This document shows, in pieces, positions 1 through 64,000 of a stretch of DNA of 64,000 bases. The stretch's first letter is position 1. Each line of letters opens with the position of its first letter. The notes under the pieces were generated by a model. That model did no database searches, was not told where the DNA came from, and worked only from the letters and a program-made list of their open reading frames with translations. Origin of the DNA: Eutreptiella sp. 'Long Island Sound 2002' (lineage: Eukaryota > Protista > Euglenida). The position numbers were made by a program, and so were the translations under genes. The stretch lies in the NCBI GenBank assembly GCA_964036045.1, contig OZ038378.1, forward strand, positions 185,752,001 through 185,816,000, written 5' to 3'.

Positions 1-2396
1 CTCCTTACATGCGCCACCGACTATGGACACAAATAACAGCCCTACATTTGCCATGATGCTTTGAGGTTACATGAAGCAACACACTGTTGCGCTCATAAAT
101 TGTGTTGATACAACTTGTGCTAGAGTGTGGCTCGACAAAGCGTGTGTTGGAAAATGTTATTCAATGGAGAATGTTACCTAAACAAAAAGGTAGAAGAATG
201 CAAAAGAAAAAGTGAGAACAAATGGATGCTATATAACAAATGGCATGGACTATAGTGGTCTTGCAAAATGCATGCAATTGTATGACTTAACACAAAAATA
301 TGCACAAAATATTTTTTCAAAGTGGTAATAAAACCAAAACTTAAATCCGACAAACACATCTTGGACTGCAACATCGCAAAATTGTGCCAATTTAGCACAT
401 TTGCGACGAAATAGGCTTACAAATTCATTCCAACGCCCCGGCGGTTGTTGGGTGCCACCTAAAATTTTTTGCCCTATACTGCTGAAAACAATCCATTTTT
501 GCCGCCTGTTTTCAGGATGACAGCCACTAATGCCCTGTAATAATCGTCCAAATACCAACTTTGTCCAATGGTTTTTGTGCAGGGTTTCAAAATCACACAC
601 GAAACACTCGTAGTAATAATGGACTGGCATTTATGGACAGGACATCCAATTTCTATGCAATATTTTTTGACTCAGGGTATGCAGGTAAGGATGAAAAAAA
701 AATGCTACATTTTACACTGAGAAAATTGTTATTTGGGAGGCCACAGAAAGAGTTTTCACCACAATGGGTTGTGCCAAATATGTTGCAACAAAACTGTGAT
801 TGGTTGATCAATGAAAGCAGCTACACACACATAAACCAGCGACGCCACTGTTCAGTCTCGACGAAAGACAGTGCTCCAGGAGCCATCAATATGCTGACAC
901 ACCCAACCCAACCAGAACTGTAAACCCCGCAGCTACCCAGGTCTCAAAGAACAACCACTGGTTGGACAAAGATGCAGAGCAACAACACAACACAGCACAG
1001 CACAGCACATTACAGCACACAATATAACTGGATGAGAGTCAGTTCTTCCATAATTACACCAACAAGTGTTTTTTGGGCTGCAATTTGGTCATCAGCCTGG
1101 CCCCCCTCAAGGACACACTTTGCCCTGAACCTAATCAATGGAGGGATAGTACTTGTAGTTCAGGGGAATGGAATGAGAGAACTGAAGAACATATGCCGCA
1201 AAGCGCCAGAAAAATATTTTGGGTGACCTAACCAGCCCCCCACGCACCATGGAGCATATCCGAAATACACATCCTATCGCCAGGAAGGGGGGCAATGGCA
1301 CAGGAAGCAAATGGGAAAGAAAAGAAGACAACACTTAATAAACCAGCTGTGGAAGTGCTGAAAATAGAGTGAGAATGGTGTACGAGAGAGAAGATGGCTC
1401 ATGGTACTATGGTTGGTGGTGTAAAAAACGTTGGACACAGTGGGAATTTGGGTGAAGAGCAGGAGGACAGGAAAGAATGGCAAAAAAAGCCCAGATCTCA
1501 GGGATTGAGGGAATGGACATATTGCAGTAGATCAGCAAGAAACACTAACCATGCAAAAACAATACAATGTTGATGTGAGGGTAAGGTTTAATTGGTCAAA
1601 AAATCACCACCAACAGATAGACCACTGCACACAAGAGGACACTGTCACAACAGGGGGGGGTTGCATATCCACAACTGTTGCTTTGATGCTCCAATGCGAA
1701 GCTCCAAACCCCACAGACACAGACATGCACACCAATACATCTCTTGTGGGACATGAATATGCGCATGTACACACACCAGCAGCCAGAAAAGCAGGAGCTT
1801 GCACACAAATTGAAAAAAGGCATACACTTACAGATCTGTACATCCATGTGTAGGATGGGCAAAACCTGGTCATGGATGACACACAAGACTACACCTGCAC
1901 ACACTGGCACACCCACTCTGGATCAGAGGCTCAGCCAGGCAGGCTCATGTGGGTGGGGCAGAACGTGGAAGGGGAAGATGTTGGAAATCAAAGCCAGTGA
2001 TTGGAAATCCCTTTCCTGCCGCATCAGGCCATGACATGTAAAGCCCCTGTAAGACGATCAGTCATGACCCACAGATATTCCTACTGGTGTAATTCACAAA
2101 GCGGGGTGCCTGTGTAATCCAACAAGCCTCCTTCGGTTCCTTTGCTCTTGAAGATAGCCCCCATCAATCTGATGAGCCCCATGTGCTGCGAGCTTCCACT
2201 TAACCATCAGCGGAAGTGCATTCGCAGCAATTGTACCACCCCAAAAACCTGCAGCCGCGCAAAGCGGCAAGCAGAATAGATAATATCAGCGTAAGGCAGC
2301 CCTACTTGGGCCGAGATGGGCTCATCAGCAGCTGAGCAAGGGATTGCTGCCGAGCAGATAGAACACCCCGGAATGCGGACTCACCTTGCCACAGGC

Positions 2397-5300
2397 TTAG
2401 CCAGGCTTTGCCGATAGGCGGTCCGCCATGAGGGCCACTTCACTCGGGTTCAGCCGCTTCCCATTATCCCAAGGCCGCACATTCGTTACGTACTCATCCT
2501 GCAGCGAGGCCAAGATGGCTTCTCGCGCATTTTTGCGCTCATCATACACACGCGCCGTCAGGGCCCCAAGCTCATCAGCGGTAAGCCTTTTCGATTTTCC
2601 CGGTTGATCTGTAGAGAAAAAGGCAAAATGTGTCGTGCACGGAACAACCCACTCAACGAACAAACACAAATCAAGGCCGCTACCCCAAAACACATCCGCA
2701 TCAGCACAGGCAGACCCCACGAGGGGGGGGGGGGTGTTCAGGTCAGTGCTGGGCCCCAACCCCCGCGGCGTGGGCAGGGGGTCTGAAGGGGAGGGGGGTG
2801 GGGGGGAGCTAATTTTTTTTCTCGGGTTTGAGGGGCATTTTGAACTCCCCATGACATTCTGGGCATTCCAAATCCACACAAATCTGGGGGGCACACGGCC
2901 CTTTTACCACGCGGAAAATGAGGGGAAATGGGGGGGGGGGGGGAGGATGGGGGCAAACATCTGTGCCCCGGTCCCCAGAGGCCACGAAGGCTTTCCAAAC
3001 GCCGCTGGGTCCCAAGTCGGTGGTTCCTCATTGGTCACCGTCGGCGTGTGTGTGGGGGGGGGGGGGGGCATTACGTCAGGATTTGAATTAAGTAGTCCTG
3101 ACCACATGCCAGACTCAATCAGTTTGACTTCAAGGAGCACCGCGAGGGGGGGGGTTGGGGTTGGGTTGGGTCATGGCTCGCACCGGAGGCGGGTTCCCAC
3201 GGCCAGTGTGTCCTTCCCTCACCAGCACGACTGGGCCCTACCCCGGCTGTCTGGTCTCACAGAGAGGGGGGGGGGGGGCTTATATATCGCGTTGGACCCC
3301 CGCCCCCGTGGCAGCAGCAGCAGACGGATGGCTCAGCACGCGCCGTTGCATGAGCAGAAGGCACTGCAGCGCCATATACCCCGGGGCTGCCGGACAGATC
3401 CGGAAAGGGGGGCAGAAGCACCGGAGAAGCCTCCGAAGCTCTGGGGTCATCGCACGCACGCACGCACACGTGCACACGGGCATGCGCTGGCGCAGGTGCG
3501 GAGGTCCAGGCGCACACACACGCACATCACGGCACGAGCACACGCACGCACGCGTTCCGTTGCGCAACCCCAGTCCCGCCCGCCGAGCAGAACGCAACCG
3601 TAGCCCCCACCGGCCGTACCGTAATACTTCCGTCGCAATCGGTCGTGCGTCGTCTGGGCCTTCTCCATCTGCATGCGGTACAGCCGCTCAATGCTGTCCT
3701 CCATCTGCGCCCCCGTCAGCTGTCTTCTGGTCTCCTGTGCGTTAAGCGGGGGAGGGTACGCGGTGTTCTGGATGTTTGCGTGCATTTGGATGTGTTGATG
3801 CAGTCGCTGCGGGCAGGCATTGTACTTGTGGGCGGTTTGAGGTTATTCCCTCGCTCAGGGGGTGGGGGCTGGGGGATGGGGTGGGGGGTATGGTGGCGAT
3901 TCTGGGCGGGGGGGGGGTAGGCGAAGCTAATCTGCACACACTCAACCCTGCACAGAAAATACAAATGACTGAAACACATAGAGCCAGCCTGGATGGAGCC
4001 TTCAGATTGCCGACTGATGCCTTCTTCCGGCATGTTTTCGTTGATTCCGTTGTTTCACTTTTTTTCTGTGTGCTCTTTACCCGAAAAGGAACCCTGGCCG
4101 TTCTACGGTGAGCCCCAGAGTCATTCCCCGGTCGGAGGGGAAGGGCTGCATTTTCATGAGACACAAAAACTGCACAATTAGAGAGTTTGCACGTGGCTAC
4201 GAAATTCTGCCTTCGGCTTTCATTCCAACGTGGTCCAAGAGCTACCAATCGAGTTCAATCCCTGGGCTGTGGCAACCCACGTATGATGAAACCACCACAA
4301 CCACTGCATTGGTAGGTGGGCAGGTCAAACCAAAGGTAATTTTGACATTATGTTCTCAATACAAGGGAGGCTTCCGGAATTAGAATGTTGGGGGCAAGTG
4401 TGACTCCATCCATGAGGTTGTAGCAAATGACAAGCAGACACAACAAACGGGCGGGGGACCAATGCGCGCAGCATGGAAATGGTACGTTCAACCCCCAAAG
4501 TGCGGGGAGGATTTCGGATGGGAGGTAACGCATTGCTGCGCAGCAGAGCGTCACAAAACATGTTGCATGTGTCCTTGAATAATGCCCTGTTTTCCTCCTG
4601 GACCCTTGCACCTCTCGCATTACCCTCTGCTTTCCTGCCTACGGGTTCATTTTTGCCCAGTGGCGCCCTGCACAACCCTCGCCCTGCACGACCCTCACCC
4701 TTCCCGGACACACTTTGGTGGTATGCTTGGCCAACACATTGTTCATGCGTGAATTATGATTGGTCATCGCCTGCTTGAACACGCGCTCCACCTGTAACAG
4801 TCGAGGTCAGAGCAATCCACTGAATATGTATTATTATTAATGTTATTATTATTATTATTCTACACCCTCTTCCCCGTAAATCCCGCTGCAAGTAGGCAAC
4901 AAGCAACAACAACACTTCAGCAATCCATTTTCCATACTCTTCATAGCTGCCTGGCACCGGCCCCAACTCTAGGGGCTTAGACCCCACACACATGGTCTTG
5001 CCAAATCCCAAGATTGAGCCCACAAGTAGCCAGTGGCCGCCAGGGCGCCGGCTGCAATTTGGGGGTCTACTCTGCAGAAATGGCCCAGATTGGGCACTTT
5101 TTGGCAAAAATCGGCCCAACCTGGGCCCAAATGGCCATACCATCGAAAATGCTCCTGAATCCACTGAACCGATTTGCCTTCGTGGTGTCAAGGAAAGTTG
5201 TTTCACCTTCTAAACTCCACATGTCCACGAATGCCCCGAAAGTGGCATGAAAAAGCCCAAAAATGCTGTGTTTTGGCTTAGAAGCAGCATGGCATCCCCA

Positions 5301-7911
5301 AACCAAGATTGGGCTACATCTCGGGCTGCATGGCACGAAATCCAATGCCAAGGCCAACAAGTCCACCCCCACTTTTTGCAGTTTCCGCCCTCAGAATGGT
5401 CCAAAGGGATACCTACACCACTGTATTGGTGCACACTTGGCCACAGCGAGCGAGCGGCCAGAGCCCACTTGGCCTGCAACATGGCCATTTTGGGGCCAAA
5501 ATACGCCTAAATTCAGGGCAACAACGGTCACACCATTGCAAATGCTTGGGATTCCACCAAATGGGCTTGCTTTCCTTGTGTCAAGGAAGCTCATTTCCAC
5601 TTATAGCTCCGCAACATGTCCATGCAATGCTCCTGGCCCGGGGGGTTTTGGCCAATATTTGCCCAGAGCCAAGATTTGGCTGCATCTTGGGCTACGTCAC
5701 TTGAGACCACCCAGTCCACCCACAATCCCCCATTTTTTGTGGTTTCCAATCCACAGAATGGCCCAAAAAGACATCTAGACCCCAGATGCCTTTGGTTCCT
5801 GGCCAGCAGCAAGGCTAAAGCACGAAAAGATCAAAGGCCTTCAGCACTCAATAATGTGGCTTCGGGATGCCCCATGACCCATACCCGTCCCAAATGACCC
5901 TTACCTCCAGATTTCAAAAATGTCTTACACCCCCCCCCCCATCCCTCCAAAATATTATTTTTGAGAAAACGGCCGGAAAAAAAACCAATGACTTGCATCA
6001 GAATCCCCCGCCCCAAATAAAAAGCCCATTTATTGCTACACCCCTCTCCCCGAATGTCTAGCTAGCAACAAGCACCAAGCAAACAAGTTGGCAACAACAA
6101 CAGAGAATTCACGTTTCCATTTTGCCAAACTCTGTGTCCCAACGCGTCGAGTTCAAATCTGTGCATTACATGACCTTCCCGACTCCAGAGTTTGCGTCCC
6201 CAACTCACCAGTGGTGGCCTGGGGCGTGGGCGCCAAGTCGGGAGGTGCCCTCCCACATGTGAGCAGTTTTGGGCCGAAAATGGCCATTTTTCGCCCAACA
6301 CAACCTGCAACCCGTTCAAATCAGTCAAATGAAGGAAGAAGGGCGGCACATGCTGCAACTGGCTGGACTTCTTCGTGTCAGAGCCCTTTGCCAGCCTCTA
6401 ACTCCACAACGCAGCCAAGAAATGCCCCCAAAATGCCCACCAATGAAGCAAAATCTGCATAGTCTGGCTGCAAACAGCCCCCAATGAAGAACAGGCCCTA
6501 TCTTGGGCGACGCGGCTCAAAATCCGGTTCCGCTGTCTCCTCACCACATGATAGAGGCCCAAAAAGGGGTATGTACAATCAAATAGGAGAAAAAAGTGGT
6601 GTTGGGGGGGGGGGAACGGTATGTAACAAATGTGTGTATGTATGCGGCACTATTCCACATGTATTCTGGTACAATTACCCAAATTGCGTGCCGTAGGGAG
6701 CACCGCAGGCGCCGCAGGCGCCACAGGGAAAGCGTTCCCATTGTCTCGAGGGCGTGGGGGGGGGGATTAGAGCCCAAGCTGTACTTGGAAACAAGGGGCC
6801 AAAAGAAAGAAGCGGAGATGACGAGCAAAGGGACAGACATTCCACACTCACCCTCATACTCTTTGTTTGTTTTGCTGGCCCTGCGCTTGTGCCTGAACCC
6901 TGCATCCCGACCGCTGCACTGATCATGGCTCCATGCACACTGACAATCACACATTGTATTTGTGTCTGGGATTTTTATGCGCCGGGGTGCATCCCACGAT
7001 GTGGGCAGCTCATATGCCCACGCCGACCGCGCAGCTCCAAACAGTAGACTGGAGCGGGCCTGTGGTGAGGCCCAGGCAGACCAAAAAATACATCAGCTGA
7101 GAGGGTAAGAGGGGGGGTGGGGAGTGGTCACCGAACCTCAAGCAACTGCCTCTGTCACTATCATTGCCACTGGTAGCCCCCCCCCCCCTCCCTCAGCAAA
7201 ACAAAAGTTGCTATGCACAACTTGTGTTTTGCTGGCCCTTCCTTGTCCCTGAACCCTGCATCTCCAACCCTGCACTGATCATGGCTTCGTGCACACCGAC
7301 AATCACACATTGTATTTGCGTCTGGGAAAATTTTTGTATGTCCTCGACTCACTGCACTGGGGGCGCAGGGGGTAATGCATGCATGCCAAAAGTGCCAATC
7401 GTGCTCTGGACCGCACTCTGGACACTAACGGACGCCCCACGGAACTGAAAACGAACGCAAACGGACGGCCCCCTCAATGGCAAACGGACTCAAACGGACG
7501 CCCCCTGCAAACACAAACGGATGCAAACGGACGCATAGCCGCCTAAAAACGGACGCTCGGGCTACGGATGCTCTGGCCACCAGACATGCAGAGCACAACT
7601 CAATACCCCACAACCAACGCCGCCCTGGCAAGCATCATGCCTTTTGGCAACTCGCAGGACCCCTGCGTATGACAAGCGCTCTTCCTGACGTGGTCTCGTC
7701 CAGCACAACTACTACACTGTTGGTACGTGTCCGTACCACAGAGTTCTTTTGGGATGAACACAAAGCAGTCGGGCGCGGCAGGACGCAGCGGACTCGCATG
7801 CACCCCCGCATACCTGCTCGTCCATGGCTTCCTTGGTGAGCTTTTTGCTTGGGGGCTGCGGCATGTACTTCACGGCCAGCTTCTCAGCATTCGCTTTGCG
7901 TCTTGTGGCCT
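2397..7911 (-). CDS. 3' part of a spliced gene for a coiled-coil repeat protein (repeat ~K.LT.E...(V/I)ER(L/V)(Y/F)...L..KY); 5' exon(s) not located
   Basis: Four exons join in phase through GT-AG introns: 7911(or 7909)-7814 (EATRRKANAEKLAVKYMPQPPSKKLTKEAMDEQ), 4791-4714 (VERVFKQAMTNHNSRMNNVLAKHTTK), 3734-3620 (ETRRQLTGAQMEDSIERLYRMQMEKAQTTHDRLRRKYY) and 2608-2397 (DQPGKSKRLTADELGALTARVYDERKNAREAILASLQDEY...DRLSAKPG*). The same ~35-aa motif recurs in the spliced product. Confidence 0.8.
2720..3075. mobile_element. Interspersed repeat family A (MITE-like), copy 1
   Basis: Shares the motif blocks (c)agttcagt..gaccccaacc.ccgcggcgtgggcagg, ggggcattttgaa, acacaa.tctggggg and tc.tcattggtcaccgtcgg with the TSD-flanked copy at 24328-24710. 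Confidence 0.7.
4890..5800. repeat. Imperfect tandem duplication of a ~370-390 bp unit
   Basis: Block tggtgtcaaggaa...ctcc...catgtcca at ~5180 and ~5575; block ccaagatt.ggct.catct.gggct...cagaatgg.ccaaa at ~5300 and ~5665. Confidence 0.6.
6865..7345. repeat. Direct duplication of a ~120 bp block
   Basis: gttttgctggccct...cctgaaccctgcat...tgcactgatcatggct...gacaatcacacattgtatttg.gtctggga occurs at ~6865-6985 and ~7222-7343. Confidence 0.8.
7425..7560. repeat. Cluster of AAACGGA(C/T) short repeats, probably a transposon subterminal region
   Basis: About 7 copies of (a)aacgga(c/t) in 135 bp. Confidence 0.5.
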
Positions 7912-8329
7912 CTGAATTTGAACGTTGATCGGCCGTGACACAATTCACAAACCATACCCCCAGTCAAACCAGACACCACCCCACACTGTCGGGTCATTCA
8001 AGGGAGGGGCAAGTCAGGATGTGCACTGCATTTCGTTGGGAACCGCGGGGGACAAAGGCTCGTAGCACATTCCGTAGTTCTTGTCCACCAACTGCAACTA
8101 ATTGCCTCCGCATCATGTCTCTGAAAGTACAGTATTCGTCATGTGTCAGACGGTATGCACCCCAGGTACCTTGTTGCTGTCTTGTGTGAAAGGTGCTGGC
8201 AGGGGTCTTTTCTTCACCCGGAATGCCTGGTGTGCCTGGATCGTGGTGGCGTGTGATGTCGCTGTTGAGGGGCGGGTGTTCATGATTCTTTTGGAAATGC
8301 AAACCGTTGACCTTTGCTGCATCGTGTCC

Positions 8330-8520
8330 TTCAGAGGGGGAGGGCAGGGGGGGATTCTCTGGACCCCGTGCTGGCAGTGTGGGCAGGGGGATTCCAGAGG
8401 GGAGGGGTCAATTTTTTTTCGGGTTTTGCAAGCATTTTTATATTCCCTGTTTCACTCTGAGCTTTTTGAATATACACAAGTCCGGGGGCAGGGCCGGAAT
8501 GTATCCAATAACCAGCACAT
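8330..8520. mobile_element. Family A repeat, partial copy 2
   Basis: gtgggcaggggg...aattttttttcggg...cattttt...tttcactctgagctttttgaatatacacaag matches the family A core. Confidence 0.55.
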
Positions 8521-10007
8521 TAAAGAATTGTTGGAAAATGACCTATTCAGCACATGGAAATGCCATGTTGCCAGCAGCAAACAAATGAAAATCTTCATTC
8601 TGGGTCACCGCAGGGTTCCCTCACTTAACCAACACACAACAAACACAGGAAAGCAGGAGATTGCTCAGTGCCAGCCGAATCATCTCTTTGATTTCTTTGA
8701 TCTGTAGTGCAGAACCAATAGGCCGTCACGCGCTCGACACAGATTCCTGCAGCACGCAACACAGCTCACGCATTGCCATTGGTATCTGTAACATGCTTTT
8801 TGCACATCGTTGTATGCTTCTTGTCTTTTCCGTCTGGTGAGTCAATCTTTCAACCGAAAAGAAAACAGCACATCAAATGCATCGTTGCATTTCATGTGGC
8901 CGGTGGTTGGGCCGGGGAGCCACACACAACCAACAAACACTGGGAAATGGTCATTTGTAGACATGGAACAACAACTGAACACTCTTTGACATGTGCCAGA
9001 GGCGTGGAAAAAATTTTGTCGGATCACTGAAAAACGTTCCCAAAACCCAGGTTTTCAGCTGAGTTAGAGTGGAGGTGGGAGGGGGCAAGGGGGTCTAGGG
9101 GGGAGCCCCCCCTCCCCCCCTCTGCCAGAACGAAAATCAAAGCAAAACCCTGGCCGGAGGTAACATCTCCTAATACAATTCACCACAAAAATGGGGGGAA
9201 ATGGGGCAAAAAATACTGTGCCCTGAGGTTGTGGGGGGGGGGGGGTGTCACTTGGCAACCATCCTGGGGGTTGGGGGCGGGGCAACGAGCATGGGCGGGT
9301 GGGGTGACCAAGGGGATGAGGGTATATGAAACGTGCAACAAATGGAAAGAACAGCAATAAGGGAGAGCGATGGTGTCAATAGATTCATGTGCACAAATGC
9401 ACTTGGGACATATATTGAGTCTGGCTCAAAAAGTGGCCTCCAGTTTACATTGTTGAATGTTTTGTCGGGTTCACCTTCGTCTGGCCATCCTGCATAAGAG
9501 GGGGTTTCACAGGTACGTGCAATGTACCTATGCTACGCAGGAAGCACCCTCTTTGGCCAAAGTGGTTTCCAAAGCACCAGCCAAGAAGATGCGCTACAAA
9601 AAGGCGCATTTTCTGAGACCAGCACTCGCAGAGTAAAGATTGCCCTCATCACCAACAGCTGATCAGGTGGGGTGGGGTGGGGTTGGGTGTCAAATCATCA
9701 ATGCCAAACAAGCAACAGCGAAATGCAAGCAATTTTTTTTTTGACTCAGACTCACAAGTTCATCGTAAGTGCTCGGCCAGACGGGCCGGATCAGTAATGA
9801 CAGTGTAAGTACAACATATGTTATCCCGTGCGATTCCTGGGTCGCATACCACCATTAGTGGCGGGACGTATATTTGGGACTCACCTGTTGTCTGTCACTC
9901 ACTCATGCAGTATCAGAGACTGCCACGCCACTAAGACATCGAAAAGAAAACAAAGGGGGATGACATGTGAAACATGACTGCTGTGTGAAAAAGTGGGGAG
10001 GTCCAGT

Positions 10008-11270
10008 TCAGTGGCCTCCTGCACGTGGGCGTTTTATTGCCCATTGTGCCTTCCATTCGTCGGGCCTGCCACGTTTTCTGCCCTGAGAGATATTCATCTG
10101 TTCGACCTTACTTTCATACCATTCTCGCTTGTGTTCCCAACAGACCTCAAGTGTGTGTCTGATGTAGTGGTGCCATTCATCCCTGCACCTGGTGGTATAT
10201 GCTGTTGTGGCGTGGGATGCTGCGGAGTTGAAAAAGTGTTCCTTGGTTTCTGTGTACCCCTCAAACCAGGGTTGTCGTTGGTGCATGCTCTGTAAGGTTT
10301 TTGCCTTCCATCTGGAATTCTGTCGGGGCACTGGGCCGCGTGCTGCAGTACGATATAGCTTTCGCACCTGATGTTTATATGCCGTGTACTCTTGGGTGCG
10401 ATGTTGCATGAGGCGTAGCAAATTGCGATGCACACCCCCTGCATAGTGTCTGTTCTGAAGGAGGGTGTTCGCCAGAGTCCGTCGCTCCTCCAGAGTCTGG
10501 GAGAGGGCATGTCCCACATCTTTGTGGATTGGTAAGTCCTCTACCCTGTGGCCCAGGTGCCTCTCCAGTTGGGTATGTAAAGAAATAGCTGCTGATGGCA
10601 TGCTGGTGAGCACCTTTATGGTCTCCACTTTTGTGGTGTGTGTGAGCGGTCTGGCTAGGAGAGCCCGTGCCTGCTGTTGGTGCGTGTGGGCGGGAGCCGT
10701 CTGTGCCGTTTTGCGCTTTTTCTTCTGGACTTTGTACTGACACTGTTCCTTCAAATTTTTGGTTGTTGGATTTGGTGTGACCTTGCGTGCTTTTAACTTT
10801 GAGAACCACGGTGTCTCCGTTGTCGACGTGAGAGGGGGATCGTCCGTCTCGTTGCGGGGCGGCATAGACAGCTCACGTCGCAAATTTGTCACCCCCAGTA
10901 GCATGTGATATTGATGCCACGCCACTCGCCACCTCAAGTGGTGTTTCTCCTCTGCGGGGATATGGTCGATGAGGGTTGACGGAATGCGTAGTCGACCCAG
11001 GTGGTGCAAGTCTGTTTCGTCCACGTTTTCCAGCCACGTGGAGATGTGGGGTCTCCAATCTTCCCATGTGGACAGCCACAGGTCCAGAAAAGCTGAGTTC
11101 CAGGCTAGGCATTGTGTCGGTCTGTCATGTACTGCGGTGCGATGTGTTGTGCCACACAGCGAAAGCACAAGCAAATTTGTGTATGCAGTGCAGACCAAAC
11201 ATCCACAATGCCGACTCTGTCTGAAAGCGCTGCCCACCAGGATTTTTTTGGGGTTGGGGGCTGGGAGCAA
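10008..11270 (-). mobile_element. Open 420-aa frame, probably the C-terminal region (degenerate Zn finger plus extension) of a non-LTR retrotransposon ORF
   Basis: Longest protein-like ORF in the window. It has a Cys/His cluster (LSLCGTTHRTAVH..TQC) followed by a Trp-rich LDLWLSTWEDWRPHISTWL segment, and lies downstream of LINE-like remnants at 12100-13600 on the same strand. No intron structure. Confidence 0.5.
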
Positions 11271-11344
11271 TCAATTCATTGTGCGCTGAAGTACCCGGCA
11301 ACTATATGCAAAGCAATGTCCAACTTGCATGCCTGCACAGGGTG

Positions 11345-11530
11345 GTCTGCAGTTCAGTTCTAGACACCAACCCCCGCAGTTCAGTTCTAGACACCAACCC
11401 CCGCGGCGTGGGCGTCCGAGAGGGGGGGGGGTCGAACATTTTTCTCCATTTTGGGGGCATTTTTGAATTCTCCATTTCATTCTGAGCATTTTGAATGTAC
11501 ACAAGTGGGGTGAAATTTGGTTTTACCACT
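11345..11530. mobile_element. Family A repeat, copy 3, with an internal 27-bp tandem duplication
   Basis: agttcagttctagacaccaacccccgc at 11351-11377 and 11378-11404, followed by the family core cattttgaattc...cattctgagcattttgaatgtacacaag. Confidence 0.75.
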
Positions 11531-12099
11531 CACAACAAATGAAAAACAGTATTGTATTCCAACAGATGTACCTCTGAATCAGCAAAGGCTTCCCAGCCAG
11601 CAGAAGAAGACACGTGGCACGGCATTCCCTAACGCATTGTGAGCATTTTGAATGTCAACAATTGGGGGGAAATCAACTGTGTTGCAAAATTTCCAAGGTT
11701 CCGGGCGCCATTGGCGCCCAAGTTGCCAGTTCTAACCAGGTGCTAACTAGTATGGGTTGGGGGGAGGGGGGGAGGGGGGTTGGTGTCAGTCAAAGGTAAG
11801 CCCCCCCCCCCCCCCGTGCATGCCTGGCATGCTTGCAGCAGTTTAAGCGAAACCATAACTGCGCAACTGGCACAGAACCGAACGTGGTAAGTAAAGCCCC
11901 ACCGTGAGACCACCCCTTCTGGTGCTATGCCACAATGAGTATATGATGAAATGATAGGGTTTATATCTACTTGAGACTGTACTTGGGGCACTTGCGCTGG
12001 CACTCCTTTGGCCATACCACTGAGTTCAAATTGCCTACACTGCTGTCTGATATGCGTCGATTAGCATCTGTCTATTACCTATCCCTACGTCTATTGTGT

Positions 12100-13600
12100 C
12101 CTAATGTCATAGGCATTGGCAAGCCACTCGTCTGAGTTGCAGGACCACTGTGAGGTGGTTGAGGCAGTGTTGTCGTCTGATGTTTTTTTTGGGGGCGGTG
12201 GGCCAGGCATAAGGCTGACCCGGCCAAAACATGCAGTTGGTAGAACATTTTTCACCAGGTCCACTTTCCCTGACGCGGATGCATATAGGAGTTCCCTTTT
12301 CCTCACATCCCTAGTACTGTCTCTCAGTATACCAGCGTGCTGTCGCTGGGGTGCTGAAATGTGGCAGTGTGTTCAAAACTGCCCGCAATAGCTTCCTTCC
12401 TCTCCGTTGCCCTCTCCCTCTAGGGCGTTCACGCTCAAAAAAGCAGTGTGTGAACAGACACGGAGTAATACCTCATCAACAGACAACTTATGCACGTGTA
12501 GGCAAGAAAGGGGATGTCTAACTACCACTCGCACGAGGTAACATGCCGTGTGGACACTTTTTGGAAAGCTCTGGTTGCCTGTCTTCAGAGCCCGGCTCAC
12601 ACGCTCCCAGTGCGGCAGGTGGTCATACCAAGATCATGCAGACGCTGCATCATGTCACTTTGTTCTTCGGACTTCAGCTTGTAGTCCAACTTGGGCTTGA
12701 AATGGCTGGCTGTGGACAGGCAACACAACACATGTGCGTAATTCTTGGGAAACGAAGGCATTGGGACAACCAGTAACCACCACGATTCTCCATTGCGCGT
12801 TTAGTGGGTGGTCAGTGAACAAGACACCAGCATTATGCCTGCCCCTGCATGACATAACTCATGCCACCTTCCCCCACCTTCCCCACATTATTCATACCAC
12901 CTTCGCCTTCTCGAGCAGCCCAGAACCCCTTTGGAGCACTTGTTTTCTTAACACCATGCCCATGGGCAGCCTGCCATGAAGACTGCTCAGACCAATGTTG
13001 GCTTCAAGCCACTTATTGAGGTGTGGTTTGCAGCAACTGTGTTTGCAAAGAGGGCCAGGGACGGGCTGCCTATGAGCCAGGCCTCAGGGGGAATTAGCAG
13101 CCTGAGCAACCGAATGGGACACAAACCAGAGCAAACCTGAAGCAACAACCTGACGATCACCAGTGACCGCCTTGCGGACCAAAGCACTGCTGCTGCGTGC
13201 TGGCGCAGCACATGCACCGTATGGATCATGCAGGACCCCCGCGCTCCAGCCCGCCCTCTAAGGGCAGCCACAGTAGGTGAAGCATGTGCTAACCTTGTGA
13301 ATGCGCAATGGCAGCAGCCCGAACAAAACACGGCAATGAATCGAATTGCACATCATGTGACTGAGATGTGCCTTGATCCAGCCTTGTGGGGGCCCTGGGG
13401 AGCAGTCTGGCCCAGCAACCTGGCCACCCCCTCCCCCCCCCCCGGGAAGAGTAAAGGTTTCGGGGTAGTGCAATAACGTACAACATGCATGCGGGGATTT
13501 CAAGTCGTTCCGGTGTGACGAAAATTGTGCACCGGTCCCAACCATGTGATGCAGATGCACATGGTCCACGGACCACACTTGGGGCTAACACCTGCGACGG
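12100..13600 (-). pseudogene. Degenerate non-LTR retrotransposon coding remnant
   Basis: Minus-strand frames are protein-like but broken by stops, and include FLPTRA (~12490-12510), resembling the LPTR motif that precedes the LINE zf-RVT finger. Confidence 0.4.
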
Positions 13601-13659
13601 CAGGTGCCAGCAGGCGTCAGGCACCTTGACAGATGCACACACACACTCTCTCTCTTTGT

Positions 13660-13930
13660 TTGTGTGTGTGTGTGTGACGCCCAACTATTCAACCAAAGCA
13701 ATAGTGTTCGCTATGATACACCACTTCAACAGCTTTGTCAGCACTGCAGCAGTGTTTTCCCACGACGCTCCGCGCGGCCTTTCCTCCATCTCAGCAAGAC
13801 AGCAAAACTATGTACAGCCCATGCATCCCTACCGCGCCCTGCAGCCCCATATGCATGCCCACTCCCTCCGCAAGGGTCCCCATGGACGAGTTTGCGCCGG
13901 CGCGCGGCGGTGGAGTGACCGACGTGACAC

Positions 13931-13961
<31 letters not shown>

Positions 13962-14130
13962 TACAACAAAAACAGAAGTGCGAAAAAGAAATTCTCTCAC
14001 GCAGGAACAGATGCTCTAGATACAGAGGATGTGTAGTCAGCAACTGCCAGTACACAAACAGAATGGGGTCAGGCTCAGCGCTGACATGCACACACACACA
14101 TACACACATATACACACACACACACACAGA
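13660..14130. repeat. (TG)n/(CA)n microsatellites flanking a short repeat (family H)
   Basis: (TG)n at ~13660-13676 and ~13930-13958, and (CA)n at ~14088-14128. The block after the first run is homologous to 30695-30775. Confidence 0.75.
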
Positions 14131-15299
14131 TGCGACACATACAGTGCAGTGACACGGATAAGAACACACACTGACCTGCATGCATCCACATCACACAGCC
14201 CAGGTGATGTCTGCACATGTCCCGGCAGGTGTCAGCGAGTGCCCCAATTTTCCTTGGCACGTGTCGGTAGGTATCACAAAGGGTGTAGCAGGGGTCGGCA
14301 GGTGTGTGCAAACATTTCGGCAGGTGTTGGCGCCAAGTATGCCTCGGACAATGGTTTGCAAGCACAATCAGGCGCATACGTGGGGACGGCATGGCGCCGT
14401 TGGGAAAGCTTGACAGCATGCCATCCCGCATGACATATTGCGACGGTGGTTGTCCCAATCTCATCTTGGCCAGTGGGGGGTCTTCCGCTAGCCCCTTGTG
14501 AAAGAAAACACCGTATCCTAATGTGAACAGGAGCGTCACGAGGCCAACGGGTGCAGGGTCTTGCTTAGTAGTAGCAACTGATTGCCCCGGGAACCTCAAG
14601 CGCCTGAAACCTCAGGTGGTGGCTGACACCTGCGGTGGTCGCAAAATGTCAGTTGATCTTCAGAAACCGTGACCCAAACAGAGAGAACAAACAGCAACAG
14701 CAAAATTGCTGAGCTCGGTGCCTCAATGGATTCGGAATGAACAACCTAAGGCATGTGATGCACCAATTGTTTCACTGCAACCCCCCCCCCCCCCAGGGCT
14801 TGAATTGGAAGGGGGGTTTTGTGGGGGGGCTGGTCTGGGACACCTGCCATGACATTACACCTGTGCCCTGCGACGTGTGTTGCGGCTTCTGCCTTGACAC
14901 CGCCCGAGCCGACGAGCAAACCAGGCTGAATGCGGAGGGCGACGACCGTCCAGAAGACACCTGGATCCCAAATTGGTACGGCCAAGACACCTTGCCTCCC
15001 TGGGAAAAGGGCGTCTCTCACACGTGTATTCCCTCCTTTGGCTTGGGCTTGGGTGCAGGTACAGGCATGAGCTTTCCTTCCATCAAATCTCTTGCACGGC
15101 ACCATTGATCTTCAAATCCCTGCATCATAGTCCATACACTGTGCTGCGGAAACCCAAACATTTGGCTTCTCACTGTATCACTACATTTGTCAGCGAATTG
15201 ACATTAGGTTCCCGATTGATATGGTCCGCATACCTACTGTACCTGGGACAAGGGCGTGAGGGGACAGATGGTGGCGGGGCAGGCCTGAATTAGATTATT

Positions 15300-15425
15300 C
15301 TTTTTGGCAATGGTGTTGCCCCCCCCCCCCCCCCCGACCAAAGTGGCCATGGCGGAAAAAGAGCAAAATTACAATTGGGAAAATCTGGTCAGGCCATTTT
15401 TGGGAAACAATCTGTTGGGTCCCAT
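15300..15425. mobile_element. Interspersed repeat family B, partial
   Basis: Poly-C-gaccaaagtg...ggaaaatctggtcaggccatttttggg is similar to the reverse complement of 58830-58880 (ggaaaagatttttgagccatttttggtacacaaac). Confidence 0.5.
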
Positions 15426-15813
15426 GTCCTGCCTTTAGGCGAAACCAGTCTGCTCTGGTGTCCTCAATTTCCACTTTCTCGTGTCACTGTCGTCTACGCT
15501 GAGTTCTGCCCCGTCCGATCCCCCGTCAGACCCCTCACTGGGGTTGCCCTCGAGCCTCCCTTGAGCATCTCTGGTGCCGCCAGTCGTACCCCAACCACAT
15601 CCGTCAACAACCAAATACCGTTGGCTGGGGTGTTCTCTAGTAACAGGCGACAACAAACCACCTGCAAAAGCACATCCTGCACACGATACGCTTCTACACG
15701 GCTTGTCCATTTCTGTGGGTCCATACGTCCGGCACATGCTCTGCTGTTTCCTTTGTAGCTGTTTGCGCAACGGAAGAACGTGGGCACTGTTGCCCTATGT
15801 TCGGCGCGCTGCG

Positions 15814-15848
<35 letters not shown>

Positions 15849-17399
15849 ATTAGTGGGTAGAACAATATTAAAGAGGGAGGCCCGCATGGGTCCAGGGCCC
15901 CCAGCGGTCGCCTGAGGCGCCAGCTTGAAAAAGACAAAAAACCACAGCCCTGACGGGTTGTGGAGCTGCCTCTGGTGCCTGCTCGGGTCGCGGTAGGGGG
16001 CCTCACCTGAGCCAGAACCTCTGGGGCGTGGGGGTTATGTCACCTCGTGTGTCCCATTAGTGTCCCCATTAGTGTCCCATCACCATCTTCACGCTCAAGG
16101 TTATCATCCACTCGCACAGCATCCCGGTTCTCCACATCCACACCCGAATTTTCGGTCTTATCTCTGGGTTGTCGCACGCTAAAGCCCAATGGTGTGACAC
16201 CCAGTGGACTCCCATATGCTTGATATCACACCTTCTTTGGGGTCACAACATGTGCGCACCCCTACCAAGCGATCACATGCCCACCGCCCAGCCCGTTTGG
16301 CCCCAGAATGGCGTCCACGTAGGGTGTTGTCTTCTCAGGTCAAGGAGGGCGGCAGGGCCTGGCCCAGGTATACGCCACTGCGACTGCCCCCAAAACAACC
16401 CCACCTACCCAACCTTCTCAAAGGATAGTGCCCTGCCCCCCTCAGGTTAGGCACTTAAGGCCGTTGACACAGAATGCCCTTGAACACACCAATCATTTCT
16501 CTACGGTTGAATATGAATGAAATTTGTCTACTTTGGCTCTACTCCGTGCACCCTCTGGTGCAGATGCCCCACCGAGAGCTCAGTCCTGGGACCCCGGCTT
16601 TTAGAGCCGCTCTCTATCAGGGGGGCTATTGCATGGCGGCATGGGAATCCCATTCCCTTGTGCACACAGCGCACTGTCCCCACAGTATGAGATGCGTTTT
16701 CTGTCGCTTGTTGGAACCATGGAATTGACAGTTCTACTTTTCTGGTCAGGAGATATGGAGCGCTGCCCCCCCCCCCCCCCCTCCACACCTTCTCTTTGTG
16801 TTCCTGCCACAGGAGTGCGGAACCGCGTCAATGACTTTGTTGAGCTGCTTCGGTGACAGCCGCTCCCTCCCTCTTAAACTAAGACGTCGACACTGCCTTC
16901 AGGGCCCTATACATACCATGCAGGCCATTTTCCTGACGTTCTCAGAGAGTCACTGTGTTTACACTTTTCATCTGAGCTTTAGCTGCACCACTATCAACTG
17001 CAATTTGCGAGGCCTTGAATCCTCTGTGCCCCCCTCCCCCCAGCCCTGCCCAGGTTTGCTTGGTTCACGGGGGGTGCAACTCCTTGGGTTTGGACGCCAA
17101 CTACCCCTTGCCCACCCTCTAACCATACCATCACCCTAACCCTCTGGCCCTAATCTTTGCACTGAGCTGGTTCGGCCATGCCAGCCATGTTGATTAGGCT
17201 GAACAAGATCATACCCCATAACAATATGTGCGCCCTGTGCATGTAAATCGGCCGTTTTCTTTTTTCAAACACGGTCCGCCCCCTTTCTGGTCTTTTCGGG
17301 CTTTGACCGGCGTGTATTGGAACCCGCGTACGCCAGCCATACCCCTGGGGGTGCGCGGTTGGGCAATCTCCCACACGGTGCCACACTGTTTATTACTTT

Positions 17400-19500
17400 T
17401 TGCTGCAAATTTCCCCTGCCCTTTCTCCTTTGCCTGCCAGCCCCCTAACCATGGACTTGGGATGTGGGTACCTTTGTACGTAGGGCTGGCCTCCTAATTT
17501 ACTGGACCTTCAACCTATGTGACAAAAAAAAAGGAGATAGCGAGCACTTTTGCAAAACTGCTCCATCCCACAACTGCTGCAATCGCTTCACGACTGCTCC
17601 GGACACCCCCTGCTGGCCCCCATCTCACAAGTACACTTTGGATTTCCGGACTACATCTTTCACCAGAATCAAATTTTGGTCACCGACACCAATTTTTGGA
17701 AAAGAAATTGGTTTGGTAAAATTTTTTGGTCTTTGTAAAAGCGTTCAAGGTTCAAGGCTACAGAGCCAAACCAACTGGTGCTTGTGTCTGCTGTGCCAGC
17801 AACCCCTGGACCCACTGAGTGAAAATGTTGGGGACCATCTGCAGGCCTGAAATTGCGCTATTGTGCTGTGGGCACCAGGGTGGTGCCACAATTCCTGCCA
17901 AATTCTGGATGCCTGATACCCCCCCACCGTTTTCCAGACGAATTTGCCTAGCCCTGAGTCAATGGTGCTCTGCCTGCACAGGGAACCCCCCTGTGCCAGC
18001 CCCGTTACCAACAATAGGCGGTTGTAATGATCCCTTCACTTCACTGAACTGCGTTGTATTATCAGTTCCTAGGCTGGGCCTGCATAGGTTCTTGGAGACA
18101 GGAGAATCATCGGTGCATCGGATGCTACACAACTCCTGAACAGATCCTGGACAAGGCGTGGGGAGGCACGTTTGGTGCTGCGCATGCAATGCCCCGCCAC
18201 TCACTTCAAGACTCAACAACCGACCCCCTTGACCTGCCCACGAAACTGCACACCACCAGAACTTCGCATCGGGACCTTCGCACGTTTTTCGACCCACGTG
18301 ATGTCGCACATGGCGCAATATGCCACCTTACAAGGTGCAGTACAATTTTGGCCCAGGCCAAGTTCTGGATGAGAAATCTCTTCTGAATTCTTGGTTCTGG
18401 TTCGTCTGGGCGCATTGGTCAGGGACCCTCCACAAAACCCCAGCAGAGGCAAGGAGAGAGGGTGGTGTGAACGGGCCGCCCCCACCTCAAACTGCCCGCG
18501 AAGAAACGGGTCATCCCTCGGCCAGCATAATACAATACCGGAACGGCCGGAACGGACTGTGAGCTCGCAGCCGATGGGTTTCCCAGACCACGTGGGAGGG
18601 GCTACATCCAGGTGGATTGGATACCGGGCGGTGACGAGTGCCATGGCTTTGCTGTGACCTGCTTTCACTGGTCGACCTGGTTTGCCGAAATTCAGTGTTT
18701 CCACCGCTGCTGCGTGCGCCCAGAATTGTTTTTCTTGTTGGGTGTGACCCGATAAAAAACAGTGGAAGAGCCCAAAAAACAGGAGTGCAAAGTGTTACTA
18801 TTGTCATAATGGCTGAAGCCACCACAATTTCATCTCCTGGACCAAACATATTGACACGGGTGGGAAATGCAACACAGGGCCAGGGGGTTCCGGGTTTCAC
18901 CGGGGCCCACCAAACGTCCCCCATCGGTGGTGCGCAGCATCCCCGGGCATTTGGCCCGTTGAGGGAAAGCAGGGGTGGCTTGGCACTGTGGTCCGTGGGC
19001 AGGGGGCCCGCCCTTGTGTGGGCGGAGACGAACCCATCGAACCTCGGAAACCCAGCGTCGGCGCCCGGGTGCTACGACCATGGTCCAGGGGCCGAGGGTG
19101 TGCGTTGTGGGGCCAAGGTGCGCCCCGTGCTGCCCCGGTGTGCCTGGGCAAAAGGGGGGGGGGTCCGGTGGCAAAACACGACAGTCACGTCCCAACAGGA
19201 CTAATTGTAAAGAAAGGATGCCACTTTCCACGACCCCAACCCCTCTGGCCCCCTGCTCCTCAGCACGGGACGTTGGGCGCACTTGCAAAGACCACTGGTC
19301 ATCATCCCACCCCATATTCTCCACGTCTGCGGCCCTCTGCCCCCACTGCAGCCGCTTTGTACCCAGCCCAACATCTGCCCCCCCTCCCCCCCTCCCCCCA
19401 GCCCCCCCGTTCCCACACAAGAAGAATTCTGCCGGGCTGTGCACAAGCGCCTTGCCCTCCAGTGAGTGGCAGGGTATTTGCGCGTTGAATACCTTCAAGG
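17400..19500 (-). pseudogene. Degenerate retroelement-like coding remnant
   Basis: Long broken frames. The segment 18850-18950 (gggaaatgc.acacagggcc.ggggttccgg...catc.gtggtgcgcagcat) recurs at 52735-52805, so it is a dispersed repeat. No diagnostic motif was read. Confidence 0.4.
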
Positions 19501-21313
19501 GCCAGCGTGGCTTTCACCGAGCGTTCCTTCGCCCACTAGACCATTGAAATGCACTGCTCATGAAACTTCGAGGTGATTCCTTCGGAACCACTCAAACTTC
19601 CGTGATGAGCAGACCTCCCAAATTTACCTCAGCGGCACTTGAAACCGGCAGTAACTGTTTGTGCAGCCGGCTGTACCCTTCGTGCGGACCGCCTCCGCCA
19701 CGTCCCCCACGTTAGCGCCGAATAGCAGGTTCATGATGCAGGGAACCATTTGATGCGCAACTTGCATTTTCCACGTGGGCTTTCTTCGACGATGTGATCG
19801 CAGGTGAGGCATCACCACACAGCACACGCTCGCTGTTCTGCTGAGGGTGTGGGTGTCATCCATCACCAGGTCCTGCCGCAACCCCATGTGAGACGGTGCG
19901 TTACTCTGACCCGACTGTCATTGCCACTGTCAGCGCGTTTAATGACCAGGCGCCAGGACATGTCCCGATAGGACTAGGACAAGCGGAACGTAGTGAGAGA
20001 TGCATGTGGCGTTAAGAGCGTGTGGGACAAGGTTGTGGTACTATTGACAGCGAGTGCTGAGCCATCAGCACTCAACGAAGAGGACGTGGACCGCATCGAC
20101 ATCACACAAGAACCCTCTGCGAATGACTTGAGCGGCGGAGGATGCCCTCTCAGCAACACCAACGCACTGGGCTTTGTACCAGCTGCGACCTACGCTTTCG
20201 AATGGCATCGCACGCATTCTCGGACCGCACCCCAGGTTTATGCTCCGATGGAGCTTCAATATGGAGCACCTTCGGGGCCGAGAAGTTGCGTAGATGAGCG
20301 GTCATGCGCCGAACGCCTGAACGAAGTGCAGGAGCGCGGCTGCTGCCCCAGACACTAGAGTGTCGGTGACCCCGTGCGCCGGAAGGGACGCTACGAGGGA
20401 TAGCGGAGCACTTTCCGGTGGCGTCTGGGACATTGCCCGGGCCACCTCCCCTTATCTCACGTTGTTGGCCTTACAAGGCACTTTGCAGCGAGTGGTCAGC
20501 GCTTTGACTGATCACTCGCTGCACCTCAATACACCGGCCGTCGACAGCAGCTGCTGCTCGAAAAGACGTGGATCGTGGCAGCGACCGGGAGTGCAGCAGA
20601 AAATGCAACCTCCGTCTGCGTCGGGGGCAAGGTCGCGGATGAGCACCAACGTCCAGAGGTGCAGCGGCGCGCCGCCCGTCGCTTCGGGCCCGCGTCCAGA
20701 AACGCCGTGCAGTGCCGGTCGCGGACCAATGCGCCCAATGTGTAGACACCGCCGGGCGCTGGAGGGTCTGCAGGAGGTGCCCCAGGCAGCTCCTGGAGCG
20801 CGCCTTCCGGGCGTAGGCACGGCACTGTCATGCCCGACGCGACTGGGAACGGCCAGACTGCCCAATGGCGGTGCGCTTGACAACGCGTACTTCGGGCCCT
20901 TCGGAGGTGGGGAGGGGTTGGTATGAGTGACGAGCCCCGGCTGCGCACCTTCGAGCATGGGCCCCTTTCACACACCAAGCGCGACTCGGTAGTAGCCTCC
21001 CACAACTGCGGTCTGCTGATCAGGATGCAGTGGGACCGCCCTCGTTGCCAGCGGGTGTCTTGTGCAGGGATGCCTTCGAAAGGGGAAAGGCGTGCCCCTT
21101 CCCTGGGACTCAGGGCTTTGCCGGCCGCTTTCCCAGGCTTGTCACTGGCATGTAGGCACTCGGATACGTTGACTGCGGCTGATGCCTACTGAGACGCAGT
21201 TCGGTTTACCGCCGGTTCTACAAGACAGTTACTGCCGGTTACAAATGCCGGGCCGCTGGGGAAAGGAAGCTGGTCTGGCCCGCAGGCTGTCGAACACAAG
21301 GGCGCAAACCACA

Positions 21314-23061
21314 TCACTTGTGGTGCCGGGGGACATCCAGACGGAAGAACTCCGCGTTGCGGATGTGGGACATGTTGCCTGTTGTGCCCCCGTGCATGTA
21401 CATGGTCCCCTGCGGTGCGACCATTGCGGCGGCGTGGGTGTACCTGATGCAGAGCAGCCCGCACATATGATAGCACACGGGATGGGGTCACAGAAGAGGG
21501 GAAGGGGATTGAAAGGGGCGGGTCAGGGTGACAGGCTGCTGATTGAGGGAGGGAGGACCATCACCACGGGTGTCTGGAGATACAAACACCACCCAACACA
21601 ACACATCATAACACAACAAATCATAACACAACACCAACACAACATAACACAAAACACAACACAACACAACACAACACAACACAACACAACACAACACAAC
21701 ACAACACAACACAACACAACACAACACAACACAACACAACACAACACAACACAACACAACACGACGCAAAACACAACACAACACAACACAACACAACACA
21801 ACACAACACAACACAACACAACACAACACAACACAACACAACACAACACAACACAATGAAACACAACACAAAACAACACAACACAACACAACACAACACA
21901 ACACAACACAACACAACACAACACAACACAACACAACACAACACAACACAACACAACACAGCACAATGAAACACAACACAACACAATGAAACACAACACA
22001 ACACAATGAAACACAACACAACACAACACAACACAATGAAACACAACACAACACAACACAACACAACACAACACAACACAACACAACACAACACAAAACA
22101 ACACAACACAACACAACACAACACAACACAACACAACACAACACAACACAACACAACACAACACAACACAACACAACACAACACAGCACAATGAAACACA
22201 ACACAACACAATGAAACACAACACAACACAATGAAACACAACACAACACAACACAACACAATGAAACACAACACAACACAACACAACACAACACAACACA
22301 ACACAACACAACACAACACAACACAACACAACACAACACAACACAGCACAATGAAACACAACACAGCACAATGAAACACAACACAACACAATGAAACACA
22401 ACACAACACAATGAAACACAACACAACACAACACAACACAATGAAACACAACACAACACAACACAACACAACACAACACAACACAACACAACACAACACA
22501 ACACAACACAACACAACACAACACAACACAACACAACACAACACAACACAACACAACACAACACAACACAACACAACACAACACAGCACAATGAAACACA
22601 ACACAACACAATGAAACACAACACAACACAATGAAACACAACACAACACAATGAAACACAACACAACACAACACAACACAATGAAACACAACACAACACA
22701 ACACAACACAACACAACACAACACAACACAACACAACACAACACAACACAACACAACACAACACAACACAACACAACACAACACAACACAACACAACACA
22801 ACACAACACAACACAATGAAACACAACACAACACAACACAACACAACACAACACAAAACAACACAACACAACACAACACAACACAACACAACACAACACA
22901 ACACAACACAACACAACACAACACAACAAAACACAACACAACACACGGCACCGCACCGCAACACCAAAGAACACAACATGGCACAACAAGAATGTTGCTG
23001 TGCAGAGTTGAGTTGACTTGTGCTTTGTTGTGTGGTGTTGGGTTTGCGTTGTTGTGTCCTG

Positions 23062-23092
<31 letters not shown>

Positions 23093-26000
23093 GGCGTCAC
23101 TCACAGTAAAACGCAAGAAATGTACACGTGCAACAGCGAGTGCAAATGTGCGGGATCTGGGAAGAAAATGACAGAGAACTTGCACGCAGAACAGATCACT
23201 TTCCCAGGGAGCAACCAAACCACAACCACATCCTAATTTCCCGGTGCCGATAGGCTGGCACACCTGGGGAATGGAACAGGGCCGTCTGCCACCAGCGCTT
23301 CCCACCGATTCTCGGAGAAATGATACCGGTGCAGGTCCTGAAGGTCCCACGTCGTGCTGCCCGCGAATACCAACATCGAATCCTGGAAGCACGACAGCAT
23401 TTGCAGGATGGCGCTTTGGAGCAGTGCGGCAGTGATGGGACAGTGTTGGGGGGTTCAGACAAGAACAGGGCTTTTGCGAATCTGTGAACCATCTGAGGAC
23501 CCAGCTCGGCCCTCGTCGCAAGTCTTGATTACGGACCTGGGTCTTTCCCAGTGGAGGTTTTACGACCCATTTTAGGGTCCAGGGTGAGCAGTGTATTTTA
23601 GCAGCAGCAGCAGCAGCAGCAGCAAGTGTCCAATAAGTTCGAGGCACATCAAATTGGTACCACTCCCTTACAAATCACAATTTGGGTTGGACTTCTGCCA
23701 TCTCGGGCGTGGCTCTCCAGCTGTCTGGGAGCGCTAGCCAATGCTGCAGTGATCGCGCGCAGTGCAGAGTCTTCCCGATGCGTATGTGCCGCAGGGCGCT
23801 CCTCGAGAAAAAAACAAATCCCGGTGCTTTACGCTAAGATGCGTCGGACACGCTGCCAACGGACATCAGTGAAGCAACAACTGCTGCCGGTCAAATGCCC
23901 ATTTTCATACCCTGATGTCGCCTGAGGCCCTTCGTTGGGCCTCAACCGCCGTTGCTCACCGACTATCCACCTTCGCGCGTGCATCAGCTGCCGGCTATCA
24001 CCGTTGGTCAACCGATAGCCATGGCAATCCCTTGCGCAGTGCATTGGGGAAACAGGGAGCTGCTGGTCGCGATCCAGACGGCGGATTGACCCAAATTGGT
24101 CTTTTACGCCAACGACTATTCGAGGCGCCCGGGGACTGCGGGTATTGCACGAACTAATACTGCGTCGAGGGGGACAGGGGGCGTGGCAAAAGCCTGAAGA
24201 GGGTGAGCAAACTCGTGCAACGCGCAGTTCTGTAGCCGCGATCACCCCACGGCGCTTGTCACTAAGTACCGCAGCCTTTCTTCCTTTTCTCTTCTTGTTT
24301 CACGCAGCCTCAGGGTTGGGTGGCAGGCGGGGGGGGGGGGGGTTCAGTTCATTTCAGTTCAGTTCCGGACCCCAACCTCCGCGGCGTGGGCAGGAGGGTC
24401 CGGATGGGGCGGAGGGGGGGGGGGGGCAAATTGTTCCCGGATTTTGGGCGCATTTTGAATCCCCCGTTTCATTCAGAGCATCTTAAATACACACAAGTCT
24501 GGGGGTACGATCCCCTTTTGCCATTCCCCACGAACCCGGGGGGAAATGGGGGGAAGGGGATATCTCTGCCCCGGTTTCCAGGGGCCCCAAAAATACTCCG
24601 GGCGCTGTTGGGGCCCAAAAGTTGGTTCGTTCTCATCGGTCACCGTCGGTGCGGGTTGGGGGGTCCTGAGGGGGGGGGGGGGGACACATAAGCCCCCCCC
24701 CCCCCCCGGCGGTGGCAGGATTGTGGTTCATCGACGGCGCCTCATGCTCAACCGACGCGCCCGCACGTCAAACAGCGGCCTCGAGGTGGCCACCGCCGCG
24801 CATCCCCCGAATGCAGGGACTCGCTTGAAGGGGCCCAGGTCATCAAAGCGCTCCATACATGCACGTCCTGGTATGCATATGCAGCACTGTTCGGCAGTTG
24901 GTTCGGTGCACACATCCACAACATCATCGAGCTATCGGTATGTCAACCCCGAATGGGGAGAAATGTTTCATTGAATCGGGCCAATGAATCGGGGGGCATG
25001 ATTTGGAGAAAACACACTCAATTCAGGGGGCTGGAGGTGGAGGATTAGGTCTTGGGACACTGTGAGGGCTTGTTTGTTGTTGTGGCAGGCTTCGTTTGTG
25101 CATGAAAAACAACTTTTTCAGCAGGCTGCCCACTTTCAGGCAGGTGATAAGAAGGCCCTCAGTGGGATTTGAACTAGTGGTTCAAATCCCACTGATAATC
25201 CCGCTTCAGCTTGCAGTATATGATTGTGACCACTAGGTCACTGAGCTTCGTTCGCTGGCAGGGATCAAGGATCCTGCAACCCACTGAATCGGGCTAACAA
25301 ATCGGGATGAATCGGGGAATTCGGGCCCCGATTCGGGGGGGGGGGGGGGGTTGATATGTGCAGCCTTTCAAACTAAACCTATGTTTGTCACCTTCACTGA
25401 GCCGTGGTTTGTCGGCCAAAACCGCGAGCCTGCATAATACTGTACATCGGTGTACATACTTGAAGGCGGGTTCCAACACCAACACCAGCACCAACACCAG
25501 CCCCAACCGCATTTCTAACCGCCAGTAATTGCCCCCCCAACCGCTTTCACATCCCCTGTGACCGCTCTGCAACCGCTGTGGAATTGCCCCCATCGCCCTC
25601 CCCTAAAGCAAAGCCCTGCCCCAATGCCAACTCGAACACACCTCATAAACGACTGCTGTGTGGCCGTGCCGCGGTAGAGGCACTTGGCCACTGGTCGGGG
25701 ACAGCGGGCCCCTCCACGTGTTGGTCGCGAACCGGTAGGCCCACAGCTCATCGGTATTGTCCTTTGTGTTGACGATGCCACCGAACACAAACATCTCTTG
25801 CCCCCATGAGACTGCGCAGTTGAGAGGGCGGAGGAGCCCCGGCCCAGGGACGCTCTTGAGGGCAATCGGGCCCAAAGGGGGTTTTAAGGGCGGTTGCAAA
25901 GGCCGTTACCGGCGGTTAGAACAGCGGTTAGGAGGCAACGTCTGGCGGCTACAAACCGATTGAAGAGCTATTTGGGACGGACAGAAGCGACGGGCGGGTT

Positions 26001-29000
26001 AACCGTCATACCAAAGAGGGGTAGGTGGACCTCCCCCCCTTAAGCACAATTCTGCCCCTGCCTCCGCCTCCATCTATGTCCCCCAGGGACCAGCCCCTGT
26101 CCTAGCTCACGATGCCCAAGCCGCAACCTAAGAGGTTGCCCTCATCGCTACTCCAGTCCCTGACTTCTGTGGTGGGCGGGTTTTCAACTCCGGGAGGGGG
26201 GGTCAATACAGCCCTCTGGCGAGACCCCCCCCCCCCAAAGGGCTCAATTGACGGGCCCCACCAAAATCCTACCGAGACTGACCCCTGGGCCCCGGGTGAC
26301 CGGGACCCAAAATTCGGCAAAAAAAGAAAATGGGAGTTTGGGAATCAGCGCGTCGAGGAGGTTCAGAAAAGTCATCATTTGCCACGTATTTGATGAAAAA
26401 AAAGTTTGACCATTTTCAATGGTCAGAAAGATTTTTCGGTGCCTTTTGGCGCCAGAGTTCATAATAACTGATTAATGGTCCTGTCAAATGAGCCCTTTTC
26501 CCGAACCCCCCCCCCCCAATTTTGGGGGGCTCTATCAACCCCCCCTCCCCCCTCGCCCGGAGGTCAAAACCCAACTTCCCCTGCCTCGCCCCATCCCCAT
26601 CAGCGCCGTGCCGGTTGTCCAGGTGTCGGATTGGCGAGGACTCTGCGTTTGCGGAAGGCCAGCAGCAGAGACCAGCAGAGCAACAGCAACAAGACACGCC
26701 CGCCAAGCAAAATTGGCCCGCCCCCCCCCCCCCCCCGCACGGTCTGCCGCCCCATGACCACATTCCTGCGCCTCGCCGCAGCCCACCAACCCATCCCCTT
26801 GCCACGGGCCGACGCCGCCCCCGCCCCCGGACCTGCCTCTCGACCGGAAGCGGCGCCTCGGCCACAGCGGCGAGACGCCGACTGCAGCTCAAACAGGAGC
26901 CCCCGGCCGAGTGGGATACCTGCGGTATGCCATGATCTGGGGGATGGCTGAGGGTTCCCGGGTTTCGCTCGCTGCCAATGATCCGTCGAGATGGAGTACA
27001 GCCACACATCGTTGCGGTCGCCCTTCCGCTCTGTACGCCCCCCGAAGAGGTACAACGTCTGCCCATCAGCCACGATGGTATGCGCATAGCGCCCCAGAGG
27101 CCTTGCATCCGGGGACTAAGATTGAGCAGCAGCGGCCGGTGTGGGGGCAACACAAGGAGCCTTCTGAGGGGTCAGACAGGGAGCAGTGCAGGCTCAGAAA
27201 GGGGACGCTGTGTGGGGAGGGTCACGCGAGGACGGTACGGGGCATACAGGGGAGGGGGGGATTTTGCCAGGGGAATCTTTCGCCGTTAAGAAAGGTGGCG
27301 AAATTTTCCCCTGGCGAAATTTTGGCTCAACAGTTCCATCCTTCACCACAGCTGCAGGCATTGTGTTTCCTGAGAAGGGCCAGGCGCGATTACGAACGCG
27401 CCTGAGCCAACTGTTTGTTGTGCAGATGCATGAATTTGACGATCAGGTAACTGGTGCTGGAGGTGCTGGCTTTTTTGCAACAGCTGGAGTATTCACACTA
27501 TGCAGTGCCACTTGCAGCTGCTGGATTTGCATGCATGAAAGAGCTGACATATGTGCCCCCAAGGAGCATATACAGACCGAGAGACAAAAATTTTTTGTCG
27601 AAAATTGAGAGACATTTTGCGAGACACATGCTTTCTTGGAGCTTTGGGGATTTCAAGGGTGGCGAAATTGTCCCCTGGCGAAATCATCCCCTGCGAAATT
27701 GTCCCTGGGCGAAATTTTGCCCCCTCCTGTCACAAGGGGACCGTGTGGGCGATATGATGGGGACGGCGTGGGGGATTGCACAAGAACAAAGTGGGAGTTC
27801 GCACAGTGAGACAGTTTGGAAACGTCACAAAGCGGGTCAGCGCGGGCGCTTTGCACAGCAGTGTCTGCAAAGCCATTACTGGACGACAAATCAGACCCAA
27901 TCGGTGGTTGGGGCTGGAGGACTGACCATACTCACGACAGGGTCCAACACAGACACGGCCACCCACACCACACCACACCCCACACCACACCACCCCGCAC
28001 CACCCAGCACTGCACCACACCAGACTTGCTGGCAGTCAGTGACCTGGGGCTGTCAATGTTCCTCCGACTGTGACAGGGGTGTCCTCATGTCCTCACTCAC
28101 TGACTCACTCACTCACTCACTCACACCCCACCCCACCGCACCAAACCACACCACACCACCGCACCGCACCGCACCGCACTGCACTGCGCCACGCCACCCC
28201 CCAGCCCAACACCCCACCACACCCCACCACATGCGGACCACCCTGGACAATGATTACACCTCAAAACAGGACGCAGTGCCAGGGAAGGCACCTCAACAAG
28301 GGCCGGGATGGATGGGAATGGAGCGGGAAAGGGGCAGGGACACTGGCGGGAACAGCAACAGGAGCATAGAAGGGCTCATGACCAGGGGCAGTGACAGATA
28401 TGCATCTGAGCAGGAGCTGGGACTGGGTAGGCACTGTTGTGTTGAGCCCCGCCAGAGCGGCCGCCCCCTTGACAGTGGGGGTGTTCCTTTTAGAGGCCTC
28501 ACTTCTCCACATGTTTCCTTACACACGTGGTTTCCACCAGTTCGTCGCGTACTGATCCCTGACATTGAGAGCTCGGATGACGGGGACCATCCCCCCCATC
28601 CCCGCGCCAACGGTGGTTGTTCTTATGTCTCGTCATTTCCGGCCACACCACATGACTTTATAAGGGGGTTGAGCATTGCGACTGTGGAGGAGCCCTGGGC
28701 GCCCCCAGTCTTCAATGCCCTCAATTCGTGCCTTTCGCCACCCCTCTGTGTGGCATTCCGTCTGGTTGTTGTTTCCCTACGTGGCCCTGGACAGTCACCC
28801 GTTCTTCCCTCCGCGTGCTGCGTCGGGTTGCTGCTTTCTGTCGACCGCTGCGGCCGGTGCTCTTGTTGGTGGCGTTTCCGCGTTTCCGGAGCCCAGTGGT
28901 TGGTGTGCTGGAGCTGTACTGGATGTGGCAGGATGTGCCATTTGCGCGTCAGCAGCGCCAAGTAGGTGGCGTATTGGGATTGTGCTGGTTGTTGCGGGGG

Positions 29001-32000
29001 TCGTTTGACTGTTTTTGCTGTCCACACACCTCCGTCCTCAAGCCGTCCACAACTTGCCTCGCTGCGTTTCCGTGTGCGTGAGGCCCAGGTGCCCTGCTCC
29101 TCCATGTGTTGTCCCGGCCGTCCACAACATACACTCCCCCACTCCGTGGGTCGCGTGTGCGCAGGGCGCGTTCCTTGTTCGTTGCGGGTCGTGTGCGCTT
29201 CATGGTTGACGTGGGTGGCAGGCGTGCCTGCATGGTGTCCCGGGTGATTTACGCTAAACTGTGACCGCGCCGTCGTCCTTGGTTCTGCCACCCTGGTTTT
29301 GTTGGAGCCCCCCCCCCCCCCCCCCCGCCGCCCTGGATCTTCAGAAGAAGGGTGTGCCACCTGCCAGACATGTATTCCAGTTTTTAACCCTCCACCCCCC
29401 CAGGCCTCCAGTGTCGTCCCATAAACACCAATAGAGAACGCGGCCGGCACTCATGGGGCAGCGGTCAAACCAACGGTTTTTGGCCACTTGTATATGGCAC
29501 AACAATAGTCCTCTAACCTGAGCCCATTTCCCAGCCCCCCCCCCCCCTTTTCATTCTTCAGGGGGTTTGAACGACCCCCGCCCCCGCGTGCATTCGCACC
29601 TTTTTTTGCCCTCCCTTGTGCCGGGCAGAGACAGCGCCCACCTCCAGTGTCAACCACCTCCATGACAATCGCAACCGCTACCATCGCCTTCACGCACAGC
29701 ACCACATCCAAAGCAACAGCAGCATGTAGCAGCAGCAGGAGGCATCGCAATGTCCGACAGGGGCAATGAATCATGAAGGCAGAGCGGGAGAGCGGGGCGG
29801 CCGGAGGGGGGGGGGGCGACGCACTCCTATGTCTTTCTCTGCAATGTCTGCACTGTTCCAACAGCCGCTCGCTGGGATGCCAGAGATGGCGCTGCAAGAG
29901 GACATGGGGGGGTAGGGTCAACATCGGACATGCCACTGGTGGCCGGCAGGGGATCCGAGTTTCAAGGCATCAGCCCCATGCCATGTGCCACTCAGCAGTA
30001 CCCGGCACAGCCCCAGGGGTACGTAGAACCCGACCCCGAGGGACTGAGCGGCAGCTCACTACGTTACTACAACGCCTGTTGACAGCAACCCCGCTCATGA
30101 ACGCCCTTTCCGCCAACGGGGGTGGGTGGCTCAGCACTTGACGACCCGAGTTCAAATCCAGTGCTGCGGAACCTCCACTCTGGTGGGTAGCAGCGGCATT
30201 CCTGAGCCAGTCGGGTGAACGCCTGCTGGACAGAGGATAAGATGTACTGCAGTAAAGGATCGGGCTGCCACTGGGCACATTGGAGGACACACCTGCGACT
30301 GCTGGAGGGTGACCCAAGCATTGGAGCGGGTGTCATAGGCCCCTAAATCGGAGGACTTCTTCTTGTGGCCTTTGCCACCGCCGAACACGTAAATGAAGGG
30401 GGCCGCAAACGTTGCAGAATGATAATAGAAACCCGAAGGCGAAGTCCCTGGGGGCAGTAGACACAGCACAACAGGCGCCTCTTTGTCTTAGGTGGCGTTC
30501 CCTTGTTTGAGGTGACTTCGGTGGTGTGGTTTAGCACGGCGCAGACCCCTCACATGTGTGCACAGCCCTCTCCCTCTGCCTCTGCCTGTGTGTGCATGTA
30601 TGTCTGTGTGTGTGGATAAAGAATACCATATTGAGGAGGAAGACCAGTATGGGCTGGTGGGTCAGGAAATTGTGTGTGTGTGTGTGTGTGTGTGTCACAC
30701 CCAATTATTGAATCCAAACATGGCGTTCGTTGTCATACACCACCTCTACAGCTCTGTTCGCACTGCAGCAATTTTGTGTGCGTGCGCGCGCATGGGCAGG
30801 CGTGTGGGCCTGCATGCGTAAGCATGTGCGCAGGGCGTTTATGTGTTGTGTGTGTGTGTGTGTGCTCTGTATTATTTACAAGGTTGACGGCCATTAATGT
30901 CCTGGCCGCTCTTGCGACGGGAGGGTTAGGGGTTAGCAGGTTAGAGCCTGCCTGTGGCCTGCCCTATCCCACCCCTGGCCCCCCGGTGTGTTGCGGTGCG
31001 GCGGAAGGACGGGCGCTGCGGGCTAAGTGCCCTCCTCGGTAGCCCTCCCATGGCCCTGCTCTGGGCCTTGCGAGCCTCCGTGGGGCAGCACCGCCGCCCC
31101 CGGCCCTGCTGAACCCCCCCCCCCTCCCCCTGATGAGGGAGCCGGCGCTCGCACCAGCCCTCCGAACGCTGGGCACACAGTCTCCACGCAGCCATGGGCA
31201 TCTTCATTGACCGGTACGGAACAATACACCGCATTTTGTAGCAGCTTGCTGCAAACAGCACCCGCAAAGAGAAATGGCAAGCCCGTTATGCCCTTCCGAT
31301 TGCTGGCACGATTGCCTTTTTTTGGGTGCACCTCCTTTGTGTTTTGCGGTCGGCTGCAATTGCACAGGAGGCTGTATAGCTTGACGGGGCCACATGGGAA
31401 GACCATGAGCAAGCCATCCGCAGGCTCGTCACCAACTTGAACGCCGACAAAGGTCCCCCGGAGCCTATACGCTGAATTTATTGAACAAGAAGTGGTACTA
31501 TGGCGACAATTTCATCAGCACCGCTTTGACACAAGCCCAAGAAGAGGTCAATGTGATCTGCCACACCATTCGCAAACACCTGGCTGCACACACAAAAGCT
31601 TGGCCCATGTTATGACCTGTCGCGGAAGTCAGCCGCCTTTGTCTGTTTGGGAAATTTGTGAGCACATCAACATCCCCAAGCACTTTACATCTGCAAGCAG
31701 TGGGGCAGAAATCAATCAATACCTTCGGGCCTAAGCAGATCAGACCACTTTCTTTGTTCCAAGTCATATTTGAAGATCTGGACCACCTTCTCTCGATTTA
31801 GTGTGTGACCTGGATCACCACCTGAAAATGGCGCAGAAGTGGCGAAGATATCTGCCAGTGTCATCATGTTCCCAAACACACAGGCAACTTCAGTGAGGTT
31901 TGGCGGCGCTGCGGCGCATGCCTCAAGACCGCAGGCAGACCTTACGCTGCACCAGCACCTGACTGGAATACATTTTGCACAAAGTGGGCCAGAAAAATGT

Positions 32001-33532
32001 GTTGAGCATCCCAAACGGACCCGCTAATAGAAAATGCATTGTTCTCACTTTTGACCCTTCCCTCGTCCCAAAATGGCTGTTTTCAAAGCTTTTTGGGGGT
32101 TGGCGACCAGAAAAGGGTCAACAATGACTGAAAACGTCCCAAAATCACTTTTGTCTGAGCACATCAAGCGGTCTGCTGACCACTTCTGAATACCTCATTA
32201 CTTTTGAACCCATTTTTCACCCACACCCGTTGTTAGCATACGTCTGACGGAGTTACTGCATGTCCACAATGGACGGGCTGTTGCAGTCCCATCACTCTGC
32301 CTTGGACAAGTCTGACGGTGTTTGTCAAAAGTCCCCAGGCTGCAGTGACAAAAGTGCCCCCAAAAGTTTCCCAGACTCCGGATATCGCTTTTACAACCAC
32401 TGTTGGGGCCAGGGTAACGCAAACTGTTACCCTGGGGGGGGGGGGGGCGAACGAATGGTGATGCAGCGGGCTGCCCAGGCAGACTACCATTACGGATACC
32501 CTACTCACGTGCCAACGGTACCAACGCATGCCCCCCGCCATGCAGAAATGCGACGGACATTCCCGGAAGCGACCACTACGCTTCGCGTTGCAGCTTTGTG
32601 TGGGTGTACTTCTTACTCTAACGTAGAACCAACAGAATTGAAGATGAATCCGCACCGCAACGGTGGATTTCTGATTCTTTGCCATTTCACACGTGCTTGC
32701 TTGCAATACATTGACACCACTGCTCAATCTCTCACCCTTCTCACTCACTCCTTCACTCGCTCACCCACCCACGCACCCCAACTCCCTCGCTACCCCTCAC
32801 ACCTGGGCTCACTCACTCACTTGCCCACCGCTTCCCTCAGTTGCTCACCACCCACACCCACCCACCCAGAGCAGAGCACCACAGCAGCCCGCCTCCAGGA
32901 CTGAGGTTTCAGGCAAGCACCATCTGTCTGGTGGGTGAGGTAGGCACACCTACTAAGTACACGTATTGGTCGATATGGAGCAGCGTGTGGCATGCACGCG
33001 CAGCAGGGGCCGAGTCCGGCTCCACAACACTGAGGTTCTGCCAGTGGTAGACCTGTCGGGGGCCCGAATGCACCCGTGCAGTGTCCCTGGGAGTCTCCCC
33101 TGCTCCATCCCACTCAGGCATGCCCCGTGCGGCGGCGGCGACAAGAGCGGCATCGGCGGGCGCACGGTGCAGCACATCCGCATGTGCAGAAGCAAGATCT
33201 TGCAGATCCATCCGCTTCAAAGGAGGCAGGCCAGCACGGTCCTCCTCGCCAGCAGGTTGGTGCCGAGGCGCTGTGGCTAAGGGCGCAGGTACTCGGGTGT
33301 CCATGCCCCTCTCAGAGACCTCAAGATCCTGATCTTCGGCAGCAGGGGCTGCAGGATCCCATGGCATGTCCCCTGTAGCGCCGTGGCTTCTCGGGAGTGT
33401 CGGAGGCGGCGCATAGATGTCTACGGGCCTTGACAGCCGATTTATGGCCAGGTACAGCACGGCATTGCTTACCATGAAAAAGAGGGCGACGGCAACGCCG
33501 GCAAGAGCACGTGCATGCCACCGCCAGCGCAT
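21314..33532 (-). CDS. Type II membrane-anchored Kelch-repeat (six-bladed beta-propeller) protein, 7 exons
   Basis: Phase-consistent GT-AG exons: 33532-32950, 31821-31723, 30447-30293, 27115-26920, 25811-25642, 23382-23264 and 21443-21314. Six Kelch motifs: ARACHT..VYLVGG, GFYYHS..IYVFGG, GRYAHT..LYLFGG, PRSWHT..MFVFGG, PRHGHT..MLVFAG and PRYTHA..MYMHGG, the first five followed by a Y...W. N-terminal hydrophobic ALAGVAVALFFMVSNAVLYLAI. The end (TGA at 21316-21314 versus a splice at 21318) is uncertain. Confidence 0.9.
21590..22985. repeat. (CAACA)n pentanucleotide satellite with ATGAA variant units, in Kelch intron 6
   Basis: ~1.4 kb of acaca/caaca with periodic acacaATGAA and gcacaATGAA variants. 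It generates the spurious HNTTQ and CCVVL ORFs. Confidence 0.98.
24328..24710. mobile_element. Family A MITE, complete copy with a 9-bp TSD
   Basis: GGTGGCAGG at 24319-24327 and 24711-24719. The termini are a G-run on the left and a C-run on the right, forming inverted ends. Confidence 0.8.
24973..25326. mobile_element. Small TIR element (GAATCGGG termini) containing a perfect hairpin
   Basis: gaatcgggcc at the left and ggccccgattc at the right, with internal gaatcggg repeats and a 16-bp perfect inverted repeat at 25159-25195. Confidence 0.5.
26192..26548. mobile_element. MITE-like element with G-rich TIRs
   Basis: Left gggagggggggtcaatacagccc versus reverse complement of the right end gggaggggggttgatagagccc. 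No clean TSD seen. Confidence 0.6.
27248..27727. mobile_element. TIR element with subterminal GGCGAAATT repeats and an internal coding-like fragment
   Basis: Left ggggattttgccaggggaatctttcgcc versus reverse complement of the right end ggggcaaaatttcgcccagggacaatttcgcc. Several ggcgaaatt units occur at both ends. Confidence 0.6.
27955..28235. repeat. Degenerate pentamer (CACAC/CACCA/GCACC) and (CACT)n simple repeats
   Basis: acaccacaccccacaccacacc, cactcactgactcactcactcac and gcaccgcaccgcaccgcac are read directly. Confidence 0.8.
30670..30865. repeat. (TG)n runs with family H repeat copy 2
   Basis: gtgtcacacccaattattgaatccaaacatggcgttcgttgtcatacaccacctctacagctctgttcgcactgcagca aligns with 13672-13755. 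Confidence 0.7.
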
Positions 33533-34599
33533 GCGCCCAGCAGGCCACAGGGCATGGAGGCTATGCACAAGGATGTTTCAAAAGAGCAGAGGCTGTGAGG
33601 GTAATGGCTGCACACGTGTACACTGCCCACGTGACGAGAGTAATTGTCACAAAGCTATGCTGCGAACTGCAAGGTGCTGATATGCCGGGTGTGACACCTA
33701 AAACCTGCAAGTCCAAATAAATTCGAGATGCGCATGGGAAAAATTGATCACCAGAGCTATTGGGTGCACACCGCCACTTATGGGGACTTATGGACACTGA
33801 TGGCAATTGCATCACCTAGAATTGCACATGGCAAAATAAAACAGAGCAAGAAGTGCCTTTGCATCTCCCGATAAGCGATAAGGAATGTCGAGTGATACTG
33901 TCCTGGCAATTAAAATTGCTTGGAGGAGATATTTGAGATACTTGACACTCCCAATCACCATAACCACAATCCCACTCACCACACTGACACACCCACTCCC
34001 TATGCTGACACTCCCACTATTGCCATTGCTGTTGGCTGTCCAATACAGGGGCTAAAATGACACGTGAACCAAGATTAGCAAAATGGCTTTAAGGCCATTG
34101 TCACCCGCATAAATCTGCTGTGTGCCTGAGCGGGGCTACTCAAGTTGAGATTGAAAAAGCGTCATCCAAGGCATCAACGTTTAGGACACATTCGCACAAA
34201 ATGCATATTTGTAAGGTGTGTGCGACCATGCACTTCATCATCGGGAGGAACAGGAAGGCGAACATCTGAACTGCGTGAACTGAATACAGCAACTGCACTG
34301 ATTGGAACTGGAATGGCAATGAAGGCCGTCTGAAGGCAGGCGCGGCTGGGGCTAAGTGGCGGATCCTCAACTGACCTTTTGAGGGTCCCTGCCATAAGGG
34401 GGACTATGGTTACATACCAAAATTTGTTATTTGATACACTTGCTACTGTCACCATTATTGTAATTACATGGTCACACCTCTCCATGAGTATGTTCTTGTG
34501 TGGATGTTGTTGTTCTTTGTTCCGTTATTAAGGTTTGTGTCTTTCTTGAGGTGCTTGTTGGTTGTCATATCGGGGGAGTGGCAGAGGTAAAGGCTTTTG

Positions 34600-35200
34600 G
34601 CAGTTCAATGCATGTGGTCAGGCCTGTGCTTAATTTTTTTTTGGCAAGGGTCGTGCCCCCCCTCGGACCCGATTTGCATATATGGATTAAGATTGCTGTG
34701 CTGGGAACAATTGCAAGCCTATGTCAAAGCGTTTCAAGAATTTCTTTCTCAGCTTACAATCTTCTCTCAACAAGGGGTTGTCTTGCTATCAGGGGAGCGC
34801 ATCTCCTATCTCCCCGACGCAGATGTGGAGAGCATTTGTTGCAGCAAGTAAAGCGGGAAACATGCCCCGGTGGTCATCAGCGTGGGTGTTGGGGCTTTTG
34901 GGTGATGAGCCACATGGGCAAAAAAGCACATTAGTTCTAGCCTTCCACCTCCCATTGTAAGTGCAGGCAAATTACCAGCAATTTTCCTAGCTGCCGCTGC
35001 TAGCAAAAGTTGCTGAGGACAGAGGAAGGTTTCCAGGGCTGGGGCCAGAAATTGGAGGGTGCTAATGCAAGAAGACATTGGGAAGTGGGGAAATTTTGGC
35101 GACCAGCTGAACCCTTGCCAAATACACAAGCAACATTGCCATCAATGTCCCCAAACCCTTGTACAACCTGGTAGACTTTCAAAAAAATTAATGGTTCTCT
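34600..35200 (+). pseudogene. Possible decayed LTR-retrotransposon gag remnant
   Basis: QAYVKAFQEFLSQL resembles the retrotransposon gag helix, and a degenerate Cys/His cluster (CQIHKQHCHQCP) follows downstream. Frames are broken. Confidence 0.3.
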
Positions 35201-36999
35201 CATGGAAATGAGCTGAAAACCTTCTTATCTCTTGCCAGTGGTCCAAAAGAAAAAGGAGACTTTGGGAAAATAAAACTCTTTTCGCAAAAATTTTGAGGCC
35301 CCACAGAGAGGATGTATGGAATGCACCACTGTAGCACCCATAACCCCTCATGCCACCCTACCACACCCTTATGCCTGCTGGACCACTGGGGGGGGGGGGC
35401 GCCGAAAAAAAGCGGCCAAACATCAAAGAGACTGCTACTGATACTCAAAGATACTCGTTCCGATTTTGGTATTGATCAGACAATGTGCCCCCCCCCCCCC
35501 AAAAAAAAATAGCAATGGGTGTCTGACTGCCAAGGGGTTGCAGAAGCAACCCCAAAGCTGCCCCAGCTTGTCTCTTCGCTGTGTCGATCAGCGCGATCCC
35601 ATTTCAAAAGCTCCACATGGAAGGAAAGCAGGAAGGGGAATCTGTGAGAAAGCCAGTCGGCAAACACCCCAGTCATTCCCATAATTGTGCATGAACATGT
35701 GACATGTCACACTGAAGGCAACCAGTATGCGAAACCCGGCCAACGTTCTTCCTTCAAACCTCCTTCAGATGCGGCGGGACAAGGAACTATCGTCCAACGT
35801 TGTGGAAGCCCAACAGTAGTGCACACATAGAACATCCATTTGCTGTCATCGGCTGAACCCGCAGTTTGAGCAGCGTTTGAACGTATTCATGGCCCCTATG
35901 TGCGGTTACTAGGTGACAGTGGTATTATTCTCCGTATCTAACCCCGCCCTCTTTGTCCAGCAAACATGAAAATCCCAAAAATATATGGTCCAAACACCAA
36001 GTGTTCGTTGGACAAGGCATTCGGTGCGCGCTGGGACCTTATGAAATTCCCACAACACCTGGCTAAGCACAAGATCAGTCATGGTGACAATAGAGGTCCG
36101 ATAGTTGAGGGATATCAGCAGCTCACATCCAGTTTTACATTTCCGCATTATGATTGCACATCACAACAACGCCTCATTTCCCCAAATCTCTCACCTGAAT
36201 CCTGTGCCCTGAAACTCGGTCCCTAATTAATTTGGGTATCAAAAAAATGCGGTCCAAACACCAAGTGTTCACTGGACAAGGCTTTCATTGGACACAAGGG
36301 TAGTCGCCCCCCGCAGCCCAAGTACAAAAAGCAGTCCCATTTTGCCTGCTCCCCAGGAATACCAAACAACACAATGGAGCATTTGACTGTTATTCTTTCA
36401 AGGAGAAAACTGTACTTTCCGTGCGAGGCCCAATGCCCAGTGTTCAACAATGCCAGAAGCAACAAAAATGGGTGGATTCAGCGCAACTGCATACCTCAAG
36501 GTCATCAGACTGCCAAAGTTTGTTGTGTGCAACAAACCCCTTTTTTGGACTTTAGAAACACCTACACACACATCCACACACACATCAGCTGACTGCTCAG
36601 ATGGGCAGTTCGCATGCAATCTGCGCCCATGAATACATTGATGGGCTGAACCGTTGAAAGCCTCCCCTGTGTGGTATTATGTGGCATCACCAACTCCAAA
36701 AACATAAGAGATTGTTAGCCCACACACCAAAATCCCATTGGGCAGGGGACCAGAGGAATTTTATCCAAAAAAGGTCGGCACTGATCACCAATCACCACAA
36801 GGAGTCTTCCGAAAGCCTCGCAAACACCTCTTTGAAAATTGAGGGAGGGCCACACAACATTGCAACAACAGGGATGTTGCCCATTGTTGCCTCGCGAATT
36901 ATTCTGCAGAGTACATTTGCGCAAGGAGCTACAGAGGATTGGCCTGTGTACAGGATTGGATCGAAAGAAGGCATCCTTCGCTTGGTCCCTCCGGCATCT

Positions 37000-37593
37000 C
37001 TACAGCGCCTCCAATATGTGACGGCAGCTAACGTCACCTGCCTCTGCCGCTCTCTGTAACAGACGTTTTGCCTCTTCTTTATCCTGTGGTACTCCAAAGC
37101 CATGCAGATAGCATTGGGCCAGATTCTGCACGGAGGGCCAATGCCTGGCCTCTGCGGCCCGCTGCAGAAGGGAGACAGCCTCTGCAACATCCTGCTCACA
37201 ACCAAAACCATGCAACTTCATTCCGGCCAGGTCTCCCATGGCTGCTACAGAGCCACTGGATACCCCCTGTTGCAGGAGTGCGACAGCCTTGGGGAAGTTC
37301 TGAGGGACGCCCTCTCCGTCACGCAACATGCAAGCGGCAGCAACCAAAGTCCTTGGATGCGAATCTCTGACAGCAACAAGGTAAAGGCGGAGGGCCTCAG
37401 ATTTGTTTTCTGGGGCCCCTCTCCCATACCTCAGTCTCTCTGCCAGCTGGAATTCCGTCTCCCCTGTCCAATGTCCTGTGGAGGCGTGTGCCAGAAGCTC
37501 GCCGGCGACTGTGCGGGCAGGTAAATCGGTGTGCCTTTCCGCACAGACTGGGCGTCCAAGAGCAGGAGTTGTCATTGATGCATCATCACTCAT
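37000..37593 (-). CDS. Sel1-like repeat (SLR) protein, about 4 repeats
   Basis: Uninterrupted ORF with Sel1 units: EFQLAERLRYGRGAPENKSEALRLY, LVAAACMLRDGEGVPQNFPKAVALL, AMGDLAGMKLHGFGCEQDVAEAVSLL and SVQNLAQCYLHGFGVPQDKEEAKRLL. The start is uncertain (ATG at 37593 or an upstream exon). Confidence 0.9.
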   Translation of the reverse strand: MSDDASMTTPALGRPVCAERHTDLPARTVAGELLAHASTGHWTGETEFQLAERLRYGRGAPENKSEALRLYLVAVRDSHPRTLVAAACMLRDGEGVPQNFPKAVALLQQGVSSGSVAAMGDLAGMKLHGFGCEQDVAEAVSLLQRAAEARHWPSVQNLAQCYLHGFGVPQDKEEAKRLLQRAAEAGDVSCRHILEAL

Positions 37594-38003
37594 GCCAATG
37601 CTTTTCAAGGTGGACGGCGAAATGGAAGGGGGAATGTAACATGGAACAAGAGGGTTGGCAGGTACAACAAAACCTCACAAGAAGTGATCATTGGGAATAC
37701 ACAGTTTGACACATGCAATTTCAGTTCCAGGAATTACAATTATGGGTTTGCACACTCTGAAGTGAAAGCCTTCTGTACCAGGCCATATCGCATCTTCAAT
37801 GCTTAAACATGCTTCTTCTTGCCACTCTGCGCTGCACCCTTCGCCAGAGATTTGCATGCAAGTTTGGGTGCATGCATCATGTATTAGACGCCTATACTTT
37901 GCTATACAGGCAACGTACAGCTGAAAGCATAACCGGGATCCCAAATGCCCTGACCCCCCCACTCCCAAACCGTGCAAACGGCCAGCATTGTTTTGACGAT
38001 TGT

Positions 38004-38460
38004 GATTTAGGACCCTTTACTGCCCAAAATCTGAGTACTTTGATAGGAAAAGTCGGTCTCCACTTGCCAGCGAGTGGTCCATAATGAAAAACAAAGATAC
38101 TAACCACACAGGCGCCATTTATGTGCAGCTATGGACCACTTGTTGGCAAGTGGAGACCGCCTTTTCCTATCGAAGTACTCAAATTTCTAGGAAGAACAGG
38201 TCCAAAACCGTACTTTCGTGGTGGAAAACCAGATATTTTAACAAAAGTGCCCAACCAATCGGGAAGTGAAAGAAGGACAGGGATGCCAACCACATGGGGG
38301 CCATTTATGTGCGGATATGGCACTGTACAAATCATTGGCACCTTTCCTGGAATCTGTGATTTTGGGCTCTGAAACTAGGGTTTTGCCCTTACTTGCCAGA
38401 CCTTTGAGTATTTGGGAAGGAAAAGTGGGCTTCCACTTGCCAACCAGTGGTCCACAACTG
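38004..38460. repeat. Foldback: two inverted ~80-bp arms plus a third direct copy
   Basis: 38004-38084 (tgagtactttgataggaaaagtcggtctccacttgcca..agtggtcc) is the reverse complement of 38129-38209. A third copy lies at ~38376-38460. Confidence 0.85.
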
Positions 38461-39099
38461 CACATAAATGTTGTCCATTCAAATTGGATGCCATGTTGAT
38501 TACCAAAATACCAATATGAAGGAGACTGATTTTGGTGTGGGATTGGTGTCCACTAGTTCTGGATTGATGTGCTGTGCCCCCCCCATGGCATACTGCAGCC
38601 CAAATGCCTTGTTCTCGGGCTGCCACTTGCGCCCATGCCCAAAACTGCGTGTTGGACTGATCAGGTATAATTTGGAGGGCTTCAGAAGCAGAGGGGAATG
38701 GCACGCTTGCAATGCGCACATTAGGGAGCGCCACTGTTTGTGTGCCCATTCCGGACGTGCGGGTGCTCATGGCCAATATACGGTGTGTGGGTTTTGTTTT
38801 TCCTGTGGCATCGGCACCAACACCAGGAGCAGGAAAGGCGGACCAGCGGCCAAGCTGCTTGCATACTCCGTGACCGGGTCACTCTTGCCCTTTGCAGCGG
38901 GGCAGTTGCCAGAGTGCACAACAGGGGTGACGTACCAATCAGGTGGGCGTGTTGGATCGAATTGCTTTTGTCAATTGACCAACGTACTCAAGAGACTTTA
39001 GGACAGCGTGCAAGACCGCAACTAGAGAGTTGTTGATTTGGCAGATTATCTGCCGCAGATCGCCCATGCTAACACCACAGTGGGGTACCCGGAATAGAT

Positions 39100-39950
39100 C
39101 CCCCCATTGTCCAATGGCACCAACGGAGAGGGAGCTGACCACCCATGCCACCGCAATGTTCCGGACCCCTTATGTGTACGGACTTGGTGAGCTGTGGATT
39201 GTTCTTGGTATTGATGGTGTGCCTTTGTGGAAACCTCATGTTGTGGGTGGCACACTTGCACTAACTGGGACCCTGAAATCCCTTGAGGCACATTCCCTAG
39301 CTAGGGTAGTTGAAGATAGTGGGTGTGTACAAGGCGTAGAGGAAAACTGCTCACAACATTTCCTGGTTGTCAACGTAAAGGCCGTGTTTGATGCCTTACA
39401 CATGGACAATGTGCTGCATGAAAGCAATGGAACAATACTCGAGATTCTTGGGCATGGACAGCACTGAACACGGGTATTTCCCTTTATATCCTTTATATTG
39501 CTGTGGCAACACCAACTTTGGCCCCGCACCACATTCTCTTGGTGCACAGGTTTATGTCTGTTTTCAGTGGGGACCATTCTCCCTTCAGCCCGTGGCATAG
39601 GAAAGGGAACAATGTTCCCCATGTCAACAGAAATTGAGGCACATGCACAGTCCAATGTGTCCCCAGGGAGTTGCAAGGATGGCCTCAAGGGTTGCCAACA
39701 TTTTTCGCAAGGCTTGGGCAGCCCGTGTAGTAGATTGAATTTCTGATGCTTTGGGTTTTGGGTATAGGCCACATTTACCATGGTACCTATGTGCACAAAC
39801 ATGGCATGCAGGAGACGGTGCAGAGGAATGCCATTCCCATTGTGATGCTTCATCTCACCTTGCAAGGCGACACATAGCAAATCACAGATTTATGATAAGC
39901 CTTGGCGTGGATACAGTGTTCGCATTAGTACTTCATCTTGTTGTTGCATC
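39100..39950 (+). pseudogene. Decayed DNA transposase remnant (EnSpm/Mirage-like)
   Basis: ELWIVLGIDGVPLWK resembles the catalytic DG.P segment, and a downstream AIPIVMLHL resembles the D..H motif. Multiple stops and frameshifts. Confidence 0.4.
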
Positions 39951-40879
39951 CACCTCCTTTGGTGTGCCTTCGTATCTATTGGAGGTATTTCTACTTTCAA
40001 ATTCTTCATTGTTGCTTCCCACACATTTACAGGGACTTTCTTGGTTGTCACGACATGTGCCTTGCTTGTTGGTAGCAATATACCAAAAAACATGTTCGCC
40101 ATCCCATGTGAGCAATCAATGCCATGTTGCTCAGCTGGTATAGATTGAAACACAACACTTGGTGATTTGGCATGTTGGCGTTCAGGGGCAGTGTAGCTCA
40201 ACACTTCAAGGGCCAGCACATCGCAGCATGTGCATGGTGTTTGTTTAGGTTTGGTGGAACTTGGTCCGTCTCTGCCATTAATTTTGTAGCAATATACAGC
40301 ATTATATATATAACGATATTGTGTACAATATTGTGGCATGGGCCTTCGTATGCCTCAACATTTTGTTGACTAGTTGTGAAACGCATGTTTCGCGAATGTT
40401 GACAAAGCACTTTGGTGAGTTTGATGCAACTCTGCGTGCACAATTGCCATTGTGATTTGCTGGACACACATTTGCACACAATTGCTATTGCTATTGATGG
40501 TCCAATCCTATCCAAACAAGGTCCCATCCTGTGTGAACATGGTGTGATCATGTCCGAAAGTGTTCCAATCCCGTTTGAGCATGTTCCCATACTGTCTGAA
40601 CATTTACCTATCCTATCTAAACATGTTACGACTCTATCGCAACTACGTGAAGCCGTGTAATTATGTGCACCACAACATCCATGTTAACAGGTTTCAATCT
40701 GCTTCAGACATCTCCAAACACATCATCGGAGCAACCCATGAATCTCATTTATTGTACGTGTACACGTGTGTTTAGCATGCCCTTGCATGTGTTGTGCCTT
40801 GGGGAAAATCGGAATCCTTAAATGTTTTGTTCATGGGAAATGGTGCACGGATGTCTGTATGAACGATATGTTCTCATAG

Positions 40880-41700
40880 TCAAGGGGGGTCCATATAGAA
40901 ACGGATACAGAGCTCGCAGATACCCCCATCTCACAGGCATATGGCCATCACCACAACTCTCTCTGTGCATTGTTTTGCCTTGCTGCACCGTAGTGCAAAC
41001 CAAACCAGTGCTCAATGTTGCCTTGAGTTCACAAGGTGGCTATCGAATGTTTCCTGGGGTGTTTGGGTCAGCTCTCCCCCACCCATTGGTGCCGGCCAGT
41101 CATGAACCATGCACACTGGGGCTTGTCCCTACGCTTCCCCACTCGATCTGGCTCAACGGCCGTTTCCTCGCCCTGTCTCGCGCGGCTCTGACAACAGCAA
41201 CACATAAGAAACACAGGCCACTTCCCCCACCCCTGCACCCTGCCCAAAAACCATGTCCTTGGCCTGTTCACGGACAAGCGGGGTACCACTTGTCCAAATG
41301 TAATGCCCTGCCCCTTTCGTACTCGCCCCCATGATCAGATTTTTGTTGCCCTCCGCCAACGCGACCTGCACCTGCACTTCCCACCCAAACGGGTGGACAC
41401 TTGACCTTTTGATCCATCAGACCCATCGGCATAGTGCCCAGGCCATGACTTCAGGTTTTTGAAATGACCAGCATGTTCCTGGCCTCATGCCAGACTCAAT
41501 CAGCTCGCCTGATCGCCCGTTCTACTGCTCTGCAGCACATCCAAACCAGTGCCGAATGTTGCCTTGAGTTCGCCCGAGGGGTATCGAACGTTTCTTGGGA
41601 TTGTCTGGGTTAGCTCATCCCCCATAGTGCCAGGGGGGGGGGAGGGGGGGTTACATCCCAACTTAACACTACGCATGAAGGGGACATACATGATCCATGA
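40880..41700 (-). mobile_element. Two adjacent decayed fragments of the RNase H retroelement family
   Basis: The block aaaccagt.ct.aatgttgccttga.ttc....g.tatcgaa.gtttc at ~41000 and ~41545 is shared with 56695-56780. ARQNNAQREL resembles the RNase H RQT..RAEL motif. Confidence 0.5.
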
Positions 41701-42199
41701 ACCTTCTCAAAGAAAAAAACTCCAGTTGGACAGTTGGGGGTCCACCACAGGTCAGCAGCAATATTATCGCAGGACAGTCCAGCCCGAGCCCACTCTTGCG
41801 CTGGATTAAGGCCTGCCAGTAACAGATGATCACGCTGACGAGAAATATTATGCGCCGGGGATTGTAGTTTAGTCTTGAGTGTTTTTGTGAATTAGTTTCT
41901 GTCATCTATTTTGAACGCTCGGCTTGCACGAGTCCTTTAATTTTGAAAACCCGAAAGACCAAGGTGCCGAGTACTACACACTTCATTGTGTTGCGATTGA
42001 GAGATCTTTTTGTTAACTTTAGGAAACAAGGATGGCCCTTTGGCGGCTGCATTTGGTGAGGTTGGGGTTGGGCATTGTACTGTGTTGGTAATAGAATATT
42101 TTGTAACCTAGGGGAAAAAAACAAAAAGAAGAACAAGCAACAACAACTTCAACACAAGTCACATGTGCTTCAGTTCTTAGGTCCACAATGCAGAACCTG

Positions 42200-43000
42200 C
42201 AATATTCCACAATTAGGCAGGTTTCCTAAACTGCACGCTGCAAGGTGCACCGCAAGAAAAGCGTTCTCTGTTGTTACCACCATGCACTTTTGAACAATTG
42301 GAGGGCACAGGGCAGCTGATCTGAAGGCTGGAAGCTGGAGGAAGGTAGCTCAGCGCTTCCTTGAGGTATTTGAGTCGCCAGAGCCGCCAGAGGTCTGCAT
42401 GATGCACGAATTCATGGGCGTGTGCTGCAGCCCTACCACTTAGTCGAGTGCAAATGCACAGAGCCATGCGTCCAACCCAGAATCAAGGGGGCTGCGGCGG
42501 CAGCATTCTGCAAATTCCAGATTCCAAAGGCACAATGTCAAATTGCTGGGTTAGCCTCTGCTCAAGAGTTATAAGGGGAGCTGATACATGGTAGCTTATA
42601 AGTGGGGGCGAAGTATGGGCTGTGCAAACAGAAGTAAGCCAGCATAGACGTTCAATTTTCGGGGGCATTTCGGGTGGCGATGGCGTATCCTTTGAAAAAT
42701 GTGTCGAATGAAGTATGTCTGGGTGGCTTGTCTGCACACAACTGATGCCACATGTGCAGGGCAGGCACAACCCATGTGTCATCAAGCTCTGGATCGAAAC
42801 ATGTTTGGCGTTAGATGTGCCCCAGTTGTGCCACCACAACTATTTGATGGGTGGCAGGACATCGGGCACACCATTTGTTCCTGCATCGGTTGCTCAAGAC
42901 CGCCAAAAGAGTGTCCCATCAGAAACATAATTCGTGAAAAGACGAAGGCTGAAAGGACACAATGCAATGAAGGTTGATGACTTACAAACCAGAAGATCCA
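42200..43000 (-). pseudogene. Possible decayed LINE reverse transcriptase remnant
   Basis: Protein-like broken frames (VCPMS resembling QGCP.S; HADLWRLWRLKYLKEALSYL). Confidence 0.3.
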
Positions 43001-43247
43001 TAAAAACCTGCCCTTAGCCCCGGTTGACCACTTGCCATGCAAAAAAAAAGGAGTGCTCGATTGTGCGCATTAAAGCCCCCAAACCCGCCCCCCACACACA
43101 CATGAATGGTTTTGGCCCGACCCCCTTGGCTACGAAAATGCTGCGGCCACTCTTCAAGCGCGCGGTAGAGGGGGAGCACCCTCGCTGCCCGGCTTCAATG
43201 CCTGGTGATGTTGCTTCGTGGTGATGTTGATTGCAGTGGGTGAACTC

Positions 43248-43372
43248 TGTTGGTGGTGGTGGTGGTGGTGGTGGTGGTGGTGGCTGCGGCAGCGCGGTGG
43301 TGGTGGCCAGCCTTGGTGGTGGTGGCGGTTGTGATGGCGATGCTGGTGGTGGTGGTGGTCTTGCTGCGTCCG
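43248..43372. repeat. (GGT)n trinucleotide microsatellite
   Basis: Read directly. It produces the poly-G, poly-H and poly-T ORFs. Confidence 0.9.
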
Positions 43373-44884
43373 GCAGGACAGATCACTTGACTCATGGCCA
43401 GCGCCTGTCAATGTTGCTGCGGGCCAAATTCTAATATTCATTGCCAGCAAATACTACGGTATTGCGTCTTCGAGTACAATGTGTGCCCCACAGAGCTCGC
43501 CGCCATGATACTGCGGTGCACGGCGCCGTGTGGTTGCAATCCGAAGTCGCATCCAGGACGACAACCCCCCACGGCCACACACCGCTTGACCACGCACCTA
43601 CCGGCCACACCCTCACAACCGCACACTCCCGTGACGGGGGACAGTCCGATGTGGATCTGTGCAGGGCACGAGGGTCTGTTCCGAAACCCGCACTCTTTTG
43701 CCTGGAGTGATTGGAATGCACTGAGGGCCTGCACGGGCTTGACGGACTTCTGTCAAGTGTTGCGTTGCGGGGCAGTCTGGCGAGAAACGTTGAAGGAAGG
43801 GGAGTGACGGACATTCCAGGCGGCGGTATTCCCGGCCGGCGGACATCGCCTCTTACCTCATCCTTGCCCTGCCGGATGCGGCCGAACTCTTTAGTTCCGA
43901 GGCTGCGCAGTCCAAGTGTCATGAAGCGAGCTATTGTACATCATGAAGGTTCGGGCCGCTCAGTCGTCGAAGCAGCAGGTGCACAAAATGGTTCACGAAG
44001 GCCACAGCGCCGTGCGGAGGGGCCGGGGTGCAGAGAGGACCTGGCTCAGCCGACAGAGTAGTCCCGCACACTGCCACATCGAGAGAGCACACACTCACAA
44101 CGCAGTTCGAGGGCATGAACACAAATGGCAACTTGGTCAAGGGGTTAGAAAACTTGTGTTGCGGGAGAACTCAACGGGTGCTCTGCTGCATGCAGCTCGA
44201 CGGTTGGAGGGTTAGCGACAGCAGTTGGGAACCGACAGCAATTGGAGGGGAACCGAAGGCACTTTGATGGCAAGTAGAGCGGCCCCTGGTGGCCGCCTTT
44301 AAAGCAAAAGAAACCAAAGAAATGCCCTTCTCTGCTGAGATCGGTAATCTGGTTTTGGCCTACAGTTTGGTCACAATAGTCCCCAACTCCCACATCCCTG
44401 TAGAGGGCACCAACCCTGCTGCAGCAGATGATGCCAGTGATAACCCCCGTTCCCGTGTGTGGATCCGCGGCAAGTGGTATACGGTGCCTTCCGGATACCC
44501 CCCAAATGCTGATGACCAACCTTTCTGCACAGAGCTGCAAGATGAGTTGAAAAACATATCTTTGGGACTGGCTGGGTGAGTGCTTTGAGCGGTGCCTCAT
44601 TTGGTGAAACTGGTTTCGAAACCCGACGACCCGCAAACCCCCAAGTGACGGGCCGTCGCGGGGATGGTCTCGGGGGGGGGGGGGGGATGAAGGGTTCGAT
44701 GTCAGACAGAGGACGTCCCCCACATCCCTAAACTACCCCCCCCCCAAAGCCTTCGTGGAACACCCCGCCTCCACATATCCTCAAGTCTCCATCCTCGATA
44801 CGCCCCGAAACGCCCCTTCAAACGCCCCGTTCCGGACCCCAAGCCCCCCCTCCGCCCCCCGCCCCCCTTTAATAATGCCACTGC

Positions 44885-46291
44885 TTAACCCGGCCACAGC
44901 GGAGTGCCTTCGAGCACTTTCATATCCGGCGCCCCCTCCATCGACCAAGACCCATCGACTGTTGAATAAGTGAAGGAGTCGGCGGCTGAGTAACCGTGCG
45001 GGCCCATATCGTGATGAAAGAACAGCGCCCCACCTGCGGCAAGGAGCGGAATGCAGCGAGTCGGAGGGGCAAAACACAGGGACAGAGGGGGCCAGAGTGC
45101 GGTTTGGGGGGGGGGGGTGGACAAAGCCGAAAGCATTCCCGTTCGTTATGTAGGGGGAGAGTTTGCATTGCAAACACGTCGGGTAACAGTAGGAATTGCC
45201 GCTTCAGAGGGTAGGAGCTGTGGGGCAAAGATTGCAAGCAACTGCCAGCTCATGAACCGCGATTCTCGGTTGGAATGGGCGGCCCACCACTGCGAAAGCA
45301 TCCGCCCGCAGTGAAGGCTCGTCCCAGGGCGGTCCTTAACGGAAACAAAAACCTTCATTGCGTTACGTGTCACCCAACCAACGCGCACACACCGACTACG
45401 TGCCCACTACACACCCACTGAACACCCGCCATACGCCGACTATACGCCTGCTATACGCCCACGATGCGCTCACTGTACGCCCACTGCACGCCCTCTGTGC
45501 ACCCGCTCTGTGCCCACTATCCGGTCGCAAGGGTGCGGATGGTGCTTGTGGAGGTAGCTGAGGGTTGTGGAGGGTCGCTGCGGGTTGTCACGGATGTCCT
45601 TGTTGAGGAGCGTAAAGTGCGGGGGGGGGGGGGGGGGGCTGTTCTCGATAATCGAGGGGCGGAGTTTGTTGCTTGAAGGTGGTGGAGGATTTGTCAAGTC
45701 TCTTGAGGACGTTTTGTTTCGACTTCCCTGCCTGACATGCACTGCACTGCTGCACTCACAGTCAATTCTTCGGACAGCCATGTACTGCTCACCATGCTGA
45801 AACACAGTAAACTCTGAACAAGGGTCAAAACATAAAGTTCTTGGGAACTTTTAGGTTGGAGTTGTACCCAGAGCTTTAGGGGTGAGAGGGTGACAGAGGG
45901 ACCTCAGGGGTAGTCGACGGCTATGGATGCTCGTTGAATGGGCGTATTGCGCGCGTCAAGTGGGCGTATAGTGGGCACGCAGTGGGCCCCAAAGGCCCGC
46001 CATACCCCTGCAGCCCTGCACAACCCTCATCACAAGGGGCCCGACAAGACCTGAGAAGCAATCCAATAGCAAGTCCGAACTCTTGATAGGGTCCTTGCAC
46101 ACGGGGCACGTAAATTGCACGCACGCGCGGTTGCCTACCGGATCCAAAAAGCGGTTACTGGCAGGGCTCTGTAGCAGCCGGGCCAAATCGAAGCTTTGGG
46201 GGTGGAGGCATGTTGTGCCGCGCACGGGCACCTCGATGATGTCGCCGCCACTGGGGTCCCGCAGGGAGACCTCTATGGTGGGGCCTGCGTT
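44885..46291 (-). CDS. SP-RING (zf-MIZ, PIAS/Siz-type SUMO E3 ligase) domain exons
   Basis: Exon 46291-46051 (cag|AAC...TCA G|gt) encodes NAGPTIEVSLRDPSGGDIIEVPVRGTTCLHPQSFDLARLLQ...FTCPVCKDPIKSSDLLLDCFS. It joins in phase 1 to exon 45033-44885 (cag|GT GGG), which contains the DGSW motif that follows SP-RING in PIAS/Siz proteins. Confidence 0.8.
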
Positions 46292-46429
46292 CTGTGAAGG
46301 GCACGGAGAATGGCTACACGGGCCTGGGAGTGGCAATGCCCCCATCCCCTGGGCTACGGTTCCCAGTACCTTCGCCCCTACCGCCTTGCCCAAGTAAAAA
46401 ATTAATATGGTACATACGCCCCCTGTGTC

Positions 46430-46745
46430 TTACACAAGCCGTGTTGCTGGTTGAGGGACGTTTCTCCCTCGTTGAACACGAAAAACAGCCATGACAGCGT
46501 TCACAGAGCGCTGCGTATACACAAAATCGTGCATCTGCAGACGCCGAGAGGTGCACAAGACATAGAGCGGGGCACAAAGGCTTCCCCAACTATTCAGGCA
46601 AAGGCTCAGAAAGCTGCATGCAATCGTGTGAGTGCTCATGCACAGCCTCACAAGTACAGAACCACAACTGTGCATGCACAGGTGGCCCCCTTGCTTGTTG
46701 GCCGAGACGCTTGTTGCAGCCTCCTCCCCCCACATCTATGGCTCT
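46430..46745. mobile_element. Interspersed repeat family C, copy 1
   Basis: About 310 bp colinear with 50415-50745 (ctcgttgaacac...catgacagcgtt...acacaaaatcgtgcat.tgcagacgccg...gttggccgagacgcttgttgcagcctcctccccc.acatctatggctctt). Confidence 0.85.
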
Positions 46746-47246
46746 TAAACCCCTCTGGCCCTGGATTCGGCAACGGGGCTGATTGTGGTCAAGCAGGGCT
46801 TCTTTACTTCGGCAGCAATGAGTTCTCTGATGGTTCGGCTCAAGCTTGCATCCCATCTCATCTTTTGTTTGGAGCTCTTCTAATAGCACCAGTACCAGCC
46901 ATTTCCAGGGGCAGTCAGGAGCAATCAGCTCTGACCGCCCAAATCTAGCAGAACACAATCTACAGCTTCCATGAAGGGCAGTGGTCAGCGTGGCCCAATG
47001 CAAGGGTATGACCCAAGGATACCAGCGCAGTCAGGCCTCATCCTTTGACATCGCTCCATCACCGGACGTGATGGTTTGTATGCACAGTGCAATATGAAGC
47101 CGCTGCTAGGCTGACAGTCTTGGTAGTATGCGCAAGTCAAAGCCATTGTTGAGGCCATACTTCTTCTCCAGGGCTCTTTGCTGCGTTTGGGACAGAGCAT
47201 TGAGGGAGGACAGGTACGGCACCAGTTTTTGTTTGTCGCCTACGTG

Positions 47247-47975
47247 CAGGGATTCTACCATTTCCGTGATTGGCCGAAAAAACCCTTCTGTGATTTTCCG
47301 TATATTTCCGTGATTTTCTGTGGTGTTTCCGTGGTACAAAAATGTTCCTTATGCATCCGCTTTGCCTCACCTGGACACCCACAAGAGACGAAACAAAGCA
47401 CAAGACATTTGGGGGCGGTCTACTGCCATTTTGCGAACCGTTCTTCAACATCACCATTGCAAAACATGGTGACACAGGCCTCACGCAAGTCCTTGCCCAT
47501 GCGCTGCCTGTTTTTAACATCAACCAGTCCAGCCAGACTAAATGACCGCTCGATTGCCGCGCCTGTGACAGGGTACCACAAATATGGAGCCACGGCCTTG
47601 TGATCCTGGAAATTGCTGCGCCCTAACACGTGCCGACATTTTCGACCCCCGCTGCCAGACCTTCCGTTTCTTTGCAGCAGGAGTGCCATTTTCATCAGAA
47701 GAAGACATGTCACAACTGAAAACACACAAAGAAATACACACTCTAACACTTAGCAAACAGGAACAACAATAGCAAACAATAGGAACTTTCATTTCCGTTT
47801 CCGTGATTTTCTGTGATTTTCCGTGGCGACCAGGAACAACAATAGCAAACAATAGGAACTTCAATTTCCGTTTCCGTGATTTTCCGTGATTTTCCGTGAT
47901 TTCCGTGATTTTCAACGTTGGCCGATTTCCGTGATTTTCCGTGATTTTCCTGCCACGGAAATACCAGAATCCCTG
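47247..47975 (-). mobile_element. Non-autonomous hAT element (internal deletion derivative) retaining the transposase dimerisation domain
   Basis: 22-bp TIRs (CAGGGATTCTaccATTTCCGTG and CAGGGATTCTggtATTTCCGTG), many subterminal TTCCGTGATT repeats, and flanks ctacgtg/ctatgtg. The minus-strand peptide WYPVTGAAIERSFSLAGLVDVKNRQRMGKDLREACVTMFCN fits the hAT C-terminal dimerisation motif. Confidence 0.9.
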
Positions 47976-49068
47976 CTATGTGGGCCGCCGGACCAACCCA
48001 AAGGTTGTTGGGAATGAGGTTCTTTGGGAGTCAGTACAAGGTCAAGAGCCTCAATGGTACAGTACATGGGTGTGTCGCAGCTCCACACGTTCTCCCTCAA
48101 TCTGCCGGACCTTTCCACACTTGTCAATTTCGGAGAATGTCATGATTCTGACTGGAGCTCTGGCTGGCGACTACGACACAGTACAAAACCGGGGAGTGAA
48201 AGGGATGTAGGCACGTCATGGTGGCTTTGACTGCAGGTGGCGGCTGTGGGGGACATTGTCGTATATCCTGGTTGCACTTTACCCTGCGTCCACACTCTCC
48301 TGAATTACTCTTCAGCCTTTCTACGTCTCCGTGTATCGCCGGTTTTATCCTTCCCAGCCATTGGCTGCTGACTATTGAGTCTCTTGTGCTGAGCTGTCTA
48401 GGCAGCATTCACCCCTGAGACCTCACTAGTTCTCCTGCTGAGTCTTTTTTAGTTGCCTGTCTTCGTATGGGGGCCCCATGGCTGGTGCTAAACAGTGCCG
48501 CCCCACATATAGGGGGCAGTTAGCATGGGCCAATGCATACTGATCAACATCAAGTCTAATGGCTTTCTTTGACCCATACTAACACCGGATTTGCGGCCAT
48601 GACGTCTGCGATCTTCTTCCTGTGTTGTCATGCCCTTTGTGTGCCAAGCGGTGCAGACCATCCTTCCCTCTGAAACACGCAAGAAGCCACCGCTGATCCA
48701 CGACGTCTCGCAATGCAGAAAAAGAGACGACCACTGTTGCAACGGTGGCAGGAACGGCCTACCACCAGCAAATATGGCCCACAAGCCGCCACTGGGTCCA
48801 CGAAATCCGGTGTCGGTCACGCAACAATGACCTTGTGGTCTCCGCAATGTAAGGGCTGCAAACCCATGGTGGAGGAGAGTAAAGAGGAGCCATCCTTTAG
48901 GGTGGCCAATCAGGAATGGCAAACCCACATCCAGAGGGTGCAAAAGATTGGGTGGGAACTGGCAATCAATTTGGCAGCTAACACTCCTAAGAAACATACC
49001 ACCCTTGCGGCGGAGGGAATCAAAAGTGCAACCCAAACCACAATCAAAACATTGGTGAAAGACATCAC

Positions 49069-52000
49069 GCCATTGTCCCCTGGTAGAGGCCAACAGGGGC
49101 GGTTCCGGTGCTCCACTGTTGTATCCTTCCTTCTTTCCTGCGCACGTTGTGAGAAGGCCTGTGCCACTTCATGCAACTCCTGTTTGACGCTGACTCCAAC
49201 CCCAACCCTCACTCCCATCTGCATTACTATACCTCTTTTAAATTGGATTGGAAGAGGGTCCGTAAATCAGCAGCCGACAACTCATTGACTTCGACATAAA
49301 TACCGGCCCGCTCCGAATGGGCCCTGCCGACCACAGTGCACTTGATCTGGATGTCCTCCCAAAACATACGAGCCTTCCGCTGGGCAGACACAGGGGCTTC
49401 AGGGGCCGCGGGCTTGCTCGCAGACAGTGACAGCGGCGGCACGGTCACAGGCTCGTCGTCGCTACTGTCTGCGTCGTCAAAAGGGCAGGGCTCCACCAGC
49501 GCCCCCTACAAATGTTAAACAGAGGACGGGAACGGAATCGTCTGAAACCCGCAACGGGCATCGGTCCTGGTTGCTAATGAGGACGCATCTCCTGCGGTGC
49601 CTCCGGGATGCGGTAAGAGTTACCCGCTAGGCACAGGGGTAGGCTGGTGGGTTCTCAAGTGATGCCAAGCGGTTATTGGGTTCAAGGGCCAATGCCCGGC
49701 AGTGCAAACGGTTGGAGGGGACGTGACGACGGCCCGTTGCAGTTGCAGGAATGGACGATCGCTCGCGGGGGTCGGGACGCCGTCGAAAGCAAAGGCCTTT
49801 ACAAAGGGTTCTGAAGTGTGTGCGTAGCCTCCATTTTTGTCACTTTCATTTTCGTTTTCATTTCATTTGTTCGTTCCGAGGACCTCAAGGATGGGGGGGA
49901 GGGGGCTGACATTGTCTCAGGGGACTGCGAACACTCCCACAAACATTGTGGGGCGTGCATTACAAAAGGGCGACCGTTCATTTCACGAAGCTTGCCGATG
50001 TCAGTAGTTGGGATTGTTGGGACACAATGGGGGGGGGGGGGGGACGCAATTTCAGCCGTAAACAAAAAACATCGAACGGATGGAAGAGCCGGGCGAGGAA
50101 GGTGCAGTTCTGTGGGGGGTCACAGTGGAATGTCAATCCCCCTGCGCACCGTTGCAGCCCGACCGCCCCGGGGCACCGAAGGGGGGGAGGGTGCGGGGGT
50201 CCACATGCACATGGCACACCTCCTTGGCATCCCCGCCCCCGGGCTCGTCCCACTTGTGCAGCTCCCGTCTCCACGTCTTCACTGCACCTGCAAAGCGCAG
50301 AAACGCTGCGTCCGGATCGTGACCTTCTGGGGCACTGACCCCAGACGAGAATGGCAGGCGGTCCGGGGGGGCGGGGGGGTTAAGGCGAGTCAGTGGGGAG
50401 CGGGGAAGGTGGTATAGTGGCCTGTTCAGGGGACGTCTCCCCCTCGTTGAACACCAAACGACACCCATGACAGCGTTTACGGAGGGTACACACAAAATCG
50501 TGCATTTGCAGACGCCGCGCGGTGCGTGCACAGACATAGAGCGGAGCACAAACACAATCCTCTACCGACCGGCTTCCGCACTCATTCAGGCACAGGCTTA
50601 GAGAGCTGCATGCACTCCCGTTGGCATTCATGGACAGCCATAAACAAGGGCAGAACCACAACTGTGCATGCACAGTCGACCCCCTTCCATGTTGGCCGAG
50701 ACGCTTGTTGCAGCCTCCTCCCCCCACATCTATGGCTCTTGATTCACGATGGTCCCGGATGAACCAGTCCAACAAGTGCAGAGTCGGGCATATGCCTGCG
50801 GCGTGAAAGTAGAGGCGTGCACAGGACAGGGAGATCAGGAAGGAGGGCCGGTCTCTAATGGAGTATTGTGCACCGTTGCCCTGTCCGCGTGACGACCTGT
50901 GCTAAGGTAGAGGGACTAGGGTGGCACGATCTGGGCCAATAGATGTGCAAAAGGAGTTCAGCATCATAAGATGGCTGGTGTACTTAATGTGGGTCTTGCC
51001 GGGAAAGTACCTCTAATTCGTCACAACGTGAAGCCAGTGTTCTGGGTGCAAAGGTGGTGATAGCGTGCATGCGTACAGGGCGGCAAAGGGAACTTACCTT
51101 GTCTCCCTTTTTTGGTGCCCCTGTGGCAGATTCAGATTCCAGTTTTCATGGTACCGTGATCCAGGGGCACAGTGTTCGGGTGGCACAGTGTGAAACAAGA
51201 ATAGGCTTCAGGGGCGCAATCAGGGTGCGTGTTCCATAAAGGCTGGTTGATTGCCATGGAATGCAGCTGGTGGCCGTCATTCAGTGACCTGTGCTTTGTC
51301 TGACCTGCTTATTGGGAGCAGTCAGTCGCGAGGCCGGGGGGGGGGGGGGGATGTTGTGTTGTGGGCAAGGGTGGAGTATTGGCCCCACTGTTCTCACTTA
51401 CATCCAGACCCCATGCTGTCCGGTCCCCTGCCAGCGCTGACAGGCTTTACAAACAGCCAGAAAGTGAAGTGTGGAGTGCTCTCCACATCCAATGTGGGAA
51501 TCGGTAACAGGGCCAGAGAAAGGGCGGGGGGCATCCGGCAATGTTGGCACCACAACACAATACAACGCAACACCACACCACACAACACAACACAACACAA
51601 CACAACACAACACAACACAACACAACCCAGCACAATGTACCATACCTTACCATGCCATATCACCACACAAAACAACCAACGAAAACACAACGCAACAATA
51701 ATGATTGGAAACCCCTTGGCCGTGTGATAAACTATTCGTATCAATGACGGGAAGCCCCCTCCGGCGCTGCACAGTCCAAGGTTTGGCTTGCGTTGAAGCA
51801 TTACCCAGATAGGACAGCGGAGGGGATCCTGGGGATCCTTTGACCTGCTTCTAAGACAGCTTTGTACACAGGGGGTAGCTCAGTTCAGTTCCAGACCCTC
51901 GGCCCTGCGGCGGGAGCAGGGGGGGCGGTTGGCAGGGGGGGAGGGGGGTTTTTGGCATGTCGCCATGGGGGAGGGGGAGGGGGGGAGGGGGGGGGCATTT

Positions 52001-53222
52001 TTAGAAATCATTCTGAGCATTTGAAGGTACACAAAGGGGCAAAAATCGCGGTCCGTTGGCAATGGGAAGCAGTCTTGTTTTTACCCCCCCCCCCCCCTGC
52101 CAACCCCCATCCCTCTGGCAATGTACCACTGGCACAGAAACAGGGCGATAGCGACGGGGTCGGTGGGGGCGACAACCGTCAAACTGCGTTGTCTACCCAG
52201 AGCAGGAGCAGAGGGATGTTGTAGGCAAACGGCGATATAACACACAACCGACAGTACCAGTTTATCATTAACCAGGAAAGGAAAATTGTAGGCCATTCGA
52301 GATAACACACAAATGGCCTGGCGAGCAGTGTAAGGCATAAGGCCAACATATGAAGTTCCATTGGTTGTAGGCCATTGTTCAAGGAAGTGCAGCAATTCAT
52401 CCAATATGTGCAGAAATAATAGCCCCGCACAACAAGGAGTACAAGTTTCCTTAACAGGCTGGGTAATATGAGGGCCCGTCACCTACTAATATGAGCTCTT
52501 GGGATCATGGTTGGTGGTGAAGGGGGTGGGTTCAAAAAACTACCAGGGGTGGGCAGCCTACTCGGTTACCCCCAACAGCTGGGGGAGGTTCCATTTTACG
52601 AGGTGAGAGTGGGACAGTTGTCCCGCTCCTCACAAGGGCTGCTTCTGCCCCTCGGCGTCCCTGGCATGCCAGCACGCTCCGACCGAAGTGTTTCCCAGGA
52701 CCACAGAGTTTAGGTGCTCACCACCACAAATGACCTGGGAAATGCGACACAGGGCCCGGGGGTTCCGGATCACCAAGGGCCACCCATCAGTGGTGCGCAG
52801 CATGTTCAGGCATTTTGCCAGTTCATGTTGGGGGTTCACCGCCCGTGCAGTGTGCAGTGGGCGTTGCTCCAACCAAAACCGTGCTGTGGGACCTGGGCAG
52901 GAAGAGGGGGGGGGGGGTCCAGCCCTACACATGGCCCCTCCCGTGGCTTGAGAAGAGGCCCTGCACCAAAATACGACTCACTCACTACGCTCAATGTCTG
53001 CGGTCAGGCACACCATCGAACGACCGCTTACTCGGCCACTTCACCGTGTGATCTGGTGTCCGGGGGTGCGCTCTCGTTCGCTTGTCCTTCGGCACCAGTT
53101 CTCTGTACCGCGCATAGCCCACGGTGTTCTTGCCGTACCCGATCTGTTTGCCCCTCTGGCTCACCTTGTGCTGGTCAGGCTCTGGCTCCCCATTCACGTG
53201 CCAGTCCGCATCCTTCCACCAG
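49069..53222 (-). CDS. SLBP: Histone stem-loop-binding protein (SLBP)-like RNA-binding domain gene; internal exons only, N-terminus unresolved
   Basis: Exon 53222-53014 (WWKDADWHVNGEPEPDQHKVSQRGKQIGYGKNTVGYARYRELVPKDKRTRAHPRTPDHTVKWPSKRSFD) joins in phase 1 to exon 50287-50220 (GAVKTWRRELHKWDEPGGGDAKE). This matches the SLBP consensus RxKQIxYGKNTxxYxxY..VPK..R...HPxTP...S.R.FD..(V/I)K.WR..LH.WD. In-phase exons 49505-49233 and 49179-49069 follow, with lower confidence. Confidence 0.9.
50415..50745. mobile_element. Family C repeat, copy 2
   Basis: Colinear, same-orientation homologue of 46430-46745. Confidence 0.85.
51548..51632. repeat. Short (CAACA)n array in the SLBP intron
   Basis: cacaacacaatacaacgcaacaccacaccacacaacacaacac... 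has the same unit and orientation as 21590-22985. Confidence 0.9.
51875..52110. mobile_element. Family A repeat, copy 5
   Basis: ctcagttcagttccagacc...ggggcattttt...cattctgagcatttgaaggtacacaaa. Confidence 0.6.
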
Positions 53223-53514
53223 CTGCACCCAAATACAATCAAAAATGTACAGAAAGGGGCTGCAGTGGGTGGTACAAAGGGCACCGGAACAGGGCGGCAC
53301 AGTAGCACTGAATGGCACAAAGTGGCACTGTTTGGCATAAGAGGATACCGGGGGCGGGGGGGGGGGGGGGGAAGCCCATTTTCCGCTACGCCAGGGTGGC
53401 ACAGCACCGAGGCAAGGAGGCGCTAGTTTTGGTGATGGGTGCTGCCACTTGGGAGGAGCGACAGGAAGATCATGGTGTGGTCCATCAGTATAGGGCCACT
53501 CAACAGCGTCAAAG

Positions 53515-53840
53515 CAGTAACCCCCCCCCCTGTTGTCCAAGCAACGGTAAATGACCAGAGATTGATGGAACCAACACCTACTGTTGCTTGGACAAGGGTG
53601 TTGCTTACGCGAAAACCTGTGCATGGTACATGCAGAAAGACATGGTATACTTCACTGAAAACCAAGGGGCAAAACACGCTACCAAGGCCATCATGCCCAA
53701 ATCAGCTTCCTTGACACAAAATATGAACATCATGCATCTCGCATCTCAAAACCAAGGTATCAGACAGCACACGTAGCACACAGTGGGGCCAATTGAAAAG
53801 GGCACCGCCAAAATCAACGGTGCGAAAATTGACTGAACCA
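53515..53840. mobile_element. Family D-related repeat end
   Basis: Poly-C-tgttgtccaagcaacgg and tgttgcttggacaag resemble the family D terminal motif cttgtc(c/t)aagctacg. Confidence 0.45.
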
Positions 53841-54176
53841 ACACCTGATGTTGCTTGAACACAGGTGTTTCCTTTTTTTATTTTGGCCACAGATCGACAA
53901 TGGTCGTCACCCTCCGGAATCACTCTGGATTCTCTGCGGTCTGGCGCGTATCCGAATTCCCAACAGCACGACACGCACCATCGCGGCGCAGCCACGACAT
54001 CGGCATTGGTTCAAGTGTTCAGCAAGGCGCCGTTATGCGCCGTCACAGATTGCACGGGTCACTGGTCAGGTTGAGACACCCTGCCCTCTGCCGTGTGCCG
54101 CTTATAATCCTAATATCACTGACATCCGTGCTAAACTCGTCATTATCAGTGAAAAATGACCGCTCCCAGGCGAGTG

Positions 54177-54830
54177 TTACGCACGTCTGTGCCGGCCGTG
54201 CTTCGCCAACCCATCTGCTGCTTCATTTCCCTCTACATTGAGACGTGACGGCACCCATCGAAGCTGCAGCAGATCTCCTGCTTCTTCACGCAGCCACATA
54301 ATGTGCCCCCACAGGTCCCTGTGTCCCACCTCCCCTGATGATGTTTTCCACCCATGGCGTCTCCACTTGTCCGACCAAAGCGCGATGCCCTTGAACACAT
54401 ACTCAGAATCCAATACCACGATTATTCATTCACCCTGCACCCGACCCAGCATTGCATGCAGCACCTCCTGCAGCCCCCCCCTGCTGATACTCTGTCGTTC
54501 ATACGCCGGCACGTGTGCCGAAAAATTTCTGTGGTGGTGTAGGCCATACTAAACCCCATACCCCGCCTGCATCCACCCCCTCACTCGCTTCGCGGAGCCA
54601 TCGGTGTACACCACCACCCAGCCCAGGTGTTTGTTGGACAGGGGGGGGGGGGGGGGAAGATGACACCACGTTTTGGAACCCTGGGAGAGCGCCCAGTTTT
54701 CTCCCCCAAACCCCTCAAACCAAACCCTTCCCCCTCTGATAAACGATGTCGGGCTGTCAGGTGGCGGCGCATGTCCCCAGTTCTGCGGCCTTCTTGGTCT
54801 TGCAAGCCCTTGAGGTGCTGTCATCAGGTC
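54177..54830 (-). mobile_element. Retroelement fragment: C2H2-like finger plus a complete but stop-containing RNase H1-type domain
   Basis: VVVYTDGSAKRVRGWMQAGYGV...ERQSISRGGL...VLDSEYVFKGIALWSDKWRRHGWKTSSGEVGHRDLW...WVPSRLNVEGNEAADGLA. Upstream lies DMRRHLTARH. Confidence 0.85.
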
Positions 54831-56689
54831 GGGCAGCAAATAAGAATTCCCTGCAGAAACCGTCCATTGCATCACTTTCCATGAACACAGATACTGGAAA
54901 AACATGTGATGTAAGCGTGCCGTGTTTCCTGTGCCCAAAGCCTGGAACGTGGTGGCACTATAAGAGGGAGGAGGGTCCAGGATTTGTCAGCCAAACATCC
55001 AAGCTGCGACACCCCCCCCCAGCCCCCCCACTCAATTCCTTGAAAGCGATGCCTGATGCAAAACCCTGCAAAAATATTGGAAAAAAAAACAAATCGGGCA
55101 ACAGACACCCTGTATTTTCACTGTTGTCTTCCCTCTCCACACTTTCCCAAACTCCCTAACGTCCAACGCAATGGAATATGGTGTGATGCAGCACACAATG
55201 ATGTGACTTCCGTTGTTGAGCTCGGTGGTCCTTGAGGGTGTTGTTGCACCGTGCGCGCACCGTGACAAGAGCCCCTCCTTGGCTGCAGCCCCCGCCAGGC
55301 CTGTAAGCTCACCGCCAGTGCACTCACTGACGCACCAGGGGGAACCAGGGAAAACGGGGGTAAACGGGGAAATGCAGTATCGTGTGCAGAGAACAAAAAA
55401 GTGATGGGGAAAATCGGGGGGGAATGGGGGCTGGGGTGACAGGAAAATGGGTGACAATTCTCGAATTCCCCTCATTTGTTCGCGTCCCAGTTTTCCCGTG
55501 CTTCCCAAGAAAAGCGTCCTCCCCATTGTCGCCTTATTCAACAACTGCTCACGACCACTTCACCGACGGAAAAACGGGAAAAATGTGAACTCACCGCTAC
55601 TCACCGACAAGGCGGCGAGCTGACGTCCCTGCCACTCTTGTATGCCGCCTCTCATTCGCCCACCTCCTGCCTCATTCCTCCTCCATCCCACTCCTCCCCT
55701 CCGCCAGCCCCGCAGCCCGGTCAACATGCCGGTCGCCCCCGTGTTTCCCCGGCCCGCCCCTTGTCTTCCGCCCCAACAGTCCTCTGTCTCACCGCAGTGG
55801 ACCAGGGGCATACAGGAGCAAGGGTGGCACTGGAGATGGTACCGGCACTACCCTTGGGGGCACTGCATGACACAAGGCACATTGAGTGGCAAGACGCAAT
55901 CATGATTCCACTGCAACAGTTTGAATGTCATTGAGATGCTGAGTGGCAAGGGGTGGGGTGGGGTGAGGCGGGGCGGATGGGGGGAGGATGTCCTGGGGTG
56001 GGCACTGGGGGCCGGGCAGGGCGTGGGGCAGGGCGTGGCACTTCGGTACAGAAGGCATGCCTATCATCCTCATCCTTTGCCTTGGGTTTGGCCCTCTTCA
56101 CCGTATGGCCCGAGGGCTCGTCGGGCATTTCGTCGCGCTGGGGTCGCTTCTGCGTCTTCGAAGCCCATTGACTGGGCTGGCGCCTGAACGTTGTGTCGTG
56201 GAGCGGTGGTGGTGCTGCTAGCGGCAACGGCGACGGCAACGGCACTGGCAACAAAGGCAACAACAACGTTCACGGACGATTGAACATCAGGCAGGGAGGG
56301 AATGCGAGTGGGTCAGCAGGCATGGGTCTGCTCGTGCAGCAAACCGATTGTTGTTGCCGCGGCTGTACTTAGAGGGCGGCCTTGTGCTCTCATCGTCCTG
56401 GGCACGCTTCCGCACATTGTGGGGACCCTGCTCCGTGACTTGCAGCGTTGACTCCGATAAGATGTAAGGGGGGTAGAAGGGCTGATCGTTGTGGGACTGC
56501 CAGTCCTCGTCGTCGTCAGCCCAGCCTGAGTGCACAGCCATCCCCAGAACCCATGCGACCGTGGGGCTTGGATTGGGCTAGGGCTGGGGCCATGAAGCGA
56601 CGGATACTCAGCTACCGAATGCCCCTGTGTCACAGGCAACCGATCACAGCCCATGAATGTCCTCATGAATGTCCTGCTGCACGGCAGCA

Positions 56690-57800
56690 CTTCCAGACCA
56701 GTACTGAATGTTGCCTTGAATTCGCTTGCTAGCTATCGAATGTTTCGTAGCCTGGCTTGGGTTAACTCATCCCCCTCCCTGGGAACCTGGTCATCAGCAG
56801 CTTACACCGCGGCTCCACAAAACTGGCAGCGCTACTGCCACTGCTGTCACTGTCACTACTGTCTGTTGATTGCACAGACTCTTCATCTGTCGACTGCACA
56901 GAGCACTGTGACCCCCCGCTCATGTCGTCATCACTGGGGTCATCCATTTCCTGCAACCCCAGGTTGGTGTCCGAATATCCCGCATCTCACGGCCAGTAAT
57001 CACTGCAGCAGACGCTTGCGCTGAGCCTCTTACCGCCCCCTCATCCACCCGTTCATTGCCCTCATCCGCCCGTTCATTGGCCTGCACCCCAACATGGGAC
57101 GGCACCCGTTGCACTGTAACGCTATCGCCATACAGCTGCCACTGGACCCAGAGCTTAGCCCAGGGCTAGGGATGGGAGGGGGGGTGAGAAGTTGGGGCTG
57201 GGGTGTGCGGCTTCCACTAGGAATTAAAGTGGGCTTGGCAATGGGCTGAGACTGGGACTGGAGCTTAGCTGGGGCTGGATCTGTGAGTTGGACTGGGATT
57301 GAGGCTGAGGGTGGTGCTTCCCTGCCCCACATGCTGCACAGAAATGTTGTGTTGTGCTATTGCGGAAAAGGTCCCTCTGCACGTCACACAGCCCAGAAAT
57401 AAGAGACCACTAAAAACCGGGAATGGTCACGAAAAACCGGGAATGGTCACGGGCTGCAACCCGGGGGATGTTCCATGAGGGCGTGTTGGGGACATATTCC
57501 ACCGTGTCAGGTGCTCGTTTTGCTGCTCGAGGTCGGCGTGTCTGTTGGGGAGTTGGGGGGCAAAAAGTGCAGCCTCTCTGGGTCACAGGGGATGTGGATC
57601 CCACTGCTCGGCATTGCGGCATCAGTGCCCTCATAGTCCACTCCTTTGCCATCCCCCATGCGCCCCAGTAGTTTCACGGCGCGGTGACGTGGTACTTGTG
57701 GAACGGTGATGAACGGGTGCCCTCCCCCATGAGTACGCAAAGGGGCATCAAATTGCCCAGTTGTGCTGATGATTGTGTCGTGCGCACACCACGTCAAGTG
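56690..57800 (-). mobile_element. RNase H family fragments (C-terminal ends)
   Basis: VPSHVGVQANERADEGNERVDEG (internally duplicated NE.AD) is followed by an acidic Ser-rich tail. A second frameshifted VP.H..LG fragment lies at ~57600-57800. Confidence 0.6.
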
Positions 57801-58421
57801 CTCCCCCGAAGGGAAGAGAGAGGCGGGAAAGGTGTTGATTGTGTACTTGGTTCACGTCCTCTGATGAAATTTGTCACCCGTTCAGCATACATCCCTTGGG
57901 CAACCACATCATTATGGTCGGGGAGGGGGTGTTCTGGGTGGTAAGGGAAAGGAAAGGGGGGGGGGGTGCCTAGCGGGACGGAAGGGGATTGGGCCATGCA
58001 GAATTCATCGGGGGTGGGGGGAGGGGGTTGCGGCAAGGGCTGGGAACAGGTGTCTCGCGGCTGGGGCCGAATTGTTTTGCCCTTGCGCCATCCGTCGTTT
58101 TCATCACAAACCCAGGACAACCCACCGACTCCCCAGGACAATCCGTGGTCGGGCAGTCTGGACACTTGGGTACTTCCTCCATTCCCCACTGCAGGCACTT
58201 CGTCCCGCGGCGGTTTCTGCACCATCCGTGCCCTTACTGCACTGCCTGGACCCTGGCTGGGCCGCCGTGTCGTGGCACAGCGTGGACTCTGAACATACCC
58301 CCCCCCTCCCCCCTCAAGGCACACTGAGGGCCAGTACCCCCCCCCCCCCCCAGTAGCAGTGCGAGACCACCAAAAAAACAACGGAACGCCTGCAAATTCT
58401 CCAGCTGGTGTGGCGTTGTAG

Positions 58422-59252
58422 GGCGAGCCCGTCCCGCCTGTTGACCACAACCCGGTCTTCCATTCACCCGGCGCCGCACCGCTGCACCGCCGTAGGGACT
58501 GTCCTGTTCGCCTGCTTCCCCTGTCAGCCAGCAGTCTCGAGACTGGAACGCAGCACTTGTCCCAGCCCCCTCCAAGTCAGGGAAAACAACGGTCACACAG
58601 GGGTCCTGTGCCTAAGGTAGCACCTACCGGCAGCCGGTCCCTGTACCATTGGCTGAAAATCACGCGCTGCGCTCGCGCAACAGGGGACAGCGTACGTTAA
58701 TTGCCCTTGAAGCATTGGTTAGGTTGGTGGCAACACATGGCACTTGGTAATCGCAAGAACATTCCCGTTTTTGGTATTCCGCTGCAGAAGGCAGGCTTTT
58801 TGTAGAAGGGGGAGGAAGGGGGGGGGATTGGTCTGAGATCAAAGGGTTTGTGTACCAAAAATGGCTCAAAAATCTTTTCCCTTTAGAAAATTTGATTTTT
58901 ACCCTGAGAGATTTCTGCCGGAGGGGTGGAGGTCTGAGGAGGGGGGGGGGGGGGGATCGTCCTCCTTCCCCTTTTCCGGTCTCAGCACAAGCCTGCCAGG
59001 CGGGTGTGCAGGAGACATACTGTCAGCAACATGCTGCCGGTCAATTTGAGAGGCCAGCGCACCATACTGGAGAGGGAGCTGGCTGCTGGTGGCAGTGTCA
59101 CAGTCATCACTGGGATTGGAGTCCACAATGCCGGTGGAGCGGTGACTGACATGGTCAAACACTCCTGTGAAGATCCCCTCGTCTCTTGCACTGTCAACCA
59201 CCATTTCTTACAAACAAGAGGCTGCAGCACGAGGGTCATGCACGTGATTTAG
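58422..59252 (+). CDS. Possible Smr-domain gene fragment (2 exons) or pseudogene
   Basis: Exon 58986-59252 encodes VNLRGQRTILERELAAGGSVTVITGIGVHNAGGAVTDMVKHSC, resembling Smr DLHG...VITGxGxHS. A phase-0 AG/GT-bounded candidate exon lies at 58422-58616. Confidence 0.45.
58780..58965. mobile_element. Family B repeat, reverse-orientation copy
   Basis: ggtctgagatcaaagggtttgtgtaccaaaaatggctc...poly-G is an inverted homologue of 15300-15425. Confidence 0.5.
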
Positions 59253-59257
59253 CAAGG

Positions 59258-61100
59258 CCCCCCGCCCCGCCCCCCCCTTGTCCAAGCTACGCAACAGTCC
59301 CAAACTGAACGGTCCCTACATGGACTGTAGCTTAGGGGGTGCACCATGCGCTGTGTGCACGCTGTGCAGAAGGTAGGCTATTTTGGGCCAGTTGTCCCTG
59401 GTATTGCTGCAGCCCCTCACACATTGCTGTTGTTTGGCCAACGGGGGAGCCAGAGCATGCAGGGTGCACACCGGGCAAACTTTTTGGACCGTTCGCCACC
59501 CGTGACCATTTTTGTCACCCCCCCCCCACCACCACCTCCACCAAACAATCCACAAAATGAGTGGGCCCTTGAGTTGGGGATATTATAGAGCACGGATGGA
59601 ACATTTTTTCGCCCGCCATTGGTCTTGGAAGGTTGTCCGTGACATTTGACTCGGTCCCATGCGGATTTGCATGCTGATACGCACATCCTCTTGCACTTCA
59701 CCCAAGTCATGGTGAGGAGGCAAAAGCAGTATCAACCTTACGACCCTAACCCTAACCCTACGGCCCATGGGAGCACACTCCATTTGGAGAGAGGACGAAG
59801 CCGCTGAGGTTGATGAGGAAGATGATGATACTTATCTTTGCCAAGTTTGTGGCAAAAAGGACAGATGGGAATGCTCAACATGTAAAATTCATTTGTGCGC
59901 AAATTGCTTGCACGAGCATACTTGTGATATTGATGTCCTTCAGTGGCCACTTATTTTTTTTCTTCAAAATGTCACATGCCTGTCTCATGTGGCAAGTATA
60001 TAATGCGTTGTCACCACAGAGGACATCCGTTTGGGACCACAACTCAGTGTGGGAATGTGCAATGATTCAGTGCTGTTTTTGCCATGTGCACATGTGCTTC
60101 CCCAGTGGTGGGTGGATTTTAGGGTGGTAACGGCAAAATTGCGTTTCTATTTGGCGCTGTGTGCGCGCTGTGCAGAAACACCCCCTTAGACAAGACTCTA
60201 AGACCGACCCATACCTGAGTCACCACACGGTAGAAATAACTGGACACCCAGGTTCAAAAAGAGAGGATTCCATGGTGATCTGGTGCAAGAAAGGGTAACG
60301 ATAATGCCCAAACTTCCTCCAAGTCAAGCTGTGGGGGTTGAAATGAGCAAACACTGCCAATACAGATGTCTTATGTGGCTGCACTACATTTGGTCCCGAA
60401 TTACATTATGTCCCAAGTTATCTCACTCAAAGAGGACATCTCAGACTTGTTCTGCCCGCCCGCACTGTCTTGCTCACTCGCACTAGACATCTCTTCCAAT
60501 CCCCACTCTTCCCACAGCAATTGCACGTGCTGCCTCTCCTCCAGCAGCGCCGAGTTGTTCAGGTGCGACTCGCGACCATGCCCTGTTCATACCTCATCAC
60601 CCACCACATCCCTCTCCCATGAAATTGACTCTCACAGGGGGAGCACCGGTGCCGCGCAATTGTCCATTGTGACTTGGGCGAGGGCTGGGGGCAATTACAT
60701 TCGGAGCACCATTGACATGTGGCGTCTGGGGGGTGGGCAAGCAAAAAAGAGTGGGATACACAGGATACACATTTATTGAGAAATGCACTCGAAGAAGAAC
60801 ACACTCCCAGTGGAGGACATGCTCCTGTTGGACTGTACGACCACCTGATGGAACTGGGAGGTCATGGCTGTGTATTGTGGTGTACGATATGAAATCACTG
60901 CACATGCAGGCTGGGACCAAGAATGGGGTCAGCTGGGATTACAGAAGATGCCCTCCCCGGCAACCTTCCATACATCGACGATGGTTGTCACCCTTCAGAA
61001 TCACTCTGGCGCATACCACAATATATTGCATGTATAAACGCGGCGCGACCGTATTAATTCCGTACTTTTGCGTAGCTTAGACAAGAGGGGGGGGGGGGGG
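59258..61100. mobile_element. Family D TIR element with nested insertions
   Basis: Left poly-C plus cttgtccaagctacgcaacagt (59277-59298) versus right acttttgcgtagcttagacaag plus poly-G (61064-61100). It contains a Harbinger-like insert and an RNase H family tail (QLLWEEWGLEEM, ~60480-60620, minus strand). Confidence 0.7.
59335..60185 (+). mobile_element. 851-bp Harbinger/Tourist-like insertion (TTA TSD, GGGGGTG termini)
   Basis: tta|gggggtgc ... acaccccc|tta. Removing it restores gtagcttagacaag, the family D motif seen intact at 61072-61085 and 61504-61517. Confidence 0.7.
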
Positions 61101-61859
61101 TAGTATAGACGTCAGCAAACCCCGGACGGCAGGAACACAGGAGTCACCAAGGTTGGTTTCAGATGGGACAGCGCCTTGTGGTGCGTTGCTGCCCCGTGAG
61201 CCTATCTGTGGGGGCGCCGACCATGGTCTTGCTGGCGATGTGTGTCGAGCTTAGACAAGGCCGTAGCTTGCACCGCGACACATACAACTACCGGCACACA
61301 CGCCACCACCACGAAAAGTGAAGATAATGTACAAATATCCCCAAAATCAGAGCTCTGCCGGTTCAAGTGGGCAAACAATCACAACATGTCCATGACTCCA
61401 TGCAATTGGCTGATTTGTCGTCAAAACCATGTCTTGTGCGGTTGCATTACATTTTGTATTGAATTAAATTAGGTACGGAATTAATAAGGTCCCTACGCCC
61501 GCTGTAGCTTAGACAAGGCCGTAGCTTAGCCATAATCCGACGATGGCCGTCACCCCTGGTATCCCACTGGCAGGAAATCACTGTTTAGATGTACAGCAAA
61601 CACGGCGGAGCCGCGCCCAAGCGTCCAGCAAGGCGGCGAAGCCGCCCTCACGTGTGCGTGCACATCCCGTGCATCTGCCCTCCTGCCCTGATGGATAGGG
61701 TCTGTGACTATGCATCTGCCCCCCTCCGGCCCTCACGCATTCGTCTTTTGCGGAGCCCTTGTCCCTCCCTCACGTCTGTACTGAACCCTCAGCTTGCTGA
61801 ATCCACGACCGAACCCGTCGACGCCCCCCCCCCCCCTGACGAGAAGGATGAGCCTAATG

Positions 61860-63900
61860 ACGTCGAGCTGCCCGCGGAGACGCTGTCCCTCCGCAGCCGT
61901 CCCTCCGCACTGAGGGGTTCGAATCTGATGACCATACCTGTGACCTCATTGGACTTAGGCCTAACGCCACCCACACCGGCTCACTTTGGCGACGGCGCTT
62001 ATTATGAGGGTGTCGCTGTCGCCCCTCTTCCGCCAGCGCGTCTGCCTCATCATTGCCCCGGACGTTAATGTGAGAGGGAGTCCATACCACTTTCACCTGT
62101 GACCCCACCGTTTGCCGCAGGTCCCAGACCTCTGTCCAGAGGTCACTATGGCCAATGGCTAAGTGTTTGCACTGCGTGGGCACTGCGTGCATATTGCGCA
62201 CGCAGAGGCTAGGATACTCACCCAAGAATACCTGTCACCTGTTTACTAGCACGGCAAAGCAGCAAAGCCCACATTAGAACAACAAAACTGCCTTCAGCTT
62301 GGTAATCAAGTGTCGTTATGAACAAGCAAATCAGCCTTATAAAGTACAACTATGCAAGGGCATGCAAGATGCACACATGTTCAAGTTCTGGCTTTTGGTC
62401 TTGTGAGCATTGTGTTAAGTTACTTACGTTCATGCTCACAAGTACACAAAGTTAGCGTTTGCGCACGATAAAGACTTGGGTTTTCGACACCCTTAAGTGG
62501 CCCAAAACACCCTTGTTAGCCGCTTCCCCAAAGGAAGCGATATGCCCATGTGAAAGGGGTATGAAAGGAAGGCAAAGGGGGGAGATGTAGAGTTCCCAAC
62601 GAACTCGTGGTCCTTGGTAACCATGAGTTCGGTCACTTGACGGAAAAGCTTGCGGGGGAGGCAATTAGGGGGAAATGGTTGACAATTCAAATATGCCACA
62701 TCCTAAATGCTTGGGAAGCCACAAAAGCCCTGGTACGGAACCAATAAATTGTGAAAAGGGGCCAAAACTAGGGTTCGAGTATTTGCCGACATCCAAAACT
62801 TCGCACTGCGTGCGCACTGCGTGCATGGCATTCCCAATCTCCCGCCCACTCGAGCGCCACCCATGCCGTGCCCATTTAATCGACCACTCAGTGACGCCCT
62901 TGTAGACATACTCTGAATCTAAAATGACAACTAATCGCTCTGTTCCTCTCCTCGTGCGCAGAGCCTGCAGGACCCCCTGCAGCTCTGCCCGGCTGATGCT
63001 CTGTCGCTCATCCGTGGGGACAGGGGATGAAAAATTCCTTTCCGACTCCTCCCCAAACAGACCCCGTATCCTGCCTGCCAGCAGCCCCCCACGTGCTTGG
63101 TTGATCCGTCCGTGTACGATGTGGCTCACCCCTCCGCTTCCAACAGCGAAATGCGTTGCAGGACCTCTTCCTTATATTTTCCCCACTTCTGTTCTTTTGT
63201 CATTACCGTGCATGCCGGCCTCTTCTCCGGATACACCCCCGGAGCCGGCTGCCGGTGCTGGAACATACCTCCGTCAAACAAACGTGCCATATCATACACC
63301 ATCTTCTAGGTATATACTATGACCTCCAAATATTCTACCTTCACCATGCCCCCCAACAGCAAATCCTTCCACCGCACGATCCCTGCCCTGACCAACTTTG
63401 GAGACACATACGTGAGCCCCATTTCTCCCCGAAAAAAGACATGCCCATGTGCCACACGCCCATGTCAGAAAGCATGTGCGCCCCCCCCCCCCCCCCCCCG
63501 CGACATACTTGTGAGTAGGCCCTCAGTGAGCCCTGCAAAAAGGTCTGTACTAAACTGATCGGAATCCGACCTTGCCCCCAACAATTCCTGTCCATTTGAC
63601 GAGTCCACCCCTCCCAACTCGCCTGCCAAGGGCCAAGCAACGGGTTGTCCAAACAACACAGGGTGTTGTTTCCGCACCTTCTTGGAACTGTGAAATTGGT
63701 CGTTCCCTTCCTTGGTTACGGTGCACATCAGAGCTGTTGATCTTGTTTTGCATGATTTGCAGGTGATTGTGGTGGCAAGTTGTATTGGTGGATATTTTAT
63801 GCAACCTCTGATATAGCCTAGACAGATTGCGTGTTTGGTTGGCCAGTCCTCCTCTAATGCAAGCACAAGAGAAGTGTACACTCATTAGTGAGCCTTGGCT
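61860..63900 (-). mobile_element. Retroelement fragment with an RNase H1-type domain, split by a 677-bp insertion
   Basis: YTDGSTKHVGGCWQAGYGV (frameshift) ...ERQSISRAELQGVLQAL...VILDSEYVYKGVTEWSIKWARHGWRSSGREI|GHSDLW...VVWTPSHINVRGNDEADALAEEG. Confidence 0.85.
62157..62833. mobile_element. 677-bp insertion with a 5-bp TSD and near-terminal direct repeats
   Basis: CCAAT at 62152-62156 and 62834-62838. Removal restores the in-frame GREIGHSDLW. gcactgcgtg(g/c)gcactgcgtgcat occurs at 62169-62192 and 62803-62826. Confidence 0.8.
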
Positions 63901-64000
63901 CAGGTCTTTGCACTCATTTGCACAGTGTCTTGAGATTGCTGTGACAGGACGGCAACCATCACCATAACATCTTCCCCCCAAGAACCTGCCTTCCCCCTCA

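What the first reader, a model, noticed from the sequence alone, without database searches (positions are those of the whole stretch)
44885..53222. Candidate SLBP RNA-binding domain + SP-RING (SUMO E3) fusion gene
Seen: the SLBP-domain exons continue through phase-0 GT-AG exons 49505-49233 (acidic DDADSSDDE, then MFWEDIQIKCTVVGRAHSERAGIYVEVNELSAADLRTLFQSNLKE) and 49179-49069 (ELHEVAQAF...PLPGDNG). The SP-RING exon at 46291 also starts in phase 0, on the same strand, and I could not identify an independent start for it. The 2.8 kb between is TE-filled, like other introns here. Established: SLBP binds the 3' stem-loop of replication-dependent histone mRNAs, and SP-RING domains (PIAS/Siz/MMS21) are SUMO E3 modules. 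I know of no characterised protein combining them. Inference: one protein could couple histone-mRNA stem-loop recognition to SUMO ligation, acting as an RNA-guided SUMO E3.
Basis: partly seen in the sequence, partly recalled or inferred. Interest (0 to 1): 0.85.

Follow-up and report, generated by a model that had tools for sequence, protein, structure and literature searches.

The report
Euglenid SLBP fused to SUMO ligase
This euglenid alga has one spliced, expressed gene whose protein joins the RNA-binding domain that recognises histone-mRNA hairpins to a PIAS-type SUMO-ligase module; three other euglenid sequences share the layout, I found no paper describing it, and it suggests a direct link between histone-mRNA handling and SUMO modification.

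Summary
The fusion is real. One minus-strand gene of 8 exons (59204-44885) gives an uninterrupted 475-aa ORF. It carries an SLBP RNA-binding domain (Pfam E 4.8e-18) and a Siz/PIAS-type SP-RING plus C-terminal domain.

- **RNA support:** Spliced contigs from three estuary metatranscriptomes match with no mismatches and cross junctions 53014>50287, 50220>49505, 49233>46291 and 46051>45033. Together they chain the two domains. No single contig spans both.
- **Orthologues:** Full-length transcripts of Euglena longa (491 aa) and E. gracilis (502 aa), and an environmental mRNA contig (446 aa), have the same collinear layout in one ORF.
Exon 49179-49069 is absent from the RNA contig and from all orthologues.
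- **SP-RING module:** It keeps the C-x-H...C-P-x-C zinc ligands. An AlphaFold model of the E. longa module matches Siz1, Siz2, PIAS2 and PIAS3 at Z 10.6-11.3, against about 4.3 for Nse2 and generic RINGs. SAP and PINIT domains are absent.
- **Rarity:** Only 2 of the 150 best SLBP-domain clusters carry zf-MIZ, and both belong to this group.
- **Literature:** No paper I could search describes the architecture.
- **Untested:** RNA binding and SUMO E3 activity are inferred only.

This is a new variant of known kinds and of moderately high interest.

The parts
59021..59204 (-). Exon 1 (ATG at 59204-59202; donor GTATGT). Encodes the N-terminus with the 'GIVDSNP' motif shared with the orthologues.
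   Evidence: tblastn of P0010/P0151; model and splice context. No RNA evidence here; orthologue-guided.
56345..56525 (-). Exon 2, encoding 'SWADDDEDW...PPYILS...GPHNVRKR', conserved with the Euglena orthologues.
   Evidence: tblastn E 2e-4 to P0010; AG acceptor and GT donor keep the frame. Orthologue-guided.
56061..56183 (-). Exon 3 (tentative): basic/acidic stretch 'RRQPSQW...SGHTVKRAKPKAKDEDD'. The 3' boundary would be a GC donor.
   Evidence: This boundary keeps the frame into exon 4 and is the one I found that does. X1 record 8 runs about 35 nt into an exon upstream of 53222, but that sequence was not shown. This is the weakest part of the model.
53014..53222 (-). Exon 4: SLBP RNA-binding domain, profile positions 2-55 (KQIGYGKNTVGYARY...HPRTPD...SKRSFD).
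   Evidence: Pfam PF15247 E 4.8e-18, 65.4 bits against cut-off 27. Drosophila SLBP 4tv0 E 3.3e-14 and human 4l8r E 2.4e-8. RNA contig X1 record 8 joins 53014 to 50287.
50220..50287 (-). Exon 5: end of the SLBP domain (AVKTWRRELHKWD).
   Evidence: Pfam positions 57-70, E 2e-3. X1 record 8 covers it with 0 mismatches and continues on both sides.
49233..49505 (-). Exon 6: linker with the conserved 'LVEPCPF' motif plus an acidic/Ser run, then a helical region (MFWEDIQIK...LRTLF). Phase 0 at both ends.
   Evidence: tblastn to P0151 E 1.6e-11. About 19-20 letters of X1 record 8 fall at 49505-49487, and 61 letters of X3 record 19 at 49293-49233 (from bin depths). A long helix is predicted in the orthologue model.
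46292..49232 (-). Intron 6 (2.9 kb).
   Evidence: Depth profile and joint; Dimer_Tnp_hAT E 0.0075, below cut-off; repeat pair at 87% identity.
46051..46291 (-). Exon 7: SP-RING (VSLRDP...RGTTCLH...QSFD...FTCPVC...LLLD) with a lineage-specific insertion of about 11 aa.
   Evidence: Pfam zf-MIZ E 2.7e-7, 30.7 bits against cut-off 33.5. PIAS3 4mvt E 0.0012 with the window's exon alone and 1.6e-7 with the orthologue profile. X3 record 19 covers 46291-46090 and X2 record 9 covers 46121-46051, both with 0 mismatches.
44885..45033 (-). Exon 8: C-terminal domain following the SP-RING (GGALFF...DSFTYSTVDGSW...EGTPLWPG) and stop codon TAA at 44887-44885.
   Evidence: X2 record 9 joins 46051 to 45033 and runs to 44881. 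tblastn to P0151 E 2.8e-6 with the shared end 'GTPLWPG'. This region of the orthologue model aligns to the Siz1 SP-CTD.

Best explanation
Shown: a single, expressed, intron-rich euglenid gene (8 exons, 59204-44885, minus strand) encodes a 475-aa protein. A canonical SLBP-type RNA-binding domain (about residues 176-248) is followed by a conserved acidic linker and helix, and then by a Siz/PIAS-type SP-RING with its C-terminal domain (about residues 345-475). The SAP and PINIT domains that normally precede the SP-RING in Siz/PIAS ligases are absent, and the SLBP domain sits in their place. The architecture is conserved in Euglena gracilis, E. longa and an uncultured relative.

Inferred: the SLBP domain docks the protein on an RNA hairpin. 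The target would be the 3' stem-loop of histone mRNAs, or, as may hold in other Euglenozoa, another set of S-phase mRNAs. The SP-RING then recruits SUMO-charged Ubc9, so that proteins of that mRNP or its processing site, or the protein itself, are SUMOylated close to the bound RNA.
For: Gene and fusion:
- RNA contigs with 0 mismatches cross 53014>50287, 50220>49505, 49233>46291 and 46051>45033.
- The spliced model is an uninterrupted 1428-nt ORF.
- blastp of the model to E. gracilis P0151 gives 38% identity over residues 20-475, E 6e-88.
- P0010, P0151 and P0153 each carry PF15247 (E about 1e-24) and zf-MIZ in one complete ORF. P0153 lies on an intron-free 1748-nt contig.

SLBP domain:
- Pfam E 4.8e-18.
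- All residues invariant among 150 SLBPs are present.
- The alignment to Drosophila SLBP shows KQIxYGKNT, HPRTP and S-K/R-R-S-F-D kept.

SP-RING:
- The profile hits PIAS3, PIAS2, Siz2 and Siz1 at E 1.6e-7 to 5.5e-3.
- The four zinc ligands are invariant in all four proteins.
- The model of the E. longa module has pLDDT 85-93 over the RING.
- The top 10 Foldseek hits are all Siz/PIAS.
- VIA-align gives Z 10.6-11.3 over model residues 44-193, matching Siz1 317-444, against Z about 4.3 for Nse2 and generic RING/U-box folds.
- All ten nearest atlas families are zf-MIZ.

Plausibility of the link: in human cells SUMO2 promotes histone pre-mRNA 3' processing through FLASH and Lsm11 (PMC12305476).
Against: - No single RNA contig spans both domains in this organism. 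Each junction rests on one contig from an environmental metatranscriptome, and two of the joints are read from bin depths.
- Exons 1-3 have no RNA support here, and exon 3 needs a GC donor.
- zf-MIZ scores below Pfam's gathering cut-off in the window (30.7 against 33.5 bits).
- The first conserved SP-RING Cys is Asp, and the loop residue after it is Ser in the window where the orthologues have Leu.
- An insertion of about 11 aa sits inside the RING.
- The window's own exon folded alone with low confidence (pLDDT 58).
- No RNA target is known. There is no histone gene or Rfam histone stem-loop in the window.
- E3 activity, Ubc9 binding and substrates are all untested.
Confidence: 0.6

Rival explanations
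1. The fusion is real but the SP-RING module is not a ligase. It would serve as a docking or regulatory module, for example binding Ubc9, SUMO or SUMOylated partners to bring SLBP to a processing body, or directing SUMOylation or turnover of SLBP itself to restrict it to S phase.
For: The domain departs from the Siz/PIAS consensus: the first Cys is Asp, there is an insertion of about 11 aa with an extra invariant Cys, and the score is below Pfam's cut-off. PINIT, which positions substrates in Siz1 (from established knowledge), is absent. In human cells SUMO acts in histone mRNA processing through non-covalent SIM contacts as well (PMC12305476).
Against: All four zinc ligands, the aromatic residue two positions before CPxC and the SP-CTD are conserved across four proteins that are only 35-38% identical overall. 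That argues for selection on an intact E2-binding RING. PIAS3, an active ligase, also has Ser in 'QSFD'.
Confidence: 0.25
2. The protein is an active SUMO E3, but its SLBP domain no longer reads histone stem-loops. It would bind other RNAs or act with a cap-binding partner, as proposed for the trypanosome SLBP2-EIF4E2 pair that maintains S-phase mRNAs.
For: Kinetoplastid histone mRNAs are polyadenylated, yet SLBP homologues persist and bind EIF4E2 (10.1101/2022.05.10.491326). No histone stem-loop could be examined here.
Against: The RNA-binding domain is as close to animal and plant SLBPs (57-64% identity) as it is to the other euglenid proteins, and it keeps the invariant residues. A 2026 survey reports SLBP-like proteins in Euglenozoa among protozoan lineages and states that many of the protozoan stem-loop sequences, though highly diverged, retain the core structural features needed for SLBP recognition (10.64898/2026.10.14.759114).
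Confidence: 0.12
3. There are two adjacent genes (SLBP and a small SP-RING protein), and the apparent junction is an artefact of read-through or polycistronic RNA or of contig assembly.
For: No single contig spans both domains in this organism. Euglenozoa make long primary transcripts.
Against: The junction 49233>46291 removes a 2.9-kb intron at GT-AG sites and keeps the frame. The SP-RING exon has no start codon of its own. Three orthologues from separate data sets have one continuous ORF through both domains.
Confidence: 0.03

Closest known systems
Metazoan SLBP (human SLBP, PDB 4L8R/4QOZ; Drosophila SLBP, 4TUW-4TV0)
   Same: Same RNA-binding domain (Pfam PF15247; E 3.3e-14 to Drosophila SLBP). 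It is followed by an acidic/Ser-rich stretch, as in Drosophila SLBP (the Drosophila feature is from my own knowledge).
   Different: Known SLBPs have no enzymatic domain. Of the 150 best SLBP-domain clusters, 148 carry no zf-MIZ. Here about 130 C-terminal residues form an SP-RING plus SP-CTD module.
Siz/PIAS SUMO E3 ligases (yeast Siz1 3I2D/5JNE, Siz2 6U75, human PIAS2 4FO9, PIAS3 4MVT)
   Same: SP-RING with C-x-H...C-P-x-C zinc ligands and the following SP-CTD. Sequence E down to 1.6e-7 and structural Z 10.6-11.3 over about 120 residues.
   Different: There is no SAP, no PINIT and no long C-terminal tail with a SIM. The first conserved Cys is replaced by Asp. An insertion of about 11 aa with an extra invariant Cys sits inside the RING. 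The N-terminal targeting part is an RNA-binding rather than a DNA-binding domain.
Trypanosoma brucei SLBP2 (Tb927.3.870) with EIF4E2
   Same: A euglenozoan protein with an SLBP-type domain whose RNA targets are not canonical histone 3' ends, linked to S-phase mRNA abundance (10.1101/2022.05.10.491326).
   Different: No SP-RING is reported for it, and none of the non-euglenid SLBP hits carried zf-MIZ. Orthology to the euglenid protein was not tested.
Su(var)2-10/dPIAS in piRNA-guided silencing
   Same: A PIAS-type SUMO ligase brought to its site of action by RNA-based target recognition (10.1101/533091). This is a functional analogy to an 'RNA-guided SUMO E3'.
   Different: There the RNA recognition is done by a separate Piwi-piRNA complex that recruits the ligase. 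Here an RNA-binding domain is part of the same polypeptide.
Nse2/Mms21 SP-RING of the Smc5/6 complex
   Same: SP-RING type zinc finger.
   Different: Clearly weaker match: zf-Nse E 0.022 and 15 bits, and structural Z 4.0-4.3 against about 11 for Siz/PIAS. This protein is not a member.

Membership tests
SLBP family (Pfam PF15247 SLBP_RNA_bind) | RNA-binding domain scoring above the curated cut-off | tested here: met
   Exon 4 alone scores 65.4 bits against cut-off 27, E 4.8e-18. Exon 5 supplies profile positions 57-70.
SLBP family (Pfam PF15247 SLBP_RNA_bind) | Conserved core motifs (KQIxYGKNT, HPRTP with the Thr-Pro, S-R/K-R-S-W/F-D, WRRxLHxWD) | tested here: met
   Alignment to Drosophila SLBP. 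All columns invariant among 150 SLBPs are present in the window's sequence. The roles of individual residues are from memory, not tested.
SLBP family (Pfam PF15247 SLBP_RNA_bind) | Binds the 3' stem-loop of replication-dependent histone mRNAs, and such stem-loops exist in the organism | not testable with these tools
Needs EMSA or CLIP and a scan of euglenid histone 3' flanks.
Siz/PIAS SP-RING SUMO E3 ligases | SP-RING (Pfam zf-MIZ) recognisable by sequence | tested here: inconclusive
   Window exon: E 2.7e-7 but 30.7 bits, below cut-off 33.5. Orthologues: 27.9-33.5 bits. The orthologue profile hits PIAS3 at 1.6e-7 and PIAS2 at 9e-7 in the PDB, and the window exon alone hits PIAS3 at 0.0012. 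So it is significant but under Pfam's own threshold.
Siz/PIAS SP-RING SUMO E3 ligases | Zinc ligands C-x-H ... C-x-x-C | tested here: met
   C28, H30, C62 and C65 of the exon are invariant in all four proteins and align to the PIAS3 ligand positions.
Siz/PIAS SP-RING SUMO E3 ligases | SP-RING plus SP-CTD fold | tested here: met
   Tested for the E. longa orthologue module, which is 51% identical to the window in the RING. Siz1 scores Z 11.3, rmsd 3.0 over 120 residues, chain residues 317-444. Siz2, PIAS2 and PIAS3 score Z 10.6-11.2, and the next fold scores Z 4.4. The window's exon folded alone was too uncertain to use (pLDDT 58).
Siz/PIAS SP-RING SUMO E3 ligases | PINIT domain before the SP-RING | tested here: not met
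   No PINIT hit in the window exons or in the three orthologues. The region before the RING is predicted as one long helix plus a short element.
Siz/PIAS SP-RING SUMO E3 ligases | N-terminal SAP domain | tested here: not met
   No SAP hit in any of the proteins. The N-terminal half carries the SLBP domain instead.
Siz/PIAS SP-RING SUMO E3 ligases | Ubc9 binding and stimulation of SUMO conjugation | not testable with these tools
   Needs an in vitro SUMOylation assay.
Nse2/Mms21 SP-RING | zf-Nse signature and Nse2-like fold with an Smc5-binding helical N-terminus | tested here: not met
   zf-Nse scores 15 bits against cut-off 27. Structural Z is 4.0-4.3 to 3HTK, 2YU4 and 7P47, against about 11 for Siz/PIAS.

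The most novel reading that the evidence does not exclude
Euglenids carry an RNA-hairpin-tethered SUMO E3 ligase. SLBP itself would deliver SUMO conjugation to the histone-mRNA 3' end processing or translation machinery. By the logic that proteins fused in one lineage often interact in others, SLBP and a PIAS-type ligase would then cooperate in other eukaryotes too. That would point to the E3 behind the recently reported SUMO2 dependence of human histone pre-mRNA processing.
Probability: 0.3. Interest if true: 0.85.

Novelty: new variant of a known kind. Interest (0 to 1): 0.66.

Why it matters
SLBP is the master factor of replication-dependent histone mRNA metabolism, and PIAS-type ligases normally find their targets through DNA- or protein-binding domains. 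A conserved natural fusion of the two would be, as far as I could find, the first SUMO ligase with a built-in sequence- and structure-specific RNA-binding domain. It offers a simple, testable hypothesis: SUMOylation is delivered in cis to a defined mRNP.

It also fits a 2025 finding that SUMO2 promotes human histone pre-mRNA processing (PMC12305476). In my term search of that paper I found no E3 ligase named, so the fusion may point to a functional partnership hidden in other eukaryotes.

Practically, the zf-MIZ scores fall at or just under Pfam's cut-off. Threshold-based annotation would therefore mostly miss the architecture, which may explain why surveys of SLBP evolution (10.64898/2026.10.14.759114) do not mention it.

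Tried and rejected
rejected. A contig including it would put letters in bin 48902-49092, where X3 has depth 0, and the orthologues lack it.
- **AlphaFold of the window's SP-RING exon alone:** pLDDT 58, so not used.
- **The search for homologous proteins with P0010 whole, and with the RNA-binding region of P0151:** only the same three clusters came back. Word-based sensitivity was too low to find even other SLBPs.
- **Profile search with A4:** added only stand-alone SLBPs.
- **Metagenome scans:** the first found nothing. The second gave one locus, L003, which lacks the C-x-H motif and is a chance match to 'FQCPVCD'.
- **Looking for a stand-alone euglenid SLBP:** the ten closest RNA-binding-domain hits were Haematococcus, Pyxidicula, Ginkgo or unnamed environmental sequences, so the question stays open.
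- **Rfam on the whole window:** no family, and so no histone stem-loop to test.
- **Phylogeny of the RNA-binding domain:** not attempted. The domain is about 55-64% identical to SLBPs of all lineages and gives no resolution.
- **Species identity:** left open. Earlier notes disagree (E. gracilis against Eutreptiella). My data show only 38% identity to the E. gracilis protein, and matching RNA in estuary samples.
Full report
**What is in the sequence**

- Pfam places exon 53222-53014 on positions 2-55 of SLBP_RNA_bind (E 4.8e-18, 65.4 bits, cut-off 27).
- Exon 50287-50220 falls on positions 57-70 of the same model. One SLBP RNA-binding domain is therefore split by a 2.7-kb intron.
- Exon 46291-46051 matches zf-MIZ/SP-RING (E 2.7e-7, 30.7 bits, just under the cut-off of 33.5). 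It matches zf-Nse far more weakly.

**RNA evidence in this organism**

Three estuary metatranscriptome runs hold 7-9% of the sampled words of the stretch. Laid on 44700-50400, their contigs match with no mismatches and skip introns.
- X1 record 8 (333 nt) covers exon 5. Its upstream loose end reads the reverse complement of the end of exon 4, giving junction 53014>50287. It runs through all of exon 4 and about 35 nt into a further upstream exon. Its first 19-20 letters fall at 49505-49487, giving junction 50220>49505.
- X3 record 19 (263 nt) covers 46291-46090. Its first 61 letters are not listed as a piece. The run's depth falls as 51 letters in bin 49093-49283 and 10 letters in bin 49284-49474, which fits only 49293-49233. 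This gives junction 49233>46291.
- The same depth arithmetic reproduces the listed pieces of X1 and X2 exactly, so I trust it.
- X2 record 9 (224 nt) joins 46051 to 45033 and runs to 44881, just past the stop codon at 44887-44885.

Together these contigs chain the SLBP domain, the linker exon, the SP-RING exon and the terminal exon. No single contig spans both domains. Each junction rests on one contig from an environmental sample.

**Orthologues**

A full HMMER search of 1.84 billion cluster representatives with the SLBP exon gave 1049 hits.
- Of the best 150, all have SLBP_RNA_bind and only two have zf-MIZ.
- One of the two is P0010, a complete 491-aa ORF from the Euglena longa transcriptome (EukProt EP00668). 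A follow-up search added P0151, 502 aa, E. gracilis EG_transcript_7762.
- The other is P0097. Its cluster includes P0153, a complete 446-aa ORF on an intron-free 1748-nt JGI contig.
- All three carry PF15247 (E about 1e-24) followed by zf-MIZ at 27.9-33.5 bits.

It also finds two more exons upstream, near 59138 and 56523.

**Gene model**

I built an 8-exon model:
- 59204-59021
- 56525-56345
- 56183-56061
- 53222-53014
- 50287-50220
- 49505-49233
- 46291-46051
- 45033-44885

It is an uninterrupted 1428-nt ORF of 475 aa. It aligns with the E. gracilis protein over residues 20-475 (38% identity, E 6e-88) and similarly with the other two. Exons 1-3 are guided by orthologues only. Exon 3 needs a GC donor and is tentative.

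**The C-terminal module**

- A profile of the four proteins hits the SP-RING of PIAS3 (1.6e-7), PIAS2 (9e-7), Siz2 (9e-5) and Siz1 (2e-4) among solved structures. The window's exon alone hits PIAS3 best (E 0.0012).
- The zinc ligands C-x-H and C-P-x-C are invariant.
- The first conserved SP-RING Cys is Asp in all four proteins. The Cys of 'QCFD' is Ser or Thr, as it is Ser in human PIAS3 itself.
- An insertion of about 11 aa with an extra invariant Cys lies between the ligand pairs.
- AlphaFold2 of E. longa residues 284-491 gave pLDDT 72 overall and 85-93 across the RING.
- The ten best Foldseek matches are all PIAS3, Siz1, Siz2 and PIAS2 (E 1.4e-6 to 1.4e-4), and the next hit is at E 0.12.
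- VIA-align gives Z 10.6-11.3 over model residues 44-193, matching Siz1 residues 317-444. By my knowledge of the Siz1 structure that is the SP-RING plus SP-CTD. Nse2 and generic RING/U-box domains reach only Z about 4.3.
- The ten nearest ESM Atlas families are all zf-MIZ families (ZMIZ, plant SIZ1-type, PIAS). None has an SLBP domain. The feature search agrees.
- No SAP or PINIT domain is detected.

The module is therefore a Siz/PIAS-type catalytic core without that family's usual targeting domains.

**The SLBP domain**

- Its best solved relatives are Drosophila SLBP (E 3.3e-14) and human SLBP (2.4e-8).
- The KQIxYGKNT, HPRTP and S-K-R-S-F-D motifs are kept, and WRRELHKWD follows on exon 5.
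- It is followed by a conserved 'LVEPCPF' motif and an acidic/Ser run. This recalls the acidic phosphorylated tail of Drosophila SLBP and, loosely, a SUMO-interaction motif. Both comparisons are from memory and were not tested.

**Mechanism**

Shown: one gene, one ORF, spliced RNA, conservation of both domains and of their key residues across proteins that are only 35-38% identical overall.

Inferred: the SLBP domain tethers the protein to an RNA hairpin, and the SP-RING recruits Ubc9~SUMO to modify nearby proteins or the protein itself.

The idea has biological precedent. SUMO2 promotes human histone pre-mRNA 3' processing via FLASH and a SIM in Lsm11. The text of that paper has no hit for 'PIAS' or 'E3 ligase' (PMC12305476).

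There are cautions.
- In kinetoplastids, the sister group within Euglenozoa, histone mRNAs are polyadenylated. SLBP2 there binds EIF4E2 and has unknown function (10.1101/2022.05.10.491326).
- A 2026 survey reports SLBP-like proteins in Euglenozoa but does not mention MIZ or SP-RING (10.64898/2026.10.14.759114).
- I could not examine histone genes of this organism, and Rfam finds nothing in the window.

**Novelty**

- No paper in the searchable library holds both 'SLBP' and 'SP-RING'.
- None links SLBP with Euglena in a relevant way.
- The one hit for an SP-RING together with an RNA-binding domain and 'fusion' is Su(var)2-10, which is recruited indirectly by piRNA complexes.

The Euglena sequences are public, with both Pfam hits precomputed, but they appear uncharacterised. 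I rate this a new variant of known kinds: an SLBP with an enzymatic module, or equally a PIAS-type ligase with an RNA-binding targeting domain. So far it is restricted to euglenids.

**Organism**

The orthologues and earlier notes of this scan place the genome in the euglenids. The notes disagree on the species. The 38% identity to the E. gracilis protein and the estuarine RNA argue against this being the E. gracilis orthologue. A divergent paralogue cannot be excluded.

**Operator rules**

Noticed in passing
window 47183-48137 (intron 6): High-copy repeat. DNA contig depth is 580-6300 against about 4-5 in unique flanks. It has 'GGAAAATCAC' micro-repeats and an ORF (47749-47420, minus) with a weak hAT dimerisation-domain remnant (E 0.0075, below cut-off). 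Diverged copies are transcribed in the estuary samples.
   Followed up: partly
window 46650-46766 and 50644-50760: A 117-nt direct repeat (87% identity) sits in two different introns of the same gene. The surrounding ORFs also resemble each other, so this is probably one more dispersed element.
   Followed up: no
window 54180-54425 (minus, intron 3): Decayed RNase H fragment (Pfam PF00075, E 2.3e-10). The upstream part of the domain is interrupted by stop codons. It is presumably a retroelement remnant.
   Followed up: partly
window 56762-56956 (minus, intron 1): A 64-aa acidic/Ser-rich ORF starting with ATG. It has no Pfam hit and no counterpart in the orthologues. It could be chance, a TE fragment or an alternative exon.
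   Followed up: no
window, many introns (e.g. 45620-45640, 50025-50040, 53350-53375): Homopolymer C/G runs of 10-20 nt are frequent in the introns. They create many spurious 'joints' and loose ends in the DNA contigs.
   Followed up: no
L001:121-139: The environmental orthologue's mRNA contig has CTTTCTGTTTTTTTTCG 13 nt before the start codon. From memory, this resembles both ends of the euglenid spliced leader. Because 120 nt lie upstream of it, the contig may be chimeric at the leader.
   Followed up: no
window exon 46291-46051, residue 57 of the exon (Cys in 'RACVQF'): An extra Cys, invariant in all four euglenid proteins, sits in the lineage-specific insertion five residues before CPVC. 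The usual first SP-RING Cys is Asp. This could be a rearranged first metal or structural site, which is speculative.
   Followed up: no
Pfam scores of P0010, P0151, P0153 and the window exon: zf-MIZ scores are 27.9-33.5 bits against a gathering cut-off of 33.5. Searches that apply Pfam's own cut-off would mostly miss the SP-RING in these proteins.
   Followed up: yes
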